The notes beneath the pieces were generated by a model, which worked only from the letters and a program-made list of their open reading frames with translations, was not told where the DNA came from and ran no database searches. Positions 1 through 64,000 of a stretch of DNA of 64,000 bases are shown here, one piece after another. Both the position numbers and the translations under genes were made by a program. The DNA lies in the NCBI RefSeq assembly GCF_006345805.1, contig NC_043003.1, positions 106,826,001 to 106,890,000 on the forward strand, written 5' to 3'. Position 1 is the stretch's first letter, and every line of letters begins with the position of its first letter. Origin of the DNA: Octopus sinensis (taxonomy: Eukaryota).

Positions 1-350
1 ATGATGATGATGATGATGATGACAATGAGAATAATGAGAATATTGATGACAATGATGATGATGATGATGATGATGACGATGATGCTGATGATGATGATGA
101 CCATGATGATGATGATGATGATGATGATGACAATGAGAATAATGAGAACATTGATGACAATGATGATGATGATGATGATGACAATGAGAATAATGAGAAT
201 ATTGATGACAATGATGATGATGATGATGACAATGATGATGACGATGGTGATGATGATGATGATGATGACAACGACAATAATAATAATGAGAATATTGATG
301 ATGACAACAACAACGACGACGACGATGGCGGTGGTGGCGGTGGTGATAAT
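1..350. repeat. (ATG)n microsatellite with recurring ACAATGAGAATAATGAGAATATTG units
   Basis: Direct reading; explains the poly-Met ORF 1..384. Confidence 0.95.
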
Positions 351-704
351 GATGATAATTCTTTATTTGCCACAAGGACAATGAATATAAGACTTTAGGT
401 CGTTCAGTTTCATAACTGTAGAGGCTTTTTCTTACACTCAACATACACATCTTTGTTGTCCTAATCATCCACTTCATACCTCTACTTCTCTACTTTTCCA
501 TTCAGACTTCAGTCGAAAACATCATCACAGAATTAGTCAGTTCTCAGTCAAGACCATTCCCTTTCTACATAAGTTAGTGACCATATCTCCCTCATAAATT
601 CCACTTTATGTCATGATTTCTATGGTTACTTCCTCCTTTATGGTCAACCACTTTACAGATTGTACTTGCAAATCCATTTTAAAGTCACAGGTCACCTTTT
701 GTTA

Positions 705-1040
705 AAGCTGGTCATGCTGGTGGCACGTTAAAAGCACCATTCACCTGTGATCATTGCCAGTTCTGCCTGACTGGCTCCCATGCCAGTGGCATGTAAAAAG
801 CACCATTCAAGCATGATTGATGCCAGTACCGCCTGACTGGCCCTCATGCCAGTGGCACATAAAATGCACCCACTACACTCCTGAAGTGGTTGGCGTTAGG
901 AAGGGCATCCACCTGTAGAAATATTGCCAGATCAGATGGGGGCCTGGTGCAGCCTCCTGGCTTGCCAGTCCTCAGTCAAACCGTCAAACCTATGCCAGCA
1001 TTGAAAGCGGACGTTAAACGACAATGATGATGATGATGAT
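705..1040 (+). mobile_element. RTE LINE 3'UTR fragment with ~60-bp repeats and (GAT)n tail
   Basis: Same sequence as the 3'UTR after the RTE ORF end at 2743 (GGTTGGCGTTAGGAAGGGCATCC...GGACGTTAAACGA(TGA)n). Confidence 0.85.
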
Positions 1041-2309
1041 TATGCTTTCACCACTTTTGTGCCTTTGCATGGAAAAGTGGTGAAAGCATCATCATCATCA
1101 TCATCATTGTCGTTTAACGTCTGCTTTCCATACAAAGGCACAAAAGTGATGACCAACCACAGACCAGTGTCATTTTCAATGTCTCTTAAGGTGACTCTTG
1201 TATTTCTTTGTCCCACAGACTGAGGAACAAATGAATAAGCTGATGTACATCTGACAACTTCAGCCCATGTTTTCACTGAGTCTTCAATTTTAAAAGTGTA
1301 ACAAATTGGGTTTTAACTTTTGTCGTTTTTTGCTAGTCGTGGAGGATAAAATGTGTTTTCTTGAAGGGGTACATAAAAAGAAGAAGAACTGTAACAAAGC
1401 AACAAGAAATTCCAAACAATAAATAATTTCCCAAAACTTTTGAAAGTTACTCATGAAAATTCCACAAAACTATGGCCACCCTAACCCCTGAAGCAAGTAC
1501 CTTCTCCCTGCTGTCTTCCTTCAACCTGCAGGTATATGCTCAGAGTAGGCCTGTTCACTCGGACAATGTTTTCCATTCTCATCCATCTTTCACCAAGGAA
1601 ACAACATTTCTCTCCCTCCCCTGGATAAATTGATGAGAGGTTGACAAAAGAGGAACATGTCTGTTTTCAGTTCTTTCATTCTGGTCCAAGGCACAACAGC
1701 TTTTACTAAAACCACCAGACAGTTAAAGACTGCCTGTGCTTCCTAGGAGACAACGTTGACAATGGCAGGATTTGAGCCCAGAACATAAAGGGACATAAAT
1801 ACTGCAACATATTTTACCTGACACTCTATCATTTCTGCCAATCTGCCAAAATATTGACCAACAATCTATCAATGATTTTACAATAATGTTGTATCAGATA
1901 TAAGGACCCACTTCTTGAAATATCTATTGAAATATGGATTAAACAGCCATGGATTGGATTTCTATAACAACTTTCTGACACTATAAGGGTTACAGAGAGT
2001 ACTGCAGGGTCTCAGAACTGTTAGGGCCTCAATATTTGTTATAATTCAATAGTAGTATGGTGTTAGAAGAATTTTACCAAATTCCTTAGAGTTCAGATAT
2101 GTTCTTATATATACTGAGAAGAAAATCGTTCTGCGGCTATAGTATGACAGAACAAAAATATCTCAGGGTCCCATCATCGTCATCACCACCACCACCATCA
2201 TCATCATCATTGTTTAAATTTTGTTTTCCATAATGGTATGCTTTGGATGGTTTGAGAAGAGCCAAGAATGACAACAATGATGATGATGATGAATATTTGT
2301 CATATATAT

Positions 2310-3362
2310 ATATATATTACCTCTGCTGGTGACAAAGGTTCTCTCACTCAGAGTAAAAGGTAGACTGTATGATGCATGTGTACGAAACATGGGCTGTGAC
2401 TGCTGAGGACATGCGTGAGCTCACAAGGAATGAAGCCAATATGCTCTGATGGATGTGTAATGTCAGTGTTCATATTCGACAGAGTGTAAGTACCTTGAGA
2501 GAAAAGTTGGGCCTAAGAAGCATCAGATGTGGTGTGCAAGAGAGACAACTGCGCTGGTATGGTCATGTGTTGCGAATGGATGAGGAGAGCTGTGTGAAAA
2601 AGTGTCACACCCTAGTGGTTGAAGGAACCTGTGGAAGAGGTAGACCCAGGAAGACCTGGGATGAGGTGGTGAAGCACAACTTTCAAACATTAGGCCTCAC
2701 CAAGGCAATGACTATTGACAGAGACTTTTGGAAATATGCTTGAGAAGACCCAGCAAGCCAAGTGAGACCATAACCTCGTGGCCTATGCCAGGGGTGTAAC
2801 CAGTGCACGAATGTGTACCTTTCCTTCATTGGACACTAAACTCTGCTTGCGAAGACCTGTTGAGGCAAGTGAAATTGAAATTGAAATCAAATTTGATGAC
2901 TGACATCCATGCTACTGGAGTGCTAAGAGCACCATCCGAGTGTGATTGTTGCCAAAGCAGCTGATTGGCACATGTGCCAGTGGCACGTAAAAAGCACAAT
3001 TTGAGTGTGATCATTACCAGCGTTGACTTACTGGCACTTGTGCCAGTGGCATGTGAAAAAAACATTTGAACAAGGTCATTGCCAGTGCTGCTGGACTGGA
3101 TCCTGTGCAGGTGGCACGTAAAAAATACCATTTGAGCTTGGCTGTTGCCAGTACTGCCCGACTGGCCCCCGTGCCGGTGGCACATAAAAGCACCTACTAT
3201 ACTCTCGAAGTGGCTGGCATTAGGAAGGGCATCCAGCTGTAGAAACTCTGCCAGATCAGATTGGAGCCTGGTGCAGCCATCTGGTTTGCCAGTCCTCAGT
3301 CAAATCATCCAACCCATGCTAACATGGAAAGCGGACATTAAATGATGATGATGATGATGATA
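2310..3362 (+). mobile_element. 5'-truncated RTE-clade LINE (ORF C-terminus, 3'UTR, (GAT)n tail)
   Basis: ORF 2453-2743 reads ERQLRWYGHVLRM...GTCGRGRPRKTWDEVV...DRDFWK, the typical RTE C-terminus; followed by ~600 bp UTR. Confidence 0.92.
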
Positions 3363-4084
3363 TCATAAAGATCTCACAGATATTCTAAAAGTTATGGAGT
3401 AGCCTTAATTTGCATCATAAAACATTTTCAAATATTCTAAAAGTTTATAGATATGATATAAAAGTATCGTATTTTATTATTTCAGTATATTCTGAAATAT
3501 TATCGATATCTCAAACTGATATAACATGTTGATATAAAATATGCTCTGAAATTACAGACTTAATAAAATCAAAGAGGAATACCACATTAATTATTGATTC
3601 CACACAGTCTTTTAATAAATAGTTTTGATGATTATTTTCAGTTGGTGCCAAAGAATGGTAATGAATCAGTAACTTGGACATTTTTAGCACATTGAAGACT
3701 TAAAGAATTCTGTGTGGTCCAATTTCTTTATTTCTAATCAGAAGCCAGGAACCAAATTAAGATCGTCTCTTGATGTTTCAAATCAAATGATGCTTTATTT
3801 ACAGTTCTTCTTTTTTTTTATAGTTTTTTTTATTATCTACAGTTCCATAAGGTGACAAGTTGGCAAAATTGGTAAATTGTTTGACAAGATACTCTGCAAC
3901 ATGTTTGCCAGTGTCTTTCATTCTGAGTTCAAATATTCCAAGGTGACTTGGCATTTCTTTCTTTCAATGTTGATGAAATAAGTATCAGTTGAACACCAGA
4001 GTTGATGTAATTGATTAGACCATTCCTCCAAGATTTCAGGACTTTTGCCTATACTCATCCTCCTCATCCTCATCATCCTCCTCA

Positions 4085-4470
4085 TCATCATCATCGTATA
4101 ACGTCTGCTTTCCATGCTGGCATGGGTTGGACAGTTTGACTGAGGTCTGGAAAGCCAGCATCTGCACCAGGCTCCAGTCTGATCTCGCAGTGTTTCTACA
4201 GCTGGATGCCCTTCCTAATGCCAACCACTCCATGAGTGTAGTGGGTGCTTTTTACATGCCACCAGCATCAATCACATTTGGATAGTGCTTTTTACTTGCC
4301 ACCAGCATGGAGGCCAGTTAGTGGGTACTGGCATCAGCTACGTTCGGTTGGTGCTTTTAATGTGCCACTGGCATGGGGGCCAATCAAGCGAACCTGGCAT
4401 TGACCACATTCGGATGGTGCTTTTTACGTGCGACCAGCATATGAAACCAGTCAGTGGGCACTGGCCACAG
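4085..4470 (-). mobile_element. RTE 3'UTR fragment
   Basis: Reverse complement of the RTE terminal segment and of degenerate 60-bp units. Confidence 0.8.
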
Positions 4471-4487
4471 CTACGATATTGGTTTTG

Positions 4488-4670
4488 GGCATGGCTGTGT
4501 GGTTAGGGAGCTTGCTTCCTAGCTACATGGTTTCGGGTTCAGTCCCACTGCGTGGCACTCTGGGTAGGTGTCTTCCGCTATAGCCCCGAGCCGACCGAAG
4601 CTTTGTGATTGAATTCGGTAGGCGGGAGTTACTGCCGTGTGTGTATATGTGTGTGTAGGTGCTTGTGCCT
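4488..4670 (+). mobile_element. Older SINE-I 5' part
   Basis: A-box-like TGGCTGTGTGG and B-box-like GGTTCAGTCCC; homologous to the young copies. Confidence 0.75.
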
Positions 4671-4699
4671 CTCCGAAAGAGAGAGAGAGAGGGATGACT

Positions 4700-4975
4700 C
4701 AACAGGTCTTCTCAAGCATATCATATCACCTGATGCATCAGGGGTATTCTAACAGGGCTGGACATGCGTGGCTGTGATCTCACTTTAGTTGCCGGGTCTT
4801 CTCAATCACAGCATATCTCCAAAGGTCTCAGTTTCATGTCATTGCCTGTGTGAGGCCCAATGTTCGAAGGTCAGGCTTCACCATCTCATCTCATGTCTTC
4901 CTGGGTCTACCTCTTCCACTGGTTCCTTCTACAGTTAGGGAGTAGCACTTCCTCACACAGCTGTCCTCACTCATA
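4700..4975 (-). mobile_element. RTE ORF-end fragment
   Basis: Antisense of GGAAGAGGTAGACCCAGGAAGAC (GRGRPRK) and of the start of the 3'UTR. Confidence 0.8.
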
Positions 4976-4984
4976 TGTAAAAGA

Positions 4985-5215
4985 ATTATTATTATCATTA
5001 TGGATGTTGCACAGTATACAATATCTTGAGGTTGTTGATTCGTTAATCTTGAAAGGAATAAAAGACATTACCAAAAGATGTTACCAAACATTATCAAAAG
5101 TAAAAAGCACCGGTTCTGGTTCCACATAAAAAGCATTAGTGCAGACAGTACTTTATGTAATATGTGTGCAGTTCCAAGTAATGCTGATGTTTGGTACTTC
5201 ATCAAGGCATTTATT
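4985..5215 (-). mobile_element. Short 3' fragment of an R4/Dong-like LINE between (TAA)n tracts
   Basis: Minus strand reads SALLGTAHILHKVLS, matching the C-terminus IALLGTAHILCRTLS of the element at 51.5 kb. Confidence 0.7.
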
Positions 5216-5294
5216 ATTATTATTAATATCATTATTATTGTTGTTGTTGTTGTTGTTGTTGTTGTTATTATTATTATTATTATTATAAAAGTAG

Positions 5295-5480
5295 GAAACT
5301 AGCAGAATCACTGGAGCATTGGACAAAATGTTCATTGACATTTCTTCCAGTTCTTTATTATCTGAGTTCAAATACTGCCAAGGTCAACTTTGCCTTCCTT
5401 TCTTTTAAGGGTCAATAAAATAAGGACCAGAGGTCAGCTAATCTCTCCTCCAAAATTTTCTGGCCTTGTATCGAAATTTG
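5295..5480 (+). mobile_element. Older SINE-II copy
   Basis: CTGAGTTCAAATACTGCCAAGGTCAACTTTGCCTTCC homologous to the SINE-II core. Confidence 0.7.
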
Positions 5481-5566
5481 AAGCAGTCCCTTACCATGAT
5501 TAACGGCCATGGTTTCTCAATGAAGTCTTCACTTCGAAAATAGATTGAATACAACTCAATCTGGAT

Positions 5567-5776
5567 TACTCTTTACTCTTTTACTCTTTTACTTGTTTCA
5601 GTCATTTCACTGCGACCATGCTGGGGCACCGCCTTTAATCGAGCAACTCGACCCCGGGACTTATTCTTTGTAAGCCCAGTATTTGTTCTATCGGTCTCTT
5701 TTGCCGAACCGCTAAGTGACGGGGACGTAAACACACCAGCATCGGTTGTCAAGCAATGCTAGGGGGACAAACACAG

Positions 5777-5807
<31 letters not shown>

Positions 5808-5979
5808 CATATATACGACGGGCTTCTTTCAGTTTCCGTCTACCAAATCCACTCACAAGACTTTGGTTGGCCCGAGGCTATAGTAGAAGACACTTGCCCA
5901 AGGTGCCACGCAGTAGGACTGAACCCGGAACCATGCGGTTAGTAAACAAGCTACTTACCACACAGCCACTCCTGTGCCT
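5567..5979 (-). mobile_element. Young SINE-I (~410 bp; tRNA head, CORE-like segment, internal (TA)/(TG) tract, (AAGAGTA)n tail)
   Basis: Near-identical to nine other copies; Pol III A/B boxes at the 5' end. Confidence 0.92.
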
Positions 5980-6774
5980 ATTCATATTTCTTTTTAATTA
6001 AGTGGTAAGTTGTAAATAAATTTTTATATTTCTTCCATCAGGTAATATCAGCCAGAAAATGGGAAACTGAGCTGAGAGTTCTGAATAAAAAAAGAGATAC
6101 AAGAAGTAAAATGGCAGATCTATGAAGCATGAATATATCCATGTTATCAATGTATAGGCCATATGGGAATCAAAGAACCCATGTGATTAACTTTATAGTA
6201 GTAACGGTACTTCCATTTCAGCTAGACTACCAAATTATTCTTGAACTAAAAATAAGTCATCTTCATCTTCTTATCAAGTTTCACCTATATTTCCAAATAA
6301 AACCAAAACCTTGTTTCTCTCTAGGGTTGTTTGATAGATCCATGTCAAAAAAAGCACATTGGCTATCCTGTTTCAGTTATTCTGATCTCCTGTTTTATTT
6401 TGGTCTCTGCTAAAGAAGCCCAGAGTTTTAACCAAATTTCAGCAAATCTATGGAATCATTCCTAATTCACAATATTGATTTCATTGAACCCTACAGAATT
6501 TTCATCTTTTTTTTTTTTTTTTGGTATTGAACAAACGACTGTATGTTAATAAGAAAAGGTTGTTGGTTATTCTATCGATTTCAGAGAACATTATTATTTT
6601 ATAGAATCAAATTTGATAGAAAGTCTAACCCAGAATATGGACTCAAAAACACAAACTGCTAACCACAGAAGACAGATTGACCATCTACTGTTTCTACAAA
6701 TTCCTTTACCAGAACTTAAAAGATGTTAATACATGTTAAATATAATATTTTGATATCTCAGTCATTCATCACCG

Positions 6775-7085
6775 TCGTCATCATCAGCAGCAGCAGCAAC
6801 ATCACCACCACCACCACTAGCACTACCACCACCACCACCACCACTAGCACTACCACCACCACCACCACCACCACCATCACCACCACTACCACCACCACCA
6901 CCACCACTAGCACTACCACCACCACCACCACCACCATCACCACCACTACCACTACCACCACCACCACCACCACCACTACCACCACCACCACCACCACCAA
7001 AACCACCACCACCACCACTACCACCACCACCACTACCACCACCACCACAACCATCATCATCATCACCACCACCATCACCACCTGC
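6775..7085. repeat. (ACC)n/(ACT)n microsatellite
   Basis: Direct reading; source of the poly-Thr/poly-Val ORFs. Confidence 0.95.
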
Positions 7086-7384
7086 CTGACCCTTCCCACC
7101 AAATTGGTGGCCATTTTGCCTCTGTCAAAAATTATAGAGGAAGGTAATTGGTAGAACTGCAGCATCATCAGATGGAATAGCTTGTAGTATTCAGTTATAG
7201 TCCTTTATGTTCTGAGTTCAAGTTCTGCTGAAGTCAACTTTGTCATTTTGTCCCTCAAGAGTCGATGAAATAAAGTACCAGTCAACTATTGGGGTTGATA
7301 TAATCAACTGATCTTCTCTTTTCTTAAATTTCATGCCTTGTGCCTACATTAGAAACTATTGTCATTTCTTGTTATATTAATGAG

Positions 7385-7560
7385 AAGGTAGTGGTGGTGG
7401 TGGTGGCGGTGCTGGTGGTGGTGGAGGTGGTGGCGGTAGCGGCAGCGGTGGTGGTGGTGGCGGTGGCGGTGGCGGCGGTGGTGGTGGCGGCGGCGGTGGT
7501 GGCGGCGGCGGTGGTGGTGGTGGTCATGGTGATTTTTGTTATGATGGTGATGATGGAACT
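7385..7560. repeat. (GGT)/(GGC)n microsatellite
   Basis: Direct reading. Confidence 0.95.
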
Positions 7561-7884
7561 GGTGGATATGAGTAGCAGAAATGTAAATATAGATTATTAG
7601 GTGAAAAAAAAAAATAGAAAAAAGTTACAAAATAACAATCGAATCATTTTTTATATTATTGGTGTTATTGTTAATTCAGAAATCCTATTTATAAAATAAC
7701 TTAATTGTTTTATTGATGTTTTTTGTGAAAGAAGAAAAAAGTACAATTATGAGTAAAGTGAATTCACACAGGAATTGGACTTTTAGAATAAAGAAAGAAA
7801 TCTTCAGAACCGACAACGAGTCAAAGAGTGAAGCTTTGTGGAATTACTGAAACTGTGCGAAATATTTGGTAATTCTGCTTGAAA

Positions 7885-8045
7885 ACATTGTCGTCGTCAT
7901 CGTCATTGCTATTGTCATTGTCTTCGTTGTTGCTGTTGTTGTCATTGTTGTTGTCATCATCATCATTGCCGTCATCGGCCTCAGCATCGTCGTCATCATC
8001 GTCTTCGTCGTCGTCATGTTCACCGCCATCATTATCATCATTACT

Positions 8046-8080
<35 letters not shown>

Positions 8081-8392
8081 AATCATCATCATCACCACCA
8101 CCACAATCATCGTCATCGTCATCGTCATCATCATTATCATCATCACCATCATCATCATGATCATTGTTGTTGTCATTGCCGTCGTCATCATAATCATCAC
8201 CATCATCGGTATCATTATCATCATCACCACCACCATCATCATCATTACCATCACCACCACCACCATCATCATCACCACCACCACCACCATCATCATCACC
8301 ACCACCACCATCATCATCATCATCATTGTCGTTGTCATTGTTGTCATCACCATCATCATCATCATCATCATCGTTGTCATCATCGCCATCAT
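7885..8392. repeat. (ATC)n-rich compound microsatellite
   Basis: Direct reading; source of the poly-Asp/Ile/Met ORFs. Confidence 0.95.
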
Positions 8393-8990
8393 TTAACATC
8401 CACGTTCCGTGCTGACATGTGTTGGGTAGTTTGAAAGGCTCTGACGGGTCCAAGGCCCGTATCATGTCCCAACATCTGCTTTGGCATGGGTTTTTACAGC
8501 TGGATGCTCTTCCTAATGCCAACCACTTTACAGAGCATACTGGGGGTTAGGTTTGTGCCACTAGCCCTGGTGCATTCACCATGCAGCCCGCAAGACTACG
8601 AAACCTGGTGGGTGGGGAGGGATGTATGTGAGGAGATGAGGGGTTAAAGAATGAGAGAAGGGAATGAAGGAGGGATGAGAATGTTCTTGTTGTAGAAGAG
8701 CTGTGTGGCTACCCACGTTTAGGAGAGAGGAGGAGAATGATCAGTAGGGGCTGCAAGTGCAGGTGGTGCCTCAAGGTACAGGGGGACAAGTAGTGTGGTC
8801 AGTAGGGGGTTTGCAGAGATACTATGGAGAAGCAAGCAATGGCAGGGATGGAAGGTAGGCAACTGCTGTGAAGATTGGGTCATATTGTTGAAGGAAAAAC
8901 AGAAAGAAAAAACAGAAAGCCATATATTGGATAAAGTCATTCTATTCTTCTCTAGGCACAAGGTCTGGAATTTTGGGGGATGGGGACAAC
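8393..8990 (-). mobile_element. Repeat family with an RTE-type 3' terminus but a non-RTE upstream body
   Basis: Terminal segment matches the RTE 3'UTR end; body is ~80% identical to 12229-12305 (inverted) and similar to 37530-38030. Confidence 0.6.
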
Positions 8991-9197
8991 TGGCACTTAA
9001 TTTAACGACCCCAAAAGGATGAAAGGCAAAGTCGACCTCAGTGGAATTTGAACTCAGAACGTAACGACAGACGAAATACTTATTTCTTTACTACCCACAA
9101 GGGGCTAAACACAGAGAGGACAAACAAGGACAGACAAACGGATTAAGTCAATTACATCGATCCCCAGTGCGTAACGTTTCTGCCAGCTCTCCGCCTT
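8990..9197 (-). mobile_element. SINE-II with permuted segment order
   Basis: Order is 5' head, 3' third, then middle third, relative to the full copies at 40849-41085 and 42916-43152. Confidence 0.8.
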
Positions 9198-9308
9198 ATT
9201 GGATAAGGTAATTGTAGATAGAATACGTCTGAATAACTGGTGAGGTGGCCATGGTAGGCATGGTTTAGATCATTAGTCTGTTGTAACACAGCTAAGTTGG
9301 AACCATGC

Positions 9309-9345
<37 letters not shown>

Positions 9346-9628
9346 GCAAACCAGTTCAAAGTTCTAACCATTTCACATTTTGTCATGATAATTCAACCTG
9401 GGAATTACTTTAAGACTACAATATGTCTCTGGAGTACTCAGCCACTTACACATTAATTTCACAAAAAAGAATTCACTCAACCAAACAACAGAATGCTGTT
9501 CAATGTCAAAACTGATGGAGAATTCACCACATTTCCATTCTATAGGGGTCAGTTTAGGACCAAGTTCTGAACAGTAGTAGGTAAAAATTGCTCTCAAAGC
9601 CTTACCGTTTTCAAGAACTTCAAGATGA

Positions 9629-10059
9629 TACTCTTTCTCTTTTTACTCTTTTACTTGTTTCAGTCATTTGACTGCGGCCATGCTGGAGCACCGCCTTTTA
9701 ATTGAGCAACTCGACCCTGGGACTTATTCTTTGTAAGCCCAGTACTTATTCTATCGGTCTCTTTTGCCGAACCGCTAAGTGACAGGGACGTAAACACGCC
9801 AGCATCGGTTGTCAAGCAATGCTAGGGGGACAAACACAGACACACAAACACACACATGCATATATATATATATATATACATATATACATATATACAACGG
9901 GCTTCTTTCATGTTTCCGTCTACCAAATTCACTCACAAGGCTTTGGTCGGCCCGGGGCTATAGTAGAAGACACTTGCCCAAGTTGCCACGCAGTGGGACT
10001 GAACCCGGAACCATGTGGTTGGTAAGCAAGCTACTTACCACACAGCCACTCCTGTGCCT
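9629..10059 (-). mobile_element. Young SINE-I
   Basis: Homology to other copies. Confidence 0.92.
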
Positions 10060-10791
10060 TGATGGTGATGATTCCAGCATATGTCAGTTGGCTGTGTCGA
10101 CTGTAAACACTGCAAAACATCATTGATTGGCAACGATCTGCTGACCTTTAGGTTGCCAATTCACCATCCTGTTAGCTTAGCCTCTCACATAACTGTCTGC
10201 AAAGACAGATATGCGTGAGGGTCAAAGTTGAAGAGAGGCGTAGCTATATTTGCTGGCTGAAAGATGGCTGTAGAATATACATAATTAGAGCAAGATTAAC
10301 ATAACATAAATACAGAGAATATAGGACTTCGTTGCTGTTGTTGTTGTTGTTGTGCTTGTTGCATAGTTACTGTTGCCATGGCTGATGTTATCATTTAGCT
10401 CCATGTTAACCCAGTTAGGATCAAAGATGCCCAACATGACCAAAAAGTTTGTGTTTTATAATGAGTCTGTAAACTGCATTGTTTAATGTATCTCTTTTTC
10501 ATTCTTTTTACTTGCTTCAGTCACTGGACAGCAGGCCATGCTGGAGCACCCACTCTGAGGAATTTTAGTCAAGCAAATTGACCGTAGCACTTATTTTCAT
10601 AAGCTTGCTACTGATTCTATCAGTCTCTGTTTGTCAAGCAGTGGTGGGCGACAAATACATACACATGCACACACACACACTAACACACACACACACACTA
10701 ACACACACTCACTAACACACACATGCATGCACACACACAAACACACACACACATGCATGCAATGTATGCACACACAAACACACACACACAC

Positions 10792-10832
<41 letters not shown>

Positions 10833-11104
10833 CACACACACACAACAGCAAAACCGTTGTGCTACACTTTGACAATTTTTGATATCTCGGCATCTGAAGC
10901 AGCTGGAGATACGACAGTTTGACCAAAAGAACCGGCCATTGGAAGCAAAAATAAATATTGAAGAAAAAAGCATCTGGAGCTGTTACTGAATATCCCTCTT
11001 TGAGAGATTTAGAAATAATAATGTTTCTATATTTTAATATTTGTAAGCAGTTTTGAAATAAAGGTAAATATTTGATAATATTTAACAAATATGTTATATT
11101 TACA

Positions 11105-11725
11105 TTATGAAGGATCCATTTTAACTCGCCAGATTATAGCATGACCTATCTGCAAGTCAACTACAAATACTTGTTGTGACAACCCCAAACTAAGCGTATT
11201 ACCTATCCATGAGTATATATGGTACTTCATTTTTGATGCCTTCAAGAATAAATCAAGTTCCTGTGTAGCTCTCTCAACATGGTGGAGTAAATTCTGGGTT
11301 GTTGACAAATTGTCTTCAAGAAGGCAGATATCATCTGCAAATGCAAGTTCTTCTGAATGGCTCACAATGACGGATCTGAATATCTGGACAGACAAGGAAG
11401 TTAGATGGTAACTACAATTATCCCTTATGTATTGCCCTTAATATCTCTCGGCAGTTTCAGATGACTAACAAGGTCTTAAATGGCAGTTTTCCAAAGATTT
11501 CAACTGTCATAAGAAAGTGTCATCTAATTCTTGCTGGACATGCAATGAGACACAGTGAAGCTGCTGTAAGAATTCCATCATGGTCCCCCGATATCAATCA
11601 TGGATGTGATCACCCAAACCTGGCCTTCATTGAGGAAGACATTGGACTATATGGCAGTGTCTTACTGATGCAAGACCATCATACATGGAGGAACCTCATA
11701 ATGTCATCAACTGGAGTCAGTTAAT
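11105..11725. mobile_element. Old RTE-group LINE with inverted 5' part
   Basis: Minus strand 11105-11440 gives ELAFADDICLL (RT catalytic motif); plus strand 11461-11724 gives LILAGHAMRHSE...DHHTWR (RTE-like C-terminus). Confidence 0.65.
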
Positions 11726-12000
11726 CTAAAAAAATTTTTAATATATATATACGATGGGCTTCTTTCAGTTCCCATTTACCATATCTATTCAGAATGCTTT
11801 TATATTAGCTCAAAGCTATATTAGAAGACACTTGCCCAAGGTGCTACATAGTGGGACTGAACCCAGGACCATGTGATTGGGAAGCAAAGTTCTTACCGCA
11901 TGGCCACGCCTGCTACTTTTAACAGGTCAACCATGTACAGGTTATCATGTATAGGTTCTAACTAGTTAGCATTGCTTAGCCCCAGGGCATCTCCACCACT

Positions 12001-12033
<33 letters not shown>

Positions 12034-12219
12034 GGTATTGTTGAAGAAAAGAGACAATCTGGGTTTTAAGTTGGAAGCAAAGAGCACCTGTTAAGACTGT
12101 AGGTGTTTAAAAAAAGAGCTGAACTGGTAGCAGCAGCAGCAGCAGCAGTAGTTGTTGTTGTTGTTGTGGCGGTGGTGGTGGAGAGTGGCAATGGTGGTGA
12201 TGGTGATGATGATGATAAT

Positions 12220-12610
12220 GGTCTCTCTCTGCAGCTCCTCTTGATCATTCTCCGCTCCTCTTCTAAATGTGAGTAGCCATGCAGCTCTTCTGCAACAAGA
12301 AACCTGCCCTCGCTCAACCCTTCTCATATCCTCATCCCCTACCGTACAGCCAAACCCACACCATCAGGTTTTCTAGCCTTGTCAGCTGTACGGTGACCCC
12401 TCATTAGTGCCAGTAGCATGAACAAAAAGCACCCAGTCCTTGATGTAAAGTAGTCAGCATTAAGGAAGGCATCCACCCATGAAACCATACCAAAGCAGAC
12501 ACTAGGGAACAATGTGGTCCTTGGGAACCGTTGGACCCTTATCGAACTGGCTAACCTATGCCAGCATGGATCAGGGGTGTTAAATGACAACGATGATGAC
12601 GATGACAACG
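12220..12610 (+). mobile_element. Second copy of the non-RTE-body / RTE-tail family
   Basis: Homologous to 8393-8760; ends CATGGATCAGGGGTGTTAAATGACAACGATGATG. Confidence 0.55.
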
Positions 12611-13293
12611 ACGACGATAATGATGATGGTGATGAGGAGAAGAAAGATGATAAGGGGGAGGAAATGATGATGGTGGTGCTGAGGATGACGGTCATCATCA
12701 AAGATGTTCCAGCCATGGCTGCCCCATCTGTCTTCAGATATACCATATCACGTTATTCAGTATGTCATCCCTATTTTTGATGGTGGAAGTGGTGGTGGTG
12801 GTGGTGGTTGTGGAAGTGGTGGCGGTGGTGGTGGTGGTGGTGGAGGTGGTGATAGTAGTGATGTAGTGATGATGTTTCCAGCGATCGTGGTGGTAGTTGA
12901 AAAACACAGCAGCAGCAACAGCACCAACAGCAGTGGTAGCAGCACAAGCAATTTTTTTTTCCCCATTTTACTATATTTTTCTTCAGTAGTTTTTTTCTTC
13001 TTCTTCTTTTTCTTAATATCGGATGTCATTGACCTAATAAATAGAAGCACCGAACCAATGTGCAGAATTTTAACCATCATTGGTAAAAAAACTCAAAAAA
13101 TAAAAATGAGTGTAATCTCTGTAAAGTTGGAGAAAATTTGAACAAAGAAGAGCCGGGGTAGACGAGACAAGGAGACAGGGTGCAGCGGAGAGCAGAGGAT
13201 GGTCATAAATCATAGTGCAGCTGCCACAAAGAGTTGAAAGAGAAGAGAACGGTGCAATGCATCACCACCACCACCACCACCACCACCACCACC

Positions 13294-13353
<60 letters not shown>

Positions 13354-13697
13354 ATTGTTGAAGAAAAGAGACAATCTGGGTTTTTTAAGTTGGAAGCAAA
13401 GAGCACCTGTTAAGACTGTAGGTGTTTAAAAAAAGAGCTGAACTGGTAGCAGCAGCAGCAGCAGGAGCAGCAGCAGTAGTAGTAGTAGTAGTAGTAGTAG
13501 AAGACCGTGGTGGTGGTGGTGGTGGTGGTAGTAGTAGTAGTGGTGGTGGTTGATGACAAGGTAGCTGACAATGAGGGTAGCAATGGTGATGATGGTGATG
13601 GTGATGATGATGCAGTCTGCTACTACATTGACAGATGGAACAATTAATCAAAGATTACATTTGAAAATATGGCATCAATGTATGTGTTTACATGAGT

Positions 13698-13734
<37 letters not shown>

Positions 13735-13800
13735 TGTGTGTGTGCACGTGTGTGTATGGATGTATCTATGTACATATGTGTGTGTGTATGAATATATATA

Positions 13801-13843
<43 letters not shown>

Positions 13844-14855
13844 GTGTGTGTATGCATGTATCTATGTATGTGTGTGTATGGATATATATATAATGTGAGT
13901 GTATGCATGTATCTATGTATGTATGTGTATGGATATATATATATAATGTGTGTATGCATGTATTTATGTACATATGTATGTGTGTATGTGTGTGTGTGTG
14001 TATGTGTGTGTGTGTGTACATATACATATATTACTGGGGTCGATTTGTTTGACTAAATCCTTCAACATGGTGCCCCAACATGGTCACAGTCTAATGACTG
14101 ACACAAAAAAAAAGATAAAAGGTACACATGTGTGTGCACACACATACACACACACACGCATATGCACACGCACATATGTTGTATTGAAAACATGGCTATT
14201 TTCCAGAATAAATTTCTTCTTATCAAGCTTCTGCATATCTTTTCAGTTTGTTCAGAACAATAACATTTTAAAGTCATTTTTATCAACATTTCTGGCCTAT
14301 CTCAGCCTCATCATTAGGATATGGAGTCGTGTTGGCTTCAGCACTACTTAATTTGTGGTGGACAACTTATATCTATGCACTTTACTACCAGAATTTGACC
14401 TTTAGACTTTCATGTCATCAGACACATAATTTGGCTGTTAGAATTACTCATCAATCATCTGTTTATCTTGTTTAAATGTTTGTGTGTTGTTTGTGTGTTA
14501 AATTTAGCTTTGTGTTGTAATATGAGTTTTGTTTCTAGAATCAATCATCTATTTTTGTGGGAAATTCTATATTGTACAGGCATATTATCTGTTGATATGC
14601 TGTTTTTATCTTTTTTTACCCAACTTTGTTTTATGATGTGACATGTGATATGTTGTAATTGCTCTTTGTTCTTAATATATGGTTTGACTACAAAAGAAAG
14701 TTGTTTCTGTCTGATCAATGTCACAGTTAGAGTCATGAAGTTTACTACTTTCACTTTCACTCTTACAGTTAAATTTATAAATTACATACATTCGTCATTT
14801 ATAGATTGTCCTCAGGTGTATATGTTTGTGATGTGTTGTTGCTAAGGAGGTTTCT

Positions 14856-14902
<47 letters not shown>

Positions 14903-16214
14903 TATCATCATCATCATCATCATCATCATCAACATCATCATCATTTAATGTCTGTTTTCCATTTTAACATTTTTTTCTATATTTTATCAGATGATAAAGA
15001 TAAGCATCTAATTAGAATAAAATAATTTGTCAGCCAAACTCTTAATTCTCCCATCCATCCCTTCCTTTCATCTAAAACTAAAAAAATTTATAGCAATAAT
15101 ATAAACACAATATAATGCATTTTTCCAACTGTGTTTATAGTTTTAAAGTTTTTTTTTTTTTCTATAAACAGATTTTTTTCTTTTTACTGAAAAACAAACC
15201 TTAATAGGTAATTTGAAGTTATAAATGGACATTATTGTTTTCCACACGGCGTGAAATTAAGTGGCTTGGAATAAGAAATTTTTACAACCATAAAATTGAA
15301 TATTATATTGTTTATCATATTCTGCAACATTCCACAATCAAGTGTCAAGTATCATTGTTATTAATTTTTAAATCAATTTTATTGTTGTGAGGGCTGCTAT
15401 TCACTATTTCTATATGAAATGCTGTTGCTTTCATATGAGCACATGACGTTTAACACCATCCTATCATCAAGGGTTGACTGACTGCCTTGTGAGGGAAATT
15501 TAGTGGAACTGGTAAATGAAAACTGTGTGGAAGTCTACTAGAGGAACTGTTCCTGTTCTTAGGTGATAAATTTAACCATTTTGATACCTACCCATTGAGT
15601 TCTGGTTCTGATACAAACTTCAAAATTACCTAAATAAAACTTTCCATCAAAGTTTCATGCTAACCTATGCCCCCGAAACACCAGCTTAATAATGACAAAA
15701 CACCAAATATTGGTTTCTAACATTGATACAAGACCATAACTTGACAGAAGCAGTTTTAGTTTTGTCAGTCGCAGTTCTTGGCTGGTTCTCTATGTTGTTG
15801 ACTCTGGAATGGTGAAAGACAGAATTAGGTTCAGGCATGGCCGTGTGGTAAAGAAGATCATTTTGCAACTGCATGGTTCTGGATTCAGTCCCACAGCACA
15901 GCACCTCAGGTGCACATCATCTACTATAGTTCTGGGCCAACCAACACCTCATAAGTGAATTTCTTGACAGAACCCTGTTGCACATATTTATATATGTGTA
16001 TATATGTGTATGTCTTTGTGTTTGTCTCTCATCACCTTTGCTTGACAACTTGTGTTCCCTTGTTCACATCCCTGTAACTTAGGGGCTCAGTAAAAAGAAA
16101 AAAGATCAAATGAAATAAGTCCTAGAGTTGATTTGTTTGACTAAAATCATTCAAATATGGCCACAGTCCAAAACCTTAAACAAGTAAAACGTAAGAGGTG
16201 TACAATTTTTTGTT

Positions 16215-16620
16215 TACTCTTTTACTCTTTTACTTGTTTCAGTCATTTGACTGCAGCCATGCTGGAGCACTGCCTTTAGTCGAGCAAATCGACCCCGGGA
16301 CTTATTCTTTGTAAGCCCAGTACTTATTCTATCGGTCTCTTTTGCCAAACCGCTAAGTGACGGGGATGTAAACACACCAGCATCGACTGTCAAGCAATGC
16401 CAGGGGGACAAACACAGACACACAAACACACACATACATATATATACATATACATATATACGACAGGCTTCTTTCAGTTTCCGTCTACCAAATCCACTCA
16501 CAAGGCATTGGTCAACCTGGGGCTATAGCAGAAGACACTTGCCCAAGATGCCACGCAGTGGGACTGAACCCGGAACCATGTGGCTGGTTAGCAAGCTACT
16601 TACCACACAGCCACTCCTGT
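16215..16620 (-). mobile_element. Young SINE-I
   Basis: Homology to other copies. Confidence 0.92.
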
Positions 16621-17735
16621 TTGTTTAATATTTGAAAGTTTAATTCCAATCAACTGTGCTTCTGCGACTAAATTCTGATTTCTAATATAAGACTTGGGAG
16701 AAAGATACAGGGGATTATATCAGTCTTTGTAAGGATGGAAAGCAGATTTGAACTCACAACCTAAAGATACACAACTAAATAACACAAAGAATAAGTCTGG
16801 CAATCAACTCTGAGGTAAATCCTTCTGCTTTACGGCTATAATGTAAAATATTTTTCTTTCTAATTTTGACAGAATTTTAAGGGGAGGGGGTAGGGGTAGA
16901 GGTAAATCAATTTCATCGATTCTAGTACTTGACCCCTACTATCGTAAAAAAGGTTCAACACATTTGATAATTCTTTCTAATTTTGGCATAAGGTCAGCAA
17001 TTTTGAGTGGGTGGGGACTGCAAGTTGGATTACATTAACCTCAGTCCTCAGCTTGTACTTTACTTTATCCACCCCAAAAAGATAAAAGGCACCATTAACC
17101 TTGGGGAGATTTGAACACTGGAAGAAATGCTGCTAATATTGGTTTCAAATGTTGGCACAAGGCCAGTAAGGTCAAGGGAGGGGGCTAAGTCGATTGCATC
17201 AACCTCAGAACTCAAATGGTACTTATTTTATCGACCCTAAAAGGATGAAAGGCAAAGTCGACTTCAGCAGAATTTGAACTCAGGACATTCAGAAATGCCA
17301 TTATGCATTTTGCCCAGTGTGTTAACAATTCAGCCAGCTCACTGCCTTATACTACATCATCATCATCATCATCATCATCACCATTAACCCCACCACCACC
17401 ACCACCACCATCATCACCATCATCATCATCACCATCATTTAACGTTTGTTGCCCATGCTGTCATGGGTTGGACAGCTTGACTGGGCTGGCACGCTGGAAG
17501 GCTGCACCAGACTCCAGTCTGATTTGGCATGGTTTTCTACGGCTGGATGCCCTTCCTAACACCAACCACTCTGAGAGTGTAACGAGTGCTTTTACATGTC
17601 ACCAGCATGACACCGGGGTGTGTTTATGTGCCATTTATATAAAAAATACCAGTAATTATTAAAATACAAAGTGTAGAGCATATAAAGTAGGATAGTCTCT
17701 TACAGCTATTTATAACTTAACCTTATGAACTTTCT

Positions 17736-17865
17736 AAACTCTCTGATGAAGCCCAAAGACACACCCAAGCACCTTAATCTTATCTACCAAATACTTCAGT
17801 TCACTGAAGGGATGGAAATAGAGTTGGGTACTAAGGCTTCTTGGCTGAAACAGCTGTAAGAGATT
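17736..17865 (+). ncRNA. Candidate type I hammerhead ribozyme (Penelope-type, palindromic stem III)
   Basis: CTGATGA 17743-17749; stem II AGCC/GGCT; GAAA 17847-17850; palindrome ACAGCTGT 17850-17857; cleavage triplet GUA 17856-17858; stem I CTCT 17739-17742 pairs with AGAG 17859-17862. Confidence 0.7.
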
Positions 17866-17921
17866 GCTAGCATGGAAAAAGGATGTTAAATGATGATGAT
17901 GATGATGATGATGATGATATA

Positions 17922-17974
<53 letters not shown>

Positions 17975-17981
17975 ATGTGTG

Positions 17982-18031
<50 letters not shown>

Positions 18032-18104
18032 ATATATATATCTGTCTCTCTATCTGCCTATCTATCTATCTATCTATCTATCTATCTGTCTGTCTGTCTA
18101 TCTA

Positions 18105-18141
<37 letters not shown>

Positions 18142-19360
18142 ATATGTAAATATATATATATATGTCTTTTTCTCCCTCTCTTTCTCTCTCTCTCCCTCTC
18201 ACTCACTCTACATATGAGTATATGTGTGTGTATGAGTGTGTGTGTGTGTGTAACTATTATATATGTGTCCTTGTGTCTGTGTTTCCCACACCCCACCCGA
18301 CTGCTTGACAACCAGTGTTGGTTTGTTTGCATCTTCATAACTTGGTTAAGTAAAACTAGAATGATTACCAGACTTAAAACACACAGACACACACAGACAT
18401 ACACACACACAAGTACTGGAATAGATTTGTTCACCTAGAAAGCCCTTCAAGGCAGAGCCCCAGCTGGGCTGCAGTCAAATGACTGAAAGAAATAAAAGAT
18501 ACAAAAGGCTTCTACACAGTTTCCATCAACCAAATTCCACTCATTTAATGTTGGTTAACCTGAGATTATTGAAAAAGATATTTTGCCCAAAGTGGTGTGC
18601 AGTGAGATTGAACCTGCAACAGCATGGCTGTGGAATGAGCCTATTAACCACACAACCATGCCTTTGATTATAACGTCTGCTTGATCAGAACATGTCTGGG
18701 GTTAATCAACAACAGCTAATTTTATTATTGAAACCATGGAGCATGACAGATCATGTGACTCAGGGAGGAACTGCCATGTGGCTCAGTCGTTCAATAGTTT
18801 GCCATCATGCACTGGAAACCTGTTTGATGGAGTTCAACTTCAGTCTCTTCCTCATTCCTTTGTGCCTAATAAGTACCAGATGCCAACGAGGATTGAGTGT
18901 ATCACGGTTGTAGATTACCAGTAAATATTTCAAAGGAGTCAACCCTTGAAATCATCAGTTTTTGTGTTCATTGATGCGTGAACAGACTCTGGCTGCTTTC
19001 ACATTCTCTCTTTCTCTACTTGTTGGCTAATTCTCTTATCCATTGATGCAAAAAGATGGGGAGTTAAGCCTATTGACTCATTACACCAGGGCTACACCAG
19101 ATAAAGCTAAACAACATGTACATATATATATGTGTGTGTGTGTGTGTGTGTTGATACATGTATATATATCATCATATCACCATCATCATCATCATCATCA
19201 TCATCATTTAATGTCAGTTTATGTATGTACATGCATGTGTGTATACACATTTGTACACACATGCACAGAAATATATATAGGCATTTATATATACATATAC
19301 ATATAATATATATATATATATATTATATATATATTATATATATATATGTATATATATATG

Positions 19361-19420
<60 letters not shown>

Positions 19421-19493
19421 AGTATATATATGTATATATATGTGTGTGTGTATATATATATATATATACACACACACATATATATATACATAC

Positions 19494-19568
<75 letters not shown>

Positions 19569-19834
19569 GTCTGCTTGGTTTCAGCTTACAAAAGCATTAT
19601 TTCTCTTATTTTGCTACTACATTTTTGCTAAGAATCTCTCTACACTGTTGAAAATTGTATATACACTCTTCTCTCCCCCTGTAGTGGGACACTGTGTTTG
19701 CAGAATGCTAGTCTCTCTCTCTCTCTCTCTCTCTTCCCCTCTCTCTTTCTCCCTCTCCCTCCCTCTCCCCCTCTTCTGGGTCTTCTTCTGCTACTTCAAT
19801 TAAAAATTCACCAGAGTGAATATATCTGCACGAG

Positions 19835-20110
19835 GCCTCGTGGCCTAGTGGCTAGACTTGTTGCACTCACAATTGTGAGATCGTGGGTTCAATTCCCCGA
19901 CTGTGTTCTTCAGCAAGACACCTCATTTCACTCAGTCCACCCAGCTGTAAACAAGTGATCCTGTGATGGACAAGCCTTATGATCAGGAGGAATGTTGGCC
20001 AGCTCACCTATCCAGTGGCATAGCATCATTTGAAAGCTAAAGAAACAATAGAAAGTGCACTGTGACCAGTGATGTATAACAACATCTGATAGTCTGGTTG
20101 GTTATGTTAT
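19835..20110 (+). mobile_element. tRNA-derived SINE, third family
   Basis: GTGGCCTAGTGG A box and GGGTTCAATTCCC B box followed by a non-tRNA body; head similar to 33305-33600. Confidence 0.75.
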
Positions 20111-20479
20111 CATATGATCTACCATTTTAGCATCCACAGCTCCTGTGCATGACATATTTTTCACTACATTTTCTCAGGGGTCACATACCAAGATATCTGC
20201 TAAGGGGAATTATTATTACTTTCATCATATTACTCTTCTGGGGTCAGTAAAATGAAATAGATGCCAGTCAAACATTGGGGTCAATGTAATTGACTCCCCC
20301 TCCCCTCAAAAACTGCTGCCCTGTGCCAAAATTTGAAACCATTCTTACTGTTTTTGTTATTATGTAGTAAAGCATCTCTGAAGGGGCCAAAATGAAGTTC
20401 CTCTGAAGAATCTCTGGAATAATGTTATTCAACGGAGAGTGTATAGCTCAAAGATCAAGGAGTCTTTCCAGGCCAGGTT

Positions 20480-20625
20480 GTTATTTCTCTACAACGAGAG
20501 GTCAATGCTCTGATACTATGGACATGTGATTAGAATGTCGCAGGAAAGAATCACAAGACGGATTCCTGAAGCCAAACCAACCAGCAGGAGACCCAGGGAT
20601 AAGCCAAGAGCTTCTGTTCCAACTC
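20480..20625 (+). mobile_element. RTE-like C-terminal fragment
   Basis: YYGHVIRMSQERITRRIPEAKPTSRRPRDKPR. Confidence 0.65.
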
Positions 20626-20667
20626 AGTGGAACCCCACACAATGTTCAATATTTGGTGCAAGATTTT

Positions 20668-20888
20668 TACTCTTTACTCTTTACTCTTTTACTTGTTTCA
20701 GTCATTTGACTGCAGCCATGCTGAAGCACCGCCTTTAGTCGAGCAAATCGACCCCAGGACTTATTCTTTGTAAGCCCAGTACTTATTCTATCGGTCTCTT
20801 TTGCCAAACCGCTAAGTGATGGGGACGTAAACACACCAGCATCGGTTGTCAAGCAATGCTAGGGGTACAAACACAGACACACAAACAT

Positions 20889-20939
<51 letters not shown>

Positions 20940-21105
20940 TACGACAGGCTGCTTTCAGTTTCCGTCTACCAAATCCACTCACAAGGCATTGGTCGGCCCG
21001 GGGCTATAGCAGAAGACACTTGCCCAAGATGCCACGCAGTGGGACTGAACCCGGAACCATGTGGTTGGTAAGCAAGCTACTTACCACGCAGCCACTCCTG
21101 CGCCT
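20668..21105 (-). mobile_element. Young SINE-I
   Basis: Homology to other copies. Confidence 0.92.
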
Positions 21106-21772
21106 ATTTTCTCTCTTTTCTATTCATTTCTCTGCCCTTCTCCTCTCTTTTCTTGTTCACAAAACCTTCCCCATCTATTTCTATCTGTCTCTCTACCTAT
21201 CTGCTGCCTTTCTCTCTACCTTCCATTTCTTCCTCTCTCCATCTCTCCCAACTACCTACTCTCTATCTTTATTCCCTTTTTTCTTCGCACTCCCTCTTTC
21301 TTCCTACTTGCTCTTCCCCAACCTTCTCTATTCCACTCTGTCTCTCTTTCTTCACTTTTTGGTACCAAAAGACCATCCAAATTTTTATCACACACCTTTT
21401 TTCTACTTGACCAACGCTTAGGTAAGACATGTATTTTGTTTCATCTCCTGCCTCGCATTCACTTCAGACTCCCAGTTTCCCTTTTCCCATTTCATTCTTT
21501 TCTTTCCTTCTATCTTTCTTCTCTTCTATCCCATCTTTCTATCCTTCTCCTGAGAATTTTCATCGTACTTTTGGAACACAAGCACCATTATTTTCTTCTT
21601 TTTCGTTAGTTTTCCTCATGTAGTGCCCCACATTTTGAAATACTTGCAATTTGTATTTTTACTGCTTATGTTTTCTCCGCTTGATATATTTCTGAAATTA
21701 AACATTTTGATATGCAAAATGTATTTCACATTATTACATATACTATACGTTAATGCAAAAAAATATTGTGTT

Positions 21773-21995
21773 TACTCTTTTACTCTTTTACATGTTTCAG
21801 TCATTTGACTGCAGCCATGCTGGAGCACTGCCTTTAATCGAGCAACTCAAACTGGGACTTATTCTTTTGTAAGCCCAGTACTTATTCTATCGGTCTCTTT
21901 TGCCGAACCGCTAAGTAACGGGGACATGAACACACCAGCATCGGTTGTCAAGCAATGCTAGGGGGACAAACACAGACACACAAACACACACACGC

Positions 21996-22028
<33 letters not shown>

Positions 22029-22194
22029 TACAACGGGCTTCTTTCAGTTTCCATCTACCAAATCCACTCACAAGGCATTGGTCAGCCCGAGGCTATAGTA
22101 GAAGACACTTGCCCAAGGTGCTGCACAGTGGGACTGAACCTGGAACCATATGGTTGGTAAACAAGCTACTTACCACACAGCCACTCCTGCACCT
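21773..22194 (-). mobile_element. Young SINE-I
   Basis: Homology to other copies. Confidence 0.92.
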
Positions 22195-22649
22195 TGTTTA
22201 TTGACTATCTTCAAAATTATTACATCATCAATGGAAAGTTCAATGCCAACTTGCTAAGGCAGTTATGAAAGGCTATCAAGACCAAACACCCAGAAAAAAC
22301 TGATGGATGGGGTCTTGATTCATTAGGACAATGCTTCAGTACACAACTCCTTGGTTTCAATGGTTGCTGAGCGTGACAGGCTTTGAACTGGTTGATTACC
22401 CCTCCCTCTGTCAGTGATTTGGTTCCATCTGGTTATCTTCTGTTTTCCAACATAGAAAAACACTCGGCTGGACACCAGCATCACTGTGATGATGACGTCT
22501 TATCTGCTGTTGATGACCATTTTGACCAACATTACTTATGGAAGTGTGTGGACAATAAGAGAGGAACCACATTAAAAAATGAACTTCATTTGGTCACATT
22601 CCATGAGAGTGTCTTGCTCAGCCTATCAACATTTCAGCCATCCCTCATA
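22195..22649 (+). mobile_element. Decayed mariner transposon, 3' half
   Basis: Fragments KAIKTKHPEK, LIH*DNASVHNS, DLVPSGYLLFSNIEKH, DDDVLSAV, WKCVD; mariner-like terminus CAGCCATCCCTCATA. Confidence 0.8.
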
Positions 22650-23430
22650 ATGTCTGTCCTTGTTTGTCCCCTCTGTGTTTAGCCCCTTGTGGGTAGTAAC
22701 GAAATAGGTATTTCGTCTGCCACTACGTTCTGAGTTCAAATTCCGCCGAGGTCGACTTTGCCTTTCATCCTTTCGGGGTCGATAAATTGTGTGACCAACA
22801 GGATAGCTTCTTCACCACTGCAATCCAAGCACTTCAATTACTTAATACATAATAATAAAAAATATTATTATTATACCCGCATTTGCTTTAATGTTAACAT
22901 TGAAAAAAATCCGTATTTTCCATTAAAAAATTTGTGTCAGGGTTTGCACCCCCTAAGTAAATTTTGTTGCTGGGCCACTGTATCCCTGAGTGTTAGACAT
23001 ATGGAGTTCAAAAAGTGCACAAGGCTGAAGGCAAGACCATCATAGCTATTTTGTGGAGCAGAGGGGATGACCATGGTACATTGAATAAACAGACGGAATC
23101 AATATTTTTGGAGTTTTGTGAAAAAGAAAAAAATTATGTCCATCTTCATCTGTGAGATAAAAATTGAAACTGTGTTGTTATGAATCAAACCTTCTGTCCA
23201 CATAACCATTCTTGTCTCTATGTTTTATCTACATACACACGTTTGTATACAGCAATTGATGTTTGTATAAGATTACTTAAACAAACGTAAGGGTAATGTA
23301 GTGAAAGATGGACACAGCAGCTTCTTTATTAATTGGAATTTTCTGTCTTGGTTGGAGAAAGGAAATAAAACATTTGTAGGTGGGTGTACCTGTGTCACAC
23401 TTTATCCTTTTTATAAATATGTGTGTGTGC

Positions 23431-23461
<31 letters not shown>

Positions 23462-23660
23462 TGTGTGTGTGTGTGTGTGTGTGTGCGGGGGCACACGTGT
23501 GTGTGTGTGTGTGTGTGTGTGCGGGGGCACACGTGTGTGTGTGTGGGGGGGGCACACGCGTGTGTGTATGTGTGTGTGTGTGCGGGGGCACACGTGTGTG
23601 TGTATGTGTGTGCATGTGTGTATGTGTGTGCATGTGTGTGTGTGCGGGGGCACACGTGTG

Positions 23661-23693
<33 letters not shown>

Positions 23694-24314
23694 GCACATG
23701 TGTGTGTTTCCACATTTACATGAACGTTTGCATATACATATATGTGTAGCTATGTTTATATTTATGTATGCAGGTATGTGTGTATGTGAATGTGTGCATG
23801 TGAATGTGTGTATGTAGGTTTGTATGCGTACATATACCTATGTATATATGTATGTATATGCGTAAGAATGTGTGTGTGTGTGTGTGTATGCAGGTGTTTT
23901 CCATTGAGATTATCTCAGTTGAAGCTGGTCACTGACAATGTAAGGTTTTTTTTTTTTTGGTTGGAGTCCATATTTGTGAATACATGAGTGGGTGTATATA
24001 TACCCACAAATATACACATGTGAGTAAATGTAAGCTTATATTTATGGGTGTGTGTGTGTTGGTGTATTTGTTTGGATGTTATTAGTGTTTGTATCATTTT
24101 CGTAGACGAACCATGGAAAACAGACATTACATGGAAATGATGATGGTGTGTGTGTGTGTGTGTGTGTATTAATGTTTGGGTTTATGCTGAGTTATAAAAA
24201 AAACGATTTAACACTGAACTGTAATATTCTTGAATAATTTTTTTTTGAAGATTACATATTATTCCTTAATAAGAAACTGTGAAGTCATTGCCACCACTCT
24301 CCTTCAAAAGTCTG

Positions 24315-24348
<34 letters not shown>

Positions 24349-24424
24349 GTATATTATATATATATGTATATGATATATATATGTATATATATATATATAT
24401 GATGATGATGATGATGATGATGTA

Positions 24425-25608
24425 CAGGATGCATAAAATATTTGAGGATATATTTATGTTTATAAAAAAACAGATGTATAATAACAGATAATAGCTTTAT
24501 TTATCAAAAAATGCTATGAGGATAAAAATAAATCTTCTTTTCTGTAATGTTATTCAATAAAGCCACCTTCAACTTCAATAACTACTTCTATATGAGATCT
24601 AAATCATCTACATGCTCAAATCAAGTGGTCCTGGTTCATTTTGGACATTACTCTGACTATGGCAGCTTTCAAAGAATCTTTGATGTTATGGGCATGTTCA
24701 TTGACCTCTCTCTCAATAACACTCCACATGTAATAGTCCAATGGATTGGGATCTGGGGAATTAGGAGGCCAAATGCTAGGGGTCATGCGATCATGAAAAT
24801 TTTCAACCATCCATTCCTGTATTACTAGAACCATGTGCGATAGTGCAGAGTCTTACTGAAACACACATGGCCTTCCATTGCATACACTGTCTATCCAGGG
24901 CTTAACAATTATTTTCAGGACCTCAATGTAGGTGGCAGAGTTAACTCTAAGGCCTTGTGGAAAGAAGTAAGGAGGCATCACATGTCCTTCATTGCTGACA
25001 ACCCCTAAAACCATGACAGTTGCAGGAAATTTTGTATGCATAACACTTGGAACTTCAGAAGGGTCTGCACATAATCATCTGTCATTTCTTCTGTTAACTT
25101 TTTTATCTTGGTTAAGTTTTTCTCATTTGAGAAAAACCAATTCAAATCTGAATTTTTCAGTTCATTTAAGAGCCTTTTAGATCTGATGTGATTTTCTTTT
25201 GCTTTTCTGACAAACTGACCTTTCCTCATCACATTTCTGACTGTTCCTTCTGACACATGGAGATTTTTTGCAATTGACCTCATAGACTTTCTGGGATTGT
25301 AATCAATGGTCTGTTGAACTTGCCAGATAAATTCGGGTGTTCTGATGATTTCAGAGCATTAAGAATGCTTTTTATGCCTTGGTGATACATTTCTATCTTC
25401 AGTCTCTAGCTCCTTACAAACTTTGTAGATAAAAATCGAAATATTTCTAAATCGCTATGCTCAGACTTTATAACTGCAATAACAGAATGCTTCTTCATTT
25501 CTTGAGTAAGCTGAGGGTCTGGCATTATTATTTTCTGAAACAAAGATTATACAGAGCTATCAAAAAATGCAGCAATGACCCAAAAAAGGTATGTCCTCAA
25601 ATATCTTA
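24425..25608 (-). mobile_element. Near-full-length decayed DD37D (maT-type) Tc1/mariner transposon
   Basis: CVFQ*DSALSH...WPPNSPDPNPLDY with 37 residues between the last two Asp; imperfect TIRs (AAATATTTGAGGATAT vs ATGTCCTCAAATATCT); TA at 24423-24424. Confidence 0.88.
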
Positions 25609-25875
25609 TATATATATATATATATAATGGCTTATTTTAGTTTCACTCTACTAAATCCACTCCCAAGGTGCCACATAGTGAGACTGAACCCGGGACCTTG
25701 TAGTTGGGAAGCAGTCTTCTCACCACACAACCATGCCTGCATCTACATATATACATATAATATGTGTGTGTGTGTGTGTGTGCGTGTGTGTGTGTGTGTG
25801 TTTGCATTTCCAGATTCAGTGTCCCGATCCAAATGTAAGCAATTCCAAACCAAAACAAAACACTTCTATTAGAGA

Positions 25876-25932
<57 letters not shown>

Positions 25933-25967
25933 AAGTAGTAGTAGTAGAAGTAGTAGTAGTAGTAGTA

Positions 25968-26004
<37 letters not shown>

Positions 26005-26344
26005 TCAAACAAGTATTGTTGGTGGTGATGACTGTGTGGGTGATTATTTTACAGTGATGGTCATGGTTCATACCAGTGACGGTGATGAGATAAATATCTT
26101 TTTGTTTTTCATACACACACACACACACACACACACAACACTTGTATCACGGGCACCATCAATAGAATTATCGCCCTCACAGTCATCATTACCACCAATA
26201 TAAACACCACTGCTGCTGCTGCTGCTACTACTACTACTACTACTATATAGTCTCATACACACACCCACACCCACATGCCAATATGTGTATCACATTTTGT
26301 TGTCTTTTTTACATCTGAAAGAAGCACCAATTCCCAAATTTCTG

Positions 26345-26358
26345 CTTCTTCCAACGTC

Positions 26359-26389
<31 letters not shown>

Positions 26390-26905
26390 CTCTCTCTCTT
26401 TCTTTCTCTCTCTCTCTCCATCTCTCTCTCTCCATTTCTCTCTCTCTCTCCATCTCTCTCTCTTTCTCCATCTCTGTCTTTCTCTCTCTCTCTCTCCCTC
26501 TCTCTCTTTCTCTCTCTCTCTCCATCTCTCTCTTTCTCTCTCTCTCTCCATCTCTCTCTCTCTCCTTCTCTATCTCTTTCTCCCTCTCTTCTTCTTTCTT
26601 TCGCCAAATCCATCTCCATCTTTCCATCTCTCTCTCTCTTTCCTACCATCTCTCTCTCGCTCAGTCTCTCTTCATCTCTCTCTCCATCTCTCTCTTTCTC
26701 TCCATCTCTCTTTCTCTCCATCTCTCTCTTTCTCTCCATCTCTCTCTTTCTCTCCATCTCTCTCTCTCTTTTCTCTCTCTCCATCTCTCTCTCTCATCTC
26801 TCTTTCTCTCTCTCTCCATCTCTCTCTCTCATCTCTCTTTCTCTCTCTCTCCATCTCTCTCCCCCCCTCTCTCTTTCTCTCCATCTCTGTCTTTCTCCAT
26901 CTCTC
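26345..26905. repeat. (CT)n/CCATCT compound microsatellite
   Basis: Direct reading; source of the Leu-Ser and Glu-Arg ORFs. Confidence 0.95.
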
Positions 26906-27309
26906 TCATGAGTCGTCTACAGATAGAATTAACGTTCCATGAAATTCCAAGATTTGTCTTGTGAGAGGTGCAAACGAAAACCCACCACGAAGAGCTCAAC
27001 CGACCAGAAATCAATAAAAACTCACTGACAAACCCCACCACATGGATAAACAACTTCCTACAAAAATAGGGGACACTTCCAATTCCTGAAATATTCACCA
27101 GAGCAAACTTGGCAAATAGTAAATTGTTGTTCCTCTTTTACTTCATGGTTTTTGTTGGGTTTTTTTTTTTTGCTTTTTTTTGTGGTAGACTTTGATTTAT
27201 TCTTTTGGCCACTGGACTCCACCCCCCCCCCCAACACCCCCACCCCACACATTCTTTTATTTTTGCAATTCTTATGTGTTAATTCTCTAATTAGATAAAT
27301 AAGAGTCTC

Positions 27310-27785
27310 CTTGTGTGTGTATGTGCATGCGTGTGTGCATGCGTGTGTGCATGCGTGTGTGCATGCGTGTTCGTGTGTGTGCATGCGTATGTGTGGGCAT
27401 GCACATGTGTGGGCATGCAAGTGCATATGTGTGCATTCATGTGTGTATGTGTGCATGCACATGTGTGTGTGCATGTATGTGCATGTATGTGCATGTGTGT
27501 GTGCATGTATGTGCATGTGTGTACATGCATGTGTGTGTCTGTGTTTGCATGTACATGTGTACGCATGTGCACGTGTGTACATGTATGTGCAGATTCATGT
27601 GTGTGCATGCGTGTTCGTGTGTGCATGGATATATGTATGTGCATGTGTGTGCATGCATGTGTGTGTGCATGTGCATGTGTGTGCATGTATGTGTGTGTGC
27701 ATGCATGTGTGTGTGCATGTGCGTGTTTGTGTGTGTGTGTACGTGTGTGTATGCAGGTGTGTGTGTGCATACATATGTGCATGAA
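27310..27785. repeat. (TG)/(TGCA) compound microsatellite
   Basis: Direct reading. Confidence 0.95.
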
Positions 27786-27879
27786 AGAAACAGTAGTAAA
27801 ATGAGAGTGAAAGGAAGAGTGAGAGGATAGACGTTGTGAAGCCCTCAAAGGGTCATTGACTGCTGTGTTTAGCATTATA

Positions 27880-28420
27880 TTAGGCCAGAGACCTCTGGAG
27901 ATATGCAGTGATTGAGAAGACCCAGCAAGTAAAGTGAGGTCACAGCCATAGCCTATACCAGTGTCGCATAACCAACCCATTTAAAACGTACTTTTGAATC
28001 ATAGGGCGACACGCCATGCTTGTGGAGACCTGTTGTGTCTAGTAAAATCAAAAATGGAAATTGTAGCTGTGGCTGATACCAGTGCCACCTGCCTGGCTCT
28101 CAAGCTTGAGGCACACAATAAGCACCATTCATGCGTTGGTTGTTGCCAGTGCCACCTGACTGGCTCCCCATGCTGGTGGCACGTGAAATGTACTATCTGA
28201 ACGTGGTGGTCGATGCAAGCCCCCCCTGCCCTAACTGACTCCAATGCCCGGCAGTTCACGTAAAAAGCACCATCTGAACATGGCCGATCCCAGTGCCGCG
28301 GTATCCAGCTGTAAAAACCTTGCCAGACCAGACTGGAGCCTGGTGCAGCCTCCTGGCTTGCCAGTCCCCAGTCAAACCGTCCAACCCATGCCAGCATGGA
28401 AAACAGACGTTAAACGATGA
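27880..28420 (+). mobile_element. RTE 3'UTR fragment
   Basis: GAGAAGACCCAGCAAG start, 60-bp units and terminal segment with (GAT)n. Confidence 0.8.
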
Positions 28421-29045
28421 TGAGGAGATTTTCTTGCTCTCCCCACGGTGAGTTCAAATGCTGCCATGGTTGACTTTACCTTCTGTCCTTCCAGGGTTGA
28501 TAAAATAAGTACCAGTTGAGCACTGAGGTCAATGTAATTGACTAGCCCTGCCACGCCACCCTCACCCCCCAAAAAATTTGGAGCCTTGTGCCCCTATTGT
28601 GGAAAGAATTATGATAAGCTGGTAGACTCGTTAGCATGCCAGGCTAAATGCTTGGTTGTATTTCACCCGTCATTACATTCTGAGATCAAATTCCACTGAG
28701 GTCAACTTTGCCTTTCACTTTTTTGGGGGTTGATAAATTAAGTACCAGTGAAACACTGGGGGCTGATTCATCGACACATCTTCTCCCCCAAAATGCCTGT
28801 TCTTGTGGCAAAATTTGAAACCATTATTATTGTTTTGACTCAGGTTCATTCTTATTCCTGGTGAAATTTGTGTGGGTAGCAGGTTACTACCTGTAACCTA
28901 GGTATCCAAAATCTTTCAGAAGTCTTTCAAATGCTTAAGACCCCACCTCCACGCCTGATGATCTTTCCTGTCCCTTAGAAGGCAAACTTTCCGTAGAAGC
29001 TCTGAAGGACATTCTATTCCAATCTCTTTCAACCATTTGTTCAGA

Positions 29046-29872
29046 GAGATATGCTGTGCTTGAGAAGACCCGGCAAGCCAAATGAGACCATCACCATGGC
29101 CTAAGCCAGTGCTGTGTAACCATTCCATTTAAGAGTACCCTTCAATCACTGGACAATAAACTATGCCTGCGAAGACCTGTTGAGGCAAGTGAAATCAAAA
29201 TCACTGACATGGCCAATGACAGTACCTATTTCTTTATTACCCACAAGGGGCTAAACATAGAGGGGACAAACAAGGACAGACATAGGTATTAAGTCGATTA
29301 CATTGACCCCAGTGCGTAACTGGTTCTTAATTTATCGACCCCGAAAGATGAAAGGCAAAGTCGACCTCGGCGGAATTTGAACTCAGAACGTAGCGGCAGA
29401 CGAAATACCACTCAGCATTTCGTTCGGCGTGCTAACGTTTCTGCCAGGCATTCTCTCGCCAATGACAGTACTGCCTGATTGACACCCGTGCCAGTGGGAC
29501 GTTAAAAGCACTATTCGAGCATGGTCATTGCCAAGGCCACTGACTGGCTCCCGAACCAGTGGCATGTAAAAAAAAGCACCATTCAGGTGTGGTTGTTGCC
29601 AGTGCTGCCACACTGGCGCCTGTGCAGGTGACACATAAAAAGCACCATTTGAGCGTAGCCGATGCCAGTACCACCTGACTGGCCTTCATGCCAGTGGCAT
29701 GTAAAAGCACCCACTACACTCTCAGAGTGGTTGGTGTTAGGAAGGGTATCCAGCTGTAGAAACCCTGCCAGACCAGACTGGTTCCTGGTGCAGCCTTCTG
29801 GCTTGCCAGCCCTCAGTCAAACTGTCCAACCCATGCCAGTATGGAAAGAGGGTGTTAAACGATGATGAGGAC

Positions 29873-29910
<38 letters not shown>
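29046..29910 (+). mobile_element. RTE 3'UTR inserted into the R4/Dong-type LINE
   Basis: Homology to 2740-3362; splits the host LINE between ...ISK and KWLKE. Confidence 0.85.
29226..29457 (-). mobile_element. SINE-II with 14-bp TSD
   Basis: GCCAATGACAGTAC at 29212-29225 and 29458-29471. Confidence 0.92.
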
Positions 29911-29913
<3 letters not shown>

Positions 29914-30002
29914 ACTTATAGTAACCAATGCTCCAGTTTTTATAGGCACAACCTTTACAGTTTTTATATTCCAAATTCTTGCAATTTTAAATTTTAAAGG
30001 AT

Positions 30003-30213
30003 TACTCTTACTCTCTTTTACTTGTTTCAGTCATTTGACTGCGGCCATGCTGGAGCACCACTTTTAGTCAAGCTAATCGACCCCGGGACTTATTCTTTGT
30101 AAGCCCAGTACTTATTCTATCGGTCTCTTTTGCCAAACCGCTAAGTAACGGGGACGTAAACACACCAGCATCGGTTGTCAAGCAATGCTGGGGGGACAAA
30201 CACAGACACACAA

Positions 30214-30244
<31 letters not shown>

Positions 30245-30416
30245 CATATATACGACAGGCTTCTTTCAGTTTCCGTCTACCAAATCCACTCACAAGGATT
30301 TGGTCGGCCCGGGGCTATAGCAGAAGATACTTGCCCAAGATGCCACGCAGTGGGACTGAACCCGGAACCATGTGGTTGGTTAGCAAGCTACTTACCATGC
30401 AGCCACTCCTGCGCCT
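30003..30416 (-). mobile_element. Young SINE-I inside the R4/Dong-type LINE
   Basis: Removing it restores ...KYNPLKFKI in the host frame. Confidence 0.92.
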
Positions 30417-31564
30417 TGTATTTTTTTGTTTTCTTTCTTTACAATCCTGGAATCAAACGGACAAGATGGATCAATTAGTAGGCAACATTGCTTTTCCTTG
30501 TCTATTATTGCTATCTTTGGTCTGTTATTTTGTAATTTCTTGTGTGTTTCAATAGGGAATTCCCACAGAATCTTACAATTTTCCAACTCCAGCAGTCATT
30601 TGACCCCATGTTCATACCATGGGTCTCCAGCTTCAAATCACCATTTCTAGCAAAGTTTCCAGTGTAAAACACATCTCTTTCTCTTTCTCTCTCTTTCTCT
30701 CTCTCTCCATCTGTCTCTCTTTCTCTCTCTCCTTCTCTATCTCTTTCTCCCTCTCTTCTTTCTTTCGCCAAATCCATCTCCATCTTTCCAACTCTTTCTC
30801 TCTTTCCTACCATCTCTCTCTCTCTTAATCTCTCTCCATCTCTCTCTCTTTCTCTCTCTCTCCATTTCTCTTTCTCTCTCTCCATCTCTCCAACTTGGTC
30901 ATGCCTCCATTTCTTATATTCTTCCTGTGCCAATGTGTGGCATTCTCTCACAATGTGTGCCACTATCTTGTTCCAAGTTCCACAGATTCTACATTTTTCT
31001 GACATATTCTCCCCATGTACATCTTTTCTCAAGTTGTTTGTTTTTATCACTTGATCCTGGCTGCTACAATTAGCCCCTCTGTTTCTGTTTTTGATTGCCT
31101 TTTTTTTTAACCAAGCCCTGGATTTTGTTCTACATACACCTTCAGTGGCTCTCCAGAATTGACCATAACATGTTCTCTTTGAATTTCATTCTTGTCCTTT
31201 TCTCTTATTCCACACTTGGTCACCAGTTCCTTATTCACCATCTTTAATAGTTTCTTTCTGCTGTTCTATAAATATTCTAGTAAGCGTTACCTTTCCATCT
31301 GTGCACACTCTTCTATAACAATTAAGCCTCTTCCACCCTGGTTTCTCTTTAGGTACTCCCAGTTGATATCAGCTTTCAGATGGTGGGTTCCATGCATTGT
31401 CAACAACTTTCTAGTTTTTCTGTCAAGTTCTTGTATGTCGTTTTTTTGGTCCAGTCTATAATTCCAACTCCATACTTGATTAGGAGTATTGCTCTTGCAT
31501 TTATTGCTTCAATAACATTTTTTGCATTCAGCTTTGACTGCAATTATTTTCTCACCCTTCTCTC

Positions 31565-32350
31565 TGCTGGTGATTTTTTTCATTATTATTGAGCGAGAGA
31601 GCAGTGCATGCCATCAAAGTGACACTGGGGTACAAATATACAAAGCCCAGTATACCCATCATGACTACCCATCTGATGAGAGTACACCAGGTACATGAAT
31701 CACAACCATATGTGTGCGACATGGTGATCCCATATCAAGATTAGCAGTGCATGACCTTGCAGGTAGGGCCCAGTTAGAATTTTTTCAGGTCAAGTAGCCC
31801 ATGCCACTCAAAAGGTACCTGAATAAGGTTTGTTTAAGGATGTTGAATGAAATACCCATGTTTCCAGAGGTGAATTACCCAAACCCCAAAGAATTCCCTC
31901 CAAAACACATGACTGTCATTCTCCCCCACTACATCTGCTTGCAATCAGTGATGCACATATCATCAACCACCAAGGGACATGCTCAACTGGTTAAGGTCAA
32001 ACAAGCAAATCTGTGGTATTGAGCAGAATAAGGTGGCGAGCTGGCAGAAACGTTAGCACTCCAGGTGAAATGCTTAGCGGTATTTTGCCTGCTGCTACAT
32101 TCTGAGTTCAAATTCAGCCGGGGTCGACTTTGCCTTTCATCCTTTCGGGGTCGATAATTTAAGTACCAGTTACGCACTGGGGTTGATGTAATCGACATAA
32201 TCTGTTTGTCCCCTCTGCGTTTAGTGCCTTGTGGGTAGTAAAGCAATAGGTATTGAACAGAATATTTGCTGTAGCCCATCTTTTATACCAACACAAAACA
32301 ATGTACATGATAACACTTCCAATCAGTTAAGATCAGAATCCATGAGAGCC
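31565..32350. mobile_element. Unclassified interspersed-repeat-like segment next to a short TTA tract
   Basis: Abrupt compositional change at the LINE boundary; no ORF; hosts a SINE-II. Single copy in this window. Confidence 0.35.
32031..32248 (+). mobile_element. SINE-II with 16-bp TSD (1 mismatch)
   Basis: GGTATTGAGCAGAATA 32015-32030 vs GGTATTGAACAGAATA 32249-32264. Confidence 0.9.
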
Positions 32351-32545
32351 AGATGGAAAGCTGGCAAAATCATTAGTAAGTCAGACAAAATGCTTAGCAG
32401 CATTTCTTCTAGCTCTTTACATTCTGGGTTCAAATCCTACCGAGGCTGGCCATGCTTTTCATCCTTTCAGGGTTGCTAAATAAGTACCATTGAGTAACGA
32501 AAGGTAGAGGGAGAGAGGTGGAGTGAGAGAAATAGAGAAGGAGTG

Positions 32546-32626
<81 letters not shown>

Positions 32627-33304
32627 AAGAGTTTTGGTGAGAGAGAGGAGCACCGGAGGTGGTATTGAATTACACCTTCCCCTAATATTATTGGCCTTGA
32701 TCCTAAATATGAAACAATTATTATTACATCTGAATTAAAAACAATAAATTATCTCCAGCAAACTCCAACCTTTTTGACTTCATGGAACATGGAACAGCAA
32801 ATAGAGACTCACCCGTGCATTTCCAGAAAAGTTTTTTAAAAATTGTTTGAATAAAAAAAAATATAGAAATCTGTTGTTTAATTTGTTTTATTAATCATAT
32901 TTGCGTATGACGACATTGTAAACAACATGTTTGTCAAAACAATCAAATATTACATGGCTTCTCCAAAACCTTAAATTATATTTATTTTTTAAATTTCACA
33001 GAACACTTTGAAACCTCTTCCAGCATATTGTCAGGAGACCACTGCTTAACAAGGGTCACTTAACCTGTAAAAATTCACAGCCAAATCTTCCTCAAATTCA
33101 GCCTTGCCAACATATTAAAGAAAAAATATGCACAGGCGTGGCTGCGTGGTTAAGAAGCTTGTTTCCCTACTTCTCAACCATATGACCATGAGTTCAGTCC
33201 CACTGTGCAGCACCTTGGGCAAGAGTCTTCTACTATAGCCCCAGACCAATGAATATACATGAATTTTGTTGAAAGAAACTGTGAGGAAGCTCACTGTATA
33301 TATA

Positions 33305-33600
33305 CTTGGCTTGGTGGTTAGGGTGTTGCACTCACAATTGTGAGATCAGGGTTCAATTCCCAAACTAGGTGTTGCGTTGTGTTCTTGAGCAAAGCACTTC
33401 ATTTCAAGTTGCTCTGCGATCATTTCGACATCTGATTTGTGGCATCCAGTTGCACCTGTACAGGTAATGTCAATCTGATGGAAGGAGTGAGCCTATATCT
33501 AGACAAACATTTGATCACTATAAACATATCATCTGCGTGGTTGTCCAATAAGAAATTGTTGGACCCTCATTCATCATCTAACGACAGGAGAGTCCATCAT
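33305..33600 (+). mobile_element. tRNA-derived SINE (other family)
   Basis: GGCTTGGTGG..GGGTTCAATTCCC head followed by TTGTGTTCTTGAGCAAAGCACTT. Confidence 0.7.
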
Positions 33601-33829
33601 ATATGTATATATATAAAGCATTTGGTCACCCTGCAGGGTTAAATACAAAACCTGCCAAAAGGGCAGATGAACTCTGAAGAGCCAATGGCCATCCAAATAA
33701 GCAACTGTTGTTACTATTTATGAGGCTTATTAAGCCCTTACCTGCTTAAGACAGTAGCAATAATGGCAACTCCACTGCCTCGCAGCAATACCCACTTAAA
33801 GGAAAGGCTTTGGGAGTAAACACTGAGGG

Positions 33830-34865
33830 TAAATCAGGGGCTGGAGTCCCTAAGGCAGTTTGATGTTGCAGACAACCTCATTCTGGCAACTCCTGAAGCA
33901 CCACTGGTGCCAAGTCGCATTGGCCCCTGCCCTTCCCTTGGATAACACTGGTGGCAGTGGAGAAGGGAGACATATTGCATGAGCAACTGCTGATCTCCCA
34001 TGGAAAACTGCCCAGGCCTGTGCCCTAGAGAGGTCACTCCAGCGTCATCTCACTGTGGCAGCAAAACAAGGAAAGCAGAAGTCCACCAGTTTTAAGCCTG
34101 CACATAATTGGCTTAAGAGCAAGGTGCCAGAGGCTGCTTTTAATGGAGGGAGAGGCCATTGTGCCTCACTGGACCACTACCATCCACTTCAAGCTGGGCA
34201 GCCCCCAGCCAGTTAGGTGCTATCCCATCACAGTCCACTTGCTCCCCTGGGAGCGTGAAGCTTAGGGAAACTAACATCCCAAATCATAAGCTGTAAACAT
34301 TGCAGCAAAAAATTGAACAAGCAAGCAATGCAGGAAACCAGTATTCAGACATGGATGCTGAACCATAAGGACCATGTCAACTGGTCAGTCAGAAGTCCTT
34401 TGAAAGATCAGCAACACATGCAAATCAGCGACAAAGTGAACATTGCAGCACTCCAGGAAATGAAACACTCAGATTCAGGGACCCTTCGTGAAAGAGACTA
34501 TGCATTTTTCTAGCACAGGAAAGGCATAGATGAAGTCAGAGAGCATGGTGTCAGCTGTTCCAGGAAGAACTCTCTGCTAAAGTTGGTAGAACTCAACTGT
34601 GAAAGTTCAGAGTGGATATTCTCACTTCGATTGCACACACCTGTTGTGCCTATCAACCTTATCAGTGATTATGTTCCAACCCTATATTCTTCACAAGACA
34701 TCAAGGATAAGTCCTATGATCAGATTCCTAGGAAAATACAAGTGATCCCAAATGGAGAACAGCCGGTGCTACTTGGTGACTGCAGCACCAGAGTGGGCAC
34801 TGATCATGATTACTGGCCGGGGTGTCTGGGTCAGTACAGGCTTGGTAACATGAACGAAAATGGGC
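33830..34865 (+). mobile_element. RTE-BovB-like LINE 5' region with decayed APE endonuclease
   Basis: NIAALQEMK..DSGTLRERDYAFF, INLIS.YVPTL, VLLGD..TRVG.DH..WPGCLG....GNMNENG. Confidence 0.85.
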
Positions 34866-35214
34866 ATGGAAACAGGTGAGGACTGATTAGGAAAAGGGGT
34901 CTGGCCATAGAAAATCTGCCTCAACTAATTCTGTCTGAGCCATATAAGCTTGGAAATGTAGACATTAAAATGATGATGAGAATGATGGGATGATGACAGT
35001 GGTGGTGGTGGTGGTGGTGGTTGTGGTGGTGATGGTGATAGCGGTGGTGGTGGTGGTGGTGGTGGTGGTTGTGGTGGTGGTGGTGGTGGCGGTGGTGGTG
35101 GTGGGGTGGCAGTGGTGGTGATGGTGGTGGTGGTGGTGGCGGTGGTGGTGGTGGTGGCGGCATTGGTGGCAGTGGTGGTGGTGGTGGTGGGGTGGCAGTG
35201 GTGGTGGTGTCAGT

Positions 35215-35620
35215 GAGTGAGAGGCACAGTAATAGCCCTTAATTCTGCAGCTGTCCCAGACTCGTGAGATTGTTAGGGATTGGAGTTCAGCTCGAACATC
35301 TGTCTGTGAAGGTTTGTAAGGAAACTTGCAGGAAAGGAATTCCAAAGATTTGCAATTCTGGTGAAGAAAGAAGAACTGAGCAAAAATGGTTTGTGCTAAG
35401 CTTGGACGATGTGACATAACGAGGTCGACAGAGAAGAGACAGGTGAGGTGAGTTTGGTTTCAGTAGAAAGGTTACGCAGCTTGTGAGCTCAGATAAGAGG
35501 ACACCATTGTCATGGTAATGAAAGAGGCAAAGAATGGGATATTGCATCAGTGATTGTAGTGTTTTGGTGAATGGTTTCTTTGAAATGAAGTCCAGGATTC
35601 TATGCATGCAGCAGTGCCAA
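35215..35620 (-). mobile_element. CR1/L2-group LINE 3' end
   Basis: Minus-strand pieces SELTSCV, TNHF, FFTRIANLWNSFP resemble the conserved CR1/L2 ORF2 terminus. Confidence 0.65.
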
Positions 35621-36829
35621 CCAAAGCTGGTGTCCTATTATAGGTCTTAACTCATTTGATATTCTTCATTTTTAACCTTTCATTTAAAAAATTTTCCTTT
35701 CATGATTTTCGTTTAATGTTCATTAAAGCTGAAATATTAACAAATCCATTTTTTCCTCTTCTGCCTCATCACCATTGTTCCAGTTTTCAATGTGCTTCTC
35801 TGTTGATACAACATTGTTAACATTAATGTTTTGCTTTTAAAAGGACAAACAACCAGAAGTTATGTGACTTTGATAATATTCACTTTGCTCACACTATTTG
35901 TTTTCTGTTATTCTTTTTCTTTTAAGTGGGTATTTGTTTGTTTTTTTATTCCACCAAGATTATAACAGCTTCAGCGAGGAGAAAAAAAACAAATAAATTT
36001 TACTTAAGAACTGAAGAGAAAGACGCTTCATATATATCCATCAAATTCTTGAGACAAACAGTTTAGAAAAATTTAATTATACGTAAAAAGCTGTGCGCCA
36101 GCAGAATCGTTAAGATGTCAGACAAAATACTTTGCAGCATTTTTTCTGTATCCTTATGTTCTGAGTTCAAATCCAGCCAAAGTCAATCTTGCTTTTCATC
36201 CCTTTGGAGTCGATAAAATAAAGAACCAGTCAAGTACTGGAGTCGATCTGATCAATTTTCCCCCTCCCCTCAAAATTGCTTGCCTTGAAGCATGCAATGG
36301 ACCAGCGTAGCATTGTGGGTGATGTTGCTATTTCAGTCACTTACCCACCATAAAAGCCAGGTAAAAACCAGGTGAACAACCAAACGAGTCTGAAGGACTG
36401 GGGAGAAAAAACAAAAAGCTAAAATATTATATTAAAAGCACTAATGTTGGTGCCACAGGAAAAGCATCCAAGTACACTTTGCAAAAGGGGTTGGAATTAG
36501 GAAGGGCATCCAGCTGTAAAAAAAATAGACAATGGAACCTGATACAGCTCTTCAGCTGGTCAGGTCCTGTCAAACCATCCAACCCATATCAGCCTGGAAA
36601 ATAGGTGTTAAAGGATGATGATGATCATCATTATCATCATCGTTTCAAAGAGAAAATAAACCGTCCCCTGAGTGAAACTTTCTAGTTTTCTTTTTCTATT
36701 CCTTGCTTTTTTTTTTTCATCCAGACCACTTTAAACGCAAACATAATATTGATCATCTTTTTTTGACCAGAAGGGCACATTTCAAGTGCGTTTCATGTGG
36801 TCAGATGATCAATAAAAAGTTTTATATGG

Positions 36830-37335
36830 ATGTCAAAATCAAAATCGGTGACGTGGCTGATGACAGTACTGCCTGAGTGACACTCCTGCCAGTGGAACAT
36901 TAAAAGCACATCCAAGCATGATCGTTGCCGGGGCCACGAATTGGCTCCCATGCCAGTGGTATGTAAAAAGCACAATTCATGCATGATCGTCGCCAGCATC
37001 ACCTTATAAGCATATGTGCCAGTGGCATGTGAAAAACAACATTCGAGCGTGGTCATTGCCAGTGCCGCAGGACTGGTTCCTGTACAGGTAAGCACATAAA
37101 AAAACACCTTTTGAATGTGGTCGTTGCCAGAACCCCCTGACTGGCCCTCGTGTCGGTGGCACGTAAAAGCACCCACTACACTCTCGGAGTGGTTGGCGTT
37201 AGGAAATGCATCCAGCTGTAGAAATATTGCCAGATCAGACTGGAGCCTGGTGCAGCCTTCTGGCTTCCCAGTCCTCAGTCAAACAGTCCAACCCATGCCA
37301 GTATGTTAAGCGGACATTAAGCGACAATAATGATG
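36830..37335 (+). mobile_element. RTE 3'UTR fragment with about five 60-bp units
   Basis: Homology to 2880-3362. Confidence 0.85.
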
Positions 37336-37510
37336 AGGCCTTGAACAAACGACCCAAATGAAAAGCTCTGAGGCAAGGACTAACAAAATCTGCTGGATGT
37401 AATCCCCCGACTCATCTACTCTTGGTGACTTTTTGGTGAGCCACAAGATGACTCATGTCACCCAGACGCCCTACTCTTCAGATTGGACCCTGCAGACTTT
37501 TTTGTTGCTC

Positions 37511-37529
<19 letters not shown>

Positions 37530-37552
<23 letters not shown>

Positions 37553-38030
37553 CATCCAACGTCCATGTCCCATCCTAGCATGTGCTGGATGGTTTGACAG
37601 GATCTGATGTGTCCAAGGACAGCTACATGCTTCAGTGTCAGTTGTGGTTTCTACAGCTGGATGCCCTTCTTAATGCCAACCATTTTATAGAGTCTGTTGG
37701 ATGTTTTTTTTTCTTTTGTGCCACCAACATGCAGATCAAAAGACTACAAAACCTGGTGAAGGGGGGGTGAATTTATGTGAGGAGTTGGAGGTTTAAAGCA
37801 CGGCTCTTCAAGGTGTGAAGTAAATAGGTGTTAGGGCAGTGGGACTGAGAGTGTAGTGGGTAGGTGTGTGTGTGTCGGGGTTGTTGTCAGAGTGTACGGG
37901 ACAGGGGGAAAGCGAGAGATGGGAGGTAGGCAACAATTTTAAAGACTGGTTTTGATTGAAGAGTGGATGTAAGGAATATTGATGACCAATGGTACATGAT
38001 TTGGGGGAAAGTAGAGGAAAGTAGAAGGCA
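37530..38030 (-). mobile_element. Third copy of the non-RTE-body / RTE-tail family
   Basis: RTE-type terminus; upstream reads PVFKIVAYLPSL vs PIFTAVAYLPSL at 8.85 kb. Confidence 0.5.
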
Positions 38031-38078
38031 GTGGAAGAGAGAGAGAGAGGAGAGAGAGAGAGGGAGAGAAAGAGAGAG

Positions 38079-38222
<144 letters not shown>

Positions 38223-38269
38223 ACATGGTTCGGTTGGCTGCAGGAGTGAATAACCCCTCTGAATGTTTA

Positions 38270-38385
38270 TTAGTTTCAGATGATTGAAGACATCAAAGAA
38301 AATTTGCTTCGTGATTTGGCCCCTATCCATTAAAAGTAGATTCCAGAATGTGTTCTAAAACTGGGGAAAAATGTTGAGAGTTTAT
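38270..38385 (+). mobile_element. Small mariner transposase C-terminal remnant
   Basis: IEDIKENLLRDLAPI followed by decayed sequence resembling the CF.NW.KRW region. Confidence 0.45.
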
Positions 38386-38414
38386 CTATCAACAGTGGCT
38401 GGAAGAATTTTTTA

Positions 38415-38786
38415 TCTCTCTATATATAAACGGCAGTTTGTCTGTGTGTGTTTCTGTGTGTCTGTTAGGTTGTACCCTCTCCCTGACCACGGCTTTCAAC
38501 CGATTCTGATGAAACTTGACACACACATAGCCCAATGTCATAATTCAAAACTAACGCAGCGAAAATTTTGAAAAGTTCCCCCAGTTCTGAAAAAATTCGA
38601 TAAATTCGACATGGGGTCGAGAATCAGAAACACAAACCACAGACTGTCTAGGGGACACAACTCGACCTTTTTAACTAAAAAAAAAATTTACCATAATTTT
38701 TTTTCCATTTTTTGGCTATAACTCTCTAAAAATGCTTTATAGTTATTTCCCTTACAAACCCGAGCAACGCCGGGCGATACTGCTAG
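38415..38786 (+). mobile_element. Non-autonomous Helitron (372 bp)
   Basis: 5' TC(TCTCTATATATAAA); 3' hairpin CCCGAGCAACGCCGGG (38759-38774) then CTAG (38783-38786); inserted between A38414 and T38787 with no TSD. Confidence 0.88.
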
Positions 38787-39058
38787 TACCTCATAATTTC
38801 CAAAATAGATAAATAAATTTAAGAATTGAAGAAAGATATGAATTGAAAATAGATTGTAATGTATTTTTAGGGAAAACCTTAAAAATCTATAAGAGTATGT
38901 ATAAAAATTTGGTTTGTCTAAACATAAAAGACAGCAATCTTGTGAAAAAGATATTACTTGATAGACTGAAAGTTCAGAATAATTTATTGCTTAAATTAAT
39001 GTCAGGGTTAGGGTATTGTTGGGGTTAGGGTTAGGGATTTTTCGATTGAATGTATGTA

Positions 39059-39476
39059 TACTCTTTTATTCTTTTACTCTTTTACTTGTTTCAGTCATTT
39101 GACTGCGGCCATGCTGGAGCACCGCCTTTAATCGAGCAAATCGACCCCAGGACTTATTCTTTGTAAGCCCAGTACTTATTCTATCAGTCTCTTTTGCCAA
39201 ACCGCTAAGTGACAGGGACGTAAACACACCAGCATCGGTTGTCAAGCAATGCTAGGGGGACAAACACAGACATACAAACACACACACACATACATATATA
39301 TATACATATATACGACAGGCTTCTTTCAGTTTCCGTCTACCAAATCCACTCACAAGGCATTGGTTGGCCTGGGGCTATAGCAGAAGACACTTGCCCAAGA
39401 TGCCACGCAGTGGGACTGAACCCGGAACCATGTGGTTGGTTAGCAAGCTACTTACCACACAGCCACTCCTGCGCCT
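39059..39476 (-). mobile_element. Young SINE-I with 10-bp TSD
   Basis: ATGTATGTAT at 39050-39059 and 39477-39486. Confidence 0.92.
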
Positions 39477-39639
39477 ATGTATGTATGCGTATCCTGATAA
39501 TATCATTGTGAAACACATAGAAATGGAAACACACATGCACACACTCATATGTACACACATACATTCAAACATGCATACACATACATTCAAACATACACAC
39601 ACACACACACATCATAATTATTAAAATGTAGCACAGGAA

Positions 39640-40020
39640 GTTTACTTGCTTAAGGCAGTCCATCTTGACAGATGATGACGTTGTCTTTGATCCTTAGGGG
39701 TTGTCTTGATGCCGTTGGCTGGCCCTCTCATAGCTGAAAAGGCTGATTCTGGAGGCACATTTCCGATTACACTGAGAGCAGTAAAGAGGGTTCTGATGAA
39801 GATGAGCGCATCTAGGATTTTGCTGATGTTCCTTAAGCTGTCTCCACTTTTCTTCACGAAGTCTAGTCTGCTCATCCTCAAAATGCTGCGTACCAGTTTT
39901 GACCATACCCCTCCAGGTAGTACGGTCTGTGGCCAGTGTTTCAAGTTCACCAGGGGGTGATGTTGCAGAACTTCAGGGATTTCTTGAGAAGATCTTTATA
40001 TCACTTCTTTGGACCTCCAT
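39640..40020 (-). mobile_element. RTE-BovB-like LINE 3' end
   Basis: GGPKK*YKDLLKKSLK, LATDRTTWRGMV, and C-terminal zinc finger CSQCNRKCASRISLFSYER. Confidence 0.85.
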
Positions 40021-40084
40021 GCCAGCTGAGCAATCTGAAGCAATGTGAAATAAAGAGTCTTGCTCAAGGATTCAATGCACTGCT

Positions 40085-41085
40085 GGGTATTTATTTCTTT
40101 ATTGCCAACAAGGGGCTAAATACAGAGGGGACAAGCAAAGGGATTAACTCAATTACATCGACCCCAGTGCGTAACTGGTACTTATTTAATCAATTAAAAA
40201 AAGGATGAAAGCAAAGTCGGCCTCGCCGGAATTTGAACTCAGAACATAGTGGCAGACAAAATACCTATTTCTTTACTACCCACAAGGGGCTAAACAAAGA
40301 GAGGACAAATAAGGACAGACAAATGATAATTCGACCCCAGTGTGTAACTGGTACTTATTTAATTAAGACGGCGAGCTGGCAGAAACGTTAGCATGCCGGG
40401 CAAAATGTTTAGCGTATTTCGTCTGCGTTACGTTGTGAGTTCGAATTCCGCCGAGGTCGACTTTGCCTTTCATCCTTTCGGGGTCGATAAATTAAGTACC
40501 AGTTACGCACTGGGGTCGATGTAATTGACTTAATACCTATGTCTGTCCTTGTTTGACCCCTCTGTATTTAGACCCTTGTGGGTAATAAAGAAATAGGTAC
40601 TTATTTAATCAACCCCGAAAGAATGAAAGGCAAAGTCGACCTCGGCAGAATTTGAACTCAGAACGTAGTGGCAGACGAAATACCGCTCAGCATTTTGCCC
40701 AGCGTGCTACTGATTCTGCCAGCTTGCCGGCAGACGAAATACTGCTAAGCATTTCACCTAGCATGCTAATAATTCTACCAGCTTGCCTGCTGAGTATTGA
40801 AGTCGTGATCTTACGGTTGTAAGCCAAATAACCTGAACACTACACCACATACCTATTTCTTTACTACCCACAAGGGGCTAAACACAGAGAGGACAAACAA
40901 GGACGGACAAACGGATTAAGTTGATTATATCGACCCCAGTCCGTAACTGGTACTTATTTAATCGACCCCGAAAGGATGAAAGGCAAAGTCGACCTTGGCG
41001 GAATTTGAACTCAGAACGTAACGGCAGACGAAATACGGCTACACATTTCGCCCGGCATGCTAACGTTTCTGCCAGCTCGCCGCCT
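40085..41085. mobile_element. Cluster of tandem, nested and antisense SINE-II copies
   Basis: Minus-strand tandem pieces 40087-40363 and 40596-40790; plus copy ~40366-40595 with TSD GGTACTTATTTAAT (40350-40363, 40596-40609); full minus copy 40849-41085. Confidence 0.9.
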
Positions 41086-41229
41086 CCACACCACATACCA
41101 CCCCAGCAAACAATGCCAAAGCAGACATTAGAACTTGGTGCATCCCTCTGGCTTATCTATTCAGGCAGAACTATTCAACCCATGCCAGCACGGAAAAAGG
41201 GACGTTAAATGATGATGACAGTGATGATG

Positions 41230-41400
41230 ATGATGGCATGTATATGTTGAATGAGCAAAAACAAGAAAAGACACAACAAAAGAGAGAGGTTTTAATAAAG
41301 GTGTTATTAATTTAATGCTTAAAAGGAAATGGTTTTTGCTGTTTCGGACATTAGTCCTTCATCAGGAAAATGAATAAGGAGGAAAGGTGGCGGAAAGGAA
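41230..41400 (-). mobile_element. Penelope-like terminal-repeat remnant with hammerhead core
   Basis: Minus strand CTGATGA-A-GGAC-TAAT-GTCC-GAAAC at 41365-41341. Confidence 0.55.
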
Positions 41401-41558
41401 TAAGAAAAATGTTTAGGGGCCAGAAGGAAATGTGATTCGATGGGGAGGAGAGAAAGAGGTGGGGTGTTGTTTGCATGTATAGGAGGGTATCAGTGTGAGG
41501 AGGGGGAGGAATGTGAATTCTGTATAGCAGCATCTGATAGTGTGGTTGATACAATGGT

Positions 41559-41599
<41 letters not shown>

Positions 41600-42915
41600 A
41601 AGAAAGAGAGAGAGTGGTGGTGATGCAGCTAAATGCAATTAAACTCGACACATATATACATACAAACATACATACACATGCATACACACACACACACATA
41701 CACATAGATACATATATCTACACATATTCAGAAAAATAAACACATATATACATATACACACACACTCACACACAAATATATTTACATAGCACATAAAAGA
41801 TGCAGAATTCTTAGAAGAGAATACATAATTTCTTAACTCGACAGCTGTTTCGCTGAAGCTAGGTAATAATCTCATAATTCTTTTAATTTTTTATGTGCTT
41901 CAGCCAGGTGGCTGTGGTCTTGCTGGAGCACTGCTCATAATTTGGAGATGGAATGTGCAAACATCTATAAAATATAATTCACAAGGCATTGGTGAACCCA
42001 AGGCTATAGTAGAAGACACCTGGTCAGTCAAAGTGCCATATACAGGGATCAGATTCAAAACCATGTGGTGATATTGTCAAATCACACAGATTATTATTCA
42101 TGAGGCTGGCTGTGTGGTAAGAAGTTTGCTTCCCAGCCACAAGGTTCCAGGTTCAGAAACCCACAGAATAGCACATTGGGCAAGTGTCTTTTATTATGGC
42201 CTAGGGATGACCAAAAGCTTTGTGAGTAGATTTGAAACTGAAAGAAGCCCGTTGTGTGTGTGTGTGCGCGCACACATGTGTGAGTGCATGTATGTGTGCA
42301 TATGTGCATGCGTGTTGTGTGTGTGTGTGTGTGTGTGTGCATGTGTGTGCGTGTGTGCATGTATGTGTGTGTGTGTTTGTGTCAGTGTTCGCCTCTCACC
42401 ACCACTTGACAACTGGTGTTGGTTTGTTTATGTTCCTGCAACTTAGCAGCTCAGCAAAAGAGACTGATAGAATAAGTACCAGGCTTAGAGAAAGTCCTGG
42501 TGTTGACTAAAAATTCTTCAAGGCGGTGCCCCAGAATGGCCACAGTCTAATGACTGAAACAAGTAAAAGAAATAAAAGATACCAGTCACACAGAGGAACG
42601 GTCGTTTCCCAATGATTGGAATATCAGTATTTCACTAATTTTTCTGAAATTATTATGAAATCAAAAAAGATAATTAGAAAGACAAAAAGGTGATGGATGA
42701 AGTTGTGGGAGAAATAGGAAGTGCAACAGCACCACGACTCTCTCGTTATGAAGAGAATTAACTCAGAGAAAAAGCAGAGAAGCCTGGAGCCAGGACAGTC
42801 CACCGCTGTTGCATTCTTCCTTGCAAGACAAACTACAGAAGCTCTGAACAAAGAACTTGTGGTTGTATCTCATGTTTGCTGAGCACAAGAAGGCCTTTTA
42901 TATTGGATGAGACAA

Positions 42916-43152
42916 TAGGAAGGTGGCGAGCTGGCAGAAACGTTAGCACGCCGGGCGAAATGCGTAGCCGTATTTCGTCTGTCGTTACGTTCTGAGTTCA
43001 AATTCTGCCGAGGTCGACTTTGCCTTTCATCCTTTCGGGGTCGATAAATTAAGTACCAGTTATGCACTGGGGTCGATGTAATCGACTTAATCCCTCTGTC
43101 TATCCTTGTTTGTCCCCTCTGTGTTTAGCCCCTTGTGGGTAATAAAGAAATA
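42916..43152 (+). mobile_element. Full-length SINE-II with 17-bp TSD
   Basis: TATATTGGATGAGACAA at 42899-42915 and 43153-43169. Confidence 0.95.
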
Positions 43153-43467
43153 TATATTGGATGAGACAAAAGAATGGAACTGCCTGGATGTTGGTGATTT
43201 TGTATGGTTCACTGGAGATTCAGGCTCTTTTTGCAGACTTGTTTTGCAACAGAACATTTTGGCACCGGGGGCAAGCACGTGCATGCTTACACACACACAC
43301 ATGCTTGTGTACACAGAAATATACACATGTACAAAGAAAGTGTGAGAGAGAGGGAAAGGAGAGAGGGGGAGAGAGCCATTATAATCCCTCAACTGAATAC
43401 AATTGATAAAAACACTCTTCATATACATAAAGAGAAACATTCTCACAAACATACATACATGGATGGC

Positions 43468-43501
<34 letters not shown>

Positions 43502-43604
43502 AGAAATAGAGAAATGAGAGAGAGAGAAAGAATGAGAGAATAATTAAAACAACCAAAGTCAAATAAGTCAGCATCGAATCAGCAACACTAAATAGGCAGC
43601 ACCA

Positions 43605-43967
43605 AAACAATAGTGGTGACGGTGGTGGTGGCGGCGGCGGTGGTGGTGGTGGTGGTGGTGGTGGTGGTGGTGATGGTGGTGGTTGTGATGGTTGTGGTGG
43701 TGGTGGTGGCGGTGATGGTGGTGGTGGTGACGGTGATGGTGGTGGTGGTGGTGGTGATGGTGGTGGTTGTGATGGTGGTGGTGGTGGTGGCAGTGGTGGC
43801 GGTGATGGTGGTGGGGGTGGGGTGGCGATGGTGGCGGTGGTGATGGTGGGGGTGGTGGTGGTGATGGTGGCGGTGATGGTGGTGGGGTGGGGTTGTAGCG
43901 ATGGTGGTGGTGGCGGTGGTGGTGGTGATGGTGGTGGTGGTGATAGTCTACGAGGATGATATTGAGA

Positions 43968-44000
<33 letters not shown>
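43605..44000. repeat. (GGT)n/(GAT)n microsatellite
   Basis: Direct reading; source of the poly-His/Val ORFs. Confidence 0.95.
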
Positions 44001-44235
44001 GTGATTTGTGACGTAATATCTCTCATAAACTTATTGTCAAACATTACAATACTCAATGCTTAATTCCAGATATGATATGAAAATATCGGTTGATATTCTT
44101 TTGTCCACAGCTTCCAAGCTTCCATTATCACACACAAGCAATTAATTGATTCATATGCTGTATATTATGTATTACACACACACATGTATATGTATGTATA
44201 TGCATATGTGTGTGTAAAGATATATACGTATGTAT

Positions 44236-44276
<41 letters not shown>

Positions 44277-44279
<3 letters not shown>

Positions 44280-45600
44280 CATCATCATCATCATCGTCGT
44301 TTAACGTCCGTTCTCCATGCTAGCATGGGTTGGACGGTTCGACCGGGGTTCTGGGAAGCCAGAAGGCTGCACCAGGCTCCAGTCTAATCTGGCAATGTTT
44401 CTACAGCTGGATGCCCTTCCTAACGCCAACCACTCCGTGAGTGTAGTGGTGTGCTTTTTACGTGCCACCTGCACAGGTGCCAGGCGGGGCTGGCAACGGC
44501 CACGGTCAGATTGGTGTATTTTATGTGCCATCGGCACGGAAGCCAGTCGAGGCGATGCTGGCATCGGCCACGAGTCGGATAGTGCATGGGTGCCTGTCGT
44601 ACGGTCGCATTGGAGTATTTTACGTGCCACGGCCACGAGTCGGATAGTGCTTTTTACGTACCACCAGACCAGGGATCCTGGCTGGTTCAATTCGATTTCG
44701 CTTGCCCCAACATGTCTTCACAAGCAAAGGGGGTTGGCATGGGTGCCTGTCGTACGGTCGCATTGGAGTATTTTACGTGCCACGGCCACGAGTCGGATAG
44801 TGCTTTTTACGTTACCACCAGGCCAGGGATCCTGGCTGGTTCAATTCGGTTTCGATTTCGATTTCGCTTGCCCCAACATGTCTTCGCAAGCATGGGGGGT
44901 TGGCATGGGTGTCTGTCGTCGGATGAGGTTCTATATCGACTTCGCTTGCCTCAACCGGTCTTTGTGTCCAAGGGAGGAAAGGCATTCATAAGTGGGCTGG
45001 GCTCACTTGTCCTGCCTGGTCTTCTCACGTACAGAATATTTCCAAAGGTCTCGGTCTCTGGTCATTTCCTCAGTGAGGCCTAAAGTTCGAAGGTCGGGCT
45101 TCACCACCTCGTCCCAGGTTTTCCTGGGTCTACCTCTTCCACGGGTTCCCTCAACTGCTAGGGATTGGCACTTTCTCACACACCTATCTTCATCCATTCT
45201 TGCCACATGACCATACCAGCGCAATCGTCTCTCTTGCACACCACAACTGATGCTTCTTAGGTACAACATTTCTCTCAAGGTGCTAACGCTCTGTCGAGTA
45301 TGTACACTGACATTACACATCCATCGGAGCATACTGGCTTCATTCCTCACGAGCTTACGCATGTCCTCAGCAGTCACGGCCATGTTTCGCTGCCATGTAG
45401 CATGGCTGTTCGCACACACGCATCATACAGTCTGCCTTTACTCTGAGCGAGAGGCCTTTAGTCACCAGCAGAGGTAAGAGCTCCCTAAACTTTGCCCAGG
45501 CTATTCTTATTCTAGCAGTTACACTTTCAGCGCACCCACCCCACTACTGACTTGGTCACCATAGATAACGGAAGCTATCAACTACTTCTAGTTTTTCCCC
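44277..45600 (-). mobile_element. Young 5'-truncated RTE LINE
   Basis: GEKLEVVDSFRY...TARIRIAWAKFRELLPLL...LRWYGHVARM...GRGRPRKTWDEVV; CpG-rich 3'UTR; (GAT)n tail. Confidence 0.93.
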
Positions 45601-45797
45601 CTGGTAAGTGACGGAAGTTGTTTTCTAAATAAATATATATATTATATATATATATATTATGTATAAACGTATATATGTGTATGTGTGTGTATGTGTATGT
45701 ATACATATATATGTATGTATCTGTGTGTGTATGTATATGTATGTATGTGTGTGTGTATGTGTGTGTATGTGTGTGTACATGTCTGTGTGCATGTATG

Positions 45798-45830
<33 letters not shown>

Positions 45831-46229
45831 ATGTATCAGACCTATTCTATGCTACTACTAATAACAAACATCTCTTCAGTTATATCTATGCCAAGTGATG
45901 TGACACTCACATCAAAACACACAGCTGAGACTCTCATAAATCCCATTATAATGATACATTTCTATGCTTTACAGTGTGTTGCATAATTTTCTCTCACGCT
46001 TATTGACAAATGTGTATTCCCTTATGACTAATTACAGACGTGGTGTGTGTGTGTGTGTGTGCATGTGTGTGTATATAGGCATAGGAATGACTGTGTGGTA
46101 AGTAGCTTGCATATCAACCACATGGTTCCAGGTTCAGTCCCACTGCTTGGCACCTTGGGCAAGTGTCTTCTACTATAGCCTTGGACCAACCAAAGTCTTG
46201 TGAGTGGGAACTGAAAGAAGCCCATCCTA

Positions 46230-46259
<30 letters not shown>

Positions 46260-46261
<2 letters not shown>

Positions 46262-46452
46262 GTTAATCCAAACATGAAAGCACAAAAAACACAACAACGC
46301 GAGGACGTGGAACAAATATAGTATTATTGGACGCTCAGGAAAGAAGGAGGTTTTAACGTTATGAGAGGAGCTCTTCGTCAGAAACATAGGAGAAGGAAAG
46401 ATCCAGAGAAGGGAAGACAGAGGAAAAAAATCGGCAACGGTACACACGCGGT

Positions 46453-46455
<3 letters not shown>
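46260..46455 (-). mobile_element. ~200-bp Penelope-like terminal repeat with decayed hammerhead core, copy 1
   Basis: Homologous to 50045-50250; minus strand CTGACGA-A-GAGCTCCTCTC-ATAAC-GTTAAA (GAAAC mutated). Confidence 0.6.
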
Positions 46456-46494
<39 letters not shown>

Positions 46495-46968
46495 AGCATG
46501 TGTGTGTATATGTTTGTGTGTCTGTGTTTGACCCCCACCAACATACATCGCTTGACAACTGTTGGTGGTGTGTTTACATCCCTGTAACTTAGCTGTTCGG
46601 CAAAAGAGACCAATAGAATAAGTACTAGGCTTTCAAAGAATAAGTCCTGGGTTCGATTTGTTTGACTAAAGGCAGTGCTCCACCATGGCCACAGTCAAAT
46701 GACTGAAACAAGTAAAAGAGTAAAAAGTGCGTATATGTATGTGTGTGTCTTCTTATACTTTTTTACTTGTTGCAGTCATTTGACCGTAGCCATGCTGGAG
46801 CACTGCTTTGAATGGTTTTAGTCAAACAAATCAACTCCAGGATTTGTTTCTTAAAGCCTAGTACTTACTGTATTGGTCCCTTTTGCCAAAGCGCTAAGTT
46901 ACGGGGACGTAAACACACCAACACTGGTGTCAAGAGGTGATGGGTGGACAAACACAGACACACACACA

Positions 46969-47053
<85 letters not shown>

Positions 47054-47089
47054 CGAGTATGTATGTAATGTATGTAATCATCATCTTTT

Positions 47090-47540
47090 AACGTCCGTTT
47101 TCCATGCTGGCATGGGTTGGACAGTTTGACTGGGGGGCTTGTAGGCCAGGAGGCCACACCAGGCTCCTATCTTATCTGGCAATATTTCTACAGCTGGATG
47201 CCCTTCCTAATGCCAACCTCTCTGAGAGTGTAGTGGTTGCTTTTTACATGCCACCACCATGGGAGCCAGTCAGACGGCACTGGCACCAGCTAGATTTGGA
47301 CGGTGCTTTTTATGGGCTACTGGCACAGGAACCAGTTGGGGTTGGGGCGTTTCACATGTTACTGGCACCGGGAGCCAATCAGGTGGCACTGACAACAACC
47401 CATGCATGAATGGTGCTTATTGCGTGCCAGCAGCTCAAGAGCCGGGCAGACAGCACAGGCATCGGCCACATTCGGACGGTGCTTTTTATGTGCTACAGCC
47501 ACAGGAGCCAGATGGGGCTGGAGGTGCTGGTATTGATCAC
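47090..47540 (-). mobile_element. Older RTE 3'UTR fragment
   Basis: Homology to the RTE terminus and 60-bp units. Confidence 0.75.
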
Positions 47541-47844
47541 ATTATATATACGATGAGCTTCTTTCAGTTTCCATCTATCAAATCTACTACTTTCAAGGTT
47601 CTGTTAGCTTTGAAACATATGTGGCCTGGATTCAACCTCCTCCATCCCCTAAATTTGGGTTTTTATTCATATACACAGCAACCACAGTTGCTAACCGTGA
47701 GCTATGAAATAATATTTTCAGCTTATCAAGCTTCGATACAGAGACCATTATTGTTCCTAAAAGTAGTTTTTGTATACCTTCTATGGACTGCTTGAAACCT
47801 ACTAACTTCCTATGCCTTGATCCTTGGATCTTATCTTTACATAA

Positions 47845-47890
<46 letters not shown>

Positions 47891-47891
<1 letters not shown>

Positions 47892-48312
47892 ACTCTTTAC
47901 TCTCTCTCTTTTAACTCTTTTACTTGTTTCAGTCATTTGACTGCGGCCATGCTGGAGCACCGCCTTTAGTCGAGCAAATCGACACCGGGACTTATTCTTT
48001 GTAAGCCCAGTACTTATTCTATCAGTCTCTTTTTGCCGAACCGCTAAGTGACGGGGACGTAAACACACCAGCATCGGTTGTCAAGCAATGCTAGGGGGAC
48101 AAACACGGACACACAAACACACACATACATATATATATATATACATATATACGACGGGCTTCTTTCAGTTTCCGTCTACCTAATCCACTCACAAGGCATT
48201 GGTCGGCCCGGGGCTATAGCAGAAGACACTTGCCCAAGATGCCATGCAATGGGACTGAACCCGGAACCATGTGGTTGGTAAACAAGCTACTTACCACACA
48301 GCCACTCCTGCG

Positions 48313-48315
<3 letters not shown>
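47891..48315 (-). mobile_element. Young SINE-I inserted in (TA)n
   Basis: Homology to other copies; TA tracts on both sides. Confidence 0.92.
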
Positions 48316-48359
<44 letters not shown>

Positions 48360-48949
48360 AGTGTGTGTGTGTATGTATGTATGAATGTATCATCATTTAA
48401 CATCCATTTTCATGCTGGCATGGGTTGGACAGTTTGACAGAAGCTGACCAGTTGAAAAGCTGTCTGGGCTCTATGTCTGTTTGGCATGGTTTCTATGACT
48501 GGATGCCCTTCCTAATGGTAGATGGAAACTGAAAGAAGCTCATCGTATATGTGTCTGTCACTGTGTGTGGTGTGTGTGTGTGTGTGCGCGCATGTGTGTG
48601 CATGTGTGTCTTGCCATCACCATTTGACAACCAGTGGTGGTGTGTTTTATATCCCTGTAACTTAGCAGTTCAGCAAAAGGGAACAATAGAATAAGGACTT
48701 AGGTTTAAAAAAACAAGTCCTGGGATTGATTTGTACAACTAAAACCATTCAAGGCAGTGCTCCAGCATGGCCACAGTCAAATGACTGAAACACTTTAAAG
48801 AGTGTACTGGGGGCGCTTTTACGCAGCACAGCATGGGTGCTTTTTATGTGGCACCAGCCCCCATGAGCTCGCAGGATTAGGATTGCTCATCTGAAGAGGG
48901 ATGCAGGGGACATGCCTGGATGCAAGCACAACCACGATTTCGTTTAGTT

Positions 48950-49220
48950 TGATATATTTTCTTGACCACCAGAAATCTTGGTCCCTTCTAATCCCCTCTG
49001 TGGAGCCCAACATCTGAAAATTCTTTCTTATCCAACATCTTCCTGGATATACATACTCCTTCCACATGTCCCCACCACAATTAGGGATCAGCACTCCTTG
49101 AAGCAGCTATCTTCATTCATGTGCATCACATGACAGTCCCGTTGCAGTCTTCTCTCTTTGCACATCTGATGCCTCATATAACCAGTTTTATTCTCAAAGC
49201 ACTTACGCTCTGTCCTATAT
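48950..49220 (-). mobile_element. Old RTE ORF C-terminal fragment
   Basis: Antisense of ERRLQR.CHVMHMNEDSC, homologous to 2540-2740. Confidence 0.7.
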
Positions 49221-49383
49221 ACACATATATATTAGTTTCCATCTACCAAATTCACCCCCAAGGCTTTGGCCGGCCTGAGGCTATAGTAAAAGACACTTGT
49301 CTAAGATGCCACTCAGTGGGACTGAACCCAGAACCATGTGGTTGGGAAGCAAGCTTCTTACCACACAGCCACTCCTGTGCCTA

Positions 49384-49430
<47 letters not shown>

Positions 49431-49624
49431 ATATTTATATTTATAAGGTGATTTAAATAGGACTGTTATTTTCAGCAGGTAGATATACTTTGTATGTCCT
49501 TTGATTAATTTTAATCTTTCAGCTATTTAATGCTTTTTTTTGGGGGGGGGGGCAGCAATCGCCTATGTTATTGATTCTGTTATTATCATTTTTTAAAATA
49601 GTCATACCAGATAATATCAAAATT

Positions 49625-49955
49625 AATAATGGCCTCTGTGCCGGTGGCACGTAAAAAGCACCATCCGATCGTGGCCGTTGCCAGCCTTGCCTGGCACCTG
49701 TGCGGGTGGAACCTAAAAAGCACCATCCGTTCATGGCCGTTTGCCAGCCCCGTCTGGCACCTGTGCGGGTGGCACGTAAAAAGAACCCACTACACTCATG
49801 GAGTGGTTGGTGTTAGGAAGGGCATCTAGCCATAGAAACACTGCCAGATCAGACTGGGCCTGATGCAGCCTTCTGGCTTCCCAGACCCCAGTTGAAACGT
49901 CCAATCCATGCTAGCATGGAGAACGGATGCTAAATGATGATGATGATGATGATTA
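49625..49955 (+). mobile_element. RTE 3'UTR fragment with shorter tandem units
   Basis: GTGGCACGTAAAAAGCACC units, terminal segment and (GAT)n tail. Confidence 0.85.
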
Positions 49956-50003
49956 GCAAATTAATTTTTCAGGAATTATTTTCTCTCATGAATTGTTTAC
50001 CCT

Positions 50004-50044
<41 letters not shown>

Positions 50045-50049
<5 letters not shown>

Positions 50050-50250
50050 TAATACAAACATGAACAAAGAGAAAAACAAACAACGCGAGGATGTAGAACA
50101 AGTCTAGTGTTATTGGACGCTCATGAAAGGAAAGAAAGAAGGAGGATTTAATGTTTCGAGTGGAGCTCTTCATCAGGAACATAGAAAAAGGAAAGGTCCA
50201 ACGAAGGGAAGACGGAGGGAAAAAAATCGCCAACGATACACATGCGGTCA
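50045..50250 (-). mobile_element. ~200-bp Penelope-like terminal repeat with hammerhead core, copy 2
   Basis: Minus strand CTGATGA-A-GAG-CTCCA-CTC-GAAAC-ATTAAA (50176-50147). Confidence 0.6.
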
Positions 50251-50285
50251 CATATTGAAATGACCGGAAGGGAATGGGTGAAGGA

Positions 50286-50317
<32 letters not shown>

Positions 50318-50609
50318 GACGTGAATTTACTACCCAGGTTTTGGTTAAACGAATTTTCCATGCTGACGATAAACATAGGATAATTCATTCCCCTACTTAA
50401 TATATATATATATATATATATAATATATATATATGCTGTGTGTGTGAGTGTATATGTGTGTGTGTGTGTGGATAGATAGATAGATAGGTAGGTAGACTGA
50501 TAGATCACTTTGATTTTGTCTTGGACAAACAAAACCGCTAATTAAGAATTATCCAAAATTCTGACTGCCTCCTTTTTCACAGTCTACAATATCTGTACAC
50601 CAAACACTC

Positions 50610-50642
<33 letters not shown>

Positions 50643-50704
50643 TTATTCATATTTTTTTGCTTTGTATCCCCTAATATTCCTCGTACAAGTCTGTTTGGTG
50701 TCAG

Positions 50705-50728
50705 ATTCCGGATAGTGTCAAAGCGACG
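50705..50728 (+). CDS. Candidate 24-nt microexon (IPDSVKAT in phase 0) of an unidentified host gene
   Basis: Branch-like CTAAT 50671-50675, acceptor CAG 50702-50704, donor ACG|GTGAGT 50729-50734; length is a multiple of 3; repeat-free flanks with TGCATG at 50886. No partner exons identified. Confidence 0.35.
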
Positions 50729-51394
50729 GTGAGTGTTAAAACTGGATGGACAAGTGTTAAAATTAGATTTGAAGTTGACTCAGCACAGCCACGCATGACT
50801 GGTTCTTTACAACTGGAAGCAATGTAATGATGTAAACGATACATTGATGCTACATTCAGACAAAAGTCTCAATGGAATGTGGGACTGCATGTGGAAGGGA
50901 GTCATTGCTTCCGTTTTTGGTTCATTGTTTAGTTTTAAATGATTCTATATCTTAATTGGTTACATTGAAAAAGCTTTGAAGAAAACACAATTAAGCATGT
51001 GATTTCAAGTATTTATGTCTGGGTGTGTGTATGTGAGTGTAGTCTGTGTGTGTGTGTAGGAGTAACTGTGTGTGTGGGCGTGAAATCATGAGTGCGTTTG
51101 TGGGATGAAAAGGAAGAAGTTTTCGTTTGACACCTGATGACTTACATAGAATAATTGTTTTGAATTTTGGCAAGTGAGAAATTGATTACCTTGACCCCAA
51201 AACAATGAAAGACAAAGTTGACCTGAGTGGGATCTGAACTCAGAATATAAAGAATTGGACAAAATACTTTGCAGCATTTTGTCCTGCAAGCTAACAATTC
51301 TGCCAGCTTACCACATTACTTACATTGAATAATGCCAAATATCAATGAGAGTCAATACTTTCCTACACAATTTATATTTCTTTTAGTCGTTTTA

Positions 51395-51430
<36 letters not shown>

Positions 51431-51433
<3 letters not shown>

Positions 51434-54400
51434 TAGTATATTTTTTATAGCATGCTTGCACTTCACTACCAAGCACAGCTCTTGAGTGTGCCTTGGGTAT
51501 GTGCTGTGATTTGTTGTGATGCTCTGATGGTTACTGTATGGAAAGTGTTCTGCATAGGATGTGTGCAGTGCCCAGTAGTGCAATTTTCTGTATGTTATAT
51601 GTGTTTGTAAGTCCTGGTGTTTTTGTTATGTATTTGTCTGAATATTTTTTTATCATGCCTAATGCACCTACTATGATAGGAATTGTTTCTGTTTTCAGAT
51701 TCCACATTCTAGTTACCTCTATTTCCAGGTCTTTGTATTTTGAAAGTTTCTCCATTTCTTTTAGAGACACGTTGTCATCTGCCTGTATTGATACATCAAT
51801 TAGAAAGCATTTTTTTTTCTTCATGATCTCTGACAACTATATCTGGTCTGTTGGTCTTAATTTCTCTATCTGTGTGTATTGGCATATCCCAGAGTATGGT
51901 TGCTTTCTCGTTTTCTGTGACCTTTTCTGGTGAGTGCTTATACCATCTTTTTTCTGTTGTTATTCCATAATGTTGGCATAGCTTCCAATGTATGTAGGTT
52001 CTAACTCTGTCATGTCTGTGAATATATTCCTTCTTAGCCAGGACTGGGCAGTCAGAGATAATATGATTTATTGTTTCTTGTCCATCTCCACATATTCTGC
52101 AGTTACCTGTTATATTTCTTTTCATTAAATGTTTTTGGTAATTTCTGGTGGGGAGGCTTTGGTCTTGTGCTGCAATTAAGAATCCTTCTGTCTCTGCTTT
52201 GAGTCCTGAGCTTCTCAACCATTGCTGGGATTTTTCTTTGTCTATTTCTTTTGCATTTAGTTTAGTCCAGTATTTGCCATGAAGGGGCTTTTCTTGCCAT
52301 CGTTTTATCATGGTTCGTTGCTGTTCTATTTTTAGTTTGGATTTCATTTGTTTTATAGCTTTTGTTGTTTCTTCATCTTCTTCTTCTTCTTCTTCTTCTT
52401 CTTCTTCATATTTGTTAGGTAGTATGATTTCTTGTTTGTATTTGTCAGCTTCCTTAAATACTGAGAACAGTTTTTTGTTTTCCTCGTGTTTTGCTGCTAT
52501 TTGTATCAGTTTTCCTTCCTTCTGAAGTAGATATTTTTGCAGTCCTATGGTGGTTATTTTATAGTATTTTTCCAGCTGTATAAGGCCTCTACCACCTTCT
52601 ATACGTTGTATATATAGTCTTTCTATGTCAAATTTTGGGTGATGCATCCTAGATCCTGTCATTAGTTTTCTTGTTTTCCTATCTATTTTGGTTAGTTCAT
52701 TTAGTGTCCAGTTAAGGATATTGTAGCTGTAACTTATAACTGGGATGGCTAAAGTGTTGATACCTATTATCTTGTTTTTAGCATTGAGCTCTATTTTCAG
52801 TATTGATCTAACTCGTCCTTTTTTTTATTTTCTCTTTCATTTGTGTGTGTTGTGTCTTATCTAGTTCATGGATTCCTAAGTATTTGTAAGTTTGGCTTTG
52901 GTCTAATTCTTTTATTTCATTGGTTTTATCTAGTGTGATGTTGTTACTCTTAACTAGTTTTCCTCTTTTCAGGGTTACCTTGGCACATTTCTCTAATCCA
53001 AATTTCATATCTATTTCTTTGGTAAATCCATGAACTGGCTTTAGTAGTGTTTCCAGCTGTTTGTCATTTGTAGCATATAGTTTTAGGTCATCCATATATA
53101 AAAGGTGGCTGATCGTTTTGCCGTAACATTTATATCCGCATCCAGTTCTGCCTAGCATATGCGATAGAGGTGACAGTGCCAAGCAGAAAAGGAGTGGAGA
53201 GAGCGTATCTCCCTTGAATATTCCTCTTCTAATGGGGATGGCTTTGGTTTTCCCAAGTCCCTCTTTGGTTTGGAGCTGTAGTACTGTCTGCCATTTATTC
53301 ATAGTGTCCTATGTATTTTATAATTGTTGGTGCAACTTTGTTAATGGCTAGTGTTTCGAGGATCCATGTGTGGGGGATGCTATCAAACGCCTTTTTGTAG
53401 TCAATCCAGGCCATACTGAGGCCTTTCTTCTTTCTGTGGCTGTCTTCAGTTATGGCTTTATTGATCATTAGTTGATCTTTACAGCCATATGAGCCTTTGC
53501 GACATCCTTTCTGCTCTCCTGGAAACAGGTTGTTTTCATCCAGGTGCTTGTTTAATCTTTGGAATATTACTGCAGTAAATGCTTTGTACATTGTGGTTTT
53601 GCTGTCTCATTTGATTTGGGAATTAAGATGGTTTTCCCCTTTGTGAGCCATTCAGGCATTGTCTGTGGCTCTGCCAGTATGTTGTTAAAGTTTTCAGCCA
53701 GCTTTTTGTGCATTCCTGTTAGATATTTCAACCAGAAGTTGGGGATCTTGTCATGCCCAGGTGCCTTCCAGTTGCTTAGTCTTTGCAGTGCCTGGGTGAC
53801 CTTTTCAGTTGTTATGGGGGTCCAAAGTTGCTCAGATGCTGAGTTTGTTGTTTTAATACTCCTTTTTTGGGTTGTTCGTTCGCCGACCATATTTCTTTCC
53901 AGAATTCTTCCACTTCTTCTGCCATTGGTGCTGCAGTGATTTCTATTTTATTTTTGCCAAGTTCTTGGTAGAACTTTTTGGGGTTGGAGTTGAACTTTTT
54001 GTTCTGTTCAAAGAAACGTTGGTGTTTCTTGTACCGGCGGATCCTTTGTGCTTTGGCAAGGATATCTTGCTTTAGCTTTTCTTTTATCTCAGGTAAATCT
54101 TTTTCTGTGATGTTGTATTTGCGGATTATTTTTGTCTTCGTTTTGTTGCTTAGTAGCGTTGATTGTCTACTGATTTCATTAAGAATTGACAGATCTTTTC
54201 TCATTTTTTGTATTTTGTTATGGATGTTATTTATCCACAGGGTTTGTTTGGGTGGTGGTACTCCTGTTTGGATGGGTTTGAGTGAGTATCCAGCTCCTTT
54301 TGTGGCTGCAGTGGCTGCTGTGTATACTAAATCATTTAGCTCAGTGATATCACTTTTTGTTTCAGTGGCTATTAGTTCTGTGATGGCTAGGTTTATGCTG

Positions 54401-54530
54401 TTTATAATTGATGTTGTTTTGTCTATTTTGATTTTTGGGATGTATGGTCGGTGGTCCATTTTGAGATCTGTGGTTTTCAGTTCTTTGATTATTCTACTTT
54501 TTATAGTATCATAATCATTAGGCTCCCCTT
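51431..54530 (-). mobile_element. 5'-truncated R4/Dong-type non-LTR retrotransposon (RT, CCHC, RLE) with about five frameshifts
   Basis: WIDYKKAFDSIPH, GIFKGDTLSPLLF, HLLYMDDLKLY, CRICGDGQETINHIISDC, RPDIVV..LIDVSI..K.KY.DL; 3' end in (TAA)n at 51395-51430. Confidence 0.95.
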
Positions 54531-55030
54531 TCTGTCTCTTCCGGGAGTCTCTTCCCAATCGTTCCTCAGGCTCCAATAACAGTTTATACAACCTCACTTT
54601 TTCTGCTTATCTCTCTCTTTAGGTCCTTCTCTATGTCTCCCTTGTTGAGTTCTTGTCATTTTATTCTTGTATCAAACTGACAGGCCACACTAATTATGTA
54701 GCAAATTTGTTCCCTCTTCTCAAACACCAAGATATCTGGTCTGTTATGTTCTTGGACATGATCCGTTTTGGTTGCAAATTCCAAAGAAATTTAAACTCAT
54801 CATTGTCAGTCACTTTTTCTGGTGCATGTTCATACTACTTATGTCCTGATGGAAGTTCATACTTCTTACACATTTCCTAGTGGATGACCTTTGCAACATA
54901 TCAAGTCTTTGAGATTTGTACCATTTCTGGGTGAGTTTGGAACATTTAGCTTACTATTTGGAATCACAGTTTCTTCTCATTTGTGGCACAACCTGCAGAA
55001 TGCACAATAGCAACACATTTTCCAGTTCAC
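54530..55030 (-). mobile_element. More decayed R4/Dong-type 3' fragment fused upstream of the previous element
   Basis: Frameshifted pieces VAKVIH*EMCKKY, YEHAPEKV, NRPDILVFEK, VIGA*GTIGKRL; begins at (TAA)n 55032-55065. Confidence 0.8.
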
Positions 55031-55263
55031 ATTATTATTATTAATATTATTATTATTTTTATTATCACAGTCTTTCAATTCTGTTTCCATTCCTTGCTGA
55101 GTGTCTTCCTGACACCTAGGGCAGAGAAACGCACTGTATATATTGGTAGGCCATTAAAATAAACAGACCAAATTGTCCATTTACAAAGTCATGTGATAGA
55201 GAAAAAGGGGAAGAAAGACAGAGAAATTATTATTATTACTATAATTATTACTATTATTATTAC

Positions 55264-55297
<34 letters not shown>

Positions 55298-55639
55298 GTC
55301 AGTGTTGTTTACAATGAATTTAGTTGAGTAACACAGCTCCAGAGAAGAACTGGATTTTGTCATTTTTATTTGATAAAAAAAATTGTATTTTTATAATTTG
55401 ATTTTCCAACAAAGAGCTGCAGAACATTTGAGAATCTCCCCACCACCACCACCATTACCATCAATACCACCATCCTCACCATAATAACGAAATTTTTTAG
55501 AAATTTCTGTCAACTTTCTTCAAGACGCATGCTTATAGTGATGAATTATATGGTTATTGACGTTGTGTCTATTTTCAGCATATTTGGCATTAGAAATTTT
55601 TTTCTTTTGCCCTTGTTTATAAGTTGTGTGTATATATAT

Positions 55640-55740
<101 letters not shown>

Positions 55741-55955
55741 TATATATATACATCCATATATATATATGTAAAATGGGCTTTTTCAGTTTCCATCTACCAC
55801 ATTCACTCACAAGGCTTTGGTCAGCCCTAGGCTATAGCAGAAGACACTTACCCAGGGGGCTATGCAGTGTAGCTTGAACCCAGAATCATGTGGTTGGGAA
55901 GCAAGCTTCTTACCACACCACCACGCCTGTATATATATATATATATATATATAGG

Positions 55956-56036
<81 letters not shown>

Positions 56037-56068
56037 GGATAGATAGATAGATAGATAGATAGATAGAA

Positions 56069-56165
<97 letters not shown>

Positions 56166-56339
56166 CCCATGCAAGAATGGAAAATCATGATGACGATGAT
56201 GAGATAAAACATATGTAGTGACAGTTTTAATGATTCCACAAGATTCACCAATCAAAACCAATTACTGGAATGGATCAACTAAAAGAAAAAAATACAACGA
56301 AAACGGGGTAGGGGTGGGTATGTTGTAAAAAACGGTCAA

Positions 56340-58225
56340 GCTTCTTTAACACGACTATGGTACCTATGACTGTCTTTTTGTTTTGTTTTTTTCTTGATCT
56401 AGTCTCTCTTCATCCTTTGGTTTTCAAAGGTAGCCTGTATTTTAGTAGAAGCTGCTGTTTCTGTTTCTATCTCTTTCTAAACCTGTTCTCCTTTAACTCT
56501 TTCCACCTGCACAAACAGGTACTATGATTGTACACCTGATTGGTTACGTTTTTTAATATAAACTCTTCTCTGGTTACCCATCACTAAGTTTGTGCAGTTT
56601 GGTGCTACTTTTGTGTTCAAGGCTTTCTTTTTCTTTATATACTTCCTCTTTTAGATATCCCTTCACTGGTATTGCATAAGTAGTTACTATTTTTTTGCCC
56701 ATGGCTGTTTGTATTTTTTAGGTACTATTTCTCTTCAATGCATTCTAACACTAGGTGTGTATAGGTAGTGCTATTGTACTTATAGCTGTTTCTTTTCTTG
56801 ATATAGTTTCTCTTCCATGTATCCAATAACATCCGTTTAATAAGTAGGTACTACATTGTACCCATGTCTGTTTCAATTTAGTAATAGCTATTCTTCTAAG
56901 TACCCATCAATAGGTTTTGCATAGGAAGGTGATACTTTGGTACCCATTGCTGTTTCTATCTCTTGATATAGATTCTTTTCCACGTATGACAGCCCAACAC
57001 TTGCATAAATTGATGCTCTTTGTATGCAATGTTGTTTCTATTTCGTGTTCCAGTTCTTATAGCAAGTATTCCATCACTGGATTTCATAGAAAGAGACTAA
57101 TTTTGAAGGCATTGCAGTTTTTTATTCTTGATATTTTTTCTGTTCAGAGTATCCCATAAATAGGTTTGCCTAGGAAGGTTCTACTTTTACATTTATGGCT
57201 CTGTTTCATAATATTGCTTCTCTCCTAGGATCCCTCACTATATTCTCATAAGTAGATGCTACATATGTACACAAGAAGGTTTCTATTTCTCAATATAGTT
57301 TTTTTTTATATCTATAGGTGCAGGAGTGGCTGTGTGGTAAGTAGCTTGCTTACCAACCACATGGTTCCAGGTTCAGTCCCACTGTGTGACATCTTGGGCA
57401 AGTGTCTTCTGCTATAGTCCTGGGCCGACCAATGCTTTGTGAGTGGATTTGGTAGACGGAAACTGAAAGAAGCCTGTCGTATATATGTATATATATATGT
57501 ATGTGTGTGTATATGTTTGTGTGTCTGTCTTTGTCCCCCTAGCATTGCTTGACAACCGATGCTGGTGTGTTTACGTCCCCGTAAATTAGCGGTTCGGCAA
57601 AAGAGACCGATAGAATAAGTGCTGGGCTTACAAAGAATAAGTCCTGGGGTCGATTTGCTCGACTAAAGGCGGTGCTCCAGCATGGCCGCAGTCAAATGAC
57701 TGAAACAAGTAAAAGAGTAAAGAGTATCCCATCACTGACGTCTGCATTTGTAGCTTCTACATATTTACCCATGGCTATTCATATTGTCTCACATAGGTTC
57801 TCTTCTATATTACCACTTGTTTTGTCTAGGAAGTTGTTACTTTTGTACATGTAAAAGCTTCCATTTCTTAGTATAGTTTCTATTCTGTGTTGTCCCTCAC
57901 TTGGTTTGCATTCATAAGTGTAACTTCTGTACTCAGTACTATTTCTTTTGAAATATTTTCTCTCCCAGTGGTTCAATTATTTATTTGTTACATCTATGAT
58001 CACAAAAGTGACAAGGGATTATCTGCATAGTCCAAGCAGAACAAACACCACACAGGTTATTTTTTATGAGAAAGCAGTTTTTCATAGAATGATATAGTTT
58101 GCATAACTATGTGCTTCATTTGTGCCCATGGCTATTTTTCCTTAATATTGTCTCCCTTCTGTTTACTCCATCAATGGGTTTACATAGCAATGTGCTACTT
58201 TTGTTCCCATGGCTTTCTATTTCTT
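56340..58225 (-). repeat. Degenerate ~82-84-bp tandem array derived from a Penelope-like RT motif
   Basis: Unit anchors at about 56410, 56499, 56577, 56659, 56743, 56822, 56903, 56987, 57069, 57152, 57231, [SINE], 57727, 57810, 57893, 58085, 58166; unit 56901-56986 reads YVEKNLYQEIETAMGTKVSPSYA. Confidence 0.8.
57316..57726 (+). mobile_element. Young SINE-I inserted in the satellite
   Basis: Homology to other copies; the tail GAGTA coincides with the GAGTATCCCATC of the satellite unit. Confidence 0.92.
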
Positions 58226-58618
58226 CGGAAGATGTGAGGTGTTATGATTAGACAATGAAGTGCAGGTGATTGGTGGGTAGGCTGAGTCTAGATGTGAGAC
58301 AGAGTTTAAGAATATTTTAATTATAAATCTGTTGGTTGGAGACATTGGAAAGTGTGGCGGGGAGTGTGTGTATCATGAAATATTCACTCAGTTTGAAGTC
58401 GTAATCTTTAAAATATTTATTTAACTAGGTTCAAGGTCAACCTTTATAGTAGTGGAGAAAAATAGACACAAACAAATAAACTAGCACCAGTATGAGACGA
58501 TGAAAGAGGTTAAAATTATGACCGGCTTGGAGTGAACCTGGAATGGACCTGAATAATACTAAACAGAGTTGAAAACCATGGTTGGTGCCATCAGAATAAG
58601 TTCCATTTGATGTAATAT

Positions 58619-58782
58619 AGGCACAGGAGTGGCTGTATGGTAAGTAGCTTGCTACCCAACCACATGGTTCAGGGTTCAGTCCCACTGCGTGGCACCTTGG
58701 GCGAGTGTCTTCTGCTATAGCCCCGGGCCGACCAATGCCTTGTGAGTGGATTTGGTTGACGGAAACTGAAAGAAGCCTGTCG

Positions 58783-58815
<33 letters not shown>

Positions 58816-59023
58816 TTGTGTGTCTGTGTTTGTCCCCCTAGCATTGCCTGACAACCGATGCTGGTGTGTTTACGTCCCCGTCACTTAGCGGTTCGGCAAA
58901 AAGAGACCGATAGAATAAGTACTGGGCTTACAAAGAATAAGTCCTGGGGTCGATTTGCTCGACTAAAGGCGGTGCTCCAGCATGGCCGCAGTCAAATGAC
59001 TGAAACAAGTAAAAGAGTAAAGA
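58619..59023 (+). mobile_element. Young SINE-I with 7-bp TSD
   Basis: GTAATAT at 58612-58618 and 59024-59030. Confidence 0.92.
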
Positions 59024-59099
59024 GTAATATGGTTTGTCAATGTACTTATATTGTTGTATAAGACATCCAGTATCCAAGAATCTGACAATTTGGTGTGAT

Positions 59100-59881
59100 A
59101 TGGTGCTATGTAACAGATTCCTCTCCAGCAGAAATTGCTGTTTGTTTTTTTTTTTTGTTTTTTTATGTTTGATGTTAATGATTAAAAAAATTGTCAAGGG
59201 TAATCCTAAAAAAAGGGAAAATCTGCAAAGAAAATATCTGGAAATATGGTAAATTGATGAAATCTTAATTCCTAAATCATTCCATTTCCGGTGCAGCCTC
59301 TTTGCTATATGAGGTGAAGCCGTGTCAAGATGAAGAATAAATCTCTGCCATCACCAAGAGCTGTTTACTTTTCACATAAGTTTTTTAAATGCATTTTATT
59401 CATTCAACTTGTGATGGTATTTCTCTGCAGAGGCTGCTTCTCCAAGGTTCAGCAAAATTTAACAAACAGTAACATGATTCTGTTCATCATTTCTCAGAGT
59501 TTGAGAAATACTTTGAGTATTCTTTAGAATCAGGCCATTCTGCCAGTCTTTTCCAATTGACATGGGAAACATATTTTTCAGTGAGTCAGAGAGAAGGAAT
59601 TGGAGAGGGCACTTGTTCCTGGAGTTTCAGAGAAATCTCGGACAGAGGGGTTCCTCGATTATCCCTAGAGGCCCTCCTGTAGCAGGAGGGCCACATCTCT
59701 ATCATCCTCCCCACCACATTTTGTTTTTCTCAAACCTTTCTATGCATGTCTCTTCTTTTTTAGTGTATATTTTCTTTCGTTTTTATTTTTTTATCATTTC
59801 ATTATATGTAAACCCCCAACACTTTATGTCTGTCTTTGTATTGTTCCCCTCATCCTTCACCCTTGCAGCAAATAAATTAAA

Positions 59882-59931
<50 letters not shown>

Positions 59932-60257
59932 GTGAAGGCGCGTGGCTTAGTGGTTAGGGCATTCGGCTTGCGATCGTAGCGTCGTGAGTTTGATTCCCGG
60001 TGACGTGTTGTGTCCTTGTGCAAGACACTTTACTTCATATTGCTCCAGTCCCCTCAGCTGGTTGAAATGAGTTGTACCTGTATTTCAAAGTGGCCAGCCT
60101 TGTCACACTTTGTGTCATGCTGAATCTCCCCGAGAACTACGTTAGGGGTACATGTATCTGTGGATTGCTCAGTCACTTGCACGTTAATCTCACAAGCAAG
60201 CTGTTCTGTTGATCGTATCAGCTGGGACCCTCGTCGCTGTAACCGACGGAGTGCTCC

Positions 60258-60302
<45 letters not shown>

Positions 60303-60303
60303 G

Positions 60304-60340
<37 letters not shown>

Positions 60341-61090
60341 GTTCATCATCTGTCATTGTCGATGATGACCAAGGAGATCATGTGGACCATCCACTGCATT
60401 CCAGCTTATCTCTTGTCATCTTAACTTCATCCTGCCACAGGAATCAGACAAGAAAGGGCCAGAGAGTGAAGCAGATGATGCCGCCCTCTCTCACCTTAAT
60501 CTGTATCACACACAAGTCAAGACATCACATCATCATAGACCCATCAGTCCTGTGGTGATGGATGAATGACAAAACAGCAAGTATGGATGTACTAATGTCA
60601 AATAATTCAGTGTTGAACCAGTGACGCCACATAAACAGCACCAAAACGGCTGTGCCAAAATGTCTCGTATCCTCTTTCTACAGAACCATCTTTCTTTCCC
60701 TCAATTATACTTAAGCAGTCAGCAACCTTTGATTTGATCAAGATTCTCTTATTTGAAAATCGTCTGCTGAACACACATCTACTGTTGTACAGGGATCTAC
60801 AGCATCTAGTTCCTTTGATTCACCTTCATCAAAGAAGAATTTCCATCTGCAGTCGTCTTAATCTCCAATAATCTCATCTCCAAATTGAAATTTTTGGAAA
60901 CAAACCTGAATTCTATGATCAGTAACCAATCTCTGGTCAAATTCTTCATTGGTGATATTTTTGGCAGTTTTACAAACTTTCCTTCCAAGTCTGATTTCTG
61001 AATTCAAAGAAATATTGTTCAAAAACTTTTCTTATCTTCACTAATTAAGTTTTGGAATTCCAATCTTTGAAAAGACTCTAAAATAAAATA
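59100..61090 (-). mobile_element. Highly decayed mariner element split by a SINE and (TAT)n
   Basis: 60680-61090: TAKNI, VTDHRIQ.CFQKFQFGDE, DPCTTV (HTH region); 59200-59500: FILHLD.ASPHIAK and a PYFPD..F.DF-like motif. Confidence 0.65.
59933..60257 (+). mobile_element. tRNA-derived SINE inserted in a (TAT)n tract
   Basis: GCGTGGCTTAGTGG A box, GAGTTTGATTCCC B box, TTGTGTCCTTGTGCAAGACACTT; (TAT)n at 59883-59930 and 60258-60340. Confidence 0.85.
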
Positions 61091-62443
61091 ATTAATAATT
61101 CCTCAAATGATACAATATCAGCCCCAAATCTATGCTTTAAAACGATATTCCATACAGTACAGGTAGCAATATTTTGCTTTCAGATTATGAATATATCCAT
61201 GAGGGGAAAAGTCTTATGATTAGATTTGGTTGGTGGAAACTGAAAGAAGCCCACTGTGTGTGTGTATGTGTGTGTGTGTGTGTGTGTGCATGTGTGTGTG
61301 TGATTATGCATGTGTGTATATGTGTATGTGTGTCTATATGTGTGTATGTGTGTCTATATATATGTGTGTGTGTGTGTGGTGTGTGTGTGTGTGTGTGTGT
61401 GTGTTTGCGTCTGCATTTGTTCCCTGTAATTTCTCAACAACCAGTGTTGGTGTGTTTACATCCCCTTAACTTAGAGTTCAGCAAAAGTGAATGATAGAAT
61501 GAATTTCAGGTTTGAAAAAGATGACAAAAAAAAGGTACCAGATTTGTCCCATGCAGCAGAAGTACCAAGGCTGCCACCCACCCAGTGAGGAGGGTTGGCC
61601 TGCAAGTGCTCTGTGTCGGTGCCACATGAAAAGCACTCATCTTGGTACCATGTGAAAATGATTGTGTGGTGTTACATTAAAAGCCCCAGCACATACTGTA
61701 AAGTGGTTGGCATATTAGGAAAGGCAAACCATACAAATCAGACCAGAACCTGGTGCACCCTTTCAGCGTTGCCAGCCCCTGTTAAACCGTCCAACCCATG
61801 CCAGCATAGAAAATGGACGTTAAAGGATGGTGGTGAGATAAAGAACATTTAATTTCTTTTGACATTTGCACCTCCAGTTCTTCTTCGAACTCAGCTCCCT
61901 GTCTCAGCCAATCCTTAAAATATCATCCCTTAAACCACAAGAACCACTCCCAAGAAAATACTATTTTCAAACATCCTGCCAAGTTCCCTATTGGCACCAG
62001 CAATTGAATTATATTAATTCTTCCTGTCTGAGAAATGAGTATCATTTAATTACGATCAAACTTGGAAATTCTATAAAATCATAATATTTGGAAGAGGTCT
62101 GCGGTGGTGGTCTGCTTTGGAGAGAGTTAAAACTATAAAAAGAAAGAGAAATAAAATTCAAGAAGGAAAGGAAGAAAAGAAGGAAAGAAAGAAAGAAAGG
62201 AACAAGTGATGTATTGGTTTACTGTTTTGAGAGGAAGATACAGCTATGGTTTCATGTGTGGAGGTCTTCATCAAAGACTCACAGAATTTGATAACGTTTT
62301 TCCCAACCAGTCCCCCCCACAACCACCACCACCCGTCATCTAAAACTGATTATCTTGAAAGGATATAAAAATATATGCCTGTGTGTGTGTGTGGTGTGTG
62401 TGTGTGTGTGTTGTGTGTGTGTGTGTGTGTGAGCCTGTGTACT

Positions 62444-62480
<37 letters not shown>

Positions 62481-62989
62481 TCTCTCACACACACACACAC
62501 ACACAGACTGTGACAGACACATAGACACATGTATCTCTCAATTTTCCAAATGACGAGGAAGGCCTAGAATAGCTGATACTCTACCCCATCACCACATACC
62601 AGCCTCATTCGACCCCCACCCAGGTTATACTTTTACACTATCTTCCCCCCACCTACACACACACACACACTGTACCTGCCCCTTCCTGCTTCCATCTCCT
62701 CTCCACCCAGCCACCCACGTGCACTGAGGGGACGAGGTAGAACCTACTTTGCTAACATAGTCTTACTACACTCCTGCTGATACCCAGAACAATTAGCTCA
62801 CACCCTGTATCTGTACCCTGAACTTATCCCAGGATCCCCAGCTCATACCAGGGTTTATCTTTTACAACTTACTCAAATAGATATCAACCCCTCTTATCTA
62901 TTTCGGGGGGGGGGTGTACACATGTACATAAATGTGTCATTTGGGCACATCCCTTTTTTTTTATATTTGTTTTACCACATTTTATTATG

Positions 62990-63031
62990 GGTATGAGCAT
63001 GTATGTGTGTTTGTGTGCATATACATACATA

Positions 63032-63064
<33 letters not shown>

Positions 63065-63089
63065 TTGTATATGTATACTTATGTGTGCA

Positions 63090-63123
<34 letters not shown>

Positions 63124-63290
63124 CATACATATGTATGTATGTATATATATATACATACATATATATATGTATATATATGTGTGTGTGTATATATATATAT
63201 ATATACATACATACATATGTGTGTGTGTATATATATATATATGTGTGTGTGTCTGCAGATATATACACACATACCCATGCACACTCTCAC
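62990..63290. repeat. (TA)/(TG)/(CT) compound microsatellite
   Basis: Direct reading. Confidence 0.9.
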
Positions 63291-63584
63291 ACTTGCATAT
63301 ATTCCATGATTAGTGTACTAAAGTACACACAACACTTACAAAGGACTCAATACTGGGAATGACTGTAATAAAATATGTGAAATAGTTCACCAGTCCAGCC
63401 CAATCCACCTTTACCCAGGAAATTGTAATGTTTACAGTGTTTTATATATATATATATATATATATCTTTCATCATTTACATGTTAGACAAGAAAGCCTTC
63501 GTGACAGTGCCCCAGCATGGCCACAGTTCAATGACTGAAACGAGTAAAGTAAGTTATATATATATATATATATATATATATCAT

Positions 63585-63950
63585 CATCATCATCATCATC
63601 ATCATCATCGTTTAACGTCCGTTTTCCATGCTAGCATGGGTTGGACTGTTCGACCAGGGTCTGGGAAGCCAGGAGGCTGCATCAGGCCCAGTCTGATCTG
63701 GCAGTGTTTCTACAGCTGGATGCCCTTCCTAACACCAACCACTCCATGAGTGTAGTGGGTGCTTTTTACATGCCACAGGCGAGGCTGGCAATGACCATGA
63801 TCGGTTGGTGCTTTTTACATGTCATATACACACACACACATATACATATATATATATATATATATATGCACAAACACATATATATATATATTCGGATGGT
63901 ACATTTTATGTGCCACTGGCACGGGGTGCCAGTCAGGCAGCTCTGGCATC
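63585..63950 (-). mobile_element. RTE 3'UTR fragment
   Basis: Antisense RTE terminus and 60-bp-unit remnants. Confidence 0.85.
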
Positions 63951-64000
63951 AGAATAAATAATGACCAGTCACTTGCAAGCTATCATACCATTTGTAGTAT

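What the first reader, a model, noticed from the sequence alone, without database searches (positions are those of the whole stretch)
56340..58225. A satellite made from a Penelope-type reverse-transcriptase motif
Seen: about 15-17 strongly diverged tandem units of ~82-84 bp. Minus-strand translations: YVEKNLYQEIETAMGTKVSPSYA (56901-56986; frameshifted remainder reads NLLMG), KIQTAMGKKIVTTYAIPVKGY (56655-56720), NIEENLCETI*IAMGKYV (57750-57810). Established: QxxGxAMG..APxYANLxMG is the conserved motif-4/B' region of Penelope-like RTs. No other RT motif or GIY-YIG sequence is recognisable alongside. Inference: one 28-codon RT segment was amplified head-to-tail (rolling-circle or repeated template switching at LYQxI microhomology) and then decayed. 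I know of no description of such an array.
Basis: partly seen in the sequence, partly recalled or inferred. Interest (0 to 1): 0.8.

Follow-up and report, generated by a model that had tools for sequence, protein, structure and literature searches.

The report
Decayed repeat array from Penelope RT
A short piece (28 codons) of the reverse-transcriptase gene of a Penelope-like jumping gene was copied head-to-tail about 17 times and then left to rot; it is a real but ordinary, dead piece of transposon-derived repeat DNA in an animal genome.

Summary
Window 56328-58250 holds about 17 head-to-tail units of 77-90 bp, with an 84-nt consensus. The units are 60-86% identical to that consensus. TRF misses the array; autocorrelation, the repeat finder and iterated nhmmer find it, and only at this place in the 64 kb.

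On the minus strand the consensus reads TAMGTKVAPTYANLVMGYLEEKLYQEIE. It aligns without gaps to positions 348-375 of a profile built from 43 full-length relatives. The tripled consensus scores 83 bits, against at most 4.5 bits for 500 shuffles. Nine of ten relatives scanned carry a C-terminal GIY-YIG nuclease, which is the canonical architecture of Penelope-like elements (PLEs).

No other part of a PLE ORF and no hammerhead ribozyme is present in the window. The array is non-coding: the longest ORF is 43 aa, and mismatches are spread evenly over codon positions. Unit similarity is star-like, with no homogenisation. The array is much older than the SINE-like repeat inserted in it (JC 0.33 against about 0.05).

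Best reading: one 84-bp segment of a dead PLE copy was amplified locally in a single burst and then decayed neutrally. Tandem repeats derived from transposon ORFs are already known, so this is a new member of a known kind. Genome-wide "satellite" status and the amplification mechanism remain untested.

The parts
56328..58250 (-). Whole tandem array: 17 alignable, decayed units with an 84-nt consensus. The sense of the ancestral RT segment is the minus strand.
   Evidence: It is the only place in the window that hits the unit HMM or the PLE protein profile.
56328..56580 (-). Three weakest units (56328-56412, 56413-56497, 56498-56580). This is the 3' end of the array in RT sense, and it stops inside a unit at about 56340.
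   Evidence: 60-71% identity to the consensus over partial lengths. Translations such as KEIETETAASTKIQATFENQ are still recognisable.
56581..57312 (-). Nine contiguous units (starts 56581, 56663, 56748, 56827, 56907, 56997, 57074, 57157, 57235). The best preserved is 56907-56996, reading VEKNLYQEIETAMGTKVSPSYA.
   Evidence: nhmmer E-values from 1e-6 to 5e-16. Identity to the consensus is 68-82%. PLE-profile hits fall at 56622-56711, 56786-56863, 56873-56980 and 57098-57190, mapping to profile positions 338-382.
57313..57726 (+). SINE-like dispersed repeat inserted into the array after it formed. It is flanked by a TATC duplication, and removing it restores the unit junction GTATCCCATCACT.
   Evidence: At least 20 copies or fragments occur in the window, the full-length ones at 88-95% identity. 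This copy is 95% identical to the consensus of ten copies, against 74% for array units. The junction was read.
57733..57979 (-). Three units (57733-57812, 57813-57896, 57897-57979).
   Evidence: 71-73% identity to the consensus.
57980..58089 (.). 110-bp stretch inside the array that does not align with the units. It is either an unrelated insertion or a unit decayed beyond recognition.
   Evidence: 6-32% apparent identity to every unit. It has no copy elsewhere in the window.
58090..58250 (-). Two units at the 5' end of the array in RT sense (58090-58170, 58171-58250), reading KIAMGTNEAHSYANYI and KAMGTKVAHCYVNPL.
   Evidence: nhmmer E-values 2e-9 and 3e-11. Identity to the consensus is 75% and 86%.
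55031..56165 (.). Microsatellite block next to the array: (ATT)n, (TA)n and (ATAG)n.
   Evidence: TRF. This is context only; PLEs are reported to favour microsatellite targets (PMC8557442).

Best explanation
This is a dead, non-coding tandem array. It was made by amplifying one 84-bp internal piece of the ORF of a canonical Penelope-like retrotransposon, the type with an RT followed by a C-terminal GIY-YIG nuclease.

The piece is exactly 28 codons. It runs from the T of the motif-4/B core TAMG to the E four residues past the conserved LY, which is profile positions 348-375.

Shown: the unit's origin, its exact extent, the number of units, their neutral star-like decay, and the later SINE-like insertion.

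Inferred:

1. An old PLE copy, or a fragment of one, lay here, possibly inserted near microsatellites.
2. A first 84-bp tandem duplication arose by replication slippage or by illegitimate or unequal exchange.
3. Unequal exchange or slippage between the duplicates expanded it in one short burst to about 17 or more copies.
4. Amplification and homogenisation then stopped, and each unit accumulated substitutions and small indels independently (about 0.33 substitutions per site).
5. The rest of the PLE copy was lost by deletion or was never part of this locus.

I assign no present function. It behaves as neutral repeat DNA.
For: - **Tandem structure:**
- **Consensus:** 84 nt, reading GYLEEKLY(Q/*)EIETAMGTKVAPTYAN(Q/L)VM in one frame.
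- **Database matches:** the consensus hits RT fragments that read ..Y.Q.KGTAMGTKVAPTYA(N/T)LV(M/L)GYLEEKLY..(about 20 aa)..W.RYLDDCFIIW, with up to 24 consecutive identical residues.
- **Source family:** full-length relatives of 700-780 aa have RVT_1 plus a C-terminal GIY-YIG domain and match the unit at 20-24 of 28 residues.
- **Exact extent:** gapless alignment to profile positions 348-375. The score is 83 bits against a maximum of 4.5 bits for shuffles.
- **Only this segment is present:** tblastn with 43 full-length proteins, and a --max HMM scan of all six frames of the 64 kb, hit nothing outside profile positions 338-382.
- **Neutral decay:** mismatches to the consensus are 29%, 26% and 25% at codon positions 1, 2 and 3 (p = 0.35). 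Unit lengths are not multiples of three. The longest minus-strand ORF within the array is 43 aa.
- **Single burst:** mean pairwise identity is 0.588 against 0.565 expected for a star phylogeny, and neighbouring units are no more alike than distant ones.
- **Age:** JC distance is 0.33 for the units and about 0.05 for the inserted SINE-like copy.
- **Precedent:** tandem repeats derived from transposon ORFs are described (PMC9659126).
Against: - The flanks (56166-56340 and 58251-58615) are unique sequence with no trace of the RT motifs that sit next to the segment in the parent. Motif C (YLDD) lies only about 20 codons downstream. If the array arose in place inside a PLE copy, flanks of the same age should still be detectable, because single 28-codon units are. 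An extra deletion step, or arrival of the array from elsewhere, has to be assumed.
- The parent element of this genome was not available, so the breakpoints and any microhomology could not be examined.
- The host genome could not be searched, so "local one-off" is an assumption.
- No expression or small-RNA data could be consulted.
Confidence: 0.78

Rival explanations
1. The array is one old locus of a genome-wide satellite or minisatellite family whose monomer was born from the PLE RT segment. The family spread independently of the element, for example through extrachromosomal circles, rolling-circle copying and re-insertion, or by segmental movement.
For: The array has no PLE sequence on either side and its flanks are unique. 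This is what is expected if an already-formed array landed here. Star-like unit relationships fit a rolling-circle burst as well as they fit unequal exchange.
Against: There is only one array in 64 kb. There is no sign of homogenisation. A search with the doubled consensus against 5.8 billion protein clusters, which include eukaryotic contigs, returned only single-motif RT fragments and no product with tandem motifs. That search would miss decayed arrays.
Confidence: 0.17
2. The repeats were made at the RNA-to-cDNA step. The PLE reverse transcriptase jumped back repeatedly on its own template over the same 84 nt during one aberrant insertion event, so the array was integrated ready-made.
For: The unit is an exact internal piece of the element's own ORF. 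PLE insertions are known for complex tandem arrangements (PMC8557442).
Against: Target-primed reverse transcription starts at the 3' end of the RNA, so the 3' part of the element (motifs C-E, GIY-YIG, 3' end) should lie downstream of the array, and it does not. In two relatives the two breakpoint regions match at 6-8 of 27 bases in register, which is chance level. The tandem structures known for PLEs involve whole or 5'-truncated copies (pLTRs), not 84-bp internal pieces.
Confidence: 0.04
3. It is, or recently was, an exon of a host gene that encodes a protein with 28-residue repeats.
For: The consensus unit is 84 nt, a multiple of three, and is open apart from one CAA/TAA position.
Against: Every unit carries stops or frameshifts, and the longest ORF is 43 aa. 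Unit lengths are 77-90 nt and mostly not multiples of three. Substitutions are equal across codon positions. A multiple-of-three length is expected one time in three by chance.
Confidence: 0.01

Closest known systems
Tandem repeats or satellites derived from transposon coding regions, as tabulated in PMC9659126: PROsat from LINE-1 ORF2 in Phodopus, HinfI repeat from CR1 ORF2 in chicken, CficCl-61-40 from a CACTA transposase, E3900 from an LTR-element gag
   Same: The monomer is a fragment of a mobile-element ORF that was amplified head-to-tail and no longer codes.
   Different: The source here is a Penelope-like element, a class not listed in that review. The monomer is very short (84 bp), is exactly 28 codons of the catalytic motif-4/B region, and is seen so far as a single decayed array of about 1.5 kb rather than an abundant satellite.
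[quoted passage not shown]
   Same: The unit is homologous to their RT motif-4/B segment at 20-24 of 28 residues.
   Different: Only 28 of about 740 codons are represented. There are no other RT motifs, no GIY-YIG, no pLTR and no hammerhead ribozyme. It is a derivative of a PLE, not a copy of one.
Non-LTR retrozymes: tandem hammerhead-ribozyme repeats related to PLE pLTRs (bioRxiv 10.64898/2026.07.22.740005; PMC4209133)
   Same: Tandemly arranged, non-autonomous sequences that trace back to PLEs.
   Different: Retrozyme units derive from the non-coding pLTR and carry a hammerhead ribozyme. This unit derives from the ORF and has no Rfam hit at all.
Ordinary minisatellites formed by slippage or unequal exchange
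   Same: The unit size (tens of bp), array size (1-2 kb), single locus and absence of function all fit.
   Different: The monomer has an identifiable protein-coding ancestry, so the original duplication can be mapped to the codon.

Membership tests
Penelope-like element (a copy of one) | RT domain with core motifs 1-7 and thumb | tested here: not met
   Only profile positions 338-382 (motif 4/B) are hit. tblastn with 43 full-length proteins and a six-frame --max HMM scan of the whole window find nothing else.
Penelope-like element (a copy of one) | GIY-YIG endonuclease domain | tested here: not met
   No hit to the C-terminal part of the profile anywhere in the window. The domain is present in the full-length relatives.
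Penelope-like element (a copy of one) | pLTR with hammerhead ribozyme | tested here: not met
   Rfam at gathering threshold on the whole window gives no match. A permissive scan of 54500-60500 gives no ribozyme family.
PLE-derived sequence (homology of the segment) | Significant, specific similarity of the unit to PLE RT motif 4/B, above shuffled controls | tested here: met
   83.3 bits against a maximum of 4.5 bits in 500 shuffles. The alignment to positions 348-375 is gapless. Database hits reach E = 1.8e-15. The generic Pfam RVT_1 model gives only 18 bits at profile positions 104-145.
PLE-derived sequence (homology of the segment) | The source RT family has the canonical PLE architecture (RT followed by a C-terminal GIY-YIG) | tested here: met
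   Nine of ten full-length relatives scanned have GIY-YIG at residues about 610-810, after the RT. Several of them match the unit at 20-23 of 28 residues. The architecture definition is from PMC8557442. The clade within PLEs was not resolved.
Satellite DNA in the strict sense | Head-to-tail monomers | tested here: met
Satellite DNA in the strict sense | Long arrays and high copy number in the genome | not testable with these tools
   There is one array of about 1.5 kb net in the 64-kb window. No collection holding the host genome was searchable.
Satellite DNA in the strict sense | Homogenisation of monomers (concerted evolution) | tested here: not met
   Pairwise identity is 0.588, close to the 0.565 expected for independent decay. 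Neighbouring units are no more alike than distant ones.
Protein-coding tandem repeat | Open reading frame across units, with third-position excess of substitutions | tested here: not met
   The longest ORF is 43 aa. Mismatches are 29%, 26% and 25% by codon position, p = 0.35.
Non-LTR retrozyme | Hammerhead ribozyme in each tandem unit | tested here: not met

The most novel reading that the evidence does not exclude
The array may not be a local accident. It could be a surviving locus of a satellite family seeded from the catalytic motif of a Penelope-like RT and spread on its own, or a product of the PLE enzyme's repeated template jumping. Either would explain why no other PLE sequence flanks it, and would make PLE coding sequence a previously unlisted source of satellite DNA in cephalopod-like genomes.
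Probability: 0.15. Interest if true: 0.5.

Novelty: new member of a known kind. Interest (0 to 1): 0.25.

Why it matters
This is a clean, codon-resolved example of a tandem repeat being born from the coding sequence of a mobile element. The monomer can be mapped exactly to 28 codons of a Penelope-like RT. I found no listing of that element class among transposon sources of satellites.

It also has a practical side. TRF does not detect the array, and homology-based maskers would see only a string of tiny "Penelope" fragments. Such arrays are therefore probably under-counted in repeat annotations.

Beyond that it is a neutral fossil. It changes nothing about how PLEs or satellites are thought to work, unless further arrays are found.

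Tried and rejected
- **TRF** at minimum score 30 found no ~82-bp period; the array is too diverged for it.
- **Pfam on a single 29-34-aa unit** gave nothing. Three tandem units gave only a weak RVT_1 match (E = 0.0018) among equally weak spurious families.
- **PDB sequence search** of the unit gave no hit.
- **Two loci of relatives** (Mytilus L001; ENA contig L002) turned out to be decayed fragments without a full ORF. They could only be used for the breakpoint comparison, which was at chance level.
- **Higher-order repeat structure:** lags 165 and 245 are no stronger than 82 once the units are aligned.
- **Hammerhead ribozymes, other RNA families and tRNA** were all absent.
- **Host identification** failed. 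The LINE ORF is not on record. Its best relatives sit on anonymous contigs (GCA_024449705.1, SRR7158634), and these accessions appear in no indexed paper. The octopus-like look of the SINE rests on memory only.
- **Rejected readings:** chance resemblance, a host coding exon, and a relation to the neighbouring LINE. The LINE's RT motif B reads GIFKGDTLSPLLF, which is a different family.

Full report
**Setting**

The window is AT-rich eukaryotic DNA (GC 0.33-0.47) and is full of microsatellites. It carries at least 20 copies or fragments of a 414-bp SINE-like repeat. A LINE remnant with RVT_1 and zf-RVT domains lies on the minus strand at 51.8-54.6 kb. The organism could not be identified with the tools. 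The SINE resembles the abundant octopus SINE, but that rests on my memory and was not tested.

**Is the array there?**

Yes. TRF does not report it, but three other methods do.

- Autocorrelation of 56340-57310 peaks at lags 82, 165 and 245 (z = 3.7-4.5).
- The repeat finder gives families of 4-9 copies spaced at about 82 bp and its multiples.
- An nhmmer search seeded with one unit and iterated four times recovers 16 hits. All are on the + strand between 56354 and 58225, and there are none elsewhere in the 64 kb.

Cutting at the profile anchors gives 17 alignable units of 77-90 bp between 56328 and 58250, plus one 110-bp stretch (57980-58089) that does not align. The 498-bp gap between unit starts 57235 and 57733 is a 414-bp SINE-like insertion at 57313-57726. 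It is flanked by a TATC duplication, and removing it restores the normal unit junction GTATCCCATCACT (read).

**What is the unit?**

A profile consensus of the reverse-complemented units is exactly 84 nt. One frame reads GYLEEKLY(Q/*)EIETAMGTKVAPTYAN(Q/L)VM.

A search with two consensus units against 5.8 billion protein clusters returned 44 hits (best E = 1.8e-15). All are short ORF fragments from eukaryote-sized contigs. They read ..F.FN..Y.Q.KGTAMGTKVAPTYA(N/T)LV(M/L)GYLEEKLY.., then about 20 residues, then W.RYLDDCFIIW. That is RT motif B followed by the YxDD motif C, and up to 24 consecutive residues are identical to the unit.

A profile of these fragments finds about 3000 relatives, including Mytilus and Solemya entries named as reverse transcriptases. 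An exhaustive phmmer search with a 172-aa Mytilus fragment finds 15,086 relatives, many of them 700-780 aa long. Of ten full-length relatives scanned with Pfam, nine have a GIY-YIG domain at the C-terminus, after the RT. This is the architecture that defines canonical EN+ Penelope-like elements (PMC8557442). Several of those same proteins match the 28-residue unit at 20-23 positions.

**Exact extent of the amplified piece**

I built a 738-position profile from 43 full-length relatives. The unit TAMGTKVAPTYANLVMGYLEEKLYQEIE aligns without gaps to positions 348-375 (tAmGtkvAPtYAtLvlgYLEekLyekve). The amplified piece is therefore exactly 28 codons. The breakpoints fall between G347 and T348, and just after position 375.

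The tripled real consensus scores 83.3 bits. The best of six frames over 500 shuffles has a mean of -3 and a maximum of 4.5 bits. The generic Pfam RVT_1 model sees the same place (profile positions 104-145) only weakly, so the similarity is specific to PLEs.

**What is not there**

- tblastn with the short fragments and with the 43 full-length proteins hits only the array.
- A --max HMM scan of all six frames of the whole window also hits only the array, and only profile positions 338-382.
- Motif C, which lies about 20 codons downstream in the parent, is absent.
- There is no hammerhead ribozyme or any other Rfam family.
- The flanks 56166-56345 and 58226-58620 are unique within the window.

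**State of the array**

- It does not code. The longest minus-strand ORF within the array is 43 aa.
- Units are 60-86% identical to the consensus (mean 74%). Their lengths are mostly not multiples of three.
- Mismatches fall equally on codon positions 1, 2 and 3 (29%, 26%, 25%; p = 0.35).
- Mean pairwise identity is 0.588, against 0.565 expected if every unit decayed independently from one ancestor. Neighbouring units are no more alike than distant ones. This fits one burst of amplification with no later homogenisation and no higher-order repeat.
- The JC distance of units from their consensus is 0.33. The SINE-like copy inserted in the array is at about 0.05 from its own consensus, so the array is several times older.
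- If the host is an octopus, the calibration in PMC13282606 (JC 0.2 is about 56 My and JC 0.065 about 18 My) would put the array at roughly 90 My. This figure is conditional on an untested identification.

**Mechanism**

Shown: the origin, extent, copy number and neutral star-like decay of the units, and the later SINE-like insertion.

Inferred: a first 84-bp duplication inside a dead PLE copy, by slippage or illegitimate exchange. Rapid expansion by unequal exchange followed, then arrest, and then loss of the rest of the element.

The missing flanks are the weak point. Sequence of the same age should still be detectable, because single 28-codon units are. Either a deletion occurred or the array arrived already formed. 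This keeps two rivals open. One is an independently spreading satellite family, for example through circles and rolling-circle copying (confidence 0.17). The other is repeated template jumping by the RT during one insertion (confidence 0.04). The second is disfavoured because target-primed reverse transcription should leave the 3' part of the element downstream of the array.

In two relatives the breakpoint regions match at 6-8 of 27 bases, which is chance level. A coding-exon reading and a chance resemblance are both rejected.

**Comparison with what is known**

Tandem repeats and satellites derived from transposons are well described, including some derived from ORFs. Examples are LINE-1 ORF2 giving PROsat, CR1 ORF2 giving the HinfI repeat, a CACTA transposase, and gag (PMC9659126). 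That review lists no Penelope-derived case.

The tandem sequences already known to derive from PLEs, the non-LTR retrozymes, come from the pLTR and carry hammerhead ribozymes (PMC4209133). This array does not.

It is therefore a new member of a known kind. It is not a PLE copy, because most defining features were tested and not met. It also cannot be shown to be a satellite in the strict sense.

**Verdict**

The "satellite" label, the amplification mechanism and the claim of no precedent remain unestablished. Interest is low to moderate (0.25).

Noticed in passing
window 57313-57726 (+), 58616-59026 (+), 5574-5981 (-), 9639-10054 (-), 16215-16619 (-), 20675-21107 (-), 21773-22194 (-), 30003-30416 (-), 39073-39478 (-), 47906-48318 (-), and further fragments: A 414-bp SINE-like dispersed repeat makes up a large share of the window. 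It has at least 20 copies or fragments; the ten full-length copies are 91-97% identical to their consensus. It has an internal (TATG/TG)n stretch and an (AGTAAAAG)n-like tail. ARAGORN finds no tRNA in it and Rfam finds no family. It looks like the abundant octopus SINE, from memory only.
   Followed up: partly
window 51796-54597 (-): A LINE retrotransposon remnant broken into three ORFs. 52808-53302 has RVT_1 (E = 2.7e-13), 51796-52662 has zf-RVT, and 53812-54597 has no Pfam hit. Its nearest database relative is 92% identical and sits on a Logan contig of SRR7158634. It is unrelated to the array.
   Followed up: partly
window 55031-56165: A dense run of microsatellites lies directly beside the array: (ATT)n 55031-55297, (TA)n 55631-55767 and (ATAG)n 55931-56165. 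A fragment of the SINE-like repeat (55733-55937) overlaps it. PLEs are reported to insert preferentially into microsatellites (PMC8557442), which is circumstantially consistent with an old PLE insertion here.
   Followed up: no
window 57980-58089: A 110-bp stretch inside the array matches neither the units nor anything else in the window. Its origin is unknown: either a small insertion or a unit mutated beyond recognition.
   Followed up: partly
window 6700-8500, 12700-13100, 23300-27900, 34900-35400, 37800-38300, 43500-44100: Many long spurious ORFs of 130-230 aa are made of low-complexity runs (poly-T/V/I, D/G-rich, HT/CV dinucleotide repeats, SL repeats). They reflect extensive simple-sequence DNA across the window, not genes.
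   Followed up: no
L002 2576-4264 (+) (ENA contig ctg321561_36x_l of ERZ25072999): Next to a decayed PLE fragment on this unrelated eukaryotic contig lies a 562-aa ORF with no Pfam hit on record. A small neighbouring ORF has a weak CARD-domain hit. This was seen only while fetching relatives.
   Followed up: no
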